Shown here: piece after piece, positions 1-51,413 of the stretch | Layout of the letters: every line of letters starts with the position of its first letter | Numbering within the stretch: the first letter of the stretch is position 1 | IMG/VR virus record: IMGVR_UViG_3300012096_000002 | Location: 1 to 51,413 of that record | Length of the DNA stretch: 51,413 bases | From: a virus | Lineage: Duplodnaviria; Caudoviricetes | Reading direction: 5' to 3' (one strand) | Translations under genes and position numbers: made by a program | The notes under the pieces: model-generated | What the model saw: the letters and a program-made list of their open reading frames with translations, nothing else | Told to the model about the DNA's origin: nothing | Database searches by the model: none

Positions 1-123
1 AGCTATCTTCGGTAAGAAAACAGCTTGATTTGACCTGTCGGCAAATCAGCAACGGCTGTTTTCTGATCGCAGATCGCAAGAGATGCGATCTAATGAAAGA
101 AAACAAGCCTTACAGCTTAAACT
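1..123. repeat. 123-bp terminal direct repeat (copy 1), most likely circular-assembly overlap
   Basis: Identical to 51291..51413; cuts through the 3' end of ORF 49879..51318. Confidence 0.95.
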
Positions 124-156
124 ACCTATTATACCCCCGCGTTAGGTAGTTTGAGG

Positions 157-196
157 GGAGGGTGGTATGGTCCTGTCAATATGCCACCCTCTTTTT
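157..196 (+). terminator. Intrinsic terminator-like hairpin
   Basis: gagggtggtat ... atgccaccctc followed by ttttt, just before GGAGG RBS of next gene. Confidence 0.6.
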
Positions 197-209
197 ATTG
201 GAGGTACCG

Positions 210-836
210 ATGGATATCTTAGCCATCAATGGCGCTGCTCTAATGTGGACTGCGTTTACCCCAGACATTGCAATACTTGAGCAAAGCCAATTTCAATTGG
301 TGTTCGTATGTGATGATCTGATGTGTAATGGAAAGAATTATGAAATCATAGCCGATTGCTCGGCCAATATTGCCAGAGCATTTACTATGAGGACATATAA
401 TTTCTATCGAAAGAATACCGATGAAACTCCAGTAGTCATGAACCCATCAGGTAAAATGGAGACTGGATGTTACAAAATCAAAGGAGAAATCCATTCTGTG
501 CTCTCTTCTGAGATGCCTAGACTTGACAGACACTACCAGAATGGAGTACAATTCAAGCGTTATAGGACTAAACTTCTGTACCCAACTAGAGCTACAGGTC
601 TGATTGAGAATAAATCTGTGGATGGCAGTACTTTGCCCCATACCTTGCAAGGTAAGAAGCGGTTCATACTTCCAGAACGTGTTGATATTTTAGAGGCGTG
701 GATGTATATTGGTCTACAATCCTATTGGGGTAGTCTATTAGATGGGGGATTTGCTTTTGAACGAGTACGATTAGTAGAACCTGAAAGAGTTAGAAATTGG
801 TTACCGAAATATTACCATTGGCAGAACAGACCTTAA
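210..836 (+). CDS. Gamma-glutamylcyclotransferase (AIG2-like) fold protein, degenerate
   Basis: LVFVCDDLM..KNY, IKGEIHSV, LDRHY, EAWMY follow the GGCT pattern FVYGTL..GEVY..LD.LE..AWVY; start moved to ATG 210 after GGAGG. Confidence 0.6.
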   Translation: MDILAINGAALMWTAFTPDIAILEQSQFQLVFVCDDLMCNGKNYEIIADCSANIARAFTMRTYNFYRKNTDETPVVMNPSGKMETGCYKIKGEIHSVLSSEMPRLDRHYQNGVQFKRYRTKLLYPTRATGLIENKSVDGSTLPHTLQGKKRFILPERVDILEAWMYIGLQSYWGSLLDGGFAFERVRLVEPERVRNWLPKYYHWQNRP

Positions 837-2371
837 CCCATCAACCATGCCCGGATTGTGGTTCATCAGATGCTTTAGCTAAGTATTCTGATGGACATAG
901 TTATTGTTTTAGTTGTCTAACTTATACTCCACCAGATGATAAATCAGAGGAGGAATTCAGTTATGAATACTTACCATGGCGTGGTATTGCTGCAACTACC
1001 TACAGATTCTACGATACGAAAACAAAAATCGGACAGTCTGGAAGGCCTATTAGCCTGGGTTTTCCATATTCAAATGGAAGCTATAAAATCAGGACTCTCG
1101 ATAAAAAGGGTTTCTATTCGCAAGGTGATATAAGCAAAGCTGGTTTGTTTGGTCGTAATAAGTTTGCGGCAAGTAGTCACACTTCCGTGACTATTACAGA
1201 GGGAGAACTAGATGCGCTTTCCTATTATCAAGTACTACGCAGTCCTGTCGTCAGTGTTCACAGCAGTGCTAGCGCTCAGCTGGATGTGGGGATCGATCGA
1301 TCCTGGGTTAACTCGTTCGAAAGAATTGTACTCGCATTTGATGGAGATGAAGCAGGACGCGAAGCAGCGGCTAAAGTCGCAAAGTTGTTTGATTACAACA
1401 AGGTTTTCATGGTGCGCTTCCCAGGCGGAGTTCGAAAAGACGCCAACGACTATCTACGAGCCGGTGAACGGGATGAACTGGCCACCCTCTGGTACAACGC
1501 GAAGAAGTTCCTCCCAGAAACCATAGTATCCTCATTCCCTGAATTCGAGAAGATCATCAGGGAAAAGCCAGAGAATGGAGTAGCATATCCATTCCCTACG
1601 TTGAACTTCATGACGTACGGCATCCGCACTGGTGAGTCTGTGTTAATCACAGCTCAAGAAGGTGTCGGTAAAACAGAGGTGATGCATGCAATCGAACATC
1701 AGCTCCTCACGGAGACAGAGGATCCTATCGGCGCTATCTTCATTGAAGAACCGAAGCGTCGACACCTACAAGCTATTGCTGGTATACATCTTGCTCGGCC
1801 TGCTCATCTGCCAGATAGCGGTGTCTCGGACGATGAAGTTATCCGGGCAGTACAAGACGTGGTTAGGGTGGATGAGCGCCTTCACATCTACTCTCATTTT
1901 GGATCAGACGATCCTGAGGTCATTCTCGATACCATTAGATTTCTGGTATCCGCACGTGGTTGCCGTTATATTCTTCTCGACCACATCACTATGGTTGTTA
2001 GTGGTCTCGGAGGCAAAGACGAAAGAACTACTCTCGATTATCTTTCGACGCGACTCGAAATGATGGTCAAAGAGTTAAACTTCGCTCTAATCATAGTGAG
2101 TCATGTCAATGATGATGGACTTACCCGAGGCTCCCGAAACATATCCAAGATTGCTGATATCAGGATCGATTTGTATCGGGACATCACTCATTCTGACCCC
2201 ATCCTCCGCCGTATTACCCGTATGGTTGTATCTAAAAACAGGTTCTGTGGACGTACTGGACCGGCAGGGGAATTACTATTCAATCCCGTTACCTATACTC
2301 TGACAGAGGATATGGGTTATGATGCCACACCAGCTAACGATAACAGCAGAGTTAAAACATTGGCGGCTTGA
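797..2371 (+). CDS. T7 gp4-like DNA primase-helicase
   Basis: Zn ribbon CPDCGSSDA..YCFSC, TOPRIM ITEGELDA/FDGD, Walker A AQEGVGKT, ILLDH, SKNRFCGRTG; exact start uncertain. Confidence 0.95.
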   Translation: MVTEILPLAEQTLTHQPCPDCGSSDALAKYSDGHSYCFSCLTYTPPDDKSEEEFSYEYLPWRGIAATTYRFYDTKTKIGQSGRPISLGFPYSNGSYKIRTLDKKGFYSQGDISKAGLFGRNKFAASSHTSVTITEGELDALSYYQVLRSPVVSVHSSASAQLDVGIDRSWVNSFERIVLAFDGDEAGREAAAKVAKLFDYNKVFMVRFPGGVRKDANDYLRAGERDELATLWYNAKKFLPETIVSSFPEFEKIIREKPENGVAYPFPTLNFMTYGIRTGESVLITAQEGVGKTEVMHAIEHQLLTETEDPIGAIFIEEPKRRHLQAIAGIHLARPAHLPDSGVSDDEVIRAVQDVVRVDERLHIYSHFGSDDPEVILDTIRFLVSARGCRYILLDHITMVVSGLGGKDERTTLDYLSTRLEMMVKELNFALIIVSHVNDDGLTRGSRNISKIADIRIDLYRDITHSDPILRRITRMVVSKNRFCGRTGPAGELLFNPVTYTLTEDMGYDATPANDNSRVKTLAA

Positions 2372-2579
2372 CGATGAACGCTACAATGTCGAGGGAATTG
2401 TTCACAACTCTACTTCTCCTAACTATAACGAAGGAGATATAATAGTCCTACTAAACTTTAAAACCATAACACACTATCCAGCATATTTAGTAGATCCGTT
2501 ACATATTGAAGAGCATTGGATAGTGAAAACTCAAACCAATAAATACTTTATCCTGTACAAAAGTCAGCAACAACCATGA
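2319..2579 (+). CDS. Hypothetical protein
   Basis: Fills gap between helicase and UNG, ATGA overlap with UNG; true start may be downstream. Confidence 0.6.
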   Translation: MMPHQLTITAELKHWRLDDERYNVEGIVHNSTSPNYNEGDIIVLLNFKTITHYPAYLVDPLHIEEHWIVKTQTNKYFILYKSQQQP

Positions 2580-3241
2580 TCTATCCTTGGAAACTCAACT
2601 ACTGGCAATCCGGTGAATGGCAGGTGTGCAATGAGAGGCTTAAAGATCTGGAGAAGGCTGGGATTACATACAACCCAAAAAGGCAAGAGTTGTTTGGATC
2701 TCTACGATTGCTATCTGTTGGAGCTGTCAAGGTTTGCATTATTGGGCAAGACCCGTACCCCCAGTCCCAGTATGCCACCGGAGTTGCCTTCTCCATCCCC
2801 GACAAAACCACCAGAGAAGATTTCCCTCCTACACTTAACACGATTTTCAAAGAATATTCCTCTGATCTCAAATACCCCATACCTAGTAACGGTTCACTCC
2901 TACGATGGACAGCCCAAGGCGTCCTTCTATGGAATGCCATCCCAACTTGCACCGCTGGTAAATCATTATCTCACAACTGGGACGAATACTCCCACCTCAC
3001 CAAAGAAATCATCCAAACCCTCTCGAAAAAAGGCATCGTCTTCGTCTTCCTCGGATCTATTGCCAAAAGATATTTGGAAGAAGTAGATTTAAATAATAAT
3101 AAGGTTATTACTACCTCACATCCATCGCCTCGGGCTAATAGATTTTCAAGAACTCCATTCGAAGGATCTAGATTATTCTCCACTATCAACGATAAGTTAG
3201 TATCTTTAGGTCTAACCACTATCAACTGGAGATTGGAATAA
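2576..3241 (+). CDS. ung: Uracil-DNA glycosylase, family 1
   Basis: IIGQDPY, GVAFS, FPPTL, QGVLLWN, SHPSP motifs. Confidence 0.92.
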   Translation: MIYPWKLNYWQSGEWQVCNERLKDLEKAGITYNPKRQELFGSLRLLSVGAVKVCIIGQDPYPQSQYATGVAFSIPDKTTREDFPPTLNTIFKEYSSDLKYPIPSNGSLLRWTAQGVLLWNAIPTCTAGKSLSHNWDEYSHLTKEIIQTLSKKGIVFVFLGSIAKRYLEEVDLNNNKVITTSHPSPRANRFSRTPFEGSRLFSTINDKLVSLGLTTINWRLE

Positions 3242-3417
3242 TGGGCAAGCACCATACAGTTATGAAATTGAAGCGTATCGAACGGGAAGTTACTGAAGTA
3301 ATCAAGCTTATCCAGAAGGATAAGGATGATATCTTCTGTGATGAGTCGGTACGTAACTTGTCATGGGTGGTATCCTACCTCAAGATGACTATCCAAATCC
3401 TAAGACCTAATGACTAA
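3241..3417 (+). CDS. Small hypothetical protein (58 aa, not in ORF track)
   Basis: TAATG coupling to ung; MGKHHTVMKLKRIEREV...RPND. Confidence 0.6.
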   Translation: MGKHHTVMKLKRIEREVTEVIKLIQKDKDDIFCDESVRNLSWVVSYLKMTIQILRPND

Positions 3418-3577
3418 ATCACTACGTATTAAAATTGTGCGGTAAATTTGGAGGGTAGTTTGCGGTATAGAAAATGGTAGAAATCTAGTGCAAGCATACT
3501 TTTCTGGTACTTTGGTACCACTCAACAGAAATAACGCATCCCAGGGCATTTAAACACCTATCTACAGGGAATGAAAT

Positions 3578-3895
3578 ATGCTCAATTTAGTAGTCAACAA
3601 CGATAAGGAGGAAGAACAGAGGCTACCACAGCCCTTATTGAAGTTGAAAGGTAAGGGACCTACTAATTGGGATTGGCTTAGCCCGATGTCTTCAGGGACA
3701 GAGTTCCTCTGTGCCCATAAACAATCCTCAACTTGGTTGTTGACTAACTTCACCCATGGAGGTAAGAAAGAAGGTTGTGTATTACTAATACCTACAGCTA
3801 CCATGAACAATCATACTACCTGGATCTGGGTTGATCCGGTAGAATTCTGTAAAGTATTTGATCTTAAAACTATATTAGAAGAACCTGATGACTAA
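3578..3895 (+). CDS. Hypothetical protein
   Basis: 105-aa ORF with AGGGA RBS, overlaps next gene. Confidence 0.7.
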   Translation: MLNLVVNNDKEEEQRLPQPLLKLKGKGPTNWDWLSPMSSGTEFLCAHKQSSTWLLTNFTHGGKKEGCVLLIPTATMNNHTTWIWVDPVEFCKVFDLKTILEEPDD

Positions 3896-4094
3896 CAATT
3901 TGCAAGCAAATAATGTAATTAATATACCTGAACATAGTACCTTCTGGACTATGAACTTGTTAAAGAAATCTATTAGACATATGAAATCTAAGAATACAGA
4001 AGGACAATACGACATTGCAATCATTAAAGAAGAGAACATACTTAGGTCGTTCTTTGATTTCATTTCGAAATCTGCCGACCAGATCGCTGCTTAA
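3888..4094 (+). CDS. Hypothetical protein ending in -IAA
   Basis: Coupled ORF in replication operon. Confidence 0.65.
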   Translation: MTNNLQANNVINIPEHSTFWTMNLLKKSIRHMKSKNTEGQYDIAIIKEENILRSFFDFISKSADQIAA

Positions 4095-4107
4095 CATAGG
4101 AGTTCGA

Positions 4108-4218
4108 ATGTATCCTCACAAGACTACTGAACTACTGATAGCCGGTGCAGCTATCGCTATCGTCATCATCGGCATCGCCTATGCCTATGCTTACTACCCC
4201 TTGGGTATAATCAACTAA
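4108..4218 (+). CDS. Small single-TM membrane protein
   Basis: AGGAG RBS then ATG 4108; hydrophobic LLIAGAAIAIVIIGIAYAY. Confidence 0.6.
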   Translation: MYPHKTTELLIAGAAIAIVIIGIAYAYAYYPLGIIN

Positions 4219-4227
4219 TACAGAGAT

Positions 4228-4264
4228 ACTCCGGTCAGAGTCTCCTCTCTCCTCTGACCGGAGT
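4228..4264. promoter_or_regulatory. 13-bp perfect inverted repeat upstream of DNA polymerase
   Basis: actccggtcagag / ctctgaccggagt. Confidence 0.6.
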
Positions 4265-4281
4265 TACTTTAGGATATACTA

Positions 4282-6252
4282 TTGAAGGTTGTAATTGATA
4301 TTGAAACTAATTCTTTAATCAATCCCACTAAGATTTGGGTAGTGGTTTGTAAAAATATTGAGACAAATACCTATCACATTTTCCGTAACATAACTGAGGA
4401 CAGAACTGAACATGAAAACCTTACTAGATATCTTGAACAACTACGGACTGAAGCCAATAGTCTACTCATTGGGCATAATCTTCTTGGCTTTGATCTGCCT
4501 GTCCTTAGTTCCGCAGTACAGCTTCATAGTAAAATACTTCCTACTCAATGTATTGACACATTAATAATTTCTAAACTGGTAGACTACCCTAGACAAGGTC
4601 ATAGTATTGAAAGCTATGGTCTAGAATTTAGTCTACCTAAGATCCACTTCAATAAGTTTACTGAATATTCTCAAGAGATGGAGGACTACTGTGTACGAGA
4701 TGTCAATATTTGTCACAGGATCTATAGCAAGTATCTTAAGTATATTAGTAATCCGAGACATCAAGACTCAATACGATTGGAGCATGAGTTCCAAATTGTT
4801 GTCAACAATCTTCATGATAATGGTTTTTGTTTCAATAGCGAGCGGGCTACTGCACTACTCGCCAAAGTAAAGCATGAACTGTCTATCTTAGACAAGGATA
4901 TCTTAGAAGCATTTCCTCCTAAGCTTAAGCTTATAAGAGAAGTAACTCCTAAGGAGACTAAGTATGGTACTATTAGTCTTACAAGTATTCCTAAGGATCT
5001 ACGTAATCATACTGAAGAACTTAGTATTGATAGCCCGTTCTCGTATTGTACGTGGCAGACCTTCAATCCAAGCAGTCATAAACAGATTATATCTGTTCTT
5101 AATCAAGCAAATTGGAGACCAGTAGACAAGACACAGACACATATAGATACTGAGAGAGAACTGAGTAAATTAAAGTATACTAGGAGGACTCCTGAGCTTG
5201 ACACAAGACTTCAGGAGTTGTATGCTAAGCATGAAGTAATGAAGAAGGCAGGGTGGAAAGTAAACGAGACTAATCTCGAAACACTTCCCCAGACTGCCCC
5301 CTTATCCGCTCGCACCCTAGCGAAGCGTATCCTCCTTGAGTCCAGACGCCGTACCTTAAGCGAATGGTTGGCTCTAGTCCAACCAGATGGTCGCATCCAT
5401 GGTAAGTTCTATGGTATAGGTGCCTGGACTCATCGTATGGCCCACCAAAATCCCAACACTGCTAATATACCGAACGAGTTTGATACCAACAACAACAAGA
5501 AACTATATGGTAAAGAACTCCGTTCATTATGGTGTGCAGCTAAGAACCGATTACTAGTCGGCGTGGATGCAGAAGGTATCCAGTTGCGCATCTTTGCTCA
5601 TTACATCAATGATCCCGAGTTCACTAGAGCTCTAGTTGAAGGCAAGAAGGAGAACGGCAGTGATCCTCACACCCTTAACCAAAAGATTCTTGGGTCGGTA
5701 TGCAAGTCACGCCAAGCTGCTAAACGGTTCATTTATGCCTTGTTACTCGGCGCAGGATCCGGAAAGCTTACTGAAATATTGGGATGTACATCAGAGGAAA
5801 TGTCTATCGCTCTCGAGCGTCTTATGGGTAGATACCAAGGCTTTGCACATCTCAAAACAAATGTCATACCAGCCGATGCTATACGAGGTTGGTTTTCAGG
5901 CTTGGATGGTAGAAAGATTAGGATACCTGGCGACACTATCTCCCAACGACGGCACCTTTGCATGTCTGGTTATCTGCAAAGTGGTGAAGCGATTGTAATG
6001 AAATTAGCCACTCTCAAATGGTGGCAAAGACTAGAGAGTTATGGTGCTAAACTTGTTAACCTTGTACACGATGAATGGCAAGTAGAATGTCCCAACAATA
6101 TGACCACGGCATTGCATATCGCAAACCTGATGGCGAACTCGTTATCGTCAGTTGGAGAGGAACTGATGATGAAGTGCCCCTTGTCAGGGAGTTACTGGAA
6201 CGACACCTCGAACGACTATACGATAGCCCCTAACTGGAGTAAAACACATTGA
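4282..6252 (+). CDS. polA: Family A DNA polymerase with 3'-5' exonuclease
   Basis: ExoI DIET, GHNLLGFD; motif A DAEGIQLR; motif B RQAAKRFIYALLLG; motif C VHDE. Confidence 0.97.
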   Translation: MKVVIDIETNSLINPTKIWVVVCKNIETNTYHIFRNITEDRTEHENLTRYLEQLRTEANSLLIGHNLLGFDLPVLSSAVQLHSKILPTQCIDTLIISKLVDYPRQGHSIESYGLEFSLPKIHFNKFTEYSQEMEDYCVRDVNICHRIYSKYLKYISNPRHQDSIRLEHEFQIVVNNLHDNGFCFNSERATALLAKVKHELSILDKDILEAFPPKLKLIREVTPKETKYGTISLTSIPKDLRNHTEELSIDSPFSYCTWQTFNPSSHKQIISVLNQANWRPVDKTQTHIDTERELSKLKYTRRTPELDTRLQELYAKHEVMKKAGWKVNETNLETLPQTAPLSARTLAKRILLESRRRTLSEWLALVQPDGRIHGKFYGIGAWTHRMAHQNPNTANIPNEFDTNNNKKLYGKELRSLWCAAKNRLLVGVDAEGIQLRIFAHYINDPEFTRALVEGKKENGSDPHTLNQKILGSVCKSRQAAKRFIYALLLGAGSGKLTEILGCTSEEMSIALERLMGRYQGFAHLKTNVIPADAIRGWFSGLDGRKIRIPGDTISQRRHLCMSGYLQSGEAIVMKLATLKWWQRLESYGAKLVNLVHDEWQVECPNNMTTALHIANLMANSLSSVGEELMMKCPLSGSYWNDTSNDYTIAPNWSKTH

Positions 6253-6385
6253 ATACTGAATTGATTGATGGTCTAGTTAAATACTTAGATGATCCTCTTC
6301 GAGATGAACCTGTTAAGTTAACCCAAGACGAGATTGATTTAATTATTGATGCTCTAGTCTTTTACAAGGAAATGAATATACTCTA

Positions 6386-6880
6386 ATGGTTAAATACGGT
6401 AAGACTGAAATAGTATACATTCAGGGTAAAGTATCTTGGTTTAGAAATAAGATGCCTAATCAATGGGATAAATACTCTGTACAAATACACCCCAATCCTA
6501 AAGACTTGGAAGTCATCCGAGACTTACAAGCTAGAGGTTTAAAGAATACTATTAAGAAGGATGATGATGGATATTTCACCACTTTTTCCAGACCAGTGAG
6601 TAAACAATACCAGAACCATAAGGTGCAGACCTTTGCTCCACCTACTGTGACTGATAAAGATGGTAACATCTATGAAGGTCAGGTAGGTAATGGTAGTGAT
6701 GCTACCCTTAAACTAGAAGTCTATGAACATGCTACTCCTGCCGGTGGTAAGGCTGTAGCTGCTCGGTGGACTGCAGCTAGGATAGATAACTTAGTACCTT
6801 ATGCAACTGAATTGGATGCCTTCCCTGAACAGAAGCAAGCTATCTCTGGATTAAAGGAACAACCCGAACAGTTGTTCTAA
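6386..6880 (+). CDS. Phage single-stranded DNA-binding protein (gp2.5-like)
   Basis: Follows polA; VGNGS motif; acidic tail ending in Phe (EQPEQLF). Confidence 0.7.
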   Translation: MVKYGKTEIVYIQGKVSWFRNKMPNQWDKYSVQIHPNPKDLEVIRDLQARGLKNTIKKDDDGYFTTFSRPVSKQYQNHKVQTFAPPTVTDKDGNIYEGQVGNGSDATLKLEVYEHATPAGGKAVAARWTAARIDNLVPYATELDAFPEQKQAISGLKEQPEQLF

Positions 6881-6884
6881 AGAA

Positions 6885-8368
6885 CGAAGACCTAGCAGAT
6901 CCCATATGCAGCAGGAAACCACGTGCTAGGCTTCGGAGGAGGGCAGGAAATCTGACACCGTACTAGTTCTCGGTACAAGTTCAGAAGAGCCCTCCTCTAT
7001 ATTTAATTCTACAGCATGAACCCTCCACGCTTTGGGAAAGCTTGCTAAGGAGTAAGCAACCCCACCCTCCCACAGGACTCAGGTACCTGGCTGTCGATGA
7101 CCTTGGGTATAGCCCAAGAGGAAATGAACCAATGTGTAGCTTGATTTCAACTAAGGGAAATCAAGCGCATCCCTATCTGGAATGTAACTGCTGGGGTGAC
7201 GCCCCTCAACTTCGTTAGCAAGAGACCGTGTCCAGTAGTCAGGGGTCCTGCTTCTGAATGAATGTACGGTGAGCAAGGCAGTGAGCGAAGGTAGCGAGCA
7301 CAACCACACATGTGTCTCATAAGCACAATGGTGGTAGATAGCACACAGACGTCGCGTATGCTGCAGGCATGGTGCATGTTCTGCATGGACCTCCTTTAAG
7401 GAGGGCGCGTATGAGGGTAAAGGACTTGTCTTCACTGACTAACGATCTGAAGCGAAGTAAGGTGGAAAAGAAGTCTACCACTCCCTGTTGGTTCGATTCC
7501 AACGTCCCATGCATTGGGAACTGGCGGCAATGGTGGCGTGCAGAAAGCGGAGCGAGTTGAGGTTCGATGCCTCTAGAGCTTGGGTAGCAGATAGCTCGGT
7601 GAGTACCCACGTAGTAGATTGATAGACAACTGAGGTACGCTAACAGTGTGAAACCTGTTAGGTGGGTTCGACTCCCACCCCATGAACGTAATGTAGTAGG
7701 ATCGTGATAAAAGCGAGACCCGACTAATTGAGCATTAAGGGTATCAGATACTTCTCAACCTCTGTGACCCCACTGTTTCCACTGTTCGAGCAAGCTGTCC
7801 CATGAACTCAGCCCAGACGACCCTGTGGAGCTGGTTGCGTAGACGCAGCATCATCTGACTGTGCACTGGATACTTACACCTCCAGGCTTTACGGAGCAGT
7901 ATGTACGAACCGGAAGGCTGATGATGTGGAGCACTGGCTATTTACCAGCTGGCTCAATAACTACTGTCCTACAGTGGACAGAGATGTGATCTACAGTCCG
8001 TTATGATGGTAGAAAGCAAGTATCCCTAGGTCGGGTTCCTAGTATTGAGCTTGTGACGGCCACAATCTGTTAGAGCATCAAGCCGCAGACTACTACGACT
8101 AGGTGCAACGCTGAAGTGTATAACCAAGCATGCACTGAATGGGTAGCTAAGACGTCCCAGCTGAGTCCAATTACATGGATGATACGGGATGCAAACCCGT
8201 CTAGCAAGTCCATAGAACTTCCTATTCGATGGCAGTCCCACGACGGTAAACTGCCTCTACAAGATCTGAAGGGAGTCTGAAGTGAATATCAGGTCCTCTC
8301 AACAGAAGCCTCGACCTCCTTAAAAACAATAACAGGCAGAGGTGGGCCGGGTTCGAGTCCACCTCTGT
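6885..8368 (+). ncRNA. Candidate large structured ncRNA (or RNA cluster) with multiple T-loop hairpins
   Basis: No credible ORF over ~1.5 kb; many hairpins; T-loop arms at 7487-7503, 7559-7573, 7661-7679; long-range pairs 7070-76/7822-28 and 7382-90/7504-13. Confidence 0.7.
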
Positions 8369-8388
8369 TACGAGAAAGGAGATGTGTC

Positions 8389-8682
8389 ATGAAGAAAGTT
8401 ATGCTGGTCGACCCGGATGATTTCTTCACCGGAGGTAGTCGATCTAAACGTGAAGTAATGACTGACGATTTGAAGATATACAAGAAGTGGAAGAAGTTCT
8501 TGAAAAAGGAAGAAGAAGACGCTAAGAAGAAAAAGGATGTCCCTACCAAATGGTGGGAGAAGAAGTCTGTTGCCGAGAGGACAGTTATTATTGCTATCCT
8601 CGGGCCACCATTCGGTATTCTATACGTCTATGGTTTGCTCCAGCTAGTTAAATTGATGGCTGAAACTATAGGAGTACACTGA
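8389..8682 (+). CDS. Hypothetical membrane protein
   Basis: AAGGAG RBS; charged N-terminus, C-terminal hydrophobic segment. Confidence 0.8.
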   Translation: MKKVMLVDPDDFFTGGSRSKREVMTDDLKIYKKWKKFLKKEEEDAKKKKDVPTKWWEKKSVAERTVIIAILGPPFGILYVYGLLQLVKLMAETIGVH

Positions 8683-8684
8683 TA

Positions 8685-8942
8685 ATGCCTGAATGGTATG
8701 AAATGATGGATGATCTTGATGGTCCTGAACAGGAGTGTCATGCACTCGATGCACACGTAACTAATTCACACAATGGAGGCAAGGTAACTTGCTATAAATG
8801 TAATGGTTTCATCCTATATAAGGATGTAGTTTCATATCTAGATCATCAACACAGAGATGAATTTCCTAGAGTACACTTCCACAAGGAATGCTACAATCCT
8901 TACGAACATTATTATGGATTAGATAAACCCAACCGTGACTGA
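8685..8942 (+). CDS. Hypothetical Zn-binding protein
   Basis: CYKC ... HFHKEC (LIM/PARP-finger-like spacing). Confidence 0.6.
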   Translation: MPEWYEMMDDLDGPEQECHALDAHVTNSHNGGKVTCYKCNGFILYKDVVSYLDHQHRDEFPRVHFHKECYNPYEHYYGLDKPNRD

Positions 8943-9795
8943 AATACGAACATTAATACAAGATATCTACCATCTGGTAGGTAAACAAGAGAACTGGCTG
9001 ACAAGTGATATCGCTACTAAATTCACATCTGAACTCACACTTAAACTCCAAGGATCCTTCAGTCCGCAAAGCAGCTCTGGATTACGTCTCTCAGGTATGG
9101 GCCCAAAGTGCCCGTGTCAGCTGTGGCACTCGGTACATACCCCACTGGATGCAGAGCCACTCCCACCCTGGGCCAGGATCAAATACACCTACGGACACAT
9201 ACTTGAAAGTCTTGTAATCGCAATGGCTAAGGCAGCCGGACATGAGGTAACAGGAGAACAAGATGCTGTATCTGTTGATGGGATCATCGGCCACAGAGAT
9301 TGTGTTATTGACGGGTACGTCGTTGACGTTAAGTCTGCTAGCAGCCGTGCTTTCCAAAAGTTCAAGGATGGTTCAATCGCATCCGATGATGGCTTTGGCT
9401 ATCTTGATCAACTTGATGGGTATCTTGTGGGGTCCACAGATGATCCACTGGTAAGATTTAAAGATAAAGGTTATCTATTAGCAATCGACAAACAATTAGG
9501 ACATATGTGTTTACATGAGCATACTTCGCGCCCGCAAAGCATTAGAGAAAGAATTCGAGATTATAGAACTATCGTCGCTCTTAATAGAGCTCCGAGCTGT
9601 ACTTGCGAAGAAGTACCCGAAGGAAAGTCCGGAAACTATCGCCTGGGCATTAGAGCAAGCTACAATGCGTTTAAGTACCAGTGTAAGCCACAGCTTCGAA
9701 CCTTCCTCTATTCAGATGGACCAAGATACCTAACTAAAGTAGTCAGGAAGCCTGATGTACCAGAAATAGATAGGCATGGAAGAATAGTTTATTGA
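8935..9795 (+). CDS. PD-(D/E)XK exonuclease (Cas4/lambda-exo-like)
   Basis: YGHILE, GHRDCVIDGYVVDVKS, YLDQLDGY. Confidence 0.8.
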   Translation: MTEIRTLIQDIYHLVGKQENWLTSDIATKFTSELTLKLQGSFSPQSSSGLRLSGMGPKCPCQLWHSVHTPLDAEPLPPWARIKYTYGHILESLVIAMAKAAGHEVTGEQDAVSVDGIIGHRDCVIDGYVVDVKSASSRAFQKFKDGSIASDDGFGYLDQLDGYLVGSTDDPLVRFKDKGYLLAIDKQLGHMCLHEHTSRPQSIRERIRDYRTIVALNRAPSCTCEEVPEGKSGNYRLGIRASYNAFKYQCKPQLRTFLYSDGPRYLTKVVRKPDVPEIDRHGRIVY

Positions 9796-10502
9796 TTATA
9801 AGACCATTGTTTAGTTTTTATGGCGCTAAGTTTAGAGCATCTAAATATTATCCTCAACCTAAGTACAATAAAATAATAGAACCTTTTGCAGGATCAGGTT
9901 GTTATTCCCTACGATATTGGAAAAACCACGATGTCTTATTAAATGAAATCGACCCTGTGATATATGAATTGTGGAGATTATTGATTAATATTTCTTCCCA
10001 CACAGTGTTACATTTACCAGATGAAATAAGTGATCTATATGAAAAAGATCCTATGCGATCTCTAATTGGATTTTGGTATAATAAAGGTCAAGTCAAACCG
10101 ACAACTACTAAATGTAAATGGATGGTAGGAAAAGACTCCAAAGGAAGAAACTGGAAAGATCAATTTTGGGGAGACCGTGTGCGTAAACGAATAGCAAACA
10201 ATCTCCATGCAATAAGAAGGTTTCAGATAACTAACAAAGATTACTCAGAATTAGAAAATGAAGAAGCAACTTGGTTTATAGATCCTCCTTATAAAAAGAA
10301 AGGAACTCATTACATCTACAATGAAATAGATTATGATCACCTAGGTAAATGGTGTCTGGAAAGAAAAGGACAAATAATTGTCTGTGAACAAGAAGGCGCA
10401 GATTGGTTAGATTTTAAACCATTTAGAAAATTAAGAGCGTTGAAGAAGGAATATAGTAATGAAGTATGCTATGGAAGAGAAAACAGTCAAAGAATTAATT
10501 GA
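9792..10502 (+). CDS. Dam/D12-class DNA adenine methyltransferase
   Basis: FYGAK, IEPFAGSG (SAM binding), FIDPPY (catalytic). Confidence 0.88.
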   Translation: MIIRPLFSFYGAKFRASKYYPQPKYNKIIEPFAGSGCYSLRYWKNHDVLLNEIDPVIYELWRLLINISSHTVLHLPDEISDLYEKDPMRSLIGFWYNKGQVKPTTTKCKWMVGKDSKGRNWKDQFWGDRVRKRIANNLHAIRRFQITNKDYSELENEEATWFIDPPYKKKGTHYIYNEIDYDHLGKWCLERKGQIIVCEQEGADWLDFKPFRKLRALKKEYSNEVCYGRENSQRIN

Positions 10503-10737
10503 CGCATATCTATCTATAGACGATAGAATGTACAATGCCAGTGTTATCTATGGTCCTAATACATACGATCGTCTTGAAGAACAAGCAAATGTAGAACCAC
10601 ATTCCGGTTCTAATTCAGGTAAAAATCTAATTGAGAGAGGTCTTTGGGAAATAGTCGGATACGGTCCTACTTCAAGAAATGCAGATGCAGCTATCTTCGC
10701 ACCTATTGATCCTAATTATTATATAACGAGAGACTAG
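10474..10737 (+). CDS. Hypothetical protein
   Basis: ORF between methylase and endonuclease; start uncertain (10459 or 10471). Confidence 0.55.
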   Translation, partial: EEKTVKELIDAYLSIDDRMYNASVIYGPNTYDRLEEQANVEPHSGSNSGKNLIERGLWEIVGYGPTSRNADAAIFAPIDPNYYITRD

Positions 10738-10768
10738 ACAGGTCTTTGGAAACCATGTATAATTAAGC

Positions 10769-11101
10769 ATGCCTCGTAATAAATTCGAAGCCAGGATCTA
10801 TGCTTGGCTCAAGCACAAGAAGATTAAGTTTAAGTATGAGTCAGAAAAGATTCCTTACCTCATCGCAGGTCACTACATACCTGACTTCATTATCACTACC
10901 CACACAGGTAAGATCTATGTCGAAACCAAAGGACACTTCAGACCCGAAGCTAAACGTAAGATGGCAGCTGTCAAGAAGCTTAATCCCATGCTTGATATTA
11001 GGATACTCTTCTACTCATACAGCAAATCCAGTGTTAAGTGGTGTGTTAAGTATAACTTCCCGTATGCTATAGGAGACATCCCCAATGAATGGTTGGCTTG
11101 A
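10769..11101 (+). CDS. T7 endonuclease I-like Holliday junction resolvase
   Basis: RNKFE..YE..YIPDF..YVETKG..LDIRILF..WC.KYNF. Confidence 0.9.
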   Translation: MPRNKFEARIYAWLKHKKIKFKYESEKIPYLIAGHYIPDFIITTHTGKIYVETKGHFRPEAKRKMAAVKKLNPMLDIRILFYSYSKSSVKWCVKYNFPYAIGDIPNEWLA

Positions 11102-11176
11102 AGGTTTAGTCTGGTTCATCTTCGGAGCAGCTTTTATGTTGCTTGTTCTACTCATAGTAGGAATATATTCAATTAC

Positions 11177-11320
11177 GTGAACTTAACTACTCTGCTTGAT
11201 GTCTATACCTTGGAAGAGATACTTGAATTGAACGACAAGACTCCTGAAGACTGCTTAGAATTCCTCGTTGAAGAGAAGTTTGTGAAGTTACCTAACATCA
11301 AACCCTTGGATTTTGATTAA
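11177..11320 (+). CDS. Small acidic hypothetical protein (47 aa, not in track)
   Basis: GTGA coupling; MNLTTLLDVYTLEEILELNDKTPEDCLEFLVEEKF. Confidence 0.55.
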   Translation: MNLTTLLDVYTLEEILELNDKTPEDCLEFLVEEKFVKLPNIKPLDFD

Positions 11321-11458
11321 TGCTTAGAGCTATTAAATTAAATCCCAAACATCCTGACTCCATAAGAGTTGTGGGTAGTGTATTAAAGAATATTGGATTA
11401 ATTCAAATAGAAGATATTCAACTTCTAATTGATGGTTCTATTGAAATTGTAATATCTA

Positions 11459-11650
11459 ATGATCAAACATCCCAGCAGCCGAGCTGAGAGGCTACGTCTC
11501 AAACACTTAAAGGATACTTTTGAACCTAAATCTACCCGATCCTCTTATGTTCGAAAGAGCAAGGAGGCTATCGAAGAAAAGGAACTCGAAGATGAGCTTA
11601 GGATCCAAGTATCTGGCTCGCAAGAGGAAACAGAATTCTCAGCCCATTAA
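11459..11650 (+). CDS. Hypothetical protein
   Basis: 63-aa ORF, TAATG coupling. Confidence 0.55.
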   Translation: MIKHPSSRAERLRLKHLKDTFEPKSTRSSYVRKSKEAIEEKELEDELRIQVSGSQEETEFSAH

Positions 11651-11840
11651 GACTGAGATATCTCTCGCTAACGTAGGTGATGGTATCATGCCTATGTTAT
11701 ACACAACCAATATTTTAAAGCCTAAAGATGAAGTCTTGGAAATTGACTTCGACTGGCATAACATTAAGGACAATATCTGTCCCATTACTATCTATGTAAA
11801 AGGAGCATCCAAGACTAAGATGAACGACAATAGTGGCTAG
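11592..11840 (+). CDS. Hypothetical protein
   Basis: AAGGA RBS before internal ATG (MSLGSKYLARKRK) of track ORF 11520..11840. Confidence 0.55.
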   Translation: MSLGSKYLARKRKQNSQPIKTEISLANVGDGIMPMLYTTNILKPKDEVLEIDFDWHNIKDNICPITIYVKGASKTKMNDNSG

Positions 11841-12081
11841 CAGAAACTACCCGAAAGAAACTAAGTATGAAGAGGCTCCTACGCAGGTTAGGCGTCGAGA
11901 AGCTCGGAATAGAGCCCGTCGAAAAGCACTCAAGGCAGGACGAGTTCACAAAGGAGACTCCCTCGAACTTGACCACGTTGGATACCATAGGACTGGTTCT
12001 CTTGACCGTATTCCCACTCGTGTTGTTAGCAAGCATTATAACCTCGCTAGACAACCACCAACAAAAGGAAGAAGGAAATGA
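11833..12081 (+). CDS. Small HNH-type protein (T7 gp7.7-like)
   Basis: RN.ARRK..K.G.VHKGD..ELDH..RVVS..N. Confidence 0.7.
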   Translation: MASRNYPKETKYEEAPTQVRRREARNRARRKALKAGRVHKGDSLELDHVGYHRTGSLDRIPTRVVSKHYNLARQPPTKGRRK

Positions 12082-12251
12082 ATGAAATCCTTCCAGATAA
12101 CACCGTGGCATTGGATCACTTCGTCCTTGGTCTCGATGATGAAGGCAATGAAGTTAAGATTAAGATCGATGAAGCCGGTGAACTCCACTACTTCCAGGAC
12201 ATTGAAGATGAGGATAGCTTCAAAGATGAAGCAGAAATCCTTGTCCACTAA
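12078..12251 (+). CDS. Small highly acidic protein (57 aa, not in track)
   Basis: ATGA coupling; MNEILPDNTVALDHF...DIEDEDSFKDEAEILVH; 18 D/E vs 3 K. Confidence 0.7.
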   Translation: MNEILPDNTVALDHFVLGLDDEGNEVKIKIDEAGELHYFQDIEDEDSFKDEAEILVH

Positions 12252-12287
12252 CTCCAGTGGTATCCTCCCTTGAGCCACTGGTAAACT

Positions 12288-12325
12288 GACCCCGGTTCCG
12301 CTAACGCAGGCCGGGGTCCTTTTTT
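12288..12325 (+). terminator. Intrinsic terminator
   Basis: gaccccgg...ccggggtc followed by ctttttt. Confidence 0.8.
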
Positions 12326-12343
12326 GATTGTACTTACAATCTA

Positions 12344-13048
12344 TTGGAATATATAATGAATAAATCTGATGCTAGAGTTTGGTATAACTATACGTTTACT
12401 GGCAATAAATATATAATTGAATTTGAGGATTATTATAAAACCTATGAAGAATGGTTTGATAAAAATATACTTGATTATAAATGCTACTTAGCACCTATTG
12501 AAGAAACGCAGGTCGATTCGGTGCCCTGCCAAGAAGGGAATAATCCCATGTATATCGAAGATATGGTTTGCACTCATCCGGTAAAGAAGTGCCCTCAGGC
12601 TTCTGCTGCCTCTGTGATCCAGGTGGTCACTGAGGCCAAGCCTGATACTGCTACTGACCAGCGTAAGTATCTTGCTGCTCGTGCTCACGACATCCGGTAC
12701 GCCAAGTTTGAAGAGCTGCGAGATATGTTCTTCATCAATGAGCCGGCTGGTCCGAAGAGTGTTGCTGAGTTGAAAGAGCGTCTGAAGAAGGGCCTCTTCA
12801 CAATCGAGAAGCAGAAGTACTCGGACTACGAAGATGATGAGGAGCATGACAATTTCTACTGGCGTGATGCCTTCTCTTGGCGGACACCAGAGACTCAGAA
12901 GGATGAGAAAAGTCACAATGCTGCCTACAAAGAATTGATGAAATTCTATGAGGACATCATTGACCAGATCAAGATCCTTGAACCCAAGGAAGGTCTGGCT
13001 CTGCTGGATGATCTGAAGAAGTGGAAACCGTCGAAGGCTAAGAAGTAA
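12344..13048 (+). CDS. Hypothetical protein; likely main start at in-frame ATG 12548
   Basis: GAAGGGAATAATCCC-ATG RBS at 12548; 5' part is much more AT-rich. Confidence 0.7.
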   Translation: MEYIMNKSDARVWYNYTFTGNKYIIEFEDYYKTYEEWFDKNILDYKCYLAPIEETQVDSVPCQEGNNPMYIEDMVCTHPVKKCPQASAASVIQVVTEAKPDTATDQRKYLAARAHDIRYAKFEELRDMFFINEPAGPKSVAELKERLKKGLFTIEKQKYSDYEDDEEHDNFYWRDAFSWRTPETQKDEKSHNAAYKELMKFYEDIIDQIKILEPKEGLALLDDLKKWKPSKAKK

Positions 13049-13110
13049 TTTCCTGGCTTAATGTAAACCAGGGTTGGTGGAAGGTACACCAACTGGAGTA
13101 AGTACCGACT

Positions 13111-13151
13111 AAAAGAACCCCGTAGGGATTGTTTCCTTACGGGGTTTTTTT
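13111..13151. terminator. Bidirectional intrinsic terminator between convergent genome arms
   Basis: aaaagaaccccgtaggg...ccttacggggttttttt. Confidence 0.9.
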
Positions 13152-13186
13152 ATGTCTTGTTGAAATTTAATTCATTATGATAGGTT

Positions 13187-14953
13187 TTACTCTTCAGAAG
13201 AAGGGGGAAAGAGTTCAAAATATTGCTTTACAAGTTTCTTATATCTAGCATGTTCGAAGTCAGATACTTGATCTTTAGAAGATATTTTATTCATCTCATC
13301 TCTGATAGCATCCCCTTTCTTAAGCTTACCTGCTAATTCATTCCAAGCTTTATCTACATCAACTCCACCTGTACCAAGATCTAAGTTCTTATTATCATTA
13401 GCAGCACGTCTAAAGTTAATAGGCTCACTCTTACTCTTAATCATCTGTCCAGTAATAGGATCCTCTACGCCATAAGCAGTGGCAAGCGCCGACTTACTAG
13501 TAGGTATTTGTTGTTCAGGAGGAATATCTTCTCCACCAAGCTCTTTTAGAGTACCTTTTGGAGGCAGAATACGACGTTGATGTAGAGTCATATGGAGTCT
13601 ATTCGCTACATTCCTAGCTTCAACTTCTCCTGCTAGCCTAAGATAATAATCATGAGCTTCCTTATCGCCAGCTGTCTGATATTTCTGATACTTAGCAGCA
13701 ACGTCAGTTATATAATCCATATCGTTTAGATCTTTATCAGTTAAACCCAATGCTCCCTTCTTCGCGTACTTTGCGTTTATATCATCCATCCTACCTCTAG
13801 CCCATTTAAGGTGCTCTTGCATAGCCTTATCTAATTTAAGATTATATTCTACTCCAGCTGTACCAGGTGCACCACCTTTAGCAAATCCTTCTATATCTTG
13901 GATAACATGTTGTACTTCATGCATCAATGTACCTTTATTCTGCGCAGCTTCAGATCCCACTCTTATAGTCTTATTAGCAGCATCCCATTCAGCTCCTGCG
14001 CTAGGATACTTAGGATCATGTACAACTCTTATATCTTGTAGTTGAGGATAAGCTTTATAGAGTTCAGGATGATCTAAAACTTTAGTTAAAGCAGATGTTT
14101 GCTCCCCTGTGGCAGAGTTAACTCTAGCATTGTCTTTCCAATCTGTGTTTAAAATAGACTTACTGTCATCTATCTCATATCTCCACTTACCTTCAGAGCC
14201 CTTACCAAAACCTGTCTTCCTCCATATACTCTTATCAAGCTGACCTTCTCCAGCCATCCGCATAGCATCCATTAATTTATCTGTATTTATGGTAGCACTC
14301 TTTACCCCAGCCATAGTGCCTGGACCTGCAGAGAGACCTATATTAATAGATTTATCTATATCTTCAGGAGTAATAGTTATCCAAGGATTGACATATGTAG
14401 CACCAGGAGGAACATAAGTCTTACCTAATATAGCTGGCTTTCCATTCTCATCAACCCAATGCCCTGCTAAATCAGGTCTATCTTTAGCATACATACTTTG
14501 ATCGGAGAACGTAGGATGATTTGGTTTCTTATAAACATCAGACCAATGTCCAGTTTCACCAGGTTGTTCTCCAGCTTTGAAAGCACCTCTAAAATCGTAG
14601 TCTTCTCCTGAATCCTTAGGAGCATTCTGTTGTTTCCAAGTTTGAAACTTTATCTCCTCTTCAGAACTTAATTTAGTCTCGTACTGTTTCCCCGGTATAT
14701 TGGTACCCCCAGATGATTTTAACGCACCAGTGGGCTCCGTAGGGCTTCCTACAGGCATTGTACGATAGACATTAAGTCTTGGAATAGCATCAAATCTATT
14801 CTGAAAGCTACCTGCCTTCTCATTCTCTTGAATCTGATTACGATCTGACTTCTCTTTAGCAGTCAGAGGTAATAGAGCCTGAGGTTTATTTTGATCTACT
14901 AATAGTTCACCTTCATCTTGATAGTAAACACCTGAACTAGAACCGATAGGCAT
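13187..14953 (-). CDS. Polyvalent internal virion protein with LPD23-like and zincin metallopeptidase regions
   Basis: IWRKTGFGKGSEGKWRYEIDDS, L..VLDHPELYKAYPQL, LMHEVQHVIQ.IEGFAKGG, YLRLAGEVEARNV; last gene of ejection cassette. Confidence 0.75.
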   Translation of the reverse strand: MPIGSSSGVYYQDEGELLVDQNKPQALLPLTAKEKSDRNQIQENEKAGSFQNRFDAIPRLNVYRTMPVGSPTEPTGALKSSGGTNIPGKQYETKLSSEEEIKFQTWKQQNAPKDSGEDYDFRGAFKAGEQPGETGHWSDVYKKPNHPTFSDQSMYAKDRPDLAGHWVDENGKPAILGKTYVPPGATYVNPWITITPEDIDKSINIGLSAGPGTMAGVKSATINTDKLMDAMRMAGEGQLDKSIWRKTGFGKGSEGKWRYEIDDSKSILNTDWKDNARVNSATGEQTSALTKVLDHPELYKAYPQLQDIRVVHDPKYPSAGAEWDAANKTIRVGSEAAQNKGTLMHEVQHVIQDIEGFAKGGAPGTAGVEYNLKLDKAMQEHLKWARGRMDDINAKYAKKGALGLTDKDLNDMDYITDVAAKYQKYQTAGDKEAHDYYLRLAGEVEARNVANRLHMTLHQRRILPPKGTLKELGGEDIPPEQQIPTSKSALATAYGVEDPITGQMIKSKSEPINFRRAANDNKNLDLGTGGVDVDKAWNELAGKLKKGDAIRDEMNKISSKDQVSDFEHARYKKLVKQYFELFPPSSEE

Positions 14954-17127
14954 TACTGTTTCCTATTGGGGTAGGAAGAATTGAAACGATCTTCAAAGGT
15001 ATCTTCCAATGTCTTTAGAGATCTAGTCTTATCATGTGAAGATATAATAGCTGTCTTCATAGGTTCAGTAATAGATTGAGTAGCTGGGTCAGCATTATTC
15101 AAGACTTCTAAGATATACCTACTTGTATTACCACCATCCTTATCTTGGATATTACTTAACTGAGCTAGAGCACCATCAACTCTACGAATATACTTATTCA
15201 TATTATCAATGTAAGGATTGCGAGAAGGATTAGGTAATTCTAAGAATTGATTACGATCGTTATCCCAATGAATATCGAAGTTACCTCCCCTACCAGCTAC
15301 CGCAGCTTCAGCAGCAGTTGGTTTCAAAGTAGCATTTGCTGCAGATCTCTCTTGAAATTGTTTATAAGCTTGAAAGGTAGAAGTCATATTATTCAGATCT
15401 TCTCTGAATAGAATTGGGAATTCATTCTCTCCCCACTTCTTCATGTTATCCCAAGCTATCCTACCATCACCACCTTGTTGCTTTAGTTTATACATACTGT
15501 CTATGATGTCAGTAGATAGCATACGATCAAAGGCAGAATACTTACCAGGAACATACTGTCCCTTCTGATTAGTATAGTCCATCTTAATCTCATCCATTAC
15601 ACCCCAGTTATTAGGAGCAAAGGCATACTTAGCTACATTAAGCTTAACATCATCAGGAGCTTTAGGATCAGCTAGTATCTTAGGAACCATCAGATAGTTA
15701 TCAATTAGACGAGTCTTAGGATCAACATTTGCTTTCTTAGCTTGTTGAATATCTTCTTTAAGACTAGCAGGATGCAACGGATCTATTTGAGAAGCAGCAT
15801 TAGCTAACTTACCTTGCATTATAGGAATAAGATCCTTGTCTAGATTATTTAACAGACCTTGTTTAAGCATTGCATCGCCCCAATTAGGAGCAATCTTATA
15901 TAAAGCGCCTAGTGCTTGCAGTTGTGTACCAACCTTAGGATCATTATATAGATTTAAATTATTCTTCTCATCAATAGACTGCGTTACTCTGGAAGCTGTA
16001 TGGGCAAAGCCTAACTTCTCATCTCCGATATATTTAATATACTCATCGAGAGGTTTAACCTGAGCAGTGATGTGAGACATAACTTTCTGCTCACCTATTA
16101 GACCCATAGTTGTTTGACCATTAGCATCAGGTTCATTAGCTTTACGTATTGCATTGGCAACAACATTAGCTCTTAGAGCGGTAAGACCCATTAATCCTTG
16201 TTCAAGTTTAACTGGATCTACTTTAGCACCTTCAGAATTAGCTTTAGTAATAGTATCTACCAAACCTTGAGCAGTCTGAGTGCCTCCAGCTATATGAGTA
16301 ATATCAAGAGCAGCCATAGTATCACTAGCTACTATCTTAGCAAAGGATTGTTCTGTCTTAGTTTGAATATCAGATAACCTACCTTGTTCATTAGTACGGT
16401 CAGACATTTCTTGCTGACGTTCATATTCTCTAGAAGAATATTTATAGATATAACTATAAACTTGACTAGGCGATAGCTTACCAGCATCCCATAAGGCTGC
16501 TGCTACATTAGCATTAGGAATACCCTGTTTTACAGCATCTCTAACCATAGTGGTAATCTTATCATGCTCTGACTTAGCATTACCAGCATTACGATTAATA
16601 TCTTCCAACAGATTACGCATCACTGCATTAGCAGGATCAACGCCACTGACAGTCTTAATCTGTTCATCAATATAATCCCGATATCCTGGATACTGAGCAC
16701 GCATTTGCTTAGCTAAAGAGTTAAGGTTCATGGTGTAGAGAGTATCATTAAGATGACCTCCCTGAATTTGGGAAGCACCTATAGCTTTAGCTCTATCTAA
16801 TCCTGCCTGTAATCCACCTGGAACCTGAGATTGCTGAGCCTCAGCTAATGTCTGCTCTTGATCTGGTATTACATTCTGAGCATTCTTGATACCTTGATAA
16901 GCATTGATGTAGTCGTCACGTAGCTTATTAACACCAGTATCAACCTTCTCCCTTAGGAAAGACTTCTCACTAGTATCATATAACTTAGCTGCTTCCTCAA
17001 TACCTGTAGCTGCTGTACCAAGAGCTATACCAGTTGACTTATCTGACTCAGGCTGTTGGATAGGCCGAGATACTCTAGTCCAATCTGGAATAGGTACTGC
17101 AGGTACTGTAGGATCGAAGCTAGCCAT
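14953..17127 (-). CDS. Internal virion (ejection) protein
   Basis: 724-aa helical, A/Q/N-rich; position after tail genes. Confidence 0.7.
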   Translation of the reverse strand: MASFDPTVPAVPIPDWTRVSRPIQQPESDKSTGIALGTAATGIEEAAKLYDTSEKSFLREKVDTGVNKLRDDYINAYQGIKNAQNVIPDQEQTLAEAQQSQVPGGLQAGLDRAKAIGASQIQGGHLNDTLYTMNLNSLAKQMRAQYPGYRDYIDEQIKTVSGVDPANAVMRNLLEDINRNAGNAKSEHDKITTMVRDAVKQGIPNANVAAALWDAGKLSPSQVYSYIYKYSSREYERQQEMSDRTNEQGRLSDIQTKTEQSFAKIVASDTMAALDITHIAGGTQTAQGLVDTITKANSEGAKVDPVKLEQGLMGLTALRANVVANAIRKANEPDANGQTTMGLIGEQKVMSHITAQVKPLDEYIKYIGDEKLGFAHTASRVTQSIDEKNNLNLYNDPKVGTQLQALGALYKIAPNWGDAMLKQGLLNNLDKDLIPIMQGKLANAASQIDPLHPASLKEDIQQAKKANVDPKTRLIDNYLMVPKILADPKAPDDVKLNVAKYAFAPNNWGVMDEIKMDYTNQKGQYVPGKYSAFDRMLSTDIIDSMYKLKQQGGDGRIAWDNMKKWGENEFPILFREDLNNMTSTFQAYKQFQERSAANATLKPTAAEAAVAGRGGNFDIHWDNDRNQFLELPNPSRNPYIDNMNKYIRRVDGALAQLSNIQDKDGGNTSRYILEVLNNADPATQSITEPMKTAIISSHDKTRSLKTLEDTFEDRFNSSYPNRKQ

Positions 17128-20100
17128 TATTGTTTATATTCCTGTTGTAGTTTAGTTCTATACTGTTCTGTACGTGTGGCTTGTACATCCGATTGGAACC
17201 ATTTCTTAGTGGGTACCTTAGTAGTTGCGAAGTGTTGTGAGACTTGATCTGCTTGAGTTTCATAACCATTCATAGCTTTAGATATGACTCCAGCTCTCAT
17301 GTCTAGAGGCATACCTGCCCACTCCATACGACCAAAAGCTCTACGAAAATAATCATTAGATTGATTCTGATCTTGAGCAGCAGAAGTCATTAAACCTCTA
17401 CGAATTTCTTTAATGACTTCCTTCTCAGTCCACTTCTGGTAATCATCTTCAGACTTCTTGATATTAGTTATCTGATAAGCATCATCTGCTTCTTGACCGT
17501 GTAGACCTGTAACTCCTTGAAATAGAGCATTTAAAGTACTGACATTACCTTGATAACCTTCATTCTTAGATAACCATTTACCTGTATTCAAAGCAGTTAA
17601 CACCTGCCAAGAAGAATTAATACTAGATACTTCCTTGAAGACATCTAAAGCATCTTCTACTTTAAAAGGATGATCCATCTCTTTAGGATTACCTCGTATA
17701 CCTGAGATTATTGATAAAGCTAAAGGACTTGCACTAGCTAGAGTATTGGAGAAGATACTGACACCAGCACCACCTAATAGCTGCCACCAAGTATGGTCAG
17801 ACCATAGTTGATTGAAACCTTGAATACCATAACGTGGTCCTACATTATAGAAGTTACCCTTTTCCAGATCACCTTTACCAGTGACCATAGCTCCTAGGAT
17901 AGCAGGTAAACCTTCCATCATTGCAGAGGTAAACCAATTGTGTCCCATAACATAACCACGATCTATTGCTTCCTTACGAAAGACATCATATAGAGGTAGA
18001 CCTGTTAAACCAAAGGCTACTGGTATACCGTATAGACTTGAATAGATTGCAGCCATCCTAGTCTTAGCAGCTAAGCTAAGTCTATTACCCAGAAACTGTT
18101 CAGTAGTTCTAAGTTGATAAGTTAAGAATTGAGTGGTAAGACCCATGACTCCAGTATGTAATTCAGAAGCAGAAGCCCTGGACATATTGGCGCTGAGTAA
18201 GTCAGCTCTATGTAATATTGAAGCTCTATCAGAATTAGTAATTAAACCAGTAGGTTTAACTTCCCTAAACTCTCGATAAGCAGTATACCAAGCTCCTAAT
18301 CTAACAGACTTCTCACCAGCTCTGAAGAATCCTTGCCCTGCATTTAAGAAGTTACCCCAATCATTACCAATGAATTGATGTTGAACATTATCACGCATAG
18401 CATATTCACCAGAGACATGTTCGAAACCAGTCTCACGTAGAAGTCTATTAGCTTCTAACCATTCACCAGGTTTACCAAAACCTAGATTAGAAGCAGCACT
18501 ATCTAGTTTAGATAAGAAGCCTTCAGTCCTATTAATATTAGCCCAACCATGTAAGAACGCACCAGCAGTGCCACCTGCGCCATGTTTAAAGCCTGCTATA
18601 CCAACTATAGACGCATAGGTTTGTGCTTGCACCAGTATTTGCGCAGGATTAAATACACCAAGTTTAGTATTAAAAGCAAAGGATCTTAATAGACGAACAG
18701 GATCATGGATATGACTCAGTGCCCAGAGAGGAATGATGGCAGCCTTCTCAGCTAGTCCACCTTTCTCATAAGCTGTATCGGCTAGATGTTGAGCTAAGCT
18801 ATGAGTCCAAGTATCAAAGGTATTAGGTATACCTACAAACTGATTAATCTTCATTCTATTAGCTAGAAGCTTATTCAATATCTCAGGAGGAGTAGCTGAT
18901 TTAAAAGCATTCTTATCTGTAGCTTGATGGAAGTTCCAGAATGGAGAAGCCCTTAACGAGGATTCATTCTCCTTTAAATAAGGTCCTGCTTCACGAAGCC
19001 AATGCTCGACAGCAAAGATCTTGTAGTCATCCATATAGGTACTATTGATTGCTCTATTGAGAGCACGGTTCATAGTAGGAATAGGATCTGTTAACTTAGC
19101 AGGTTCATACTTCCATAAAGAACTATCCCGTCCACCAGTTATAGTACCAACTCTCTCAGCATCACGTTGTAAGTTAAAGGCAACTCTATTCTGAGCTGCA
19201 TCAGATCCTTCTTTAGTACCATCTCGGAATGTACCTGGATATCTTGACTCAAGAGACTTATCTAGATCATATATCTTTCTATTCTTAGGTACGACATAGA
19301 ATGGTTCTGTAGTGCTCAGACGTGGAGGAATTATATTACCTTTAGGATCTCTACTAGGCTTAAACCACTTACTTAGTTCATCCCATTTAATAGGTAGAGT
19401 TCTCTCGGTTAAAGCTTGAGCTTCATCTAATTGATTCTTACCAATCAAGACACGAACAGCATCTAGACGTCTAGCGACATCTGCACCCTTAGCTCTATTA
19501 TCAATAGGCATTACAGTCTGATCTCCAGTGTAGAGATCATTGTACTTAGTACGCTTATCACTAGCTACTGTACCAGCACGTTCCGGAATTATCTGAGCCT
19601 GCTTAATATAATGTTCATAAGGATATTCAAAGTGACCGCCACCACGTCTTGCAACATGGTTGAAGTCTAGTGGTTTAGTTTCAACGTTATCTGTTACTAC
19701 ATACCTGACACGTTCTGAAGCAGCTACGTCACTGAAATTCTTAAGAGGATATTCATCTGGATTATAAATCCGTATTACTTTACGAGCACCTACAGAAACA
19801 TCTTTCTCTAACTTCTCCCAAATTTGAGGATTAAGAGCACGACTTTGCAGATTGTATAACTTCTCATCGCCGAGACGATTACCCATGATCAAGACATTAT
19901 CTTTACCATGGGGCATTGTTTTCTCTTCTATTCCATCGAAGAAACCAGATCTCTCAAATTGATTAGAACCTGAAACACCACTACGAGATAACGCAGCAAT
20001 CTGATGTTGCTCTGTACCTATACGGGCACGGTTACGAAACTCTGCTATCTCTGAGAATATTCTATTACCTTCAGTTAACTTAACGTGAGCAAAGTAAGCC

Positions 20101-22211
20101 TCTACCTCTGGGAAACTAGGAGAACGGTTATAATATCTTAGATAATGATCTTCCAATTCTCCGGGTGTCTTAAAGAAATAGCCAGGGAGTCCTGTATCAG
20201 GATCGTTAATCTTACGAGCTTGATCTAAGACATCTGTAAAGTCTTTCCAAGTCTGTCGTTGTTTTAGTGTAACTTTATTGAGCAGTGCTCTAGGCTTAGC
20301 ACTCCAATACCCATAACTAGTACCAGTAATAGGATCATTTTTATAGTAACCAGTAGCAATTGCTTCGATCTTAGATTGTTCATCCTTAGCCCACTGTTTG
20401 AATAAGTTCTGGGTATAAGTAGCAACTAGACGTTGCTTCATATCATTTACAGCTAAAGTATTGTCAGCACCACGCCATCTGCTGAAGGCAGCTTTGAGAG
20501 TTCCCGTTTCATTGGATACACTACTAGCACCGGGTCCAGTAAAGTTACCTTTAGTATCTCTATCGATCATATAGTTGCGGACTATATCTTCAGTTTCATT
20601 ATATGGTTTTGTAACTACAAGTTTGAAACCTAGACCATCCTGAGCTACCTTAGCCCCAGTAAGACCGTGCATATCTGCAAAGTTCTGGGCTGTAGTAGCA
20701 TTAGAATGTAACGTACCATCTAGATCCCCTAGATGAGTTTCCACATGCCAGGTATTAGTAACAGGTTCCCGTATAGGAGGAGATTGATCTAGAATAGCAT
20801 TCTCTAGACCTTTGAAATTATTCTTATTAAGTTCTCCATAAGCACGGAGAGCATTCTCTGTCTCCAGAGGAATTGGAGTTCTATTAACTCTAGCTGCAGT
20901 AACAGCAGTCTGGAGAATAGTATCAGCAGATCTAGTAAACCCATCTTGAAGACGAGTCATTTGTTCTCTACTCATAGCTCCAGGACGATTGTAATTATAA
21001 TCAGTAGCTAGCTGTTCTAAATCTAATCTGAAGTTAGAAGGCAACCTATCGATCATATCCTGAAAGAAGTTATCCTTACCGTTAAGAGTCTTAGTTACCT
21101 TATCCGCAGTTCTTATTACTCCAGCTTCTGCAACATTACCTGCACCTTCAGCGGCAGCAGCTTTGATGGGAATGTCTTTAGCATCCTTAGCAGCAGAAGA
21201 TATAATATCTCTGACAGCAGTCCTAGCTTGGTTATAGACAGCAACCTTACGAGCTAAAGAAAGACCACCTTTAAAACCTGTAGCAATATCTACTGGAGCT
21301 ATAGCTGTGGAGAAGTTATCTATGGTACTTCGAGAGGAAGTAACACCTGCTAGATAGTCAACAAATTGTTTAGCCAGACTAGGATTATCTTGACGTAGAG
21401 GATTTAAGATAGCATCAACTCTAGTTTTAAATACTTCTTGATCTGGTATACGTAAAAGGAAATCAGCCTGAGCTTGTAAGTTAGTGCCTAAACCTAAACC
21501 TCCAGATACTTTACCTACCTCTGGAACAAGACCACGCATCTTAGCTTCAGGATATACCTGAGTAAGACTTTTAAGTTGATCTGCTAAATAAGGTACCCAA
21601 CCCTGCTCATGTACTTCCTGATTTAAATTATCTTGCCAAGTACGAACATACTCCATCTTAAAGACAGCAAGATTTCCTTTATCAAGCAAGGGTTGTACTT
21701 GTTCTGGAATATCCTTTACAGCTTCATCCATCACAGTATCTTTCATGCGAGCCGCAGCCTCATGAATAGATCCTATGTAAGACTTACCAAAATTCTCTTC
21801 CATTACTGTGGTAGGATCGGTAGGTTTGTTAGCAGGATTGAAAGGATCTAATATCCTTCTAACCTCAGTATAATCTAGCAATCCTTGCTTCTGATTAGCA
21901 GCATCAATTAGCATCTTCTGCTTCTGCTGAGCCTTCTGCTGATCTAAAACTGAAGATAACTCTTCACGTAATCCAGGTTCATCACCTTTAGATATACGCA
22001 TATAGACTTGAGCTGCATCCATAACTCCACTATTACCAAAGGCATAGTTGAACTTATCAGCACGCTTCTTAGCTATCTCAGGCTGAGGAGGCTCTACTGG
22101 AGCAGGTCCTGCCGGAGCTAGACTAATTTGAGTATCAGCAGCTTGTGCAGGTTCTGAGATTGAGATTGGAGTAGAAGTATCTTCTTGAGGTAATTCTTGA
22201 GGTTCAGCCAT
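17127..22211 (-). CDS. Large internal virion (ejection) protein
   Basis: 1694 aa; gp16-like size and position. Confidence 0.75.
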   Translation of the reverse strand: MAEPQELPQEDTSTPISISEPAQAADTQISLAPAGPAPVEPPQPEIAKKRADKFNYAFGNSGVMDAAQVYMRISKGDEPGLREELSSVLDQQKAQQKQKMLIDAANQKQGLLDYTEVRRILDPFNPANKPTDPTTVMEENFGKSYIGSIHEAAARMKDTVMDEAVKDIPEQVQPLLDKGNLAVFKMEYVRTWQDNLNQEVHEQGWVPYLADQLKSLTQVYPEAKMRGLVPEVGKVSGGLGLGTNLQAQADFLLRIPDQEVFKTRVDAILNPLRQDNPSLAKQFVDYLAGVTSSRSTIDNFSTAIAPVDIATGFKGGLSLARKVAVYNQARTAVRDIISSAAKDAKDIPIKAAAAEGAGNVAEAGVIRTADKVTKTLNGKDNFFQDMIDRLPSNFRLDLEQLATDYNYNRPGAMSREQMTRLQDGFTRSADTILQTAVTAARVNRTPIPLETENALRAYGELNKNNFKGLENAILDQSPPIREPVTNTWHVETHLGDLDGTLHSNATTAQNFADMHGLTGAKVAQDGLGFKLVVTKPYNETEDIVRNYMIDRDTKGNFTGPGASSVSNETGTLKAAFSRWRGADNTLAVNDMKQRLVATYTQNLFKQWAKDEQSKIEAIATGYYKNDPITGTSYGYWSAKPRALLNKVTLKQRQTWKDFTDVLDQARKINDPDTGLPGYFFKTPGELEDHYLRYYNRSPSFPEVEAYFAHVKLTEGNRIFSEIAEFRNRARIGTEQHQIAALSRSGVSGSNQFERSGFFDGIEEKTMPHGKDNVLIMGNRLGDEKLYNLQSRALNPQIWEKLEKDVSVGARKVIRIYNPDEYPLKNFSDVAASERVRYVVTDNVETKPLDFNHVARRGGGHFEYPYEHYIKQAQIIPERAGTVASDKRTKYNDLYTGDQTVMPIDNRAKGADVARRLDAVRVLIGKNQLDEAQALTERTLPIKWDELSKWFKPSRDPKGNIIPPRLSTTEPFYVVPKNRKIYDLDKSLESRYPGTFRDGTKEGSDAAQNRVAFNLQRDAERVGTITGGRDSSLWKYEPAKLTDPIPTMNRALNRAINSTYMDDYKIFAVEHWLREAGPYLKENESSLRASPFWNFHQATDKNAFKSATPPEILNKLLANRMKINQFVGIPNTFDTWTHSLAQHLADTAYEKGGLAEKAAIIPLWALSHIHDPVRLLRSFAFNTKLGVFNPAQILVQAQTYASIVGIAGFKHGAGGTAGAFLHGWANINRTEGFLSKLDSAASNLGFGKPGEWLEANRLLRETGFEHVSGEYAMRDNVQHQFIGNDWGNFLNAGQGFFRAGEKSVRLGAWYTAYREFREVKPTGLITNSDRASILHRADLLSANMSRASASELHTGVMGLTTQFLTYQLRTTEQFLGNRLSLAAKTRMAAIYSSLYGIPVAFGLTGLPLYDVFRKEAIDRGYVMGHNWFTSAMMEGLPAILGAMVTGKGDLEKGNFYNVGPRYGIQGFNQLWSDHTWWQLLGGAGVSIFSNTLASASPLALSIISGIRGNPKEMDHPFKVEDALDVFKEVSSINSSWQVLTALNTGKWLSKNEGYQGNVSTLNALFQGVTGLHGQEADDAYQITNIKKSEDDYQKWTEKEVIKEIRRGLMTSAAQDQNQSNDYFRRAFGRMEWAGMPLDMRAGVISKAMNGYETQADQVSQHFATTKVPTKKWFQSDVQATRTEQYRTKLQQEYKQ

Positions 22212-22214
22212 TAG

Positions 22215-22775
22215 TTAACCTGTACCATATCCAGAAGGACTACCACCTCCCATTAAGAAGCCAAAACTTCCGCTACCTCCTAAATTCTTACCGAAGGATC
22301 CTATAATTGGACCAGCTTTAAGGAGTGATCCGCCAAGAGATTGTATTCCCTGATCTGTAGCAGCTTCTCCACCCAATTGAGCTAACTGTACTCTCTTAGA
22401 AGAGATGTCTGTATCAATACCAAAGATATTCTTACTAATTTCTAAACCTTGATTAATACCCAATGCATTTTGGAAACCTTCATTAGTAGCAGCAGCTTGT
22501 CCGCCAGCTAAACCTGAACCAAACTGTGCACCTTGACTAGTAGCTGTAGATAATCCTTGATCTTGAGCTTGTTGAATATTACGAAAGTTCTGTAAACTAG
22601 ATCTCTGAGCTTCTAATTGTACTTGTTGTTGTTTCTGAGCTTGAACTTTTTGTTCATCTTGAGCTATCTGTCCACTAACCTGAGCTTGTTCTTTAGCATT
22701 TGCAGCTTGACTTGCACCCCCAAAGAGTGACAATCCTAAACCTGCTATGCCTAAAGCTATTGTGATTGGATCCAT
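22215..22775 (-). CDS. Internal virion protein (gp14-like)
   Basis: MDPITIALGIAGLGLSLFGG hydrophobic start, A/Q/G-rich. Confidence 0.75.
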   Translation of the reverse strand: MDPITIALGIAGLGLSLFGGASQAANAKEQAQVSGQIAQDEQKVQAQKQQQVQLEAQRSSLQNFRNIQQAQDQGLSTATSQGAQFGSGLAGGQAAATNEGFQNALGINQGLEISKNIFGIDTDISSKRVQLAQLGGEAATDQGIQSLGGSLLKAGPIIGSFGKNLGGSGSFGFLMGGGSPSGYGTG

Positions 22776-25162
22776 TATACGCCCTGATTAGCTGTTTCAT
22801 AGAGAGACCAACCCATGACATCAAACGGTTGTCCATCTACCGATGTTATTCTAATTTGTAATACCAATCCCCAACCTCGTAATCTATGTCTTCGGAATGC
22901 CATACCAAAATTAGGATTATTAATATTTACTATCTGTTGTACAGACCATCTACCTGAATCTGTATTTAAAGCATAGTCCCATAGACTTTGAATGTAATAA
23001 GCTACAGGCTGACCTAATCTAGAGTAGACATAAATATATGGTAATTGGAAACGACGTGAAGCTTGTCCATGAAGCTTGTACCCAGTTACAAAGAAACTAG
23101 TGAAGTTAACTCCCTTACCATCGAAACTAAACCAATCTACGAAGGTAGAATCATGTTCATCCGAGAAAGTATATTTAAAGATACCTGTAACTAGTTGAGA
23201 ACTGAAGTATTTAAAACCTGAAGGAGGTGAAGTACTACCTCCGGGTCCTTCTATATATCTAACTCCGTGTACAAAAGTAAACCCTGGCCCTGTAGCAATG
23301 CTATGGGGAAAGAAAGCATTATTAACATTATTATAATTAAGGATGCGATCGTATTGGTAACGATCAGTTACGTTAGTTTCATTAGTATTTCGGTAGACCC
23401 ATTGAACAACGTAATCTAAAGGATTGTAAGCACCTTTTACAAACTTCTTACTCTGAAGAGGTATACTCTGATAGAAGGTTAAGATTGTACCTACAGTTAT
23501 AGGATTAACTTCCAACGGATTAACATGGAGAGGATTACTTAATAGCCGTGTTCCTTGTTTAGCTGGTTCTACTTTATAGATACCTTCTTCATTCCAAAAG
23601 ATAGGTAGACCTTGAACATCTACGAAAGATGTACTGGATATGCTACGTACTGCAGATAGCTTAACAATAGTATAGTCATTAGCTGCAAAACCAATGCCCG
23701 TACTACCAGTTAGATACCAAATGCCATTAGCAGCAAAGACAATCATAGCATTCTGTAACGGGAATAATTTATAGATGCTACCAGCACCAGGTATTTTAAT
23801 CACACCTCCATCGGAAGGAAGAAGATTAAATAAGGTTTGAGAACTAGGATCATTTGTTTGAAAACAATTACCAAAGTCTGCTGTAGAGGTAACTATGTTA
23901 GAGAAGTATATATTCTCTGACCAAGTTACATATGGTTCATCACCAGTTACAGGCTGCTGGGCATCCACTCCGGTATACCATACACGACCTTGAAACCATG
24001 TCCCAGTCTTAGGACGTATTGGTGTAACGATATCAGTTATTCCCGCAATTGCAGCAATTGTCGCACGTGATTGTATAAATTCTTTTAAGATGAAATGTCC
24101 ACGAGGAGCATTTCCAGAAGCTAACGTTACACGGTTTATTGTAGTTGTTGGATTAAAAGCTCCAGTAGTATCTTTAAAATACCACCACACATCTGCATTA
24201 GATGGGAAGTTTCCAACAGCTGTGTTCCAAGTAGTTATATATCCGTGATTAATAGGAACAATAGTCCATGTTCCACTATTTAATGCAATATATGGATCTA
24301 CAATGGTAAGAATATTTATAGTAAGACTTGTTCCCGCATAAGCAGTTACTGTTCCAGAAGCTATGATTGTTCCTGAATATGCCTGTGGACGCATAATACC
24401 TGTAAAGGTAAGATTGACAGAATCTCCATTGGTAGCAGATAAACCTGCAGCTACTGTGAAAACATAATTCCCAGGTACAAAAGAACCAACTGCAATGTTA
24501 CTATTGGAAGTAGAGGTAGCACTATAAGGATTACCTTGTGTCCATCCTTGATTTTCAAGATTATAAAGATGTTCTGCAGAAAGAACATTAGGACGTGTAT
24601 TAGCGTCTATACCCGGCTCAGGTATTCCTTGAAAGTCTCTTGTCCTAATTGTTATTCCATTGGGAGTAATTACTCCAGCATTATAAGTACAATAGATAGG
24701 ATCACAATACGGGTGGTAGATAAATAAATATCCATTGCCGTCTGAATATTGACATTCAATTGGAGACGGATCTAAAAAAGAAAATGCTGGAACAAAGTTA
24801 ACTAAGTTTACTGTACTGGATAATTTAGTGGTAGATAAAGGAGCATTAGTAGTAGCTGATGTGGAAAGAAAGAAGTAAAGCGTAGATCCTACTTGGGTGA
24901 CAATGATTTGAGTCAGACCATCCCCACCTGCATTGTTCCATTTATAATCTGATAGAGCCTTGCCACTCCTATCTCCTAAGGCATTAAGAGCAAAGTTAGT
25001 TTCATAGTCAATGCCTTCTCGACGAATAACATCACCTATTAAAGTATAGTTACAATTAAAAGTATCAGTAGCTGCATTCTCTGGAAAGTTAAGTCCAGTG
25101 AATTCAGTTACTAATCCCTTAGTAAAGTTATTCTCAACAGAATTTAGTACTTGCTGCGGCAA
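22775..25162 (-). CDS. Tail tubular protein B / nozzle
   Basis: 795 aa, NNFTKGLVTE start, FQGRVWY, beta-propeller-like; gp12-like position. Confidence 0.8.
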   Translation of the reverse strand: MPQQVLNSVENNFTKGLVTEFTGLNFPENAATDTFNCNYTLIGDVIRREGIDYETNFALNALGDRSGKALSDYKWNNAGGDGLTQIIVTQVGSTLYFFLSTSATTNAPLSTTKLSSTVNLVNFVPAFSFLDPSPIECQYSDGNGYLFIYHPYCDPIYCTYNAGVITPNGITIRTRDFQGIPEPGIDANTRPNVLSAEHLYNLENQGWTQGNPYSATSTSNSNIAVGSFVPGNYVFTVAAGLSATNGDSVNLTFTGIMRPQAYSGTIIASGTVTAYAGTSLTINILTIVDPYIALNSGTWTIVPINHGYITTWNTAVGNFPSNADVWWYFKDTTGAFNPTTTINRVTLASGNAPRGHFILKEFIQSRATIAAIAGITDIVTPIRPKTGTWFQGRVWYTGVDAQQPVTGDEPYVTWSENIYFSNIVTSTADFGNCFQTNDPSSQTLFNLLPSDGGVIKIPGAGSIYKLFPLQNAMIVFAANGIWYLTGSTGIGFAANDYTIVKLSAVRSISSTSFVDVQGLPIFWNEEGIYKVEPAKQGTRLLSNPLHVNPLEVNPITVGTILTFYQSIPLQSKKFVKGAYNPLDYVVQWVYRNTNETNVTDRYQYDRILNYNNVNNAFFPHSIATGPGFTFVHGVRYIEGPGGSTSPPSGFKYFSSQLVTGIFKYTFSDEHDSTFVDWFSFDGKGVNFTSFFVTGYKLHGQASRRFQLPYIYVYSRLGQPVAYYIQSLWDYALNTDSGRWSVQQIVNINNPNFGMAFRRHRLRGWGLVLQIRITSVDGQPFDVMGWSLYETANQGV

Positions 25163-25471
25163 TTAATCTATTACTTCTTTAATCTCTATATTCCTACCTA
25201 AGAAATAAGCTTCAGCATGTCTCTTTAAGGATGAAAAATTAGTAAACTTAGCTTTCAAGGGTTGTGGTAAACCACCTGAATCATACTGCATATACCATAG
25301 ACAAGTATCTGGTTCCATTTTAGCATAGAGTTTATTCTCTCCGGTGAATAACGTGGGATCGATCATTCCTGTGCTACTTCTAGGTTTCTTAGCATCTATT
25401 ACACCTAGAACAAATATTCTATCCTTGGCTCGCATCTTAGTAGTATCAGGCAGGTATTGGACTTCAGCCAT
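25163..25471 (-). CDS. Hypothetical protein between tail tube genes
   Basis: Coupled ORF; GGLPQPLKAKFT. Confidence 0.75.
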   Translation of the reverse strand: MAEVQYLPDTTKMRAKDRIFVLGVIDAKKPRSSTGMIDPTLFTGENKLYAKMEPDTCLWYMQYDSGGLPQPLKAKFTNFSSLKRHAEAYFLGRNIEIKEVID

Positions 25472-26603
25472 TTGAAGAATCCCATCCTCTTAGTTTGAAT
25501 TGACTAGCCCTACTTGTTACCATACCACCACGTCTACCATAATCCGCAAATTCATTGAAGTAGGTGGGTCTATTAATGATTGCTTTATTCTTTTGTACTG
25601 TACTCCATCCACGTTTAATTTCCTGTTCAGCCTTAGGATGTACAGATTGTTTAATCTCGAAGTATGCTAAGGCTTTAGCTTCATTAAGAAGAAGGGTGAA
25701 CTGCTCATCATCTAAGTTAGGAATGAAGCTGTCAGTCATTATCCACTTAGGAAATACTCTAGCCCAACACATAGTCTTGCTGGCCTGAAGAGTTGAGTCC
25801 TGAGTATTATCAAAGGAGTCAAAGATAACTACAAAGTTACTTAGAATGGTACAGAAGCTAGGTTGTCTATCAGTCTTATAATAGAAGGTATAACTACCGG
25901 GGAAACCATTAATATTCCCATCAAACTGGAAACTTCCTACATTTATCTCCGTAGGGTTGAAAGTATTAACTCGATCTATGAACTGATCTACCGGAAGAAT
26001 AGTAACATACTTATAACCTGGAACAGCTATATTACCAGTAGATATAGCAGTAATAATCCAAGAACTAAAGGTTCCTGAACCAGTTCTAGAAACTGCATTT
26101 AATACTAGAGTAGTTCCTACATAACTAGTCACATTGCCAGTTACAGTACTAGTCCCAGAAGTAGCTGTAGCTATCTGTCCTATTTTAATAGGTAAAGTAG
26201 ATGAAGCCACTGTAAATGTTAAAGGACCTAATGCAATGGTATTAGTAGTTAGAGATGTAGTAGACCAAAGTATAGTAGGTTTAATATCTGTGTTAACACC
26301 ATGAGTTGCTGTGGCAGTATTAACATTAGTAAATCTATTAGTATCGAAATACTTAATCCATTTAATACCAGGTACGTCATCAGGGATAATCATTTCCACT
26401 GGAGCTGTACTAGTAAGAGAAGGTTGTAATTGAATTAACTGACTATGTTCAGGTAATTCAGTACGATTAACAATATCAAAGTATTTATTCTTTAGTATTA
26501 GAGCTATCTGTTGAGACTCAACGTTGTCCCCAATACTATTGACTTCATCTGAAGATAAAGCACTCAAAACATTTTGAGTCATGTCGAGTAGAGTCATGCC
26601 CAT
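25464..26603 (-). CDS. Tail tubular protein A / adaptor with inserted beta domain
   Basis: MTLLDMTQNVLSALSSDEVNSIGD.VESQQIA start; FDSFD; LLLNEAK. Confidence 0.8.
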   Translation of the reverse strand: MGMTLLDMTQNVLSALSSDEVNSIGDNVESQQIALILKNKYFDIVNRTELPEHSQLIQLQPSLTSTAPVEMIIPDDVPGIKWIKYFDTNRFTNVNTATATHGVNTDIKPTILWSTTSLTTNTIALGPLTFTVASSTLPIKIGQIATATSGTSTVTGNVTSYVGTTLVLNAVSRTGSGTFSSWIITAISTGNIAVPGYKYVTILPVDQFIDRVNTFNPTEINVGSFQFDGNINGFPGSYTFYYKTDRQPSFCTILSNFVVIFDSFDNTQDSTLQASKTMCWARVFPKWIMTDSFIPNLDDEQFTLLLNEAKALAYFEIKQSVHPKAEQEIKRGWSTVQKNKAIINRPTYFNEFADYGRRGGMVTSRASQFKLRGWDSSNG

Positions 26604-26604
26604 A

Positions 26605-26967
26605 TTAACGTCTCCAAATATTCAAAGCAGTTACACCAAATAAGAATACCATAACTGCATAAGGTAATTCAGCAAGAGAAGGTGGATATGCAGCTACTGT
26701 CCAAACTAAAGTAGGATATTTATAAACTATAATATTATTCCAAGTTACAAAACCCATCCAAATAGCAACAGGGAATAGAATTATATCCCGAGTAACCCTA
26801 ACCCCGATATCATCATGAAAGGCAGTAGTTATTGTAGTACTGCCTTTAATAACTTGAGTATCTAAATCTACATCTGCTTTATGAATACCGAGACGGGTGT
26901 CCTCTACCTTAGTAAATAAAGATACTATCCCCTGAATAATTGGTCCAATAATGGGAATCCAGAACAT
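26605..26967 (-). CDS. Membrane protein, holin candidate
   Basis: Several hydrophobic segments, in lysis cluster. Confidence 0.55.
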   Translation of the reverse strand: MFWIPIIGPIIQGIVSLFTKVEDTRLGIHKADVDLDTQVIKGSTTITTAFHDDIGVRVTRDIILFPVAIWMGFVTWNNIIVYKYPTLVWTVAAYPPSLAELPYAVMVFLFGVTALNIWRR

Positions 26968-27197
26968 TAATGATCCTCAGCTAGTAGTGCAACCATACCT
27001 ACCACAGCCAATGCTATGGTAACTTCTTTAGGAACATCTAAGACACTTAGATATGTCTTAAATTCAGGGTTTGTAACGTAGTGGTTAACCGCAGAAACCA
27101 TAGCTAGAAAAGCACTGGGAATAGTATAGAGTTTAGTCCAGAATCTAGTCCAACGTTTCTTCCAGATTTCTTTAAACAGGTGGGAGGTGAACTGCAC
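26967..27197 (-). CDS. Small 2-TM membrane protein (lysis cluster)
   Basis: Hydrophobic segments, coupled ORF. Confidence 0.6.
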   Translation of the reverse strand: MQFTSHLFKEIWKKRWTRFWTKLYTIPSAFLAMVSAVNHYVTNPEFKTYLSVLDVPKEVTIALAVVGMVALLAEDH

Positions 27198-27441
27198 TGG
27201 TTAACTTATTAAGTTCAGTTTTAGCTAAAGCAAGGTCAGCTTTGACAGCGGTAGTAGCACTACCACCATACCACCAACCAAGACCTCCACCGGCTACGAA
27301 AGCGACGACGGCGGCAATAAGGACTTGCATATAAGAAACTCCTGTTTCAACATATTGAATTACGGGTTTAAGAGGTGCTGTTGTTTGCATAACAGCATGT
27401 GCGACTTGAGAAAGATTTGCAGCTGGGGCGAGATCAGCCAT
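27172..27441 (-). CDS. Single-TM protein (lysis cluster)
   Basis: VLIAAVVAFVAGGGLGWWY. Confidence 0.65.
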   Translation of the reverse strand: MADLAPAANLSQVAHAVMQTTAPLKPVIQYVETGVSYMQVLIAAVVAFVAGGGLGWWYGGSATTAVKADLALAKTELNKLTSAVHLPPV

Positions 27442-27952
27442 TAAAGATTCCTTTTATTCTTGAGATAAATGATAATTTAGGAGGAATAGAAACTAGAGAC
27501 TTACTGTAGTTACGAACCCTGGATACTCGAGCTAACCATCCTTTGAGGAACTTAGCATTCTTACCTACGCCTATAGCCTGTAGGAAGGCCGTACGTTCGT
27601 CATTGATAGCATCTATTAATTTAGTACCTGTAAGTGATTTAAACTTCTGTAGAGCCTTCCTAGGGCGTCCTAGACCACTATTAACACCATAGTCAAAACA
27701 AGTGTAATCTACACCAGATGGTAGAGAATCACAACCTAAAGCATCCCAATATTTAGACTTATAAATAATCTTAGCTTGGTCTACAATCATATTCTTTACA
27801 TCTAAAGAAGTCCCACTGCTGTTAATGTACTTGCGATAATCAGCAATAGTAATACCAAAGTTAGTAGCACCACCGCTGTCACTCGGATCATTACTATATC
27901 CTCCTTCGTCTTTAAGAACTCTAGTTAAACAATCATTAAAATTAGACTTCAT
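27434..27952 (-). CDS. Endolysin, glycoside hydrolase family 108
   Basis: EGGYSNDPSDSGGATNFGIT; FDYGVNSG; FLKGWLARV. Confidence 0.93.
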   Translation of the reverse strand: MKSNFNDCLTRVLKDEGGYSNDPSDSGGATNFGITIADYRKYINSSGTSLDVKNMIVDQAKIIYKSKYWDALGCDSLPSGVDYTCFDYGVNSGLGRPRKALQKFKSLTGTKLIDAINDERTAFLQAIGVGKNAKFLKGWLARVSRVRNYSKSLVSIPPKLSFISRIKGIFNG

Positions 27953-29181
27953 GTATTTTCATAAACTCCGCTTACGATCACTCTGTCATTGACAGCGAAA
28001 GATGTTGCTGTATCAGCATTTACAACACCACATGTTGTACCTGCAGCTGAGATAACACCCCCTACAATCTTCAATCTATTCACAATCTCTCTTCCTGTTA
28101 CACCGCCTCCAGAGTTTGCTGTATTAGGAAGATTAAAAGTTATAGAGGTAGTTGGCGCACCTCCACTGATTGTGATGTCAAGTTGTATATTTGTAGTCTT
28201 TCCTAGTGTCTTAAACTTTGCAGCGTTAACTGTGAACGTTGCAGTACTAGAAGATGGGGAAGGCGTGTAGTTAGCCCATGCAGTTGATGTATTGACACCT
28301 AAGATCAGAAGAGCATTAGCACCACTTGCAGTATCTATAGTCTTACCAGTTAAAGTATTAGCTGTATTAACTCCAATTAAAGTATCAGTAGATGTAGGAA
28401 GTGTTAAAGTGCCTGTATTAATTATAGTAGAAATTGTAGGAGTAGTTATAGTAGGCGAGGTACTCATCACAAATGTACTACCAGTACCTGTTTGTGAGGC
28501 TACCGAAGTAGCATTACCTACTGAAGTTATAGGTCCAGTAAGGTTAGCATTAGTAGTAACATTTCCTGCCGTTAATCCTGCAGCTGTTCCAGTAAGATTG
28601 GTAGCCACTCCTGATGCTGGTGTCCCTAATGCCGGAGTAACTAAAGTAGGGGAAGTAATCGTAGGGGAAGTAGATGCAACTACACTACCAGTTCCTGTTG
28701 TACCATTAAGTGTAACTCCATTTAAAACCAAAGTAGGAGTAGTTACACTAGTAGTAAAAGAAGGATTATTCAAAGTAGAAACAGTAGCAGGGGTCGTTCC
28801 TGTTATTACTATGTTATTCCCACCTGTTAACTTAGTAGACTCATCTGACCAACCCATAGCAAAGTCAGTATTACTAGTTTTAGATAAGATTTGTCCTGTA
28901 GTTCCTCCGACAGGAACAGTAGATATAGTTCCACCCCCTATGAAAGAATTCAAGTCTTGTAATCTTAGAGGTGATCCTACTGTAGCAGGAACAGGTAGAT
29001 TAAGAATCTGATTAGAATTCATATCCAGATTAGTATTCATCTGGTTAGGAGTACTACCATCTAGAGATAGAGTATTATTAACAGCATTCGTAATATAAGT
29101 ATTATTGGTATTAATGGTAGACGAAACTGTAGTTAAGTCTGTAATATTCTGAAGATTATTTAAGGGAGTTATCTTGCTCAT
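27949..29181 (-). CDS. Tail fibre protein 2
   Basis: N-terminal anchor NTLSLDGSTPNQMNTNLDMNSN; T/G/S-rich repeats. Confidence 0.8.
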   Translation of the reverse strand: MSKITPLNNLQNITDLTTVSSTINTNNTYITNAVNNTLSLDGSTPNQMNTNLDMNSNQILNLPVPATVGSPLRLQDLNSFIGGGTISTVPVGGTTGQILSKTSNTDFAMGWSDESTKLTGGNNIVITGTTPATVSTLNNPSFTTSVTTPTLVLNGVTLNGTTGTGSVVASTSPTITSPTLVTPALGTPASGVATNLTGTAAGLTAGNVTTNANLTGPITSVGNATSVASQTGTGSTFVMSTSPTITTPTISTIINTGTLTLPTSTDTLIGVNTANTLTGKTIDTASGANALLILGVNTSTAWANYTPSPSSSTATFTVNAAKFKTLGKTTNIQLDITISGGAPTTSITFNLPNTANSGGGVTGREIVNRLKIVGGVISAAGTTCGVVNADTATSFAVNDRVIVSGVYENT

Positions 29182-30908
29182 CTTATTCTCCTAGCTCTGA
29201 TTATTCCATAGGAACTTAAGGTACTGACTGTAAATTGTCCTTGGACAACAGCGTACAAAGTTGTAGGAGCTGTGAAATTAACTCGTGTAGGTCCTGTTAT
29301 AACAGTAATGTTTGTACTTCCTAGAACTGTACCAGGGAATGGAAGTTGACTGAATGATCCATTAGCATTGTTTATAACTCCACTTACACTGGAAATACTA
29401 GAAATTAAGTTTGTTAAGTTAGTGGTTGCACCGGGAATGAAATAACTATCCAACCAAACATCCCAGTCTCCTGCAGGTACTACTAAAGTAGTTAAATTTG
29501 CATTAACGTTAGTTGCTAAACTAATACCCGGACTTGCAACATTGGATGAAATATATTCACCAATGTTACCTGCAGTTGCATTATCACCAGTTATAGTTCC
29601 AGTTATCTGGCCTCTGCTGAAAACAACTGTATTTACAAGAGAAGGTAAAGGAGCTTGATTAGCAGTAATTGCTCCGTAGAAATTATTAGGAGTAGCTAAT
29701 ACGCCTGGAGTTCCTGTTGATCCGAAGGAATTAATTTCATATGCATAGACGTTGGTGCTACTAGGAAAGTTACTATTGAGTGTATAATCGAAATACATTC
29801 CAGTTCCGGTACCCATGGAACAAGAGAGATTTACAAAAGTATTAGCATCATTAACGCCTAAGTACACACCAAAGTTGGTAGAACCTGTAGAACGAATAAA
29901 TGTATTGGTAAATATATTATAGTCTGTATCAGTAGTTCCGCCCGGATCTCCGTGAAGGAAAATACCCTTAGCACCTACAATTGCTGGAACTAAGATAAAA
30001 GTATTCAGCCAGTTATTACGAAGACTATCTACATTACCAATTCCAGTAAAACCACCGATTGGATATGAGGTAGAATAGATTGAGGTAGTACCACAACCTT
30101 GAATTGTTAAATTAGAACAATCTCCGAATTGACCTGATGTTACGGTTATACCTGTAACTCCCGGTACACCCGAACCGTCTAAAAGAAGATTCTGAATTCC
30201 CCAACCTTGTAGTGGACCATTAATGGCAATCATACTACCAGCACCACTTGCCCATGTTAATTTGGGACCTGTGGTAAGGCTATAGCCATTTAGTGAAGGA
30301 AGACCTATTGGAGTATTGGGATTTCCAGTTCCTCTTAAAATAACTCCCTGTCGAGTAGAAAGGGTTGTAGAAGTACCATTTCCTATGACCAGAACAGATG
30401 AAATCTTGAAGTTCTTATTAGAAGGAAATAGAACAATTCCGCCTGAAGTAGGCAGAGCATTAATAGCACTTTGAATTGCAGCAGTATCATCTGCTACTCC
30501 ATTGCCTATTGCTCCGAAGTCTAAAACACTAATAGTAGTTATTGCTGTGGCATTAACACCTCCAATCAGAGTTAAAGCTGAAGCAGTTGTAGAAGCATTA
30601 ACTACCGGCTGCATAGCAGCAGAGACAGGAACACCAGTCAATCCTGTGACAATGTTTCCATTGTTTACTAAAGCTCCAGTCATTTGGGATAGAGTAACTG
30701 GCTCAGTTGTAGAAGTAGCTGAAGGAAGATTAATCATCCTATTAGAATTCATATCTAGAGTGGCATTCATCTGATTAGGTTGAGTACCATCTCTAGATAG
30801 AGTATTGTCCATAGCAGTTGTTAAGACTGCGTTATTGGCATTGATAGCATTAACCGCAGTAGTTTGATTTGTTAGATTAACCAGATTGGTTAATGTTACC
30901 TTTGACAT
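29178..30908 (-). CDS. Tailspike / tail fibre 1 with pectate-lyase-like beta-helix
   Basis: Same N-terminal anchor; SVLDFGAIGNGVADDTAAIQSAINA motif. Confidence 0.85.
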   Translation of the reverse strand: MSKVTLTNLVNLTNQTTAVNAINANNAVLTTAMDNTLSRDGTQPNQMNATLDMNSNRMINLPSATSTTEPVTLSQMTGALVNNGNIVTGLTGVPVSAAMQPVVNASTTASALTLIGGVNATAITTISVLDFGAIGNGVADDTAAIQSAINALPTSGGIVLFPSNKNFKISSVLVIGNGTSTTLSTRQGVILRGTGNPNTPIGLPSLNGYSLTTGPKLTWASGAGSMIAINGPLQGWGIQNLLLDGSGVPGVTGITVTSGQFGDCSNLTIQGCGTTSIYSTSYPIGGFTGIGNVDSLRNNWLNTFILVPAIVGAKGIFLHGDPGGTTDTDYNIFTNTFIRSTGSTNFGVYLGVNDANTFVNLSCSMGTGTGMYFDYTLNSNFPSSTNVYAYEINSFGSTGTPGVLATPNNFYGAITANQAPLPSLVNTVVFSRGQITGTITGDNATAGNIGEYISSNVASPGISLATNVNANLTTLVVPAGDWDVWLDSYFIPGATTNLTNLISSISSVSGVINNANGSFSQLPFPGTVLGSTNITVITGPTRVNFTAPTTLYAVVQGQFTVSTLSSYGIIRARRIR

Positions 30909-30917
30909 TTTTATTCC

Positions 30918-31439
30918 TTAAAAGTAAATAGTGTAAGCTTCTGAGCCAGCAGTAACATTGTTAAGTCTAATCTGAACTACTTTAGAACCTGAAGTAGCTA
31001 TAGTTCTATTAGCATTATTACCATCAAATCCACCACCAGTTCCCTGGGTAAGTGTGAAAGTATTAGTGCCACCACCATTTATAATTAGACATGTTATAAA
31101 ATCACCAACCTGAGCGCCAGAGCTAATGTTATTAACAGCAGCCACTAAATTAGTAGCCGTGTCTAAAGTCATAGTCAAACCTGCACCTGAAGCGGTAATA
31201 GTGATTACGCCAGTCAAAAGATCTGCAGCTAAGAGAGTAAGACCTGCAGCTGTAGTTGCTGTACGTGGAGGACCAAATCCAACTATCCAATTAGTTCCTT
31301 GTAAATTAGTTGTATATGCAGTGCCTAGAGCAGCAGTTCCAGTGAGCGTAAGGGGGACGCGAGTAGCCCTCGATCGCTCATTTGAAACTACTTCATCCAA
31401 GCCCGCCATATCAACTTCGCGAGTATTGTCGAGAGCCAT
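30918..31439 (-). CDS. Virion structural / decoration protein
   Basis: T/G/A-rich beta protein downstream of capsid; AAAGGA RBS. Confidence 0.65.
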   Translation of the reverse strand: MALDNTREVDMAGLDEVVSNERSRATRVPLTLTGTAALGTAYTTNLQGTNWIVGFGPPRTATTAAGLTLLAADLLTGVITITASGAGLTMTLDTATNLVAAVNNISSGAQVGDFITCLIINGGGTNTFTLTQGTGGGFDGNNANRTIATSGSKVVQIRLNNVTAGSEAYTIYF

Positions 31440-31462
31440 TTATTATTTTCCTTTCTATGGTA

Positions 31463-31478
31463 GGGGGCCGAAGCCCCC
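31463..31478 (-). promoter_or_regulatory. cUUCGg tetraloop hairpin after capsid-associated genes (stabiliser or weak terminator)
   Basis: ggggcttcggcccc on - strand; no U-tract. Confidence 0.55.
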
Positions 31479-31493
31479 AGAACCATATAGTCA

Positions 31494-32213
31494 TTACTGA
31501 CTGATAGAGCCGTACATAGTATATCTACAACGGAGTTTAATTAACCCATTGGTAAATGTACCTGTAGCAATAGTGGAGAGATACGCCTTCGAAGGAAGGG
31601 GTGTCACTGCATTAGTTACTAGAGGAACAGTACCAAGCCAGTCACCGCCGCCTGCAACACCTGTACCAGGAGTACTCCACAAGAACCCGGCTGTAGCGCC
31701 TGGTTGAGTGAAAGTAACCCGTTGTCCGGATGTAGCCATGCTAGCAGTCAGCATATTCTTGAGAATCTGCGTACCAGCGTTGGGTGTTACCTGCACAAAT
31801 GTACTCGATGGAGTGCCAGGCTGAACGAACGCAAGTCCGACAGCGAGACTGGTACCACCAGTAGCACCTACAAGAGTATCAATTTCCACATGCTCAAAGA
31901 AGAGCTGCGTAGTTGTAAAATTGAGGATACCACCAGAGACCGTAGTCACCGGAGTAATTTGTAAAGGAACGATGTTAGTTAAAGATTGAATACCTGCCGC
32001 AGCCGGGAGACCAGTACCAACGAACGATGTCGGTGGGGCTGGAACCTGGATTGTCGTACCTGAGCCAATTGACATAGGTACTAGTGGGATAAGTTGTTCA
32101 AACTCACGAGTTTCGCCGTAGACGAGATAATCGCCTGCGACTTCTTCGATAGCCTTCTGCGTGCCAAATTGCAGCGGAAGTCCATCTTGGTTAAGCCAAA
32201 AACCTGCTACCAT
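31494..32213 (-). CDS. Capsid-associated (cement/decoration) protein
   Basis: Directly after MCP; W.NQDGL..FG start. Confidence 0.65.
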   Translation of the reverse strand: MVAGFWLNQDGLPLQFGTQKAIEEVAGDYLVYGETREFEQLIPLVPMSIGSGTTIQVPAPPTSFVGTGLPAAAGIQSLTNIVPLQITPVTTVSGGILNFTTTQLFFEHVEIDTLVGATGGTSLAVGLAFVQPGTPSSTFVQVTPNAGTQILKNMLTASMATSGQRVTFTQPGATAGFLWSTPGTGVAGGGDWLGTVPLVTNAVTPLPSKAYLSTIATGTFTNGLIKLRCRYTMYGSISQ

Positions 32214-32224
32214 TTCATATCTCC

Positions 32225-33184
32225 TTAACTTGGAACTGCACTGGTGGCGGTAATCACTGTAACCATGTTTTCAGGCCGATAAAGCTTGAAACCGTACTCA
32301 GCGATAGTGAGGTATTCTTCTTGCTGAAGATCCTTGTTAAACTCACTGTAGACTGTGGGCATCTGACGGAAGCCACCAATCCACGGTGTAGTATCACCAG
32401 GAGTTGCGGAGAAGAAGTAGTTAGCTACACCACCAGTTACAGTCACACCATTGATCGTTTCAGACGCAATAGCGGGAAGGTAATTGGAAACATAGATATC
32501 AAACCCATAAACATTGAAACGGAATTTGAAGCCCGTCATAATGCCATCTCGAGTTACATCACCCCACATTTGCATGGGAGAGAGTAAGTTCACAAGATTG
32601 GTTTGTGTTTGTAGTGTGTAGGCAACTGAAGGATCAATCACAGCGCACAGATTAACCAAAGGCACGTTAGCCTTGAATAATCCATATTGTGCACGAGCGA
32701 AGTCAGGCAATGCGATTGCTTGACCTGCACCGCTAGCCACCCAACGGTGGTCAGCTAGATTGATGATATTTGGATTGCTAGCAGTTTGTCCATTATTTGC
32801 TTGTGCAAAAATGCGAGTCTCCACTGCTTCCATCAAGGCACGGTGTTGACGCGGCACGAATGCAGCAATCACATCAGCTTGATAAAAGCTATCTCTCTTG
32901 AACTTTTCGCTAATTGCATGAGCAGAATACTTGTATTGGTCGAATGAGAACTGGAAGTTACCAGTGTCCATCGAGTTATACTTGACTGCTTGATTTTCTG
33001 TGAAATCAAGTGTTTCTGCTTCACCAATAGACGGAATGTTAATCGTATAGCCATCGGGGAAGTCTTGGATAATCTTGACAAACTTCATAGCATTCAATTC
33101 ATCGAGTAAGAGCTCCTTGATCTGACGAGACCAAAGTTGACTCCTAACGAGATATTGATTACTGGCGTCGGTAAAACCTGCCAT
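32225..33184 (-). CDS. Major capsid protein
   Basis: 319 aa after scaffold; LVRSQLWS..IKE.L.DEL, FPDG.TINIPSIG, YGFKLYRPEN. Confidence 0.9.
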   Translation of the reverse strand: MAGFTDASNQYLVRSQLWSRQIKELLLDELNAMKFVKIIQDFPDGYTINIPSIGEAETLDFTENQAVKYNSMDTGNFQFSFDQYKYSAHAISEKFKRDSFYQADVIAAFVPRQHRALMEAVETRIFAQANNGQTASNPNIINLADHRWVASGAGQAIALPDFARAQYGLFKANVPLVNLCAVIDPSVAYTLQTQTNLVNLLSPMQMWGDVTRDGIMTGFKFRFNVYGFDIYVSNYLPAIASETINGVTVTGGVANYFFSATPGDTTPWIGGFRQMPTVYSEFNKDLQQEEYLTIAEYGFKLYRPENMVTVITATSAVPS

Positions 33185-33206
33185 AATGAAGTCTCCTTAG
33201 ATTAAA

Positions 33207-33944
33207 TTAATTCGCAGGCATATTGAAGTCAGCTCCTAGAGCAATGGCATCGTTATGCATTTGAATCGCGATTTTAGGGTCTAGATACGCCCGGGGATCT
33301 CTTTTATTTAATTGCTGATAGTATTCCCAATCTCGTTTCTGAACCGTTGGTGCGAACTGGTTTTGTCGCTGGCTAGAACGGGGTGGAGCAATATCTGCAG
33401 TTTGACGTTGCTCATCTAATCCAAATGTCCTATAAAAGACAGAAGGATGAGTTTTAGCAAGATCGTCGGTAAAAGATTGATCTAATCCTAATGTATCCAT
33501 ACGTTGCTTAAGAACCTCTGAAGCTTTATCTCCAAACTGTTCTCTAAGCTTTGCCTTCACCATATTGAAGTTATCATTCTGTTTAGTCAGCTTCTCACGG
33601 GCTGTGAGTTTCTGTTCCAGAATGGAATCAATATCTTCAGGCTTGATCGATGGCTTGATTTCTTCTGCCGGGGTGATTGGCAGTTGTTCGGGGTTGGAAA
33701 GAAGTTTCTCTTGTCGAGCTATTAATTCTTTCAACGAGGCCGTCGCTGTAGCTTCTTCTCTTAACTTAAGATAGTCTTCCCGAATATTGTCAAAACGGGC
33801 ATTTTGTGTCTTAATGAAAAGATCGGACTCTACCTTTGCTGCGAGAATATCTTCTTTGGATTTGTCTTTCCATTTATTAAGAATAGCTTCTCGTTCACTG
33901 TTATTGTCTGTGGTCGGATCAACATCTAATAGGCTGTCAGCCAT
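33207..33944 (-). CDS. Capsid scaffolding protein
   Basis: Charged coiled-coil protein between portal and MCP. Confidence 0.75.
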   Translation of the reverse strand: MADSLLDVDPTTDNNSEREAILNKWKDKSKEDILAAKVESDLFIKTQNARFDNIREDYLKLREEATATASLKELIARQEKLLSNPEQLPITPAEEIKPSIKPEDIDSILEQKLTAREKLTKQNDNFNMVKAKLREQFGDKASEVLKQRMDTLGLDQSFTDDLAKTHPSVFYRTFGLDEQRQTADIAPPRSSQRQNQFAPTVQKRDWEYYQQLNKRDPRAYLDPKIAIQMHNDAIALGADFNMPAN

Positions 33945-34206
33945 GTTTCTTCTCCTGGTCTAGGGTAATTAATTTGGACACCATCTTCAAAGCAGCTTTA
34001 AAACCATTGGTGTGAGCTTGCTTATAATCCCAATTAGGTGTCTCATAAATCTTGGGACTTATCTCTGCCGACTCTAGGCCGGCCTTCTCTTCGTCTAATA
34101 GTTCCTGCAACCGACCTAATATATATCGGGAGGCTTTCAGACTCTTTAGAAATTTATCTTTATCTTCGTCAGTCTTTAAATGCTTGGTCCAAGCAGAGAC
34201 AGCCAT
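33937..34206 (-). CDS. Conserved-type hypothetical protein (head module)
   Basis: WTKHLK...YETPNWDYKQAHTNG. Confidence 0.75.
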   Translation of the reverse strand: MAVSAWTKHLKTDEDKDKFLKSLKASRYILGRLQELLDEEKAGLESAEISPKIYETPNWDYKQAHTNGFKAALKMVSKLITLDQEKKHG

Positions 34207-34400
34207 TAGTAAGTGCCTTTACCTACCGAAGTATTGGGACCATCAGCACTGCTCATACCACCATGTCCAGTGGGTTCATTACGTTGTCGAAGATGTGGAT
34301 CTTCGTGAGTAACATTGTGTAAATGTTTCAAATGAGGAGTATGTTCATTATCTGAACTAGAAGGGAAAAAGGGGTGCATGTAAGATTTGTGATCAGCCAT
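34206..34400 (-). CDS. Small His-rich hypothetical protein
   Basis: TAATG coupled on both sides. Confidence 0.6.
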   Translation of the reverse strand: MADHKSYMHPFFPSSSDNEHTPHLKHLHNVTHEDPHLRQRNEPTGHGGMSSADGPNTSVGKGTY

Positions 34401-36280
34401 TATTGTGTTCCTAAAGTTCCGGTTGGGGTTGCGCTCATGGGTGGGTTACGTTTTAAACCCAGACCAGGTTGAGCTGGGGTCTGAGGTGGTGGGGAAAACT
34501 GCCCCTGGGGATTAACATCGTAATCATGTCCAATCCCGGTGGCAGTTCCCATTTCTTGATGTAGCTGCTCCTGAAGGGCTTGAACCATTCGTTGCCCATC
34601 AGCCTGTTCAGCAAGCTGAATGTATGGGGTGACAGCTGCGTAATCTTTAAGGTCGAAGATAGACTCGAGTAGCCTTGCAAGCACAACTCCGGAGAAGTGA
34701 GGTTGAACTGTAGCCCATAGATTTGAACCTGTGAGGGCAGTGAGATTTTGGACGAGTTCAGCTTGTTCAGCAAAGTGTCGTGCTCCAATTGGCTTAATTC
34801 TACCAACTCCTGTGATGTCATCGACTGTAAGAGTTTGGAACGTTGTTGCGTTGAGGTCATTGTCGAATACTCTTATTGTAGTAGCTCCAGAGAGATTTCT
34901 ACGAGCTAGTTCAAGCATATAATTAAGTAGCATTTCCAAGATCTGCTCAGAGAACTGATTGATCTTATTCTGGAACATACGAGATGAGGCATTCTCAAGA
35001 CGTTGTACTTCGTATTTTGTCTTTTCACCTGGAGATCGAATGCCCATCGCCTCTCGAGGAGCTCCTGCCATTTCTTCCATCTGAGCTTGAAGTTTTTCAA
35101 TCTTCATATCAGATTGCATAATTTGGACTTCAGGTTGAACTAATTCGACATCTCCTTCTTCAGAGACGAAGATCTTCTCACCTGGCTGCCAAACATATTC
35201 TTCAACAAAACCTTTGACTTTCTGAACAGGATAAGTAACTAAGTCCCAGATATCTGCGGCCATATTCTCGATATGGTCCATGCGGTACTGCATACCAACA
35301 AGATTAGCTAGAGGACCTTGTCCCCATAGATTATCTTGTTTACGTCTCCACGGAGAGTGGACAATCGGAGGATAACCAAAGAAAGATGGATTAGGTATAT
35401 TATTGATCAGCTTGTGTCGATCAACCACCGTAATAACACGATTCTTTTCAAAGGTATCCGTATAAGGATCGTACCAATCACCGTAGAAAGTTAATACTTC
35501 CACCATATCTGATAATAGATAAGCACGGAAGTTAGTGAAGCCATCCATGGCATAGAGACGATCCTTCTGGATCCAGTCTCCTTGGAATTGTCTGGCGTGA
35601 AATCTAATTTCCTTTAGATATTTAAATAAATCTTCATAAGTCTGACGATTCTCATCATTAGACATCCGTTCCATTAAATCCTTTAATTCACCTAAGGAAA
35701 TTAAGGAACGGACTAATTTAGGAGACTGCATGAAGTTTTCAGCAGTAGGGTTGAAAACTATGTCTAAAGGACTAATACGACGAACGGCGGGACCAACGTA
35801 GCCTGCTTGAGTTTTATCTATTTGTTCTACTCTTTGGTCCACCCATTCTACTGTAGCAAAGCAATTACCAAAGTCTATGTAGTCTTGAGTAACCTTCTCT
35901 ATTTCAGATTTGAAAGTAGGTTGTTCTATAACCCATGACATGTAATTTATAATTGAGTCACGCTTTCGGACATCAGCGGCATCTTCATTCTCAGGTTCCC
36001 ACACAAGCCATTTACGCTTGGGAAATAACGTGGCGATGTAGTTCGCGAATAAGTTATCTCGGATTTGGCAAAGCTTAGGGACTGTAGTCTTATTCTTCCA
36101 GGGCAATGAAGAGTTGGAAGTCTGGGTAGTATCTGTGGCATATACATAGCGTCTAACCTCTTCCCAATCATTCTTAGCGACTTGTCGAAGAGTGTCCCAT
36201 TCAATGTAACGTTGTGTAAGTCTAGTTGCTAGAAGATCTGGAGAAATAATATTCTCCAGAGGCATCACCTTTCCGGTCAT
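34400..36280 (-). CDS. Portal protein
   Basis: 626 aa after terminase; PWKNKTTVPKLCQIRDNL, MGIRSPGEKTKYEVQ. Confidence 0.9.
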   Translation of the reverse strand: MTGKVMPLENIISPDLLATRLTQRYIEWDTLRQVAKNDWEEVRRYVYATDTTQTSNSSLPWKNKTTVPKLCQIRDNLFANYIATLFPKRKWLVWEPENEDAADVRKRDSIINYMSWVIEQPTFKSEIEKVTQDYIDFGNCFATVEWVDQRVEQIDKTQAGYVGPAVRRISPLDIVFNPTAENFMQSPKLVRSLISLGELKDLMERMSNDENRQTYEDLFKYLKEIRFHARQFQGDWIQKDRLYAMDGFTNFRAYLLSDMVEVLTFYGDWYDPYTDTFEKNRVITVVDRHKLINNIPNPSFFGYPPIVHSPWRRKQDNLWGQGPLANLVGMQYRMDHIENMAADIWDLVTYPVQKVKGFVEEYVWQPGEKIFVSEEGDVELVQPEVQIMQSDMKIEKLQAQMEEMAGAPREAMGIRSPGEKTKYEVQRLENASSRMFQNKINQFSEQILEMLLNYMLELARRNLSGATTIRVFDNDLNATTFQTLTVDDITGVGRIKPIGARHFAEQAELVQNLTALTGSNLWATVQPHFSGVVLARLLESIFDLKDYAAVTPYIQLAEQADGQRMVQALQEQLHQEMGTATGIGHDYDVNPQGQFSPPPQTPAQPGLGLKRNPPMSATPTGTLGTQ

Positions 36281-37854
36281 GCTACTCCGCCCCAGCGGCT
36301 ATTAAATTTAAATTCAGGTTCTTTACTCTTACTCATTCTATAATAATCTATTGGAGGTACTGCGAAATCTACTGCAGAAGCTAAGGCATCCTTAACATCG
36401 TCATGTGCAGGATTGGCGTAAATTAATTCTTCTTCTAATACTTGACAATTACCACTAGGATAGTGCCATATCTGTTTATTAGCATAACGCGGTTCTAACA
36501 GTGAGAAGATTCTTTCTTCTTTTGAACCTGTCCACCTACTAGGCCGATACTCATCTACACTCAAAGAAAGACCATTCTTTCGGATATAGTTTTCTTTTAA
36601 GTCTTCTACAATTACTTTCTGTGCGACTGAAACTTCACATCTAATCTTTCTGAAACCCCATCTATCGTATAGTTTTAATATATGGTTAAAGTATTCAGAT
36701 ACTCTGTCTGTCTTAAAACGATCTATCTCAAGTATGTAGTAATTATGTAAACCGTCAGCGCCGAGAACAACAATGCTAGTAAAATCAGACTTTTTCCCAG
36801 TGGAGTAAGCGAAGTCAACAGATGCACATACGTTGAGACGCTCCCGCTTAAAGAACCAGTGATGGTCTCGTTTGAAGAGATAGTTTTGATCATAGTATTG
36901 GAAGAGGTCTCGATTGATGGGGGAATTGTCAACGTCGTGGGGATCGTTGTAGTATTGGGCTCTAAAGTAAAGTTTGTTAATATATTTAGATCGTTTTTCA
37001 GCTAAAATATCTGGATCGAAACCAAACCACTTACCATCTGATCTTTGTTGACGAGGCCAGAGAAATTGACCGGATCCATCTCCTGCTGTTTCAACAGGAT
37101 ATTCCTTACTTTCGAAAAGTGGATTAGAAGATTTCTTGTCACCGAATTCATCGTATTCGTCTATTTCCATTTCCAATAGACTTGAATATAGATCTTTGGG
37201 GTGATACCTAGTTCCTACTACCCATTCCTTAGCATTAGCAGCTTCAATAGAAGATAAGTAAGAATATTGATCTATTACTTTTTTTCGTCCTTCTTCGAGA
37301 TACGCGTTACCCTGTACAACAACATCGTCAAGCACGGCAATATCACAATGCATGCCAACAATATTAGTAGTAAGACCGGCAGTGAATATAGATGGATCGC
37401 GGATAGATTCCTCTCTACGTCTTGGATGATCAAGTGATATTTCCCTTTCCGTCCATTTCTCTCGCTTAGCTTCTTCCTTTATGACCATATCAGGCCAATA
37501 CAGTCTATATACGTCGTCTGTAAATATATCTTTAATAAACTTCAATTGCTTAATAGCTAAGTTGGAAGTAGACGAAATATATAGAATACGAAGCGTAGGA
37601 TCTCTAGTTAACTCCCAAGCGACTCTGTAGGCAGCCAGAGCTGACTTCATGTGATCTCTGGGCAATAGTAACAGCTGATGCGATTTCGCGTCTCCAGAAG
37701 TCCACCATGAGATAACCTCACGATGTATATTACCTAAGAGTCTTCTTGGATGGACTAAGTTGATGAAAGAAACTAAGGAAGATTCAGCTTCTAGACGACG
37801 TTCTTGTCTTCGTTGCTGTAAATCCGACAGAGGTTTCTTTTTTCGGGCGACCAC
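36277..37854 (-). CDS. terL: Terminase large subunit
   Basis: LLPRDHMKS (Walker A variant), AVLDDVV (Walker B), VGTRY, VDFAYS, HDDVKDALA nuclease motif. Confidence 0.93.
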   Translation of the reverse strand: MVARKKKPLSDLQQRRQERRLEAESSLVSFINLVHPRRLLGNIHREVISWWTSGDAKSHQLLLLPRDHMKSALAAYRVAWELTRDPTLRILYISSTSNLAIKQLKFIKDIFTDDVYRLYWPDMVIKEEAKREKWTEREISLDHPRRREESIRDPSIFTAGLTTNIVGMHCDIAVLDDVVVQGNAYLEEGRKKVIDQYSYLSSIEAANAKEWVVGTRYHPKDLYSSLLEMEIDEYDEFGDKKSSNPLFESKEYPVETAGDGSGQFLWPRQQRSDGKWFGFDPDILAEKRSKYINKLYFRAQYYNDPHDVDNSPINRDLFQYYDQNYLFKRDHHWFFKRERLNVCASVDFAYSTGKKSDFTSIVVLGADGLHNYYILEIDRFKTDRVSEYFNHILKLYDRWGFRKIRCEVSVAQKVIVEDLKENYIRKNGLSLSVDEYRPSRWTGSKEERIFSLLEPRYANKQIWHYPSGNCQVLEEELIYANPAHDDVKDALASAVDFAVPPIDYYRMSKSKEPEFKFNSRWGGVA

Positions 37855-37885
37855 CTAGTTTTCCTAACATTTGAGCATATTTGTT

Positions 37886-37933
37886 TATGCTTGCAGGTTT
37901 TGCTTTAATTGGAGTTGTATGCTTGCAGGTTTT
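37886..37933. repeat. 16-bp direct repeat upstream of terL
   Basis: tatgcttgcaggtttt at 37886-37901 and 37918-37933. Confidence 0.85.
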
Positions 37934-39270
37934 CACTTTTTAGACCACCTAGCTGTGGCTCCTTTAAAAGCTATATTTGAACGTTGTTTAGCAGTTAAAG
38001 CTGCCGCTCTAGCATGTCCACCATCCGCATGGATCTTATGACCTTCTTGCATCTCTCGGATGCCTTCAAGCCATCTCCATTCTTTACCACCACCTTGAGT
38101 AACTATTACAATAGGAGCTGGTGGAGTTAATACCAACGCTAGATTAGGCGTAATAAAGTCAGTAGCTCTTATCTTATCTAGATATACTTGCCAATCATAA
38201 GTATTGAATGGTAATGCACCTGGACCAGGATTATATGGTGAAACATATACCCATGTACCATCTGGTGTTTGATATCGACCTGGAAGAGGCCAATCATAGA
38301 TGTTAAATGGAATTTGCGCCGGAGGAGCTGTTATTCCGGGATTAAACCATGTTTGATTGATTGGAACTGGAGTTCTAGGATTAGGCCAATCATATTGGTT
38401 AAATCCTTGAACTGGAGTAATTGTTATACCTGGTACAATCCAAACTTGACCTGTACTAGGTATTAGAATAGCCAAAGGCCAATTATATTGATTGAACGGT
38501 ATAGTATTAGGTATTTGACCTAATGTATAGGTAAAATCAGGACGATAAGGCTGTATTGGGAGAGGCCAACTATACTGGTTAAAACCTTGTACAGGAGGTG
38601 GAATTACTATTGGAGTAGCAACCCAAGTCTCATCTAAACGATAAAATGCTCTAGGATTGGGCCAATCGTAAGTATTGAACGGGAAAGAAGGTGGAGGACC
38701 TTGAGTCTGTCCTTGATTTACCCATGTACTATCAGGACGATAGTAACCTTTAGGAACTGGCCAGTCTAATTGATTAAATGGCTGATTTGGTGGGGGGATA
38801 AGACCAGGATATTCAGACCATATCCAACTTCTGAAATCTCTACCATCCTTCGGATTAGGCCAATCATATTGATTGAAAGGAGATTGAATAGCTGTCTGTG
38901 GAGCTAATTGGTTAATCCAAGTCTCATCAAGACGTGAATATCCCTTAGGCGTAGGCCAATCTATTTGATTAAACGGTTGATTAGGAGGCGGTATAACTAC
39001 CGGAGTTCTAATCCAAGTCTGTTCAATGCGTATCGGTGGAGTAGGAATAGGCCAATCATATTGATTTTTAGGTCTAGCAGACTTATTTAAGACAAGCCAA
39101 CTATTTATAGTTGTCTGTTCAATACGGTATGGCTGAGTAGGATTAGGAAAGTCTGTTTGATTAAACGGCTTATTAGGTGGAGGAACAATAGCCGGAATTT
39201 CACTGAATGTATATCCAGTGATAGGTTTTATCGGATCCAGTCTAGTATATAACGGTGCTCTTACCGTCAT
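37933..39270 (-). CDS. Proline/Trp-rich tandem-repeat protein with basic C-terminal tail
   Basis: 11 copies of ~PFNQYDWPxP; C-terminus GGHARAAALTAKQRSNIAFKGATARW. Confidence 0.85.
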   Translation of the reverse strand: MTVRAPLYTRLDPIKPITGYTFSEIPAIVPPPNKPFNQTDFPNPTQPYRIEQTTINSWLVLNKSARPKNQYDWPIPTPPIRIEQTWIRTPVVIPPPNQPFNQIDWPTPKGYSRLDETWINQLAPQTAIQSPFNQYDWPNPKDGRDFRSWIWSEYPGLIPPPNQPFNQLDWPVPKGYYRPDSTWVNQGQTQGPPPSFPFNTYDWPNPRAFYRLDETWVATPIVIPPPVQGFNQYSWPLPIQPYRPDFTYTLGQIPNTIPFNQYNWPLAILIPSTGQVWIVPGITITPVQGFNQYDWPNPRTPVPINQTWFNPGITAPPAQIPFNIYDWPLPGRYQTPDGTWVYVSPYNPGPGALPFNTYDWQVYLDKIRATDFITPNLALVLTPPAPIVIVTQGGGKEWRWLEGIREMQEGHKIHADGGHARAAALTAKQRSNIAFKGATARWSKK

Positions 39271-39935
39271 AACATTATCTGAGCTTGAAGAACATCGATC
39301 ACGGCCTGATTGATGGCTAGTGCAACGCCTGTATCAGGAGCACTAGTCTGGGTCATGGACATGACAGTGGTAGCGCCAGCCGCGATAGCGAAATTACCTA
39401 TGTGGAAATCAATGCTAGCTGTAGTCACGGCTGCGGAAGTCCACGCAGTTTGATTGACGGTCGGTGTGCCATCGTTGCCGCTGAACATGCCAACGACCCC
39501 ATCACCAGACACGGTGGTGACAGTCTTCGTATTGGTAGTTTCCGTAGCAGTACTGCTGATGGCATTCTTAAAGGTGGTAGTGCCGCCAGTTTGATCAGCT
39601 CCCGTGAACGAGATGTACGCGACGATCACATCAGCGGCGGTACCTAGCGAAGCCACATTCAAGGTCTTGGCACCGGAGGTCGGAGCGACCAGGCAGAATA
39701 ACCAGGTTTTGGTCGATGTCGATCTGGCTATCGACGCAATAGCCGTCATCGACTGGTTGGTGCCGGCACTGTCCCAATTACAAGTAGGCGCTGTCGGAAG
39801 TGTAGCTTCAGCAGACAGCGCTACAATTAGTGCTCGATTAGAACCAGAACCTACTGTATGTCTAGTATCCGTGAAACTAGTGACACTGTTATGCGAAATT
39901 CCATAATCAGTTAAAGCATCGAATACAACAGCCAC
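39267..39935 (-). CDS. Putative virion beta-sandwich protein
   Basis: T/S/A-rich; more GC-rich than neighbours. Confidence 0.7.
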   Translation of the reverse strand: MAVVFDALTDYGISHNSVTSFTDTRHTVGSGSNRALIVALSAEATLPTAPTCNWDSAGTNQSMTAIASIARSTSTKTWLFCLVAPTSGAKTLNVASLGTAADVIVAYISFTGADQTGGTTTFKNAISSTATETTNTKTVTTVSGDGVVGMFSGNDGTPTVNQTAWTSAAVTTASIDFHIGNFAIAAGATTVMSMTQTSAPDTGVALAINQAVIDVLQAQIML

Positions 39936-39958
39936 AAGTTATCCTAGATATTTATAAC

Positions 39959-40483
39959 TCAATAAGGCTCGTAAATGATGTGGGCATTAGCTGAACCTGT
40001 TACACCGCCACCTGTACTTGAATTATACAGACACCAGGCACCGAGATTAACTGCGTTACCAATCATTTGGATTTGCTGGGTAGGAGCAGCATTCCATCGG
40101 AAGATACCTCCGAACATATTAATGGTTACATTAAGACGTGGAACAGTACTTGAGGATGATGGAGTAGCACCGGTAGTTGCTGACTGAGTATAGGTCGAGA
40201 CCACACTAGCTAGAGCAGTAGCATTGACGACCATAGGACCGTCAGTTGCTGTTGCAGCTAATGAGAAAGCACCTGTACCTAAGGTTGACACTGGTACGAA
40301 TTGGAATGCTCCAATGGTCGAAGCCGAAGCTAGACCTGAGATTGCAACTTCGAGGACATCAACAACTTGAGTGGTAGTAGCACCGGTAATACCCATGATA
40401 TTTGAAGTAGCCGCAGTAACGGCTGAACCTGCGGCAGAGGCCGTGAAGGTTTGATTGTATGAATTGAAGAGTCTTTTAGCCAT
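39959..40483 (-). CDS. Putative virion structural protein
   Basis: T/S/A/G-rich, 174 aa. Confidence 0.7.
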   Translation of the reverse strand: MAKRLFNSYNQTFTASAAGSAVTAATSNIMGITGATTTQVVDVLEVAISGLASASTIGAFQFVPVSTLGTGAFSLAATATDGPMVVNATALASVVSTYTQSATTGATPSSSSTVPRLNVTINMFGGIFRWNAAPTQQIQMIGNAVNLGAWCLYNSSTGGGVTGSANAHIIYEPY

Positions 40484-40769
40484 TGCTAGTGTTTAATCCT
40501 TTATAGATGTTATCTACCTTTTGTTGGTATGATTGATGAATGTAGTCTGGTTGTTTCATTTCTATCGCACAATTATCACAGACGTATTTCATACATCGGT
40601 TACAACTAGGTCTCTCCCTAGTGCGGTTAGGGTTAATAATAACTACTGTCCCGCAATGCGAACAATGCATGGTAGCAGCTTCTAATAGAGTTCCTTCAGG
40701 TACTTGTGCAGTACCTGGAGAAGCTCTGTGGTCAATCATGACGTAGCCTTCATGAAAAGGTTTTGTCAT
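40476..40769 (-). CDS. Zn-finger hypothetical protein
   Basis: CSHC..CNRC..CDNC. Confidence 0.75.
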   Translation of the reverse strand: MTKPFHEGYVMIDHRASPGTAQVPEGTLLEAATMHCSHCGTVVIINPNRTRERPSCNRCMKYVCDNCAIEMKQPDYIHQSYQQKVDNIYKGLNTSNG

Positions 40770-41083
40770 ACGGTGGTTACTACTGCTGCAACTTTGTAAG
40801 ACTGTCCCATTACAGAAGAAATATCAAAATACTCTGTAGCATTAGGTGTCATTCTAATGCCTGTATTGATTACTGCAGTAGGGTTAGTTCCAAATGCAAG
40901 GGAAACTGCACTGGTTGTATCGTTATTTATACGAAGTAGTTTAGTATTGTTCTGAAATGCCGCTGATTGTGCTGAAGAAGCTGAAGTAGTTATAGCTTGG
41001 GCAGCATTGATTGGAATAGGCAATGCATTCGGATAACCTCCTCCTCTAACATCTGCAAATTCAGTTACATATAAAATAGACAT
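40766..41083 (-). CDS. Small beta-rich hypothetical (putative virion) protein
   Basis: LYVTEF...SAAF..NTKLLRI..FGTNPTA..TEYF. Confidence 0.7.
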   Translation of the reverse strand: MSILYVTEFADVRGGGYPNALPIPINAAQAITTSASSAQSAAFQNNTKLLRINNDTTSAVSLAFGTNPTAVINTGIRMTPNATEYFDISSVMGQSYKVAAVVTTV

Positions 41084-41088
41084 TTAAA

Positions 41089-41292
41089 TTACTTCTTTCT
41101 TGCTTGTTTTAGTCCTCTGACGTATCCACCTTTATGGGCTATCTTTATAAGATCTTCAGTTAGACCATTAGTCTGTTTCTTAATTGCATCCGCTATCTTT
41201 TTATTGATGTGGATTTGAATGGTATTATATAATAAGATAACTACAGCTACAGTTGTAGCTATGTCCCCTAAAGTAGGATCAACCATAGTCAT
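41089..41292 (-). CDS. Small membrane protein
   Basis: N-terminal TM, basic tail. Confidence 0.6.
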   Translation of the reverse strand: MTMVDPTLGDIATTVAVVILLYNTIQIHINKKIADAIKKQTNGLTEDLIKIAHKGGYVRGLKQARKK

Positions 41293-41590
41293 GTAGGTTT
41301 ATTATCAAAGACATGAGATAAAGCAGAGAATCCTGAGATCTCTGGCTTCTTTAACTCTATCTTTTTAGGCTTCATATTAGCTTTATCGTCCTTTTGACCT
41401 TTGTTACCTTTACCCATAAATTATCCTTGTGTTGCATTGGGACCAGTATTAGGTCCAATTGCATCCAAGCCTAATTCCTTCTTGGAATGCGGTGGAAAGT
41501 TACGTGCTGGATGACTACTAACGTCCATAGGGGTCGCCATAGTGACGCCATAGTCTACGTTGGGATTGAGATCCAGGTTGACGTGAGCCA

Positions 41591-41818
41591 TTAGGGAGCT
41601 ACTGCAACCGGAGCAGCGGGAGTATTAGCTACTACAGCAGCCTGCATAATTGAAGTATGAGTTTGAATATCAGCCACTACTTTATCCATGGCAGAAGTAT
41701 CTGTGGAAGCTTGGGCAGCTTTAATCTTAGAAACCATACCTTCTAACATGGAAAGTACTGAAGCTTCTACGGTAGCTTCAGCAGCAACTGCATTAGCTAA
41801 ATCTTGCATCGTTGTCAT
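41591..41818 (-). CDS. Ala-rich helical hypothetical protein
   Basis: AAAGGA RBS; AAVVANTP motif. Confidence 0.7.
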   Translation of the reverse strand: MTTMQDLANAVAAEATVEASVLSMLEGMVSKIKAAQASTDTSAMDKVVADIQTHTSIMQAAVVANTPAAPVAVAP

Positions 41819-42126
41819 TAGTCTTTAATTCCTTTTTTCTTATCTTTGAGTTTATCTTTACGAGAACCTTCTTTGATTCCCTTCTTCTTGTCTGACTTAA
41901 AGTCAGCCTTCTGTTTAGTAGACATCACCATTTCATCACCTGTGCATGAATGAGCCTATGAAGTTTAGGACATTAGATCCTACAATCCATCCCATTCCCA
42001 TGAATAGTCCCCATAGGAACCAATCAATAGCTTTATAAAACATTATTTACCCTTTATGAAAGTACATTAGAAGAATAGTAAGACAGACAATAGCAGTACA
42101 AGCTATCCAAGCAATGTTGTAATTAA

Positions 42127-42264
42127 TCATGCTCTTCCTCTACCTACTGCTTGACTACCTTTATGTTTACTATTCCATATCTTAGCAGCCTTAGTCTTAG
42201 CTGCTTTAGTAGACATACCCTTAGCCTTAAAGGCATCTCTTATCTTTTCATAGCCTGCTGGCAT
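42127..42264 (-). CDS. Small basic protein (45 aa, not in track)
   Basis: MPAGYEKIRDAFKAKGMSTKAAKTKAAKIWNSKHKG; TAATG/ATGA coupling. Confidence 0.6.
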   Translation of the reverse strand: MPAGYEKIRDAFKAKGMSTKAAKTKAAKIWNSKHKGSQAVGRGRA

Positions 42265-42431
42265 TAGTCTTAGTCCCTGGGTCTATAATTGTTGATGTCT
42301 TACTATTAGTAATATCCTCGGAGAGTACTTTCATAGCTTGTTGTCCTAATAAGACAAGTAAGACTAGTATACCTCTACTATCTAGATCTTCTATAAGAGA
42401 CTCTAGAGCAATAGGATTAGGTTTATGTCTA

Positions 42432-42740
42432 TTAAGAACCTTGTTGGACATAAACACACATTGGTTGTTGCTGAGAAGTATTGTTTAAGTTATATTCAGT
42501 AATACAGACATGACATTGGTTGTCTTGACTAGGATGTATCATGTCTTTAGTAAACTCTATACCATTCCATACTACACCTTTAGTAGTCTCTAGGATCTCT
42601 GAGCAAGAACTAATTGGATGGCAATGCTGACTACCACAACAATGGAAAGAATACCAATCGTGAGCACTAGCTTGTAGAACTCCGAATAAGACAATAAATA
42701 GGACACATAGTGCCGCCGTTCTGAATAGTTTATTTGACAT
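42432..42740 (-). CDS. Secreted Cys-rich small protein; first gene of late arm
   Basis: Signal peptide ..ASA|HDWY..CC...C..S.D..CHVC...CVY. Confidence 0.75.
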   Translation of the reverse strand: MSNKLFRTAALCVLFIVLFGVLQASAHDWYSFHCCGSQHCHPISSCSEILETTKGVVWNGIEFTKDMIHPSQDNQCHVCITEYNLNNTSQQQPMCVYVQQGS

Positions 42741-42775
42741 TGCATAAGTATATAGATATACTGCAGTGTTGTCAA
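42734..42775. promoter_or_regulatory. Symmetric bidirectional sigma70 promoter
   Basis: + strand TTGACA(42734)-17-TATACT(42757); - strand TTGACA(42775)-17-TATACT(42752). Confidence 0.8.
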
Positions 42776-42791
42776 GAAATAAGGTAATATC

Positions 42792-43247
42792 ATGACCAGA
42801 TGTAAGAACATCTTAAAAATTAGACTAGATCATAAAGCAGATAGAAAATTACTTCTAGAACTTTGTAATCATTTGGAAATTTCTAAAAATAATCTAAAAA
42901 GAGATGGACTTGACTATTGGAATTTATTTGGTAGAAGAGGTAAAATTGACACGGATTCTGTATTTTGGTATCTCAGAGTAAGTTGTAATTCGAAAAGAAC
43001 TTGGAGAAGGGTAAAAGAATCCCTGCCAACTATGGTATTATGGCAGGATGGAGACGATGAAGGAGCCTTAAGGCTACAAAGGTACCCTACTAAAGAAGAA
43101 GCACAAAAAATACGTAATATAGTGGGGTTTAGAAGGACAATTAAATTTACGGAGGAACAGAAGGAAATGCTTAAGAATAGATTGCAAAAGCAATCAAAAA
43201 GGTTTAATACGCATAAAACAGATTGCAAACAATCGAATGAAATATGA
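42792..43247 (+). CDS. Basic hypothetical protein (QDGDDEG motif)
   Basis: AAGG RBS, own promoter, AT-rich, opposite strand to late arm. Confidence 0.75.
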   Translation: MTRCKNILKIRLDHKADRKLLLELCNHLEISKNNLKRDGLDYWNLFGRRGKIDTDSVFWYLRVSCNSKRTWRRVKESLPTMVLWQDGDDEGALRLQRYPTKEEAQKIRNIVGFRRTIKFTEEQKEMLKNRLQKQSKRFNTHKTDCKQSNEI

Positions 43248-43398
43248 ACACGAAGTAGAATTTAGAGGATTTATAGATATGATTGAATTCATCCAGACAC
43301 ATCCAGGTTTTACTATATTTGGTTTATTATCTGGTATTTATGTTTATATGTTAATAGTTGCAGTATTTAAGAAAGATAAAGACACTCCTGAACTCTAA
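43237..43398 (+). CDS. Small single-TM protein (53 aa, not in track)
   Basis: MKYEHEVEF...FTIFGLLSGIYVYMLIVAVFKK. Confidence 0.5.
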   Translation: MKYEHEVEFRGFIDMIEFIQTHPGFTIFGLLSGIYVYMLIVAVFKKDKDTPEL

Positions 43399-43485
43399 TA
43401 AAAACTTGGTGCGATATTTTGAGGGTGTAATTCATCGGCGCGCGATGACCCCCCGACCCCCTTGGGAGGGTTTTGTGCATGGTTT

Positions 43486-43511
43486 GTTCACGGTTCGTTC
43501 GTTGTTTGTCC
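43486..43511. promoter_or_regulatory. Tandem alphaproteobacterial LexA-type boxes
   Basis: GTTC-acggttc-GTTC-gttgttt-GTCC. Confidence 0.5.
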
Positions 43512-43782
43512 GCAACAGAGGTAGCTAAATACCTAAGACTCTGATCTTGCAAATTCCTAAGAGACAAGGTTGAGTATGAATGCTAACGTAATGATTAGAT
43601 AGTGATTTCTAATGAATTATGTTAGTGTACATACGATATTCTTTAGACACTCGTCGTTAGACACAATGAGGACATAGATATGAACCAAGCGCTTTGTTCA
43701 TCATGATGGCATGATTAAAGCATCAATGCCTTGATAAGACCTTGATGTTGGTTCAAATCACGTCTTTGTGATTTGGACTGCC

Positions 43783-43811
43783 TTGACTTAATCACAATCA
43801 ATTGCTAATCT
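43783..43811 (+). promoter_or_regulatory. Early sigma70 promoter P1
   Basis: TTGACT-17-TAATCT; shares TTGACTTAA with P2/P3. Confidence 0.55.
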
Positions 43812-43934
43812 CTCATTGCGTCGTCAAGACGGCCCAAGGCATCGGGTAGCCGAGTCAGCGGACTTCCGTCAAACGTAGTTGCACTCAAGGCGGCAATGGT
43901 GCCAGCCAAGTGCGAAGCATGAGAGAGACAAGCT

Positions 43935-45095
43935 ATGAAAAACGTTCTTAATCCCAAGGCACAGCAGCCAGTCGAAGCACCTCGCGTTGATCCTCACCAA
44001 TACGAGATCGGCGCTGCAATGGAGGCCAATGCCAAGGAAGTGGCTTCTAACTCAGATTGGCTCTCGGCGACCATCAACACCATTGCCAAGGCCAAGCAAG
44101 ACTATGAGGGCGGACCATTTGCCGTCATGTTCAAGGTCATGGAGAAGATGGACGCCGATACTATCAATGCTCTGCCCGATCCGGACAGTGAGACTGGCAA
44201 CAATCCGGGCAAGTACAAAGTCCGGACGGTTGGCGGCAAGGGCAAGCCAGTCGTCAAGGAACGCAAGTATTACCACGTTCTTTCCGACTATCTGCCCGGT
44301 AACATCGTCAAGCAACAGCGTATCGACATGCTGGAATTGAGCATGAAAGACCCTGTTCAATACAACGTGTCATCGGTGTCACAAGACATCAAGGACATGG
44401 ATCGGGATCGGCGAGGCGCTGAGGTATCCAAACTTAGCGGTGAGCTGTCTACCTCAAGGTCGAATGTCCTCGCTGCATTCGAATTGTTGTTCCACATCCG
44501 GGCAGTCAATGCACTGCCGGGTGTCGAGGCCAATGTGATGTACGCATTGGACGACAAGGGACAGGAACTCAACGGCGAGGACGGTCGCGAGTGTGTGGTT
44601 GAGAATACCAAAACACCTATCATAGTCACAACCACAATCGACGGTCGCAAGGGCAAGGATACTACGCAACTCGGTATTACTTCCTTCAAGAAGCTACGCC
44701 CTGCTATCGCAATGGAGAAGGGCGGCACTTACCAAGCTCTGATCGACAGTGCACCGACGATCAAGCGTGGTACCAAAGGCGAGGAGGAACCGGGTGGTAC
44801 CAAGCCCTCGCTTATCAACACCAATGAGACACTGTTCACTCGCATGGTAGACATTCATGACTACCTTGACGTGATCACCAGCGACACCAAACAGACCGCA
44901 TACTCTGCGATCCTTGGTATGCTGAACAAGAAAGAGGGTAGCGAGGACATGCTCGTTACCTTCACCGAAGTCAGGGACTTCCTGAATACCCTGCTCTCTA
45001 AGACCTACAAGGCCGGAGAGAGATATCAGGAACTCACTATCAAGCGTGCTGAGGCTGAAGCTAACAAGGCCGAAGTCAAAAAGACCGGGACCTAA
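43935..45095 (+). CDS. First early protein, function unknown
   Basis: 386 aa, GC-rich host-like codon usage, GAGAGAG RBS. Confidence 0.85.
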   Translation: MKNVLNPKAQQPVEAPRVDPHQYEIGAAMEANAKEVASNSDWLSATINTIAKAKQDYEGGPFAVMFKVMEKMDADTINALPDPDSETGNNPGKYKVRTVGGKGKPVVKERKYYHVLSDYLPGNIVKQQRIDMLELSMKDPVQYNVSSVSQDIKDMDRDRRGAEVSKLSGELSTSRSNVLAAFELLFHIRAVNALPGVEANVMYALDDKGQELNGEDGRECVVENTKTPIIVTTTIDGRKGKDTTQLGITSFKKLRPAIAMEKGGTYQALIDSAPTIKRGTKGEEEPGGTKPSLINTNETLFTRMVDIHDYLDVITSDTKQTAYSAILGMLNKKEGSEDMLVTFTEVRDFLNTLLSKTYKAGERYQELTIKRAEAEANKAEVKKTGT

Positions 45096-45096
45096 G

Positions 45097-45143
45097 ATTG
45101 TAAGCTATTGCCCGTCTAAGACGACGGGCAGTGGCGTGCAATC
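45097..45143 (+). promoter_or_regulatory. Long hairpin, RNase III-site-like
   Basis: gattgtaagctattgcccgtc / gacgggcagtggcgtgcaatc. Confidence 0.55.
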
Positions 45144-45164
45144 AAGCACGATAAGGGAACTAAT

Positions 45165-45377
45165 ATGGCTCATGTAACATACACCTTGCGATATCGTGAT
45201 AATGGCTCGGTTGTCATTGTTAGTTCCGATGGACGTGAGAGTGAGCCGGTTGGCTATCAAGGTATAGCTAAGCTAGATCACAATATCTGTGCTACATCGG
45301 ACTACTATCGCGGCGTGCTACCTGCATTGTTCATAGCCAGCACATTGCAAGAACATCCCGAATATATTCCCGGCTAA
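45165..45377 (+). CDS. Early hypothetical protein
   Basis: AAGGGA RBS. Confidence 0.7.
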   Translation: MAHVTYTLRYRDNGSVVIVSSDGRESEPVGYQGIAKLDHNICATSDYYRGVLPALFIASTLQEHPEYIPG

Positions 45378-45387
45378 TCAATAACTT

Positions 45388-45424
45388 AACCCGTGTGTCT
45401 TAATTGGCACACGGGTTTTTCTTT
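45388..45424 (+). terminator. Intrinsic terminator
   Basis: aacccgtgtg...cacacgggtt followed by tttcttt. Confidence 0.85.
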
Positions 45425-45587
45425 ACCTTAATCTGTTCTATGTTTGTCCCATCCGGTGTGGCATTAATGTCACACACGCAAAGCGTGATAGGTTTTAATA
45501 CTTGCGCGCGTGTGTATATGATTGTTCATATACATGAACAAAGCAGTCCATTCATGTATATTAACAAGGATGGTTGAATTAGCTAGT

Positions 45588-45616
45588 TTGACTTAACTTG
45601 TTGGGCATGGGATAAT
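45588..45616 (+). promoter_or_regulatory. Early sigma70 promoter P2
   Basis: TTGACT-17-GATAAT with TG extension. Confidence 0.75.
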
Positions 45617-45653
45617 ACATAATTCCAGAAGCGCAGACGAAAGGGGAAATACC

Positions 45654-45911
45654 ATGTCTAAGTATTCGTTAATACTCACCATGCAACAACGTTACAACAG
45701 CCATGTCATCACCCGACAGACTGGATTCATTCCCAACTGTATGCCAGTAGTGGATACATTCATCGATCGGTCACCGGAAGAAGTCCGTGCAATGCTGACT
45801 CAAGATCCATACCATCAAGTATGGGATGACTACCGCAATGGTGTATTGGGCTGGAATGAATGGCTCAACCATCCCATCCACAAGCGGAAACCATATTCTC
45901 CAATACGTTGA
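45654..45911 (+). CDS. Early hypothetical protein
   Basis: AAGGGG RBS downstream of P2. Confidence 0.75.
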   Translation: MSKYSLILTMQQRYNSHVITRQTGFIPNCMPVVDTFIDRSPEEVRAMLTQDPYHQVWDDYRNGVLGWNEWLNHPIHKRKPYSPIR

Positions 45912-46022
45912 TTGTTCTTACAATCTGTTAGCGCCCACGCGCATAGAGGCTACGTTGGCCTAAACAACGTCACAGCTAGGCATCTGTATAAACTGCCGCA
46001 TCTTTCACAAGGGAGAAGCAAC

Positions 46023-46274
46023 ATGTTAGTATTGAGCATCCTCTACATACTCACGCAATATGACGGACCTCCGATGTGGGATCGAGGCGAACCATATTGG
46101 GATCAAAGACGATGGGAGAATAGACAGCCTCCTCCACGTCGTTGGGGACCACAGAAAGACCCATGCATCTATTTCGGAGATTGTCGTGGCCCACGTGACC
46201 GGGACTTAAATGATCCCCGTCCATATCCTATGCCACCAGATCCATTCCCGCCTCCACGTTATGATGACTATTAA
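46023..46274 (+). CDS. Pro/Arg/Asp-rich small protein with hydrophobic N-terminus
   Basis: AAGGGAG RBS before MLVLSILYIL inside track ORF 45912..46274. Confidence 0.6.
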   Translation: MLVLSILYILTQYDGPPMWDRGEPYWDQRRWENRQPPPRRWGPQKDPCIYFGDCRGPRDRDLNDPRPYPMPPDPFPPPRYDDY

Positions 46275-46297
46275 TCTTCCACAATAGGGGTAATACC

Positions 46298-46489
46298 ATG
46301 ACTGCACACACACAAAATCTAACACCAGTGCATATCCTGATCTCCAGAAACAAGGAGATGTGGTGGACCTATACCTTGGTCATCTGGAGAGATACCGAAA
46401 GAACATCTACTGAGATGTATTCCACGCCTACCGCAGCATTCAATGCTGCATTATTTGAGCTCAATAGGAGGGGATACTATGAGCCATGA
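46298..46489 (+). CDS. Early hypothetical protein
   Basis: AGGGG RBS. Confidence 0.65.
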   Translation: MTAHTQNLTPVHILISRNKEMWWTYTLVIWRDTERTSTEMYSTPTAAFNAALFELNRRGYYEP

Positions 46490-46742
46490 TAATTACTTGG
46501 AGACACTGAGTCGTATCAGGTGCGTACTTGAGCCTAAGGGTGTGTTCCTTAGCCTTCCTCATTTAAAGAAGTACGTGGAAGAGTATACTAGCGGCAGAAT
46601 GCGTCCACATTTTCCTATGCCTGCAATACGACTTTACGTTCAAATATATGATTTGTGTGTAGATATATTTGACGATAGTAACAATGGAATGACTTTCTAC
46701 AAAGGAGAGGGACCAGATGAAACGAATTGGAATATTTATTGA
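46479..46742 (+). CDS. Early hypothetical protein
   Basis: AGGAGG RBS before MSHDNYL. Confidence 0.65.
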   Translation: MSHDNYLETLSRIRCVLEPKGVFLSLPHLKKYVEEYTSGRMRPHFPMPAIRLYVQIYDLCVDIFDDSNNGMTFYKGEGPDETNWNIY

Positions 46743-47265
46743 TGGTTCCAATCTGTACATGTCTACTAAAGCATTAGGCTTCAGGGTCGACTTCACTAAG
46801 TTACTTAACTATTACAAGGAACAAGGTGATGTTGCTCATGCCTTCTACTTCACTGCTCTACCACCTAAGGAGGTACAATCAGGTCTACGAAGAATGATTG
46901 ATTACGTAGATTACAATGGTTTCACTGTGATTCAGAAGGAAACCAAGGAATATACTGATACCGAGGGCGTTAAGAAACTGAAGGGGAACATGGATGTTGA
47001 GATTGCTGTGCGTGTTAACGAGACTGCACCATTCATCACCAATCTTGTGCTATTCTCAGGTGATGGTGACTTCCATGCACTACTTGAGTCAGTGCAGCGG
47101 AGGTACGGTATACATTGTACTGTGGTCTCTGCTAGGTCGCTAATTGCTGATAGTCTGCGTCGACAAGCCAATGAGTTTGTCGATTTGGCAACGCTTCGTG
47201 ATAGGTTTGAGCACGCGGACTCTATCCTACGCAAACGTAAGTTTAACTTCTTAGATGGAAAGTGA
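46717..47265 (+). CDS. NYN-domain (LabA/DUF88, PIN-like) ribonuclease
   Basis: IFIDGSNLY, KGNMDVEIA, LFSGDGDF, LRRQANEFVDL. Confidence 0.92.
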   Translation: MKRIGIFIDGSNLYMSTKALGFRVDFTKLLNYYKEQGDVAHAFYFTALPPKEVQSGLRRMIDYVDYNGFTVIQKETKEYTDTEGVKKLKGNMDVEIAVRVNETAPFITNLVLFSGDGDFHALLESVQRRYGIHCTVVSARSLIADSLRRQANEFVDLATLRDRFEHADSILRKRKFNFLDGK

Positions 47266-47445
47266 TGACCATGCACTACATCTTAATCATAATACATCTT
47301 CAAGCCGGAATTGTTATTGCTCCAGGCCATTACAGCAGCCTAGCACTCTGCAGCAAGGCAGCTGAAACTATAATGCAGAGTGCTAGTGGACCTATAAAAG
47401 CAGTCTGCATCAACGCTCCTGACAATATCGAAGGAGTTTAAAACC

Positions 47446-47697
47446 ATGTCATTTACTATAGGACAGCGTGTAAGACTTAGTGAACGTGGTCTTAAACTGT
47501 TCGATTGTAAGCCTATAACTGTACGAGGAGAGGTTATAAATTGGAAGAAAAGAATTGGGTTTATCGCTCGTATTACTCCTAATAAATGGATGGTGGTACA
47601 TTGGGATGGTAACAAGTTTCCATCGGAAGCTATCTCTCCCATCTGCTTGAAACCATTCATCGACAATAAAGAGTGGATTCCTGAATACGGAGACTGA
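47446..47697 (+). CDS. Small SH3/KOW-like hypothetical protein
   Basis: AAGGAG RBS; F.IGQRV..V.WDG. Confidence 0.7.
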   Translation: MSFTIGQRVRLSERGLKLFDCKPITVRGEVINWKKRIGFIARITPNKWMVVHWDGNKFPSEAISPICLKPFIDNKEWIPEYGD

Positions 47698-47700
47698 CAA

Positions 47701-47892
47701 ATGTTTGTAGATCTGTGTTTAATAGCAATAATCACAGTTCTAGCTGCAGTTATGATGTTCTGTCTTGTCGTCGTAGCTGTTAAAGTCAATGAAATATCAA
47801 AGACTCTGGATAGAGTGGATATCTTTGTTGATACGATAGAATATAAGCTAAAGAATGCTAATGCAAGGAAACTCACCATTAAGCCACGTTGA
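47701..47892 (+). CDS. Small membrane protein
   Basis: GGAG RBS; long hydrophobic N-terminus. Confidence 0.65.
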   Translation: MFVDLCLIAIITVLAAVMMFCLVVVAVKVNEISKTLDRVDIFVDTIEYKLKNANARKLTIKPR

Positions 47893-47917
47893 CTTAACTC
47901 ATTGACCATGAGATAAT
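47889..47917 (+). promoter_or_regulatory. Early sigma70 promoter P3
   Basis: TTGACT-17-GATAAT, closely similar to P2. Confidence 0.75.
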
Positions 47918-47941
47918 GGGGACAATGGAAAGGGGAAATCC

Positions 47942-48421
47942 ATGAGCAACAGAACTATGCAACAGAAGTCTTTAAAGTTACGTAGACAACGTAGGGCATG
48001 GGCTAAACCATTAGCACGAGCTAGTGGTATCGTTCCCAATCGTGGTGTACTAGCGGAGTACAAAGAACGTGCCGCAGGTCTCGGCATCAGTGAATATGAA
48101 ATAGACCAACTGATTCGGAAGTTGTATAAGCGAGATTCTATTGAAGGCATCCCGGCCGGCAGAGTAGAAGTGTTAGCTCTTCTGAAAGAACTCAAGCAAC
48201 AAGTTCCAGAGATGCATTTCTTTAGTATCTTGGACAATGGCTGGTGGCATGCAGCATGCTTCTATAATTCAGAGAAGACATGCTTCGTCCTAGCCTTAAC
48301 AGATCTTCGTAAACATACTGTGAGACGATCCATTGAATATGGTAGTAAAGAACGTGCCTTGCACGTCTGGAACCATAACAAGGTTATCTGGGTGTCTCAC
48401 AGGTCTATACGATCAGGTTAA
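47942..48421 (+). CDS. Hypothetical protein
   Basis: AAGGGG RBS downstream of P3. Confidence 0.8.
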   Translation: MSNRTMQQKSLKLRRQRRAWAKPLARASGIVPNRGVLAEYKERAAGLGISEYEIDQLIRKLYKRDSIEGIPAGRVEVLALLKELKQQVPEMHFFSILDNGWWHAACFYNSEKTCFVLALTDLRKHTVRRSIEYGSKERALHVWNHNKVIWVSHRSIRSG

Positions 48422-48460
48422 TAGCCCCTCCCTGGTCGTACTGCGCAGGACACTGCGCGT

Positions 48461-48498
48461 AACCCCGTCACATCGTTCCCCTCGGTGTGGCGGGGTTT
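48461..48498 (+). terminator. Strong hairpin / possible terminator
   Basis: aaccccgtcacatcg / cggtgtggcggggtt, short T tail. Confidence 0.5.
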
Positions 48499-48524
48499 CC
48501 TACTGCCAATAGGAGGCTTCCCCA

Positions 48525-48746
48525 ATGTGTAATGATCCCACTCATCCAATCATCGCTATGTGTGAATGTGGTGCGTATTATCGTAGCTGTGACTACCTTA
48601 ATGCTATGTTGCACATCACACCTAGATCAGCTCTATCTCATAAGTGGGCATACCTCGCAAGCAATTCATTTGTAGCTGGCAGAGATAACAAAACATTTAA
48701 CAAACAGATACTTTTATTTGGTAGTCCTATAAAGAGAGGAGAATGA
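48525..48746 (+). CDS. Small Cys-containing hypothetical protein
   Basis: AGGAGG RBS; C..H..CECG..C. Confidence 0.65.
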   Translation: MCNDPTHPIIAMCECGAYYRSCDYLNAMLHITPRSALSHKWAYLASNSFVAGRDNKTFNKQILLFGSPIKRGE

Positions 48747-48747
48747 T

Positions 48748-49329
48748 GTGGATAACTCAATCCAAGACTGGCTGTGGGATTACCGTGATGTGATCTTGCT
48801 AGCCATCATGCTCTTATCACTGTGCGGTATAGTGGTAAGTGTAGAATACCTTTGGAATGCGCTATTCCCTAGCTATGCCACACGGTTGTGGTTCGGGATT
48901 GTGAAGGACCAATGGTATAGGTTTGTAAAGAACCCTATATCACGGTTGTTACAGCCTTTGCACAGAATGCATTCCAAGTGGTCGGCCAGAAGACTGAGGG
49001 TGCAAATGGCCAAGTGGAAGAAGGAGTATGTCGCAGCCATATTCTATGATGGCTTATCACAAGCGTGTGAAGAGGGGATCATTTCCAAACATATCAAACG
49101 TAAGCTAATGAAAGATTTAGCTGACTTCTTTCAGATGTCTGATCTTGTTCGTGCTAGTAGGAATAGGAAGGCGATTGCACATCGTATCCAGACCAACGAA
49201 ACCTACAAGTTCGGCCCTGTTCAAGACAAGCCTGCGTGGGGTGGTAAACCTGGTGAAGATGTGGTTCCAATCTATAAGCACGAAGGGTTGGGGTCTAAGT
49301 TCCTGAAGAAGAAGGGGAATGCAGCATAA
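48748..49329 (+). CDS. Membrane-anchored hypothetical protein ending in -NAA
   Basis: AGGAG RBS; N-terminal TM. Confidence 0.75.
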   Translation: MDNSIQDWLWDYRDVILLAIMLLSLCGIVVSVEYLWNALFPSYATRLWFGIVKDQWYRFVKNPISRLLQPLHRMHSKWSARRLRVQMAKWKKEYVAAIFYDGLSQACEEGIISKHIKRKLMKDLADFFQMSDLVRASRNRKAIAHRIQTNETYKFGPVQDKPAWGGKPGEDVVPIYKHEGLGSKFLKKKGNAA

Positions 49330-49475
49330 TGGGACACAAAGGGTATTCATCCAAATCAAACAAACGTAAACGTAGGCGAACTCCGCATGAAAAGGCGCGT
49401 AGAGTTCGTGCAGCAAAGCTGCGTGTCCGACGTATTAAACTTGGAATAAGAAGGAGCAAACATGTCTGGGCATAA
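49329..49475 (+). CDS. Very basic small protein (48 aa, not in track)
   Basis: TAATG coupling; MGHKGYSSKSNKRKRRRTPHEKARRVRAAKLRVRR. Confidence 0.55.
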   Translation: MGHKGYSSKSNKRKRRRTPHEKARRVRAAKLRVRRIKLGIRRSKHVWA

Positions 49476-49713
49476 ACGCAAGCGGTGTTGGTTCTGCACC
49501 CGAGAAGGTGTCCCTAGGACATTCAAGAACCGTAGTACACTTCGAGCTCACATCTTCGAGAACCATCCCGAAGAAGCTGCTGTTCGTATGTTCACCAGCC
49601 ACAAGGGGCATGGTCGTCCGGATGTTGTGCATTACGGTGCAAGGATGCGAAAGAAGCTTGGACTTGAATATAGCCCAAGTGGTCATCTACGTTCTACCTT
49701 GGAGGCCGCATGA
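49462..49713 (+). CDS. C2H2 zinc-finger protein
   Basis: CWFC-x8-F-x5-L-x2-H-x4-H; AAGGAG RBS; ends -LEAA. Confidence 0.7.
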   Translation: MSGHKRKRCWFCTREGVPRTFKNRSTLRAHIFENHPEEAAVRMFTSHKGHGRPDVVHYGARMRKKLGLEYSPSGHLRSTLEAA

Positions 49714-49871
49714 GTCGTATATCCAAGATCAAAGCTAAAGCCCGCCGGCGAGGCCATGATATGCTTTCTCGTAAGATCAAGCATGCCATGAAGATGCTGG
49801 ATCATCCTAAACCAGTCTCTAAGGATGATGCTGTCCTGACACCAAAGAGACCAGCTGCCAAGAAGAAGTGA
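49710..49871 (+). CDS. Small basic protein (53 aa, not in track)
   Basis: GGAGG RBS, ATGA coupling; MSRISKIKAKARRRG...PAAKKK. Confidence 0.6.
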   Translation: MSRISKIKAKARRRGHDMLSRKIKHAMKMLDHPKPVSKDDAVLTPKRPAAKKK

Positions 49872-49878
49872 GAGAGCC

Positions 49879-51318
49879 ATGATTAATCAACCACAGAATA
49901 TCATCCACGCCTTAGCGGGACACCAAGTTCCCAAGGAACTGTGGGAGACTGCTTTACGCAAGTGCCCCACTGCATCAGGATACGCCATACGGGATACCAC
50001 CGATGGCAAGACCACTCTCGAAACTGAGCACTACGACCAATCAGTCACAGTCGACAACATGCTCACTCTGGAAGAACAGGCGAAGCAATACGATCGTGTC
50101 TACTACTTGGCCAACCTTCCAGGTAAACATACCAAAGATGACGTACAGCCCTACGTGCTGACCATCTTTGAAGATGAAGACGACAAGATCGGGCGAGACA
50201 TACTTTCTTTCTTCGTGGAAGGTGACTTTCCTAAGTTCTCTTCCAAGGATCACACCGACGAATACAACTTCTCTCAAGATATTGTCATCCCTACTTTACA
50301 GGACATGTTCCTATCTGCCGATCAAGACATCAGCAAGTTCACAGCCAGTTTGCATAAGCCTCTGTTCGAAAAGAACATGATGGCTCATGTCGGACATCGT
50401 GCAGCGTTTGTCTTCCTGCCTCTAGAAGGTGATGTAGTTAAGTTCGGACAGAATGACCTCGGCGCCGGCTTCGATTGGGGAACCTGTTCACAGCATTTGG
50501 ATTTCCAGAAGGCTGTGAAACCTATCACATCTCCAGTCGCGGCGGCATCAGCAGCGATCAAGAAGTTCAATCCATTCAAGGCATCGACCAGCACAGACAT
50601 CAAGACTGACGACAAGGGCATTCATCATACTGAACCCAAGAAGGATGTTATCGATAAGGTGGCTACCGACACTATGCTGGGCAAGAAACTGATCAAGCCT
50701 CCGTCCAAGTTGGACAAGTCTGGTAAGAATAGATGGCTGCGTCTATTCAACAATGGTGATCTGCCCAAAGATCATGACCATAAAGATTTCCCAGGTTTGT
50801 GGATCAATCCTGAATTGGTACCTTACGCTCAGAGAGATATTTCTACTCTGGCTCAAGTCGATGCTGTCGGTGCTGAAATGCGCACAGGGGTTAGGAAAGT
50901 AGGTAACACTACTTACGTAGACAAGAATGTCAAACCGGCGGCAGCAGACTTCCTACCTATTCTCAGTGATGAAGAGATGGTTGGACTAACAGGAACGTTG
51001 GCCAAGTTCCTGGATCGAGCTAAAGCTCCTACTGCTCTGGAAGTCCAGAAGATGGAGGCTGCTTTCCCTACATTCTCTGAGAAGGCTGGTATCAGGTATG
51101 AAGATACCGATAGCTGGACTGTCCACGATGCCTACCTACTCGGTCACAAAGCTCTGGTTATGCTCTGGGCCGAAGCTCGTCGCAAAGAAATGCTAACCAG
51201 AAATCCAGACCTTCAAGTCAAGGATTTGGTTGGGACCCATGTGGCAGCCAAGGAAATTCTCAAACCGGATACAGCAGCAGCCAAACGAGCAGCTATCTTC
51301 GGTAAGAAAACAGCTTGA
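49879..51318 (+). CDS. Protein with degenerate class II glutamine amidotransferase-like N-terminal domain
   Basis: Pattern II..G..VPKE..E.A..CP.ASG.A; DDVQPY; VEG; TDE.NF follows phage GATase-II NPDG.G / NCHPF / HNG / SDT..F. Confidence 0.55.
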   Translation: MINQPQNIIHALAGHQVPKELWETALRKCPTASGYAIRDTTDGKTTLETEHYDQSVTVDNMLTLEEQAKQYDRVYYLANLPGKHTKDDVQPYVLTIFEDEDDKIGRDILSFFVEGDFPKFSSKDHTDEYNFSQDIVIPTLQDMFLSADQDISKFTASLHKPLFEKNMMAHVGHRAAFVFLPLEGDVVKFGQNDLGAGFDWGTCSQHLDFQKAVKPITSPVAAASAAIKKFNPFKASTSTDIKTDDKGIHHTEPKKDVIDKVATDTMLGKKLIKPPSKLDKSGKNRWLRLFNNGDLPKDHDHKDFPGLWINPELVPYAQRDISTLAQVDAVGAEMRTGVRKVGNTTYVDKNVKPAAADFLPILSDEEMVGLTGTLAKFLDRAKAPTALEVQKMEAAFPTFSEKAGIRYEDTDSWTVHDAYLLGHKALVMLWAEARRKEMLTRNPDLQVKDLVGTHVAAKEILKPDTAAAKRAAIFGKKTA

Positions 51319-51413
51319 TTTGACCTGTCGGCAAATCAGCAACGGCTGTTTTCTGATCGCAGATCGCAAGAGATGCGATCTAATGAAAGAAAACAAGCCT
51401 TACAGCTTAAACT
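51291..51413. repeat. 123-bp terminal direct repeat (copy 2)
   Basis: Identical to 1..123. Confidence 0.95.

What the first reader, a model, noticed from the sequence alone, without database searches (positions are those of the whole stretch)
6885..8368. ~1.5 kb candidate giant structured ncRNA in the replication arm
Seen: genes elsewhere abut or overlap, but ~1.5 kb between SSB and ORF 8389 has no ORF with a credible RBS, looks more GC-rich than its flanks and is tiled with helices. Examples are gaggagggc 6936-44/6989-97, gcttgatttc 7139-48/7157-66 (10 bp perfect), cttgggt 7102-08/7112-18, ggtgga 7461-66/7474-79, ctaacag 7640-46/7655-61 and gcagaggtgggc 8336-47/8357-68. Nested long-range pairs (ccacagg 7070-76 with cctgtgg 7822-28; ctggctg 7087-93 with cagcccag 7809-16) would close a ~750-nt domain, followed by a second ~500-nt structured domain. 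Known: phages carry large ornate RNAs such as GOLLD and ROOL. Inference: this is one or two such RNAs, and I cannot match it to any class I recognise.
Basis: partly seen in the sequence, partly recalled or inferred. Interest (0 to 1): 0.9.

Follow-up and report, generated by a model that had tools for sequence, protein, structure and literature searches.

The report
Giant structured RNA in soil phages
The gene-free 1.4 kb stretch is a real, evolutionarily conserved, heavily folded non-coding RNA element that matches no catalogued RNA family, making it a candidate for one of the largest "ornate" RNAs carried by a bacterial virus.

Summary
The window is a complete 51,413-bp phage genome with terminal repeats. 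The ORF-poor, GC-richer block after the SSB-like gene is real.

Thirty-eight near-full-length copies, 16 distinct at 97% identity, sit at the same locus in related viral and metagenome contigs.

It is not coding. Its period-3 substitution signal is 0.1, against 27.8-169.7 for three neighbouring genes.

It is structured. A 227-pair consensus has 89.1% of cells paired, against 36.5-40.2% for slid partners. Compensatory changes occur in 138 of 227 pairs, and 0 of 500 shuffles reach this. A structure trained on 6 sequences holds in 5 held-out ones.

The conserved unit runs about 7011-8370, or 1,148-1,758 nt in relatives. It has about ten domains in fixed order. The central ~380-nt domain carries three tRNA-type T-arm hairpins.

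No Rfam family, tRNA or tmRNA matches.

Expression, transcript ends and function are untested. My best guess is a stable ornate RNA that presents tRNA/rRNA-like modules.

The parts
6881..6999 (+). Variable 5' spacer after the SSB-like gene. It holds a long hairpin (about 6935-6998) followed by UAUAUUUAAUU. It is not part of the conserved RNA.
   Evidence: Fold -27.9 kcal/mol, z -2.46. It is absent or different in the closer relatives; in L003, L050 and L002 the upstream ORF stop abuts the conserved block. Only L005 shares 48 nt at 85% identity.
7011..7094 (+). Domain 1. It is closed by ACAGC/GCUGU (7011-15/7090-94). It holds the invariant C-rich tract ACCCCACCCUCC (7059-7070) and the hairpin 7073-76/7086-89, whose loop is ACUCAGGUA.
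   Evidence: Helix 1 is paired in 67 of 75 cells with 3 covarying pairs. Helix 4 is paired in 64 of 64 cells with 4 of 4 covarying. Present in 15 of 16 variants; the missing one is cut by its contig end.
7102..7118 (+).
   Evidence: 71 of 78 cells paired, 4 covarying pairs. Present in 16 of 16 variants.
7135..7169 (+).
   Evidence: Fold z -5.89. The insertion is present in only 3 of 16 variants, with different sequence.
7170..7297 (+). Domain 2. It is closed by 7170-77/7290-97, with nested helices and the hairpin 7195-7201/7213-19.
   Evidence: Helix 7 is paired in 90 of 98 cells with 6 covarying pairs. Helices 8-11 are 83-93% paired. Present in 15 of 16 variants.
7298..7342 (+). Domain 3, a small branched hairpin.
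   Evidence: Helices 13-15 are 81-85% paired with 6 covarying pairs. An alternative GUCU/AGAC pairing (7314-17/7347-50) is also seen.
7353..7734 (+). Domain 4, the central ~380-nt multi-branch domain. It is closed by a long interrupted stem: 5' strand about 7415-7462 and 3' strand about 7679-7721.
   Evidence: Helix 25 (7442-48/7699-7705) is paired in 110 of 112 cells with 5 covarying pairs. Helix 26 is paired in 75 of 80 cells with 4 covarying. Helix 22 is paired in 64 of 64 cells.
7447..7452 (+). Five of the six bases of CUGAAG are invariant. It faces the invariant AGUAGG (7695-7700) across the closing stem, giving an AGUA/GAA internal loop of the bulged-G (loop E / S-turn) type.
   Evidence: Invariant columns in 16 of 16 variants. 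The motif name and geometry are recalled, not tested with a tool.
7486..7504 (+). T-arm hairpin 1 (stem GUUGG/CCAAC, loop UUCGAUU). It is directly followed by hairpin 7505-7519.
   Evidence: 90 of 95 cells paired, 5 covarying pairs. It is one of only 2 strict T-arm matches in the whole 51 kb on either strand. Present in 15 of 16 variants.
7549..7599 (+). Three-way junction. It is closed by CGGAGC/GCUCGG and holds T-arm-like hairpin 2 (7559-7573, loop UUCGAUG) and a small hairpin (7578-88).
   Evidence: The closing helix varies compensatorily between variants (CUGAGC/GCUCAG, GAAGCU/AGCUUC, AGCAGC/GCUGCU, GGGAG/CUCCC), read from the re-alignment of 13 variants. Helix 32 is paired in 64 of 70 cells. 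The module is absent in L004 and L039, and in L003 it fills the columns but carries no T-arm.
7642..7678 (+). Hairpin with the conserved loop GUGAAA (7642-58), followed after 3 nt by T-arm hairpin 3 (7662-78, loop UUCGACU).
   Evidence: Helix 34 is paired in 84 of 95 cells with 6 of 6 pairs covarying. Helix 35 is paired in 79 of 80 cells. Present in 16 of 16 variants. The covariance model R1 finds this module in the distant L005 (E 1.4e-6) and more weakly in L009 (E 0.008).
7689..7721 (+). The most conserved stretch of the family: UAAUG.AGUAGG.....GAUAAAAG. It forms the 3' strand of the domain-4 closing stem.
   Evidence: Invariant columns. This motif retrieved 29 true homologues among 30 metagenome matches.
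7739..7771 (+). Domain 5 hairpin.
   Evidence: Helices 37-38 are 87.5% paired, with 7 of 8 pairs covarying.
7837..7981 (+). Domains 6-8: a branched domain (7848-7927) and hairpins 7929-55 and 7964-81. It includes the conserved UAACCUCC near 7877-7883.
   Evidence: Helices 40-50 are 73-94% paired with many covarying pairs. Present in 16 of 16 variants. CCUCC is conserved in 14 of 16 variants.
7982..8211 (+). Domain 9. It is closed by 7982-85/8208-11. It has a variable insertion at 7990-8075 and a 9-bp hairpin at 8102-12/8127-36.
   Evidence: Helix 51 is paired in 56 of 64 cells with 4 of 4 pairs covarying. Helix 54 is paired in 126 of 143 cells with 5 pairs changed on both sides. The insertion is present in 4 of 16 variants.
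8313..8323 (+). Conserved GACCUCCUUAA, an anti-Shine-Dalgarno-like tract. It could pair with the AGGAG ribosome-binding site of the next gene (8377-8381).
   Evidence: CCUCC occurs here in 12 of 16 variants; the others have CCCCC or CCACC. The predicted pairing with AGGAG fills 68 of 80 cells but has no covariation.
8335..8370 (+). 3' terminal hairpin of 11-13 bp. Its loop contains GUUCGA (T-loop-like). No U-tract follows it.
   Evidence: Fold -24.9 kcal/mol, z -4.76. 163 of 176 cells paired, 9 of 11 pairs covarying. The terminator scan did not call it.
8389..8682 (+). Downstream gene o97. It encodes a small lysine-rich protein with a hydrophobic C-terminus and has no family match. It is a conserved neighbour, not part of the RNA.
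   Evidence: Translation. No PHROG or Pfam hit. Homologues follow the RNA in L001-L004, L006, L020 and L021.

Best explanation
Identity (the confidence value below refers to this part). About 7011-8370 on the + strand is a previously uncatalogued family of very large, multi-domain structured non-coding RNA. It measures 1,148-1,758 nt from first to last conserved helix in 16 variants. It is fixed between the SSB-like gene and a small membrane-type protein / Cas4-like exonuclease, in the replication module of a clade of uncultivated ~51-kb podovirus-like phages found in soil metagenomes.

Shown:
- Conserved synteny.
- Nucleotide conservation equal to that of the DNA polymerase gene.
- No codon periodicity.
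- About 58 helices with extensive compensatory change.
- The same domains in the same order in all variants.
- Three tRNA-type T-arm hairpins and a fourth T-loop-like 3' hairpin.
- No match to any Rfam family, tRNA or tmRNA.

Inferred:
- It is read rightward, together with the flanking genes. In several relatives the upstream stop codon abuts the first helix, and no promoter or canonical terminator was found.
- It folds as one co-inherited unit. T-loops and an invariant AGUA/GAA bulged-G-type loop would serve as tertiary or protein-docking modules.

Mechanism I commit to (about 0.3, inferred only). It is a stable trans-acting ornate RNA particle, possibly multimeric or protein-bound like GOLLD/ROOL. 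It displays tRNA- and rRNA-like surfaces: T-arms, an S-turn-type loop, and conserved unpaired CCUCC tracts. These would engage or decoy host tRNA- and ribosome-handling factors during infection. I do not think it is a tRNA array or a simple cis-regulator.
For: Homologues and synteny:
- 9 of 9 SSB-anchored loci and 11 of 12 Cas4-like-anchored loci (one starts at the Cas4-like match and holds no upstream DNA) keep 1.2 kb or more (up to about 4.1 kb) of ORF-poor DNA at this place.
- nhmmer finds the block in 29 of 30 metagenome motif hits.
- 38 near-full-length copies collapse to 16 clusters at 97% identity.

Conservation and non-coding nature:
- Nucleotide identity to 5 relatives is 0.60-0.71 for the RNA, against 0.66-0.71 for polA.
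- Period-3 power ratio is 0.1 for the RNA, against 169.7 (polA), 42.3 (SSB-like) and 27.8 (Cas4-like).
- The longest stop-free runs are 82-175 aa, against a shuffle range of 84-155 aa.

Structure:
- 227 pairs have 89.1% of 3,537 cells paired, against 36.5-40.2% when partners are slid.
- 138 pairs change on both sides, against 43-58 when slid.
- The covariation score is 0.409, against 0.066-0.094 when slid. 0 of 500 shuffles reach any measure.
- Held-out test: the structure from 6 sequences is 880 of 1,186 cells canonical in 5 other sequences, against 424-470 when slid. Double changes number 204, against 70-101.
- A structure-blind scan finds 21 antiparallel covarying helices, against 4 parallel controls.

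Strand:
- Both strict T-arm matches in the whole 51 kb are on the + strand, inside the region.
- There are 379 G-U cells against 121 A-C cells. The alifold energy is -296.5 (+) against -274.9 (-).

Unit character:
- 14 of the 15 core modules checked are present in 15-16 of 16 variants (the T-arm-2 junction in 14), in the same order.

No known family:
-.

For the mimicry idea:
- T-arm loops read G-UUCGAnU-C.
- CCUCC density is 3.65 per kb here against 0.64 per kb elsewhere, while GGAGG is not enriched. Three sites are conserved.
- The AGUAGG/CUGAAG bases are invariant in 16 of 16 variants, apart from one base of CUGAAG.
Against: - There is no expression evidence. No RNA run holds the sequence, so a discrete transcript and its ends are unknown.
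- Single-sequence folding energy is mostly no better than dinucleotide shuffles: domains give z -1.6 to +0.8 and 200-nt windows mostly give |z| < 2.
- No covariation-supported helix ties the domains together. The two long-range closures that alifold proposes (7096-98/8388 and 7773-75/8303-05) have little or no compensatory change: one pair and none. The block could therefore be several RNAs.
- The strand preference from energies is modest.
- The variants all come from one phage clade, and the effective sequence number is low (2.58 for the block).
- The shuffle control ignores phylogeny, and R-scape was not available.
- The functional reading rests on motif resemblance only. The CCUCC/AGGAG pairing shows no covariation. 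No palindromic kissing loops that covary were found. The S-turn assignment is recalled.
- The host is unknown.
Confidence: 0.88

Rival explanations
1. The block is not one giant RNA. It is a co-transcribed string of several independent structured RNAs of roughly 40-380 nt each, released by host processing enzymes. The T-arm/stem modules would serve as RNase P- or RNase Z-like processing signals, as in phage tRNA clusters and their stable small RNAs.
For: Nearly all well-supported helices are local or close single domains (7011-7094, 7170-7297, 7353-7734, 7848-7927, 7982-8211). The two helices that would join domains have little or no covariation: one compensatory pair and none. Modules such as the T-arm-2 junction, the 7135-69 hairpin and the 7990-8075 insertion come and go between variants. 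The scan for extra helices gave nothing convincing between domains.
Against: The core domains tested are present in 14-16 of 16 variants, in the same order, despite only about 60-70% identity. That argues for one functional unit. Domain 4 alone is about 380 nt and closed by a strongly covarying stem. The T-arms lack an adjoining 7-bp acceptor stem and a CCA tail. No internal promoters or terminators were found.
Confidence: 0.35
2. It is a cis-acting structured intergenic region of the polycistronic replication mRNA. It would stabilise the message or control translation of the downstream gene by hiding its ribosome-binding site. The conserved CCUCC at 8315-8319 would pair with AGGAG at 8377-8381.
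For: The RNA lies between same-strand genes with no detected promoter or terminator. The upstream stop codon abuts the block in L003, L050 and L002. The CUCCU/AGGAG pairing is possible in 68 of 80 cells, and the stable 3' hairpin sits between the two partners.
Against: 1.15-1.76 kb and about 58 conserved helices far exceed any known leader. The RBS pairing shows no compensatory change: the variants with CCCCC or CCACC keep GGAGG or AGGAG. Conservation is highest in the centre (7689-7713), far from either gene.
Confidence: 0.08
3. It is a decayed tRNA gene cluster, or tRNA-derived attachment-site remnants, with no function of its own.
For: There are three hairpins with canonical T-arm sequence. 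ARAGORN at very relaxed settings draws an intron-containing cloverleaf around 7578-7687.
Against: ARAGORN at default settings finds 0 tRNAs in the window and in 9 loci. The relaxed calls change isotype, strand and position between homologues. The Rfam tRNA model gives no hit even at E up to 10. Compensatory change is spread over about 58 helices, most of them unlike tRNA. No integrase was found among the 30 distinct proteins scanned. A decaying locus would not match polA in conservation.
Confidence: 0.03
4. It is a large ribozyme or mobile RNA, for example a very divergent ORF-less group I or group II intron or an RNase P-like RNA.
For: Its size and helix density are in the range of large ribozymes. 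T-loops and S-turn-type loops are building blocks of such RNAs (recalled).
Against: There is no Rfam hit to intron, RNase P or small-ribozyme models in the window, in 9 loci at gathering score, or in 7 sequences in E-value mode. The single group II D5-type hit, in L022, has E 2.4, lies on the minus strand and is not repeated in other homologues. There is no interrupted host gene: polA and the SSB-like gene are intact and o97 has its own start.
Confidence: 0.06
5. It is the replication origin region, whose transcript primes or opens the origin (R-loop or primer RNA).
For: It sits inside the replication module, among the primase/helicase, polA, SSB-like and exonuclease genes.
Against: It is GC-richer than the genome rather than AT-rich. 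There are no iterons; the direct repeats are only short T-loop and CCUCC words. The pattern of selection is on RNA base pairs across 1.4 kb.
Confidence: 0.04

Closest known systems
GOLLD RNA (Rfam family; accession not looked up)
   Same: Both are phage-borne, very large, multi-domain RNAs with many covarying helices, variable and conserved parts, unknown function and a link to tRNA biology. Passages of PMC12286853 say GOLLD exceeds 800 nt, is encoded in phages and prophages often near tRNA islands, and sometimes carries tRNAs in its linker.
   Different: There is no match to the Rfam model at any threshold tried. There are no true tRNA genes in the whole phage genome. This RNA is about 1.5-2 times longer. 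It carries T-arm hairpins embedded in its own fold rather than neighbouring tRNAs. It sits in a replication module. Multimer formation is untested.
ROOL RNA
   Same: It is a large ornate phage/prophage RNA with pseudoknots, no known protein partner and unknown function (PMC12286853 passages). Relatives of the present RNA carry a covarying H-type pseudoknot module, read by eye from the alignment.
   Different: There is no Rfam match. ROOL is about 580-660 nt. The sequence and helix layout are unrelated.
OLE RNA
   Same: It is a large (~600 nt) ornate bacterial RNA with many conserved helices (PMC12286853 passages).
   Different: OLE is a chromosomal RNA of extremophilic Firmicutes with dedicated protein partners (recalled). 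There is no Rfam match here, and this RNA is phage-borne.
tRNA T-arm / tRNA-like structures (tmRNA, viral TLS, Y-RNA-like YrlA)
   Same: Three hairpins have a 5-bp stem closed by G-C and the loop UUCGAnU, as in tRNA T-arms. T-arm 3 directly abuts the 3' strand of a long stem, as a T-arm abuts the acceptor stem.
   Different: There is no cloverleaf, no conserved anticodon, no 7-bp acceptor stem and no CCA. ARAGORN reports 0 tRNA and 0 tmRNA. No Rfam tRNA, tmRNA or YrlA hit was found.
IMG/VR candidate structured RNAs (csRNAs) of PMC10690425
   Same: They are covariation-supported RNA motifs mined from intergenic regions of the same viral contig collection, and they include 'tRNA-like' candidates (passages read).
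   Different: Those candidates are 29-151 nt long, so at most fragments of this 1.15-1.76-kb element could be among them. Their tables are supplementary files that I could not open, so overlap is unknown.

Membership tests
GOLLD RNA | Significant match to the Rfam GOLLD covariance model (conserved 3' domain) | tested here: not met
   cmscan gave 0 hits at gathering score in the window and 9 loci. There was no GOLLD hit at E up to 10 on 6700-8500 or at E up to 5 on 6 homologous loci.
GOLLD RNA | Location beside or around tRNA genes in a phage or prophage | tested here: not met
   It is phage-borne, but ARAGORN finds no tRNA gene in the 51,413-bp genome or in 9 related loci.
ROOL RNA | Significant match to the Rfam ROOL covariance model | tested here: not met
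   The same searches gave no ROOL hit.
tRNA | Cloverleaf with acceptor, D, anticodon and T arms that tRNA finders can detect | tested here: not met
   ARAGORN at default settings gave 0. Relaxed settings gave calls that are inconsistent across 10 or more homologues. The Rfam tRNA model gave no hit at E up to 10.
tRNA | T-arm: 5-bp stem, G53-C61, loop U54 U55 C56 R57 A58 | tested here: met
   It is met at 7487-7503 and 7662-7678 strictly, and at 7559-7573 with a shorter stem. The stems covary.
tmRNA | tRNA-like domain plus a tag reading frame | tested here: not met
   ARAGORN tmRNA search gave 0. There was no Rfam tmRNA hit.
Group I / group II introns, RNase P RNA, small ribozymes | Match to the Rfam core models | tested here: not met
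   There was no hit in the window or 9 loci at gathering score. A lone D5-type hit (E 2.4) on the opposite strand of L022 is not shared by other homologues.
Large ornate structured ncRNA (operational class: over about 500 nt, non-coding, many covarying helices) | Non-coding | tested here: met
   Period-3 ratio is 0.1 against 27.8-169.7 in neighbouring genes. No ORF is conserved, and open stretches fall within the shuffle range.
Large ornate structured ncRNA (operational class) | Extensive conserved secondary structure with compensatory changes | tested here: met
   (89.1% paired; 138 of 227 pairs with double changes; 0 of 500 shuffles) and the held-out test.
Large ornate structured ncRNA (operational class) | Exists as a discrete, abundant transcript | not testable with these tools
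   No RNA run holding the sequence was listed. The host is unknown.
Large ornate structured ncRNA (GOLLD/ROOL-type) | Homo-oligomeric assembly (nanocage), shown by cryo-EM or by covarying palindromic loops | tested here: inconclusive
   The only conserved loop palindrome is the invariant UCGA of two T-loops, which does not covary. No structural method was available.

The most novel reading that the evidence does not exclude
This is a new class of giant phage RNA, larger than GOLLD, that works as a single folded particle. Its embedded tRNA T-arms, its sarcin-ricin/loop-E-type AGUA/GAA loop and its several exposed anti-Shine-Dalgarno-like CCUCC tracts would make it a composite mimic of the translation apparatus. 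It would soak up or redirect host factors that recognise tRNA elbows, the ribosomal S-turn or the 16S 3' end. Examples are tRNA- or rRNA-cleaving abortive-infection nucleases, RNase P, TruB/TrmA, or Shine-Dalgarno-bearing host mRNAs. Alternatively, it is itself a large ribozyme.
Probability: 0.15. Interest if true: 0.95.

Novelty: new variant of a known kind. Interest (0 to 1): 0.82.

Why it matters
- Natural RNAs longer than about 500 nt with dense conserved structure are very few. The known ones are either central machines (rRNA, RNase P, self-splicing introns, tmRNA) or, like GOLLD, ROOL and OLE, unexpected RNA-only assemblies whose biology is still unknown (PMC12286853, passages read).
- This element is 1.15-1.76 kb and is kept as tightly as the phage DNA polymerase gene. 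It has about 58 helices and built-in tRNA-type T-arms, and no catalogue entry.
- It would extend that short list. It would be the largest phage-borne example and a ready cryo-EM and biochemistry target.
- The T-arm, S-turn-like and CCUCC modules give concrete, testable handles on what such RNAs do in infection. That question has been open since GOLLD was described.

Tried and rejected
Negative or unhelpful results:
- Thermodynamic test: single-sequence MFE z-scores are unremarkable. I kept this as evidence against, but it is not decisive.
- RNA evidence: no RNA holder was listed. Nine soil-metagenome DNA runs from 6 studies hold the stretch. I did not use read laying, because contigs of DNA runs cannot show a transcript.
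- Cultured relatives: blastn (distant mode) of the region against 50,697 phage records found no match. The best polA relatives among cultured phages are at most 38% identical.
- Host or prophage search: the 25-nt core motif hit 3 prokaryote contigs. None was confirmed by nhmmer, and the CM hits there cover only the motif. About that many hits are expected by chance for 19 fixed bases (my estimate). One metagenome hit, L052, was likewise unconfirmed.
- Own promoter: the 5' junction word occurs once in the genome. The sigma-70 scan found 0 sites on the + strand and no canonical + strand terminator. In relatives the conserved TAAT box coincides with the upstream stop codon.
- Inter-domain or pseudoknot helices: the scans gave a T-loop-1/7867-71 candidate that dissolved on inspection. 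Nine further unpredicted candidates stand against 4 parallel controls, and I relied on none of them.
- Pairing between UGAAC words and T-loops: I considered this by eye and saw no compensatory change.
- Palindromic kissing loops: only the invariant UCGA was found.
- Relaxed ARAGORN: the calls are inconsistent between homologues.
- Distant loci (L007-L009, L023, L026, L029): they keep an ORF-poor interval, and L007, L008, L023 and L029 (with L025) also carry + strand T-arm hairpins; L009 and L026 have none. They show no DNA similarity to the family and only weak CM hits, so homology is open.
- A second ORF-free gap at 41084-42431 turned out to be filled with small abutting minus-strand ORFs.
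- Literature: four full-text searches and passages of three papers turned up no description of this RNA. The supplementary tables of PMC10690425, which list 8,495 IMG/VR motifs of 29-151 nt, were closed and may contain fragments of it.
- I did not use structure prediction, fold search, complex prediction or the large protein-database searches (search for homologous proteins, the search of protein representatives, the protein-atlas search), because the question concerns an RNA.


Full report
**What the window is.** The window is a complete virus record of 51,413 bp with direct terminal repeats. Genes run rightward from 162 to 13,048. The 'SSB' has no PHROG or Pfam hit, so that label is unverified. 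A leftward structural block holds terminase, a portal/adaptor-type protein (PHROG 'head-tail adaptor'), tail spike and internal virion protein genes, which points to a podovirus-like phage. The closest cultured relatives by polA are roseophages at 38% identity or less. The stretch occurs in 9 soil-metagenome DNA runs from 6 studies.

**Checking the observation.** Genes on both sides abut or overlap. Between 6881 and 8388 the longest ORF on either strand is 97 aa. GC is 0.50-0.51 at 7001-8000 in a genome that mostly sits at 0.33-0.47. Three hairpins are individually more stable than shuffles (z -2.46, -5.89 and -4.76). Taken as a whole, however, the single sequence does not fold better than dinucleotide shuffles. 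Windows of 200 nt give z between about -2.7 and +1.1. Whole domains give -1.6 to +0.8, with only the 3' end at -3.6. From this one sequence, 'tiled with helices' is therefore not beyond chance. The case has to rest on comparison with relatives.

**Relatives.**
- Searching viral contigs with the SSB-like protein gave 9 loci, and with the Cas4-like protein 12 loci.
- Every locus that holds both flanking genes has 1.2 kb or more (up to about 4.1 kb) of ORF-poor DNA at the same place.
- blastn and nhmmer show the block itself is conserved at 70-86% in local segments.
- A 25-nt core motif then retrieved 30 metagenome stretches, of which 29 contain the block by nhmmer.
- Including the window, there are 38 near-full-length copies in 16 clusters at 97% identity, plus several distinct partial copies.
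- From first to last conserved helix the element measures 1,148-1,758 nt, and 1,360 nt in the window.
- Three motif hits in prokaryote genomes and one in a 70-kb metagenome contig were not confirmed, so I treat them as chance.

**Not coding.** Substitutions in the block have no codon periodicity: the period-3 power ratio is 0.1. The same test on the same six genomes gives 169.7 for polA, 42.3 for the SSB-like gene and 27.8 for the Cas4-like gene. The longest stop-free stretches in the 16 variants (82-175 aa, in varying frames) match the shuffle range of 84-155 aa. Yet the block is as conserved as polA, at 0.60-0.71 against 0.66-0.71 nucleotide identity.

**Structured.**
- RNAalifold, run in my own script on the 16-sequence MAFFT alignment A3, gives 227 pairs in 58 helices.
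- The count of structure pairs reports 89.1% of 3,537 cells paired, against 36.5-40.2% when partners are slid by 1-3 columns.
- It reports 138 pairs with changes on both sides, against 43-58 when slid.
- The covariation score is 0.409, against 0.066-0.094 when slid. 0 of 500 shuffles reach any of the five measures.
- That structure was derived from the same sequences, so I also trained on 6 sequences and tested on 5 others.
- In the held-out set, 880 of 1,186 cells are canonical (slid: 424-470 of 1,120-1,168). Among cells that differ from the window, 375 of 670 are canonical (slid: 267-295 of 700-724). Double-change canonical cells number 204, against 70-101.
- A scan that ignores the predicted structure finds 21 antiparallel runs of at least 4 pairs with at least 3 covarying pairs, against 4 in a parallel-orientation control. 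Twelve of the 21 are helices of the prediction.
- Caveats: all sequences come from one phage clade; the alignment is not structure-aware; and the shuffle control ignores phylogeny.

**Strand.** The two strict T-arm matches in the entire genome are on the + strand inside the region, and there are none on the - strand. In relatives such hairpins also occur only on the + strand of the syntenic interval. Within the predicted pairs there are 379 G-U cells against 121 A-C cells. The + strand alifold energy is somewhat better, at -296.5 against -274.9. The flanking genes are on the + strand.

**Anatomy.** Window coordinates below come from helices and presence counts.
- *5' spacer (6881-6999).* This variable spacer holds a long hairpin found, among the 16 variants, only in the window's own cluster, with 48 nt shared with the distant L005. 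It is not part of the family.
- *Start of conservation.* Conservation begins at an A/T-rich TAAT box. In L003, L050, L002, L006 and L041 this box is the stop codon of the upstream ORF.
- *Domain 1 (7011-7094).* It has an invariant ACCCCACCCUCC tract and the hairpin 7073-76/7086-89, which is paired in 64 of 64 cells.
- *Hairpin 7102-18.*
- *Variable hairpin 7135-69.* Present in 3 of 16 variants.
- *Domain 2 (7170-7297) and domain 3 (7298-7342).*
- *Domain 4 (7353-7734).* A long interrupted stem closes it. Its helix 7442-48/7699-7705 is paired in 110 of 112 cells with 5 covarying pairs.
  - Across that stem, CUGAAG (five of six bases invariant) faces invariant AGUAGG. This has the sequence and orientation of a bulged-G (loop E / S-turn) motif as I recall it; I did not test that.
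  - Inside the domain are T-arm 1 (7486-7504), stacked on hairpin 7505-19, and a three-way junction (7549-7599) with T-arm-like hairpin 2.
  - It also holds an AGUAG...GAUAGA segment (7608-32), a hairpin with a conserved GUGAAA loop (7642-58, 6 of 6 pairs covarying) and T-arm 3 (7662-78, 79 of 80 cells paired).
  - The family's most conserved words, UAAUG.AGUAGG and GAUAAAAG (7689-7713), form the 3' strand of the closing stem.
- *Domain 5 (7739-71), domains 6-8 (7837-7981) and domain 9 (7982-8211).* Domain 9 carries an insertion present in 4 of 16 variants.
- *Variable linker,* followed by the conserved GACCUCCUUAA (8313-23).
- *3' hairpin (8335-70).* It has 11-13 bp, with 163 of 176 cells paired and 9 of 11 pairs covarying. 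Its loop holds GUUCGA and no U-tract follows.
- *Downstream gene.* The o97 ribosome-binding site (8377-81) and start codon (8389) follow at once.
- *Pseudoknot module in relatives.* Most relatives carry a covarying H-type pseudoknot after GAGACCCGA, which I read by eye. The window has lost it.
- *Module presence.* All core modules are present in 14-16 of 16 variants, in the same order.

- 7102-08/7112-18, 7640-46/7655-61 (in a slightly shifted register) and 8336-47/8357-68 are well supported.
- 7461-66/7474-79 is moderately supported, with 63 of 78 cells paired.
- 6936-44/6989-97 and 7139-48/7157-66 are real hairpins but lie in non-conserved insertions.
- The two long-range helices meant to close a ~750-nt domain fail. 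They are 57.1% paired against a shuffle mean of 56.4% (188 of 500 shuffles reach it). The covariation score is 0.068 against 0.062, and the 3' partner letters are missing (gaps) at most of these pairs in 6 of 16 variants. Part of the 5' strand is also committed to the perfectly covarying local hairpin.

**Comparison with known families.**
- Rfam 15 gives nothing at gathering score in the window or in 9 loci.
- In E-value mode the region yields only three eukaryotic snoRNA/miRNA chance hits (E 0.75-6.9).
- Six homologous loci yield six unrelated hits. Only one lies inside the block (a D5-type hit on the opposite strand of L022), and none is shared between loci.
- ARAGORN finds no tRNA or tmRNA in the window or 9 loci. 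At very relaxed settings its calls change isotype, strand and place from one homologue to the next.
- The element is therefore not GOLLD, ROOL, OLE, a tRNA array, tmRNA, RNase P RNA or a recognisable intron.
- In kind it is closest to GOLLD and ROOL. Those are large ornate phage RNAs of unknown function linked to tRNA islands, GOLLD sometimes with tRNAs in its linker, and both form RNA-only nanocages (PMC12286853, passages read).
- It differs from them in four ways: it is about twice the size, it has no tRNA genes nearby, its T-arms are built into its own fold, and it sits in the replication module.
- A 2023 survey of IMG/VR intergenic regions reported 8,495 motifs of 29-151 nt, including tRNA-like ones (PMC10690425, passages read). 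Fragments of this element could be among them, but its tables are supplements that I could not open.
- Four full-text searches found no description of this RNA.

**How it probably works.** The shown facts are a conserved multi-domain fold, T-arm modules, invariant AGUAGG facing a nearly invariant CUGAAG, and conserved CCUCC tracts. CCUCC occurs at 3.65 per kb here against 0.64 per kb elsewhere, with no matching excess of GGAGG. Sites near 7066, 7879 and 8315 are conserved in 15, 14 and 12 of 16 variants. Everything else is inferred.
- *Transcription.* No promoter or canonical terminator was found, and in some relatives the upstream stop codon abuts the first helix. I therefore infer co-transcription with the replication genes. 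The 3' hairpin is a likely end or stabiliser.
- *One unit or several.* The strict co-inheritance and fixed order of all domains favours one functional unit. No covarying inter-domain helix proves a single molecule, so I give the 'several processed RNAs' rival 0.35.
- *Mechanism.* The mechanism I commit to, at about 0.3, is a stable ornate RNA particle. Its T-loops and S-turn-type loop would both build its tertiary fold and present tRNA/rRNA-like surfaces to host factors. The CCUCC tracts would be available for Shine-Dalgarno-type pairing, including the downstream gene's RBS. That last pairing is possible in 68 of 80 cells but does not covary.
- *Weaker readings.* A purely cis-regulatory role (0.08), a ribozyme or mobile RNA (0.06), an origin/primer RNA (0.04) and decayed tRNAs (0.03) fit the data less well.

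**Verdict.** The proposed domain closure, the left boundary and the 'better than chance' folding of the single sequence do not stand. Expression, transcript ends, oligomeric state, host and function remain to be shown.

Noticed in passing
window 7722-7730; L001 7324-7352 and the homologous place in L002, L004, L006, L020, L021, L034, L037, L039, L041, L047, L050 (alignment A5 columns about 170-222): Most relatives carry a 25-45-nt module after GAGACCCGA that reads as an H-type pseudoknot with compensatory changes in both stems (for example ACUG...ACACCA...CAGU...UGGUGU against CCUG...ACGCCA...CAGG...UGGCGU). The window and L003 have lost it.
   Followed up: partly
L007 6487-10625; L008 3540-6167; L023 1-1827; L029 1601-5000: More distant relatives (SSB-like protein 39-49% identical where it lies in the locus; L023 holds none) keep a 1.8-4.1-kb ORF-poor interval at the same locus. 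It carries 2-4 strict T-arm hairpins, all on the + strand, yet has no tRNA call and no DNA similarity to the family described here. These may be further, very divergent versions of the RNA, or different RNAs.
   Followed up: partly
window 6943-6990 and L005 6593-6640: The window-specific 5' hairpin shares 85% identity over 48 nt with the otherwise distant L005, but is absent from closer relatives. This hints at a small mobile or recombining hairpin module.
   Followed up: no
window 7000-8370: CCTCC occurs 5 times (3.65 per kb) against 0.64 per kb in the rest of the + strand, without a matching excess of GGAGG. Three of the sites are conserved across the family.
   Followed up: partly
window 162-836: The first gene has a borderline Pfam match to GGACT (gamma-glutamyl cyclotransferase, AIG2-like): 23.0 bits against a cutoff of 22.8. 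That is an unusual function for a phage early gene.
   Followed up: no
The label rests only on its position and its acidic C-terminal tail ending in F, a resemblance I recall to T7 gp2.5-type proteins.
   Followed up: partly
window 41084-42431: A second stretch without ORFs of 80 aa or more is packed with small abutting minus-strand ORFs (42-75 aa) and has low GC (0.35-0.43). It is not a second RNA candidate.
   Followed up: yes
L006 about 6520-6610 and L041 (upstream of the RNA): In some relatives a small hydrophobic ORF is inserted between the SSB-like gene and the RNA. Its stop codon falls in the same TAAT box where the SSB-like gene ends in others.
   Followed up: no

Follow-up and report, generated by a model that had tools for sequence, protein, structure and literature searches.

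Among described RNAs, the bacterial Y RNAs of the YrlA type come closest to the locus presented here. According to PMC4201824 and bioRxiv 10.1101/312249 they look like tRNAs that have been circularly permuted and whose acceptor stems are closed, their elements following one another as a variable-arm-like stem, the T stem-loop, a closed acceptor stem-loop and the D stem-loop. In the solved structure the T-loop together with a pair of D-loop guanines forms an elbow; a dimeric pre-tRNA origin is proposed there for YrlA, and YrlA RNAs are reported also in 22 bacteriophages. The available text of the latter source further covers permuted tRNA genes, found in some algae and in an archaeon, in which the T-arm and the 3' strand of the acceptor precede the acceptor 5' strand and the D-arm; bacteria, according to that text, have no known splicing machinery. 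On a larger scale, the phage and prophage RNAs GOLLD and ROOL lie near tRNA islands and both form cages, and tRNAs sometimes sit inside the linker of GOLLD, many members of which exceed 800 nt (bioRxiv 10.1101/2024.12.08.627333, available portion). A 2023 catalogue of structured viral RNAs comprises some 10,000 short candidates, with models of 29-151 nt (PMC10690425).

The window analysed here, 51,413 nucleotides given as one strand, is the complete 51-kb genome of a soil phage, and within its replication module we found a stretch of about 1.37 kb (positions ~6997-8365, + strand, both ends approximate) that is non-coding, conserved and predicted to be a structured RNA. It has no ORFs and is GC-rich (0.51); each of the six frames carries many stops of all three kinds, a 3-base periodicity is absent, and pairwise indel lengths taken modulo 3 fall as 42/198/73, which together rule out hidden ORFs or an alternative genetic code. 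The stretch is kept at 57-87% identity in about ten phage lineages, and full-length RNAalifold predicts 258 pairs, of which 127 show compensatory changes, with 91% of cells canonical, in a covariation set that is small (about ten lineages) and in which some helices are misplaced in the MAFFT alignments. Chance matches (L018, L033, L040, L041, L042 and L048) were removed before the analysis.

The RNA always follows a 164-aa gene (6386-6880, + strand), which in every relative has the DNA polymerase on one side and the RNA on the other; its product, whose C-terminus is acidic with F as the last residue, gave no match in Pfam and PHROG searches and is possibly a single-strand DNA-binding protein. 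Downstream lies a 97-aa gene (8389-8682, + strand), whose product has a hydrophobic C-terminus and no family match in Pfam or PHROG. Scanning the + strand for sigma-70 promoters and intrinsic terminators returned none in the region, and the conserved motif at the 5' start has no genome-wide repeats of the kind expected of a phage promoter. BLASTN of the region against phage GenBank sequences gave no match, and the nine sequencing runs that contain the sequence are all soil-metagenome DNA, with no RNA run among them. Since the nearest cultured phages in a DNA polymerase comparison, roseobacter phages, reach at most 38% identity, there is no cultured model phage for this RNA.

The earlier note on this DNA had called attention to three tRNA-type T-loop arms standing without tRNA genes, and these are borne out. 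T-arm 1 (7487-7503, GTTGG-TTCGATT-CCAAC, its stem extendable to U7486-G7504), T-arm 2 (7558-7574, (T)GAGG-TTCGATG-CCTC(T), with 4 of 5 stem pairs) and T-arm 3 (7662-7678, GTGGG-TTCGACT-CCCAC), all on the + strand, are present, are conserved in related phages and show compensatory changes in their stems. With a scanner that requires a 5-bp stem, T[TG]C[AG]ANN and a G-C closing pair, three T-arms were found on the + strand of 6881-8388, against a mean of 0.052 in dinucleotide shuffles, none of 1000 of which reached three; the bare motif GTTCGANYC over the whole window is not significant (3 occurrences against 1.75 expected, with 26 of 100 shuffles reaching 3). In T-arm 1, five of the six pairs are changed on both sides with 100% pairing, and the T-loop letters proved conserved across the homologous regions, G-TTCGAT-C being invariant in 12 of 12 sequences, including G53, T54, T55, C56, A58 and C61. 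Two of the four pairs of T-arm 2 and three of the five of T-arm 3 are likewise changed on both sides, the latter arm being 100% paired. Within the T-arm domain, Rfam models are touched by T-arm 3 alone, which aligns with the T-arm in the tmRNA model and scores 12.3 bits, where the gathering score is 47. As predicted, ARAGORN called no tRNA or tmRNA gene in the window. These results support the conclusion that the three T-arms are genuine, selected arms of the tRNA type without tRNA genes, and that they are not free-standing mimics but modules of a conserved RNA of about 1.4 kb.

A fourth arm proposed at 8350-60 did not hold up as such: GGTTCGAGTCC is present there, with merely two of five stem pairs as a T-arm, in the 9-nt loop of a 9-bp terminal hairpin (8339-47 with 8357-65), where relatives carry GTTTGAGCC, GAACGAGCC or GTTAGAGCC, or an unrelated loop. 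This hairpin is part of a conserved 3' end (8316-8380, + strand) made up of ACCUCCUUAA with CUCCU at 8316-20, the GC-rich hairpin itself (8339-8365; 11 predicted pairs, 8 of them compensatory) and AGGAG at 8376-80, the Shine-Dalgarno sequence of the next gene. No U-tract follows the hairpin, and the terminator scan was negative there. The whole RNA could, improbably in our view, be a long cis-acting leader in which CUCCU pairs with AGGAG around the terminal hairpin and controls translation of the 97-aa gene, given that this pairing reaches 94% of cells in the prediction, with both elements conserved beside the start codon at 8389. However, both strands are invariant and so offer no covariation, 1.3 kb of conserved structure far exceeds what sequestration of a ribosome-binding site needs, and one related locus (L005) keeps the T-arm domain despite a different 3' part.

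Immediately 3' of T-arm 1 lies a closed acceptor-like hairpin (7505-7519, + strand, UCCCA-UGCAU-UGGGA), followed by a D-arm-like element (7522-7539, + strand, U G GCG-GCAAUGGUGG-CGU) whose loop carries GG. The suggestion that a helix stacks directly on T-arm 1 was right, but its partner strands were not those first named: in the window 7382-90 can indeed pair with 7504-13 (9 pairs and one bulge), a complementarity that is not conserved, with 60.3% of cells pairing on 12 sequences, 272 of 500 shuffles doing equally well and 4 of the 9 pairs found in the window only. The helix that stacks is the local closed hairpin (7505-09 with 7515-19), three of whose five pairs are changed on both sides with 100% of cells paired, and whose stem sequences differ in all 15 units of the wider family that were listed. 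The anticodon arm and CCA are absent, as first stated; D-arm-like elements with GG occur. The stretch at 7522-7539 shares 11 of 13 letters with the D-arm of E. coli leuV, and relatives reach 18/19 (L092) and 26/28 (L101); 14 of the 15 units carry the form U-G-GCG-loop-CGY, with GG in 13 of those 14 loops, and in lineage G004 the inner D-type loop has no GG. For the 15 units listed, the succession is T-arm, closed hairpin, D-arm, with the closed hairpin in 15 of 15. Judged from its sequence, the succession of T-arm 1 (7487-7503), closed acceptor (7505-7519) and D-arm-like element (7522-7539) is the circularly permuted tRNA order, as in the bacterial YrlA RNAs. An elbow-like fold of the arms is plausible because T-arms are accompanied by GG-carrying D-arm-like elements (7522-7539 and 7578-7588).

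The likeness to YrlA has its limits. YrlA RNAs are stand-alone molecules of about 100-200 nt, whereas the phage unit sits inside another tRNA-like unit within a 1.4-kb RNA. There is no Rfam covariance match, in a library whose content of a YrlA model was not confirmed by accession, and a search for Ro60/TROVE (PF05731) gave 0 matches in the complete phage genome and matches in control genomes. By eye, GNCGAA(N)G, the motif that marks the Ro60-binding stem near the 5' end of Y RNAs, does not appear conserved at the base of the domain, which reads AGCGAAG in the window and AGCGGAA, AGTGGAA or AGCAGAA in relatives. As in permuted tRNA genes, the 3' half lies upstream of the 5' half and a loop closes the acceptor; unlike those genes, which are processed to real tRNAs via a circular intermediate, the phage unit has a short closed stem and no CCA or discriminator, and the window lineage has no anticodon arm. 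In the two-piece (permuted) tmRNA gene, too, the T-arm and the acceptor 3' strand come before the acceptor 5' strand. The phage unit has the same order, with the T-arm ahead of the acceptor 5' strand, but ARAGORN called no tmRNA either in the window or at 51 loci, there is no evident tag reading frame, and the Rfam tmRNA model is matched by a 17-nt T-arm only.

If the units served as processing punctuation, or as a precursor of split or permuted tRNA-like products, cuts made there by RNase P, RNase Z or a phage nuclease would release RNA pieces or part upstream from downstream messages. Such a role would fit the closed hairpins of some relatives, which reach 6-7 bp or more, the position of the RNA between genes on one strand, an NYN-domain nuclease-like protein encoded at 46717-47265, and the M. 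smegmatis YrlA, which has a 7-bp closed acceptor stem and is, in PMC4201824, cut by RNase P and receives CCA. We regard it as unlikely nonetheless: in the window, as in its near relatives, the hairpin has only 5-6 bp, the inner unit's acceptor being closed by a 5-nt loop with no free ends, discriminator or CCA; YrlA RNAs with shorter stems are not cleaved according to PMC4201824; and the rest of the 1.4 kb is conserved and paired, which a cleavage mark does not need.

The second T-arm belongs to a three-way junction module (7548-7599, + strand) composed of the helix P_c (7548-53 with 7594-99), T-arm 2 (7558-7574) and, after it, a mini D-arm-like hairpin with GG (7578-7588, GCU-UGGGU-AGC). P_c was taken directly from the sequences and left uncounted, as MAFFT shifts it by one column in some rows; it reads CGGAGC/GCTCGG in the window (5/6), CTGAGC/GCTCAG in L002 and L003, CTGAGC/GCTCGG in L007, GGGAGT/GCTCCC in G001 and L037, and GAAGCT/AGCTTC in G004. 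In the mini hairpin a U-A substitutes for a G-C pair in four sequences. The module is missing entirely in L004 and L005, where it is dispensable. In the sister lineages L002 and L003, the T-loop UGCGAUG has changed jointly with the loop UGAGU, the sole hint of a contact between T-loop and D-loop.

In the window lineage, the P_c/T-arm 2 junction occupies the place of the anticodon arm. This weakens, for the window, the idea raised in the earlier note that the RNA lures anticodon nucleases of the host as a decoy, an idea widened here to other defence enzymes that cleave tRNA. The units are tRNA-shaped and phage-encoded, as a decoy would be, and some relatives show a complete anticodon-type arm when re-permuted; yet these anticodon-type loops differ from one another, several have no U at position 33, and no defence system is known for the phage's host. 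We consider a decoy quite unlikely.

Around these two modules lies an outer unit. Two enclosing helices have their 5' strands at 7415-7427 (+ strand; GGGU 7415-18 and GACUU 7423-27, with partners at 7718-21 and 7711-14 by RNAalifold) and are 100% paired; their pairing gives little covariation information because both sides are almost invariant. The T-arm domain is closed by P_a (7442-7448 with 7699-7705; 7 pairs, 5 changed on both sides, 97.6% of cells paired), within which a further 5' strand (7452-7465) carries P_b (7452-56 with 7685-89; 4 of 5 pairs changed on both sides) and AAGGUGG (7459-65). The latter is identical to positions 4-10 of E. coli leuV (AAGGTGG), the agreement extending to 13/13 in L003 (AAGGTGGCGGAAT), and the outer D-arm-like stretch has a deletion in the window copy. 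Beside T-arm 3, GG 7461-62 and CC 7679-80 are predicted to pair, with no covariation, which gives the outer tRNA-like unit an acceptor-like long helix. Immediately 5' of T-arm 3 stands a variable-arm-like hairpin (7640-7661, + strand) with a GUGAAA-type loop and 5 of its 6 pairs changed on both sides; the module of variable-arm-like hairpin and T-arm is seen, its stems unrelated in sequence, at 15 of 51 loci, and T-arm 3 stacks on a covarying long helix. Taken over the whole T-arm domain, 44 pairs are paired in 94.5% of cells against 79.7% in shuffles (0 of 500 as high), 29 pairs are changed on both sides, and pairing in slid controls is 37-46%. Folded as a single sequence, the domain is not stabler than shuffles (z = -0.27; 73 of 200 fold as well).

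The domain is like a class II tRNA-Leu in its T-arm consensus, its UGGCGGAAUUGGUAGACGC-type D-arm and its long variable arm just 5' of the T-arm, and unlike one in that a native-order cloverleaf, an open 7-bp acceptor stem and CCA are all absent, with no tRNA called by ARAGORN or Rfam. D-arm, T-arm and variable-arm-like pieces that resemble tRNA-Leu are also what a decaying array of ordinary tRNA genes without present function would leave behind. This explanation, the one that could have undone the earlier reading, is contradicted by the covariation counts, barring alignment artefacts, and we hold it to be highly improbable: compensatory changes keep the stems, and loops stay invariant, in lineages only 57-69% identical to the window; pairings foreign to a tRNA (the closed hairpin, P_a and P_b) covary; and the arms of related loci, described below, lie on one strand with no cloverleaf in native order.

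In 50 related phage loci, 3' of the same gene, the + strand carries 89 perfect T-arms against 0.95 expected, and the − strand of the same loci one. At least one perfect T-arm is found in 40 of the 45 related loci that have at least 2.5 kb downstream. The folding strand is the + strand, because G·U pairs are invariant when read on it and because of this imbalance in arms (89 against 1). ARAGORN called a tRNA in 2 of the 50 loci; its output at a lowered threshold (-ps90) was ignored, since calls were numerous on either strand and extended to coding DNA. When the units were re-permuted, ARAGORN cloverleaves appeared in 632 of 6300 constructs, against none of the 6300 native-order constructs and 57 of the 6300 whose 5' part was shuffled, and the calls were robust in 5 of 14 units. 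The window copy gave 5 calls against 10 when shuffled, not above background, and for this copy the permuted-tRNA reading therefore rests on homology with the relatives and on the order of the elements. A pattern scan of bacterial and archaeal genomes returned four loci, two of them archaeal motif matches at chance level and two without an HMM match. A scan of viral contigs for T-arm, closed hairpin and Leu-type D-arm gave at least 85 matches, at 80 loci among the matches listed; of the 85 listed, 65 lie in ordinary tRNAs and 20 outside, and at the listed matches Rfam names ordinary tRNAs only. Several of the 20 listed matches outside tRNAs have the same closed-hairpin layout and come from unrelated large phages.

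Our main reading, to which we assign a probability of roughly 0.6, is that the T-arms are functional in an RNA of about 1.37 kb whose core consists of rearranged tRNA-Leu-like parts, with elbows that are displayed, architectural, or both. The central domain (7442-7705) would hold class II (leucine-type) tRNA-like parts in a topology that is not that of a tRNA: an outer unit made of the P_a/P_b acceptor-like helix, a U8/D-arm-like start, the variable-arm-like hairpin and T-arm 3 would enclose an inner unit of T-arm 1, closed acceptor hairpin and D-arm-like element. This is the layout that a tandem pair of tRNA-Leu genes would take after their acceptor strands had swapped partners. By analogy with tRNA and YrlA, each T-loop may dock with a GG-bearing D-type loop to form a rigid tRNA-like elbow. 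Such elbows could fix the geometry of a large RNA and, having no chargeable ends, could be presented to a partner that recognises their surface, as YrlA RNAs may tether effectors.

It is also possible, with less weight, that the T-loops are purely architectural in a GOLLD/ROOL-like scaffold, perhaps a multimer made of RNA only, with no tRNA-binding partner. Like those cage-forming RNAs, which in the available part of bioRxiv 10.1101/2024.12.08.627333 neighbour tRNA islands, the phage RNA is large, ornate, modular, phage-encoded and associated with tRNA features; whole helical modules are gained and lost, and no partner came out of the Ro60/TROVE search of the phage genome. On the other hand, Rfam gives no GOLLD or ROOL match even at E up to 10, the alignments show by eye no conserved self-complementary loop, and a full tRNA consensus with Leu-type D-arms, variable-arm-like hairpins and acceptor-like stacks exceeds what structural T-loops need. 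Moreover, in contrast to GOLLD and ROOL, this RNA matches no covariance model, is longer (~1.37 kb), and has its tRNA-derived parts as integral rearranged modules, not as separate tRNA genes. With Rfam 15 (4227 families), at the gathering score and at E up to 10, no family was found for the window or the region, and a search of 14 related loci gave no match beyond chance level, GOLLD and ROOL included. Chance-level matches to SNORA38, mir-7094, SNORD15, PssrA and Hammerhead_HH9 were dropped; for the hammerhead ribozyme, which has three stems around a conserved core of CUGANGA and GAAA, the partial match at 7630-7664 is weak (13.3 bits against 52, E 1.9) and the core of the relatives reads CCGAGGG.

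Beyond our main reading of a functional, rearranged tRNA-Leu-like core, we tentatively consider that a clade of ~50-kb phages may carry multi-elbow mimics of 1-2 kb, derived from tandem tRNA-Leu genes through an exchange of acceptor strands and lacking chargeable ends, that capture or re-route a host reader of tRNA elbows during infection; this stronger version is doubtful. The elbow readers considered are the ribosome, RNase P, enzymes that modify the T-arm, and a tRNA-directed defence nuclease.

A giant RNA with a rearranged tRNA-Leu-like core does not seem to have been described: full-text literature searches returned no description, and the catalogue of short models in PMC10690425 may include fragments of it. 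With T-arms at the same place in 40 of 45 related loci, a comparative set is at hand. If real, this RNA would rank with the largest structured RNAs known in phages outside the ribosome, with a core recognisably made of tRNA parts, and it would link the giant ornate phage RNAs with tRNA mimicry of the YrlA kind and with the proposed origin of such RNAs from dimeric tRNA precursors. Should the acceptor-swap, multi-elbow reading be true, giant RNAs would gain a new class, and there would be a new path by which tRNA can give rise to regulatory RNA.

All three T-arms reported in the earlier note were confirmed (7487-7503, 7558-7574 and 7662-7678, + strand). They sit in the middle of an intergenic gap (6881-8388), on whose + strand a T-arm scanner found 3 arms versus 0.052 expected, a count reached in 0 of 1000 dinucleotide shuffles, and the bare 9-mer T-loop motif was not significant across the whole window. 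The prediction that no full tRNA would be found also held, with ARAGORN calling 0 tRNAs and 0 tmRNAs in the window. Two other proposals did not stand. The supposed fourth T-arm at 8350-60, where only 2 of 5 stem positions pair and the loop letters vary among relatives, forms the loop of a hairpin with 9 bp (8339-47/8357-65), and the suggested long-range helix 7382-90/7504-13 pairs in 60% of alignment cells, a level equalled by 272 of 500 shuffles, with 4 of its 9 pairs seen only in the window. The T-arms are under selection, and the letters of their loops vary little or not at all among relatives; the alternative that they are products of tRNA decay has lower odds.

The window (51,413 bp) corresponds to a complete virus record in IMG/VR and has direct terminal repeats. 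By polymerase comparison, roseobacter phages come closest among cultured phages, with no more than 38% identity. A T7-like replication module occupies its left end on the + strand, with a primase/helicase (797-2371) and a DNA polymerase A (4282-6252). Directly 5' of the gap, here and in relatives, is a + strand gene for a 164-aa protein without family match (6386-6880), whose acidic tail with terminal F (…EQPEQLF) we take to be reminiscent of T7 gp2.5-type single-strand DNA-binding proteins. The first gene after the gap encodes a 97-aa protein (8389-8682, +), and a Cas4-like exonuclease follows (8935-9795, +). As further context, the phage encodes a GGACT (gamma-glutamyl cyclotransferase-like) domain protein (162-836), a 588-aa protein with an LPD23 domain (13187-14953) and a 1694-aa ORF (17127-22211, − strand). 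A 182-aa protein with an NYN domain (PF01936, E 1e-27) at 46717-47265 (+) is a possible RNA nuclease of this RNA-bearing phage.

No credible ORF was found in the gap, which has a GC content of 0.51 versus about 0.40 in its flanks and many stops of all three kinds in all six frames. Variable alignment columns lack 3-base periodicity, and pairwise indel lengths modulo three (42/198/73) are mostly non-multiples of three. The stretch kept among relatives reaches from near 6997 to the hairpin whose end is at 8365, and on the alignments this region is a conserved, paired element of the + strand: RNAalifold on 12 sequences gave 258 pairs in about 55 helices, 127 pairs with compensatory change and 91% of cells canonical. 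Invariant G·U pairs on the + strand and the strand bias of the T-arms identify it as the folding strand. Since the central domain, folded as a single sequence, has unremarkable stability (z = -0.27), the structural case was built on covariation and not on energy. Helical modules are gained or lost wholesale from one lineage to another: two related loci (L004 and L005) lack the T-arm 2 module, an insertion in the 5' domain is present in L002, L005, G002 and G004 and absent from the window, and a second insertion (7995-8075) is shared by the window and L005. The optional 5' module adds a T-loop-like hairpin, GG-UGCAAAU-CC in L002 (~4781-4797) and GGG-UGCAAUC-CCC in L005 (~4866-4882).

Covariation is strong in the T-arm domain (7442-7705). 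For 44 pairs counted on the 12-sequence alignment, 94.5% of cells were paired versus 79.7% in shuffles and both-side changes occurred in 29 pairs versus 13.1, values attained by 0 of 500 shuffles, in MAFFT alignments that are imperfect and a lineage set that is small (~10); sliding partners by 1-3 columns gave only 37-46% pairing. Both sides changed in 5/7 pairs of the closing helix P_a (7442-48/7699-7705), 4/5 of P_b (7452-56/7685-89), 5/6 of T-arm 1 (7486-91/7499-7504), 3/5 of a closed hairpin (7505-09/7515-19), 2/4 of T-arm 2 (inside 7558-7574), 5/6 of a GUGAAA-type hairpin (7640-7661) and 3/5 of T-arm 3 (7662-66/7674-78).

The surroundings of the T-arms resemble parts of tRNA-Leu in permuted, closed order. 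In the inner unit, T-arm 1 is followed by the closed hairpin, two bases and U-G-GCG-GCAAUGGUGG-CGU (7522-7539), a stretch matching 11 of 13 letters of the D-arm of E. coli K-12 leuV, a tRNA-Leu gene used as reference; distant relatives match 18/19 (L092) and 26/28 (L101). The succession of T-arm, closed hairpin and D-arm-like element recurs in the 15 units of the wider family listed, all with a closed hairpin of unrelated stem sequence and 14 with a parsed D-arm form. Judged from sequence, this order is that of a circularly permuted tRNA with its acceptor end closed by a loop. When 14 units were re-ordered by script, ARAGORN called cloverleaves in 632 of 6300 re-permuted constructs, 0 of 6300 in native order and 57 of 6300 with a shuffled 5' part. 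The signal was robust in five units (L059 93, L088 120, L092 140, L093 116, L068 148) and not robust in that of the window (5 calls vs 10 shuffled), whose copy has diverged furthest in some tRNA-like features. Where the anticodon arm would sit, the window has a three-way junction of T-arm 2, a mini D-arm-like hairpin (7578-88, GCU-UGGGU-AGC) and helix P_c (7548-53/7594-99), which covaries between lineages as read directly from the sequences.

An outer unit has AAGGUGG (7459-65) on the 5' side of the domain, and leuV positions 4-16 are reproduced letter for letter by AAGGUGGCGGAAU in the relative L003. The GUGAAA-type hairpin adjoins T-arm 3 without spacer, positioned like the long variable arm of class II tRNAs, a module found with unrelated stems in 15 of 51 loci; 3' of T-arm 3 come CC, pairing with GG 7461-62, and the 3' strand of P_b. 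At default threshold and with introns allowed, ARAGORN made 10 tRNA-like calls in the 51 loci, all on the + strand, 8 with an intron and 2 intron-free (L083, L087); among them are several of "Leu" or another long-arm type that end just past a T-arm. We infer that the domain consists of two nested tRNA-Leu-like units, a layout that would be expected from a tandem tRNA pair with exchanged acceptor-strand partners.

Rfam 15 gave nothing at gathering score on the window, only chance-level matches at E up to 10. The hammerhead HH9 model is matched weakly and in part (7630-7664, 13.3 bits, E 1.9), probably by chance, since its core letters are broken in relatives. The closest known system is the YrlA-type Y RNAs. 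As far as the available portions of two sources go (PMC4201824; bioRxiv 10.1101/312249), these are laid out as V, T, closed acceptor stem, D, are likened by their authors to tRNAs that are circularly permuted and have closed acceptor stems, form a true tRNA elbow in the solved structure, and were proposed to originate from a dimeric pre-tRNA. Membership of the YrlA family was rejected, with no Rfam match, no TROVE gene in the phage and a Ro60-binding motif that, by eye, is not conserved. GOLLD and ROOL, as far as portions of their source describe them (bioRxiv 10.1101/2024.12.08.627333), are similarly large, ornate, phage-borne and tRNA-associated, but their covariance models match neither the window nor related loci. 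A catalogue of viral structured RNAs (PMC10690425) may list short fragments of this RNA.

At the 3' end (8316-8380), a GC-rich terminal hairpin is preceded on its 5' side by the conserved ACCUCCUUAA, which can pair with the AGGAG Shine-Dalgarno of the following gene (start codon at 8389); its nine letters are also those of the 16S rRNA 3' end. Read from these letters, it could sequester the ribosome-binding site or mimic an anti-Shine-Dalgarno; the RNA as a cis-regulatory leader has lower odds. We favour, at roughly 60%, a conserved RNA with tRNA-Leu-like parts, in which T-loops would dock with GG loops into tRNA-like elbows that lock the architecture and also offer tRNA-elbow surfaces, with no chargeable ends, to a putative partner. 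The structural half of this picture stands on far firmer ground than the half on partner binding, and the chief rival is a role that is purely architectural or one in self-assembly. As explanations of the same arms, processing marks and a nuclease decoy both have lower odds.

Through the 164-aa protein, 9 related viral loci were found, all with a 1.1-2-kb ORF-free stretch after the gene. Conserved DNA patterns recovered the same contigs plus 22 metagenome loci, 17 true homologues and 5 discarded as chance matches in coding DNA. After removal of near-identical copies about 10 lineages remain, with 57-69% identity to the window and up to 87% among themselves; the run index gives soil metagenome DNA as their source and lists no RNA run for the RNA or its relatives. 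A profile of the protein reached 50 viral loci (32-80% identity), of which 12 show nucleotide similarity to the window RNA (8 full-length or nearly so, 4 partial). Downstream of the gene, 223 kb hold 89 perfect + strand T-arms versus 0.95 in block shuffles, in contrast to a single upstream arm and a single − strand arm in 471 kb, and one or more arms are present in 40 of the 45 loci whose downstream sequence measures 2.5 kb or more. Only 2 of the 50 yield an ARAGORN tRNA call, inside the gap: a 94-nt 'Asn(att)' (L083 1617-1710) and an Ile(gat) (L087 5881-5952), which may be intact tRNAs or better-preserved units. A hairpin with conserved loop UCUCAUUA(R), preceded by GAGCACAACC (window 7311-7329), recurs in L009 (~5205-5225), L066 and L075. 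It lies 5' of the T-arms in the window and 3' of them in L009, which suggests domain rearrangement. Motifs shared by eye with distant members include this hairpin loop, GGCUGGAUAAUCC and the 3' ACCUCCUUAA. The distant relative L008/L074, not alignable to the window RNA by nhmmer, has four perfect T-arms (L074 6694, 7613, 8047, 9045), three in one 1.7-kb ORF-free stretch, and no tRNA call.

Among the matches listed, unrelated viral contigs (L112, L121, L140, L141, L143, L146, L155 and others) carry a T-arm with a closed hairpin of 5-8 bp and a D-arm of the Leu type after it. Some belong to genomes of 100-400 kb; ARAGORN does not call these units, and the Rfam matches to tRNA in L112, L143 and L109 are partial, without the acceptor ends. 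The permuted, closed tRNA-like unit may thus be widespread in phages.
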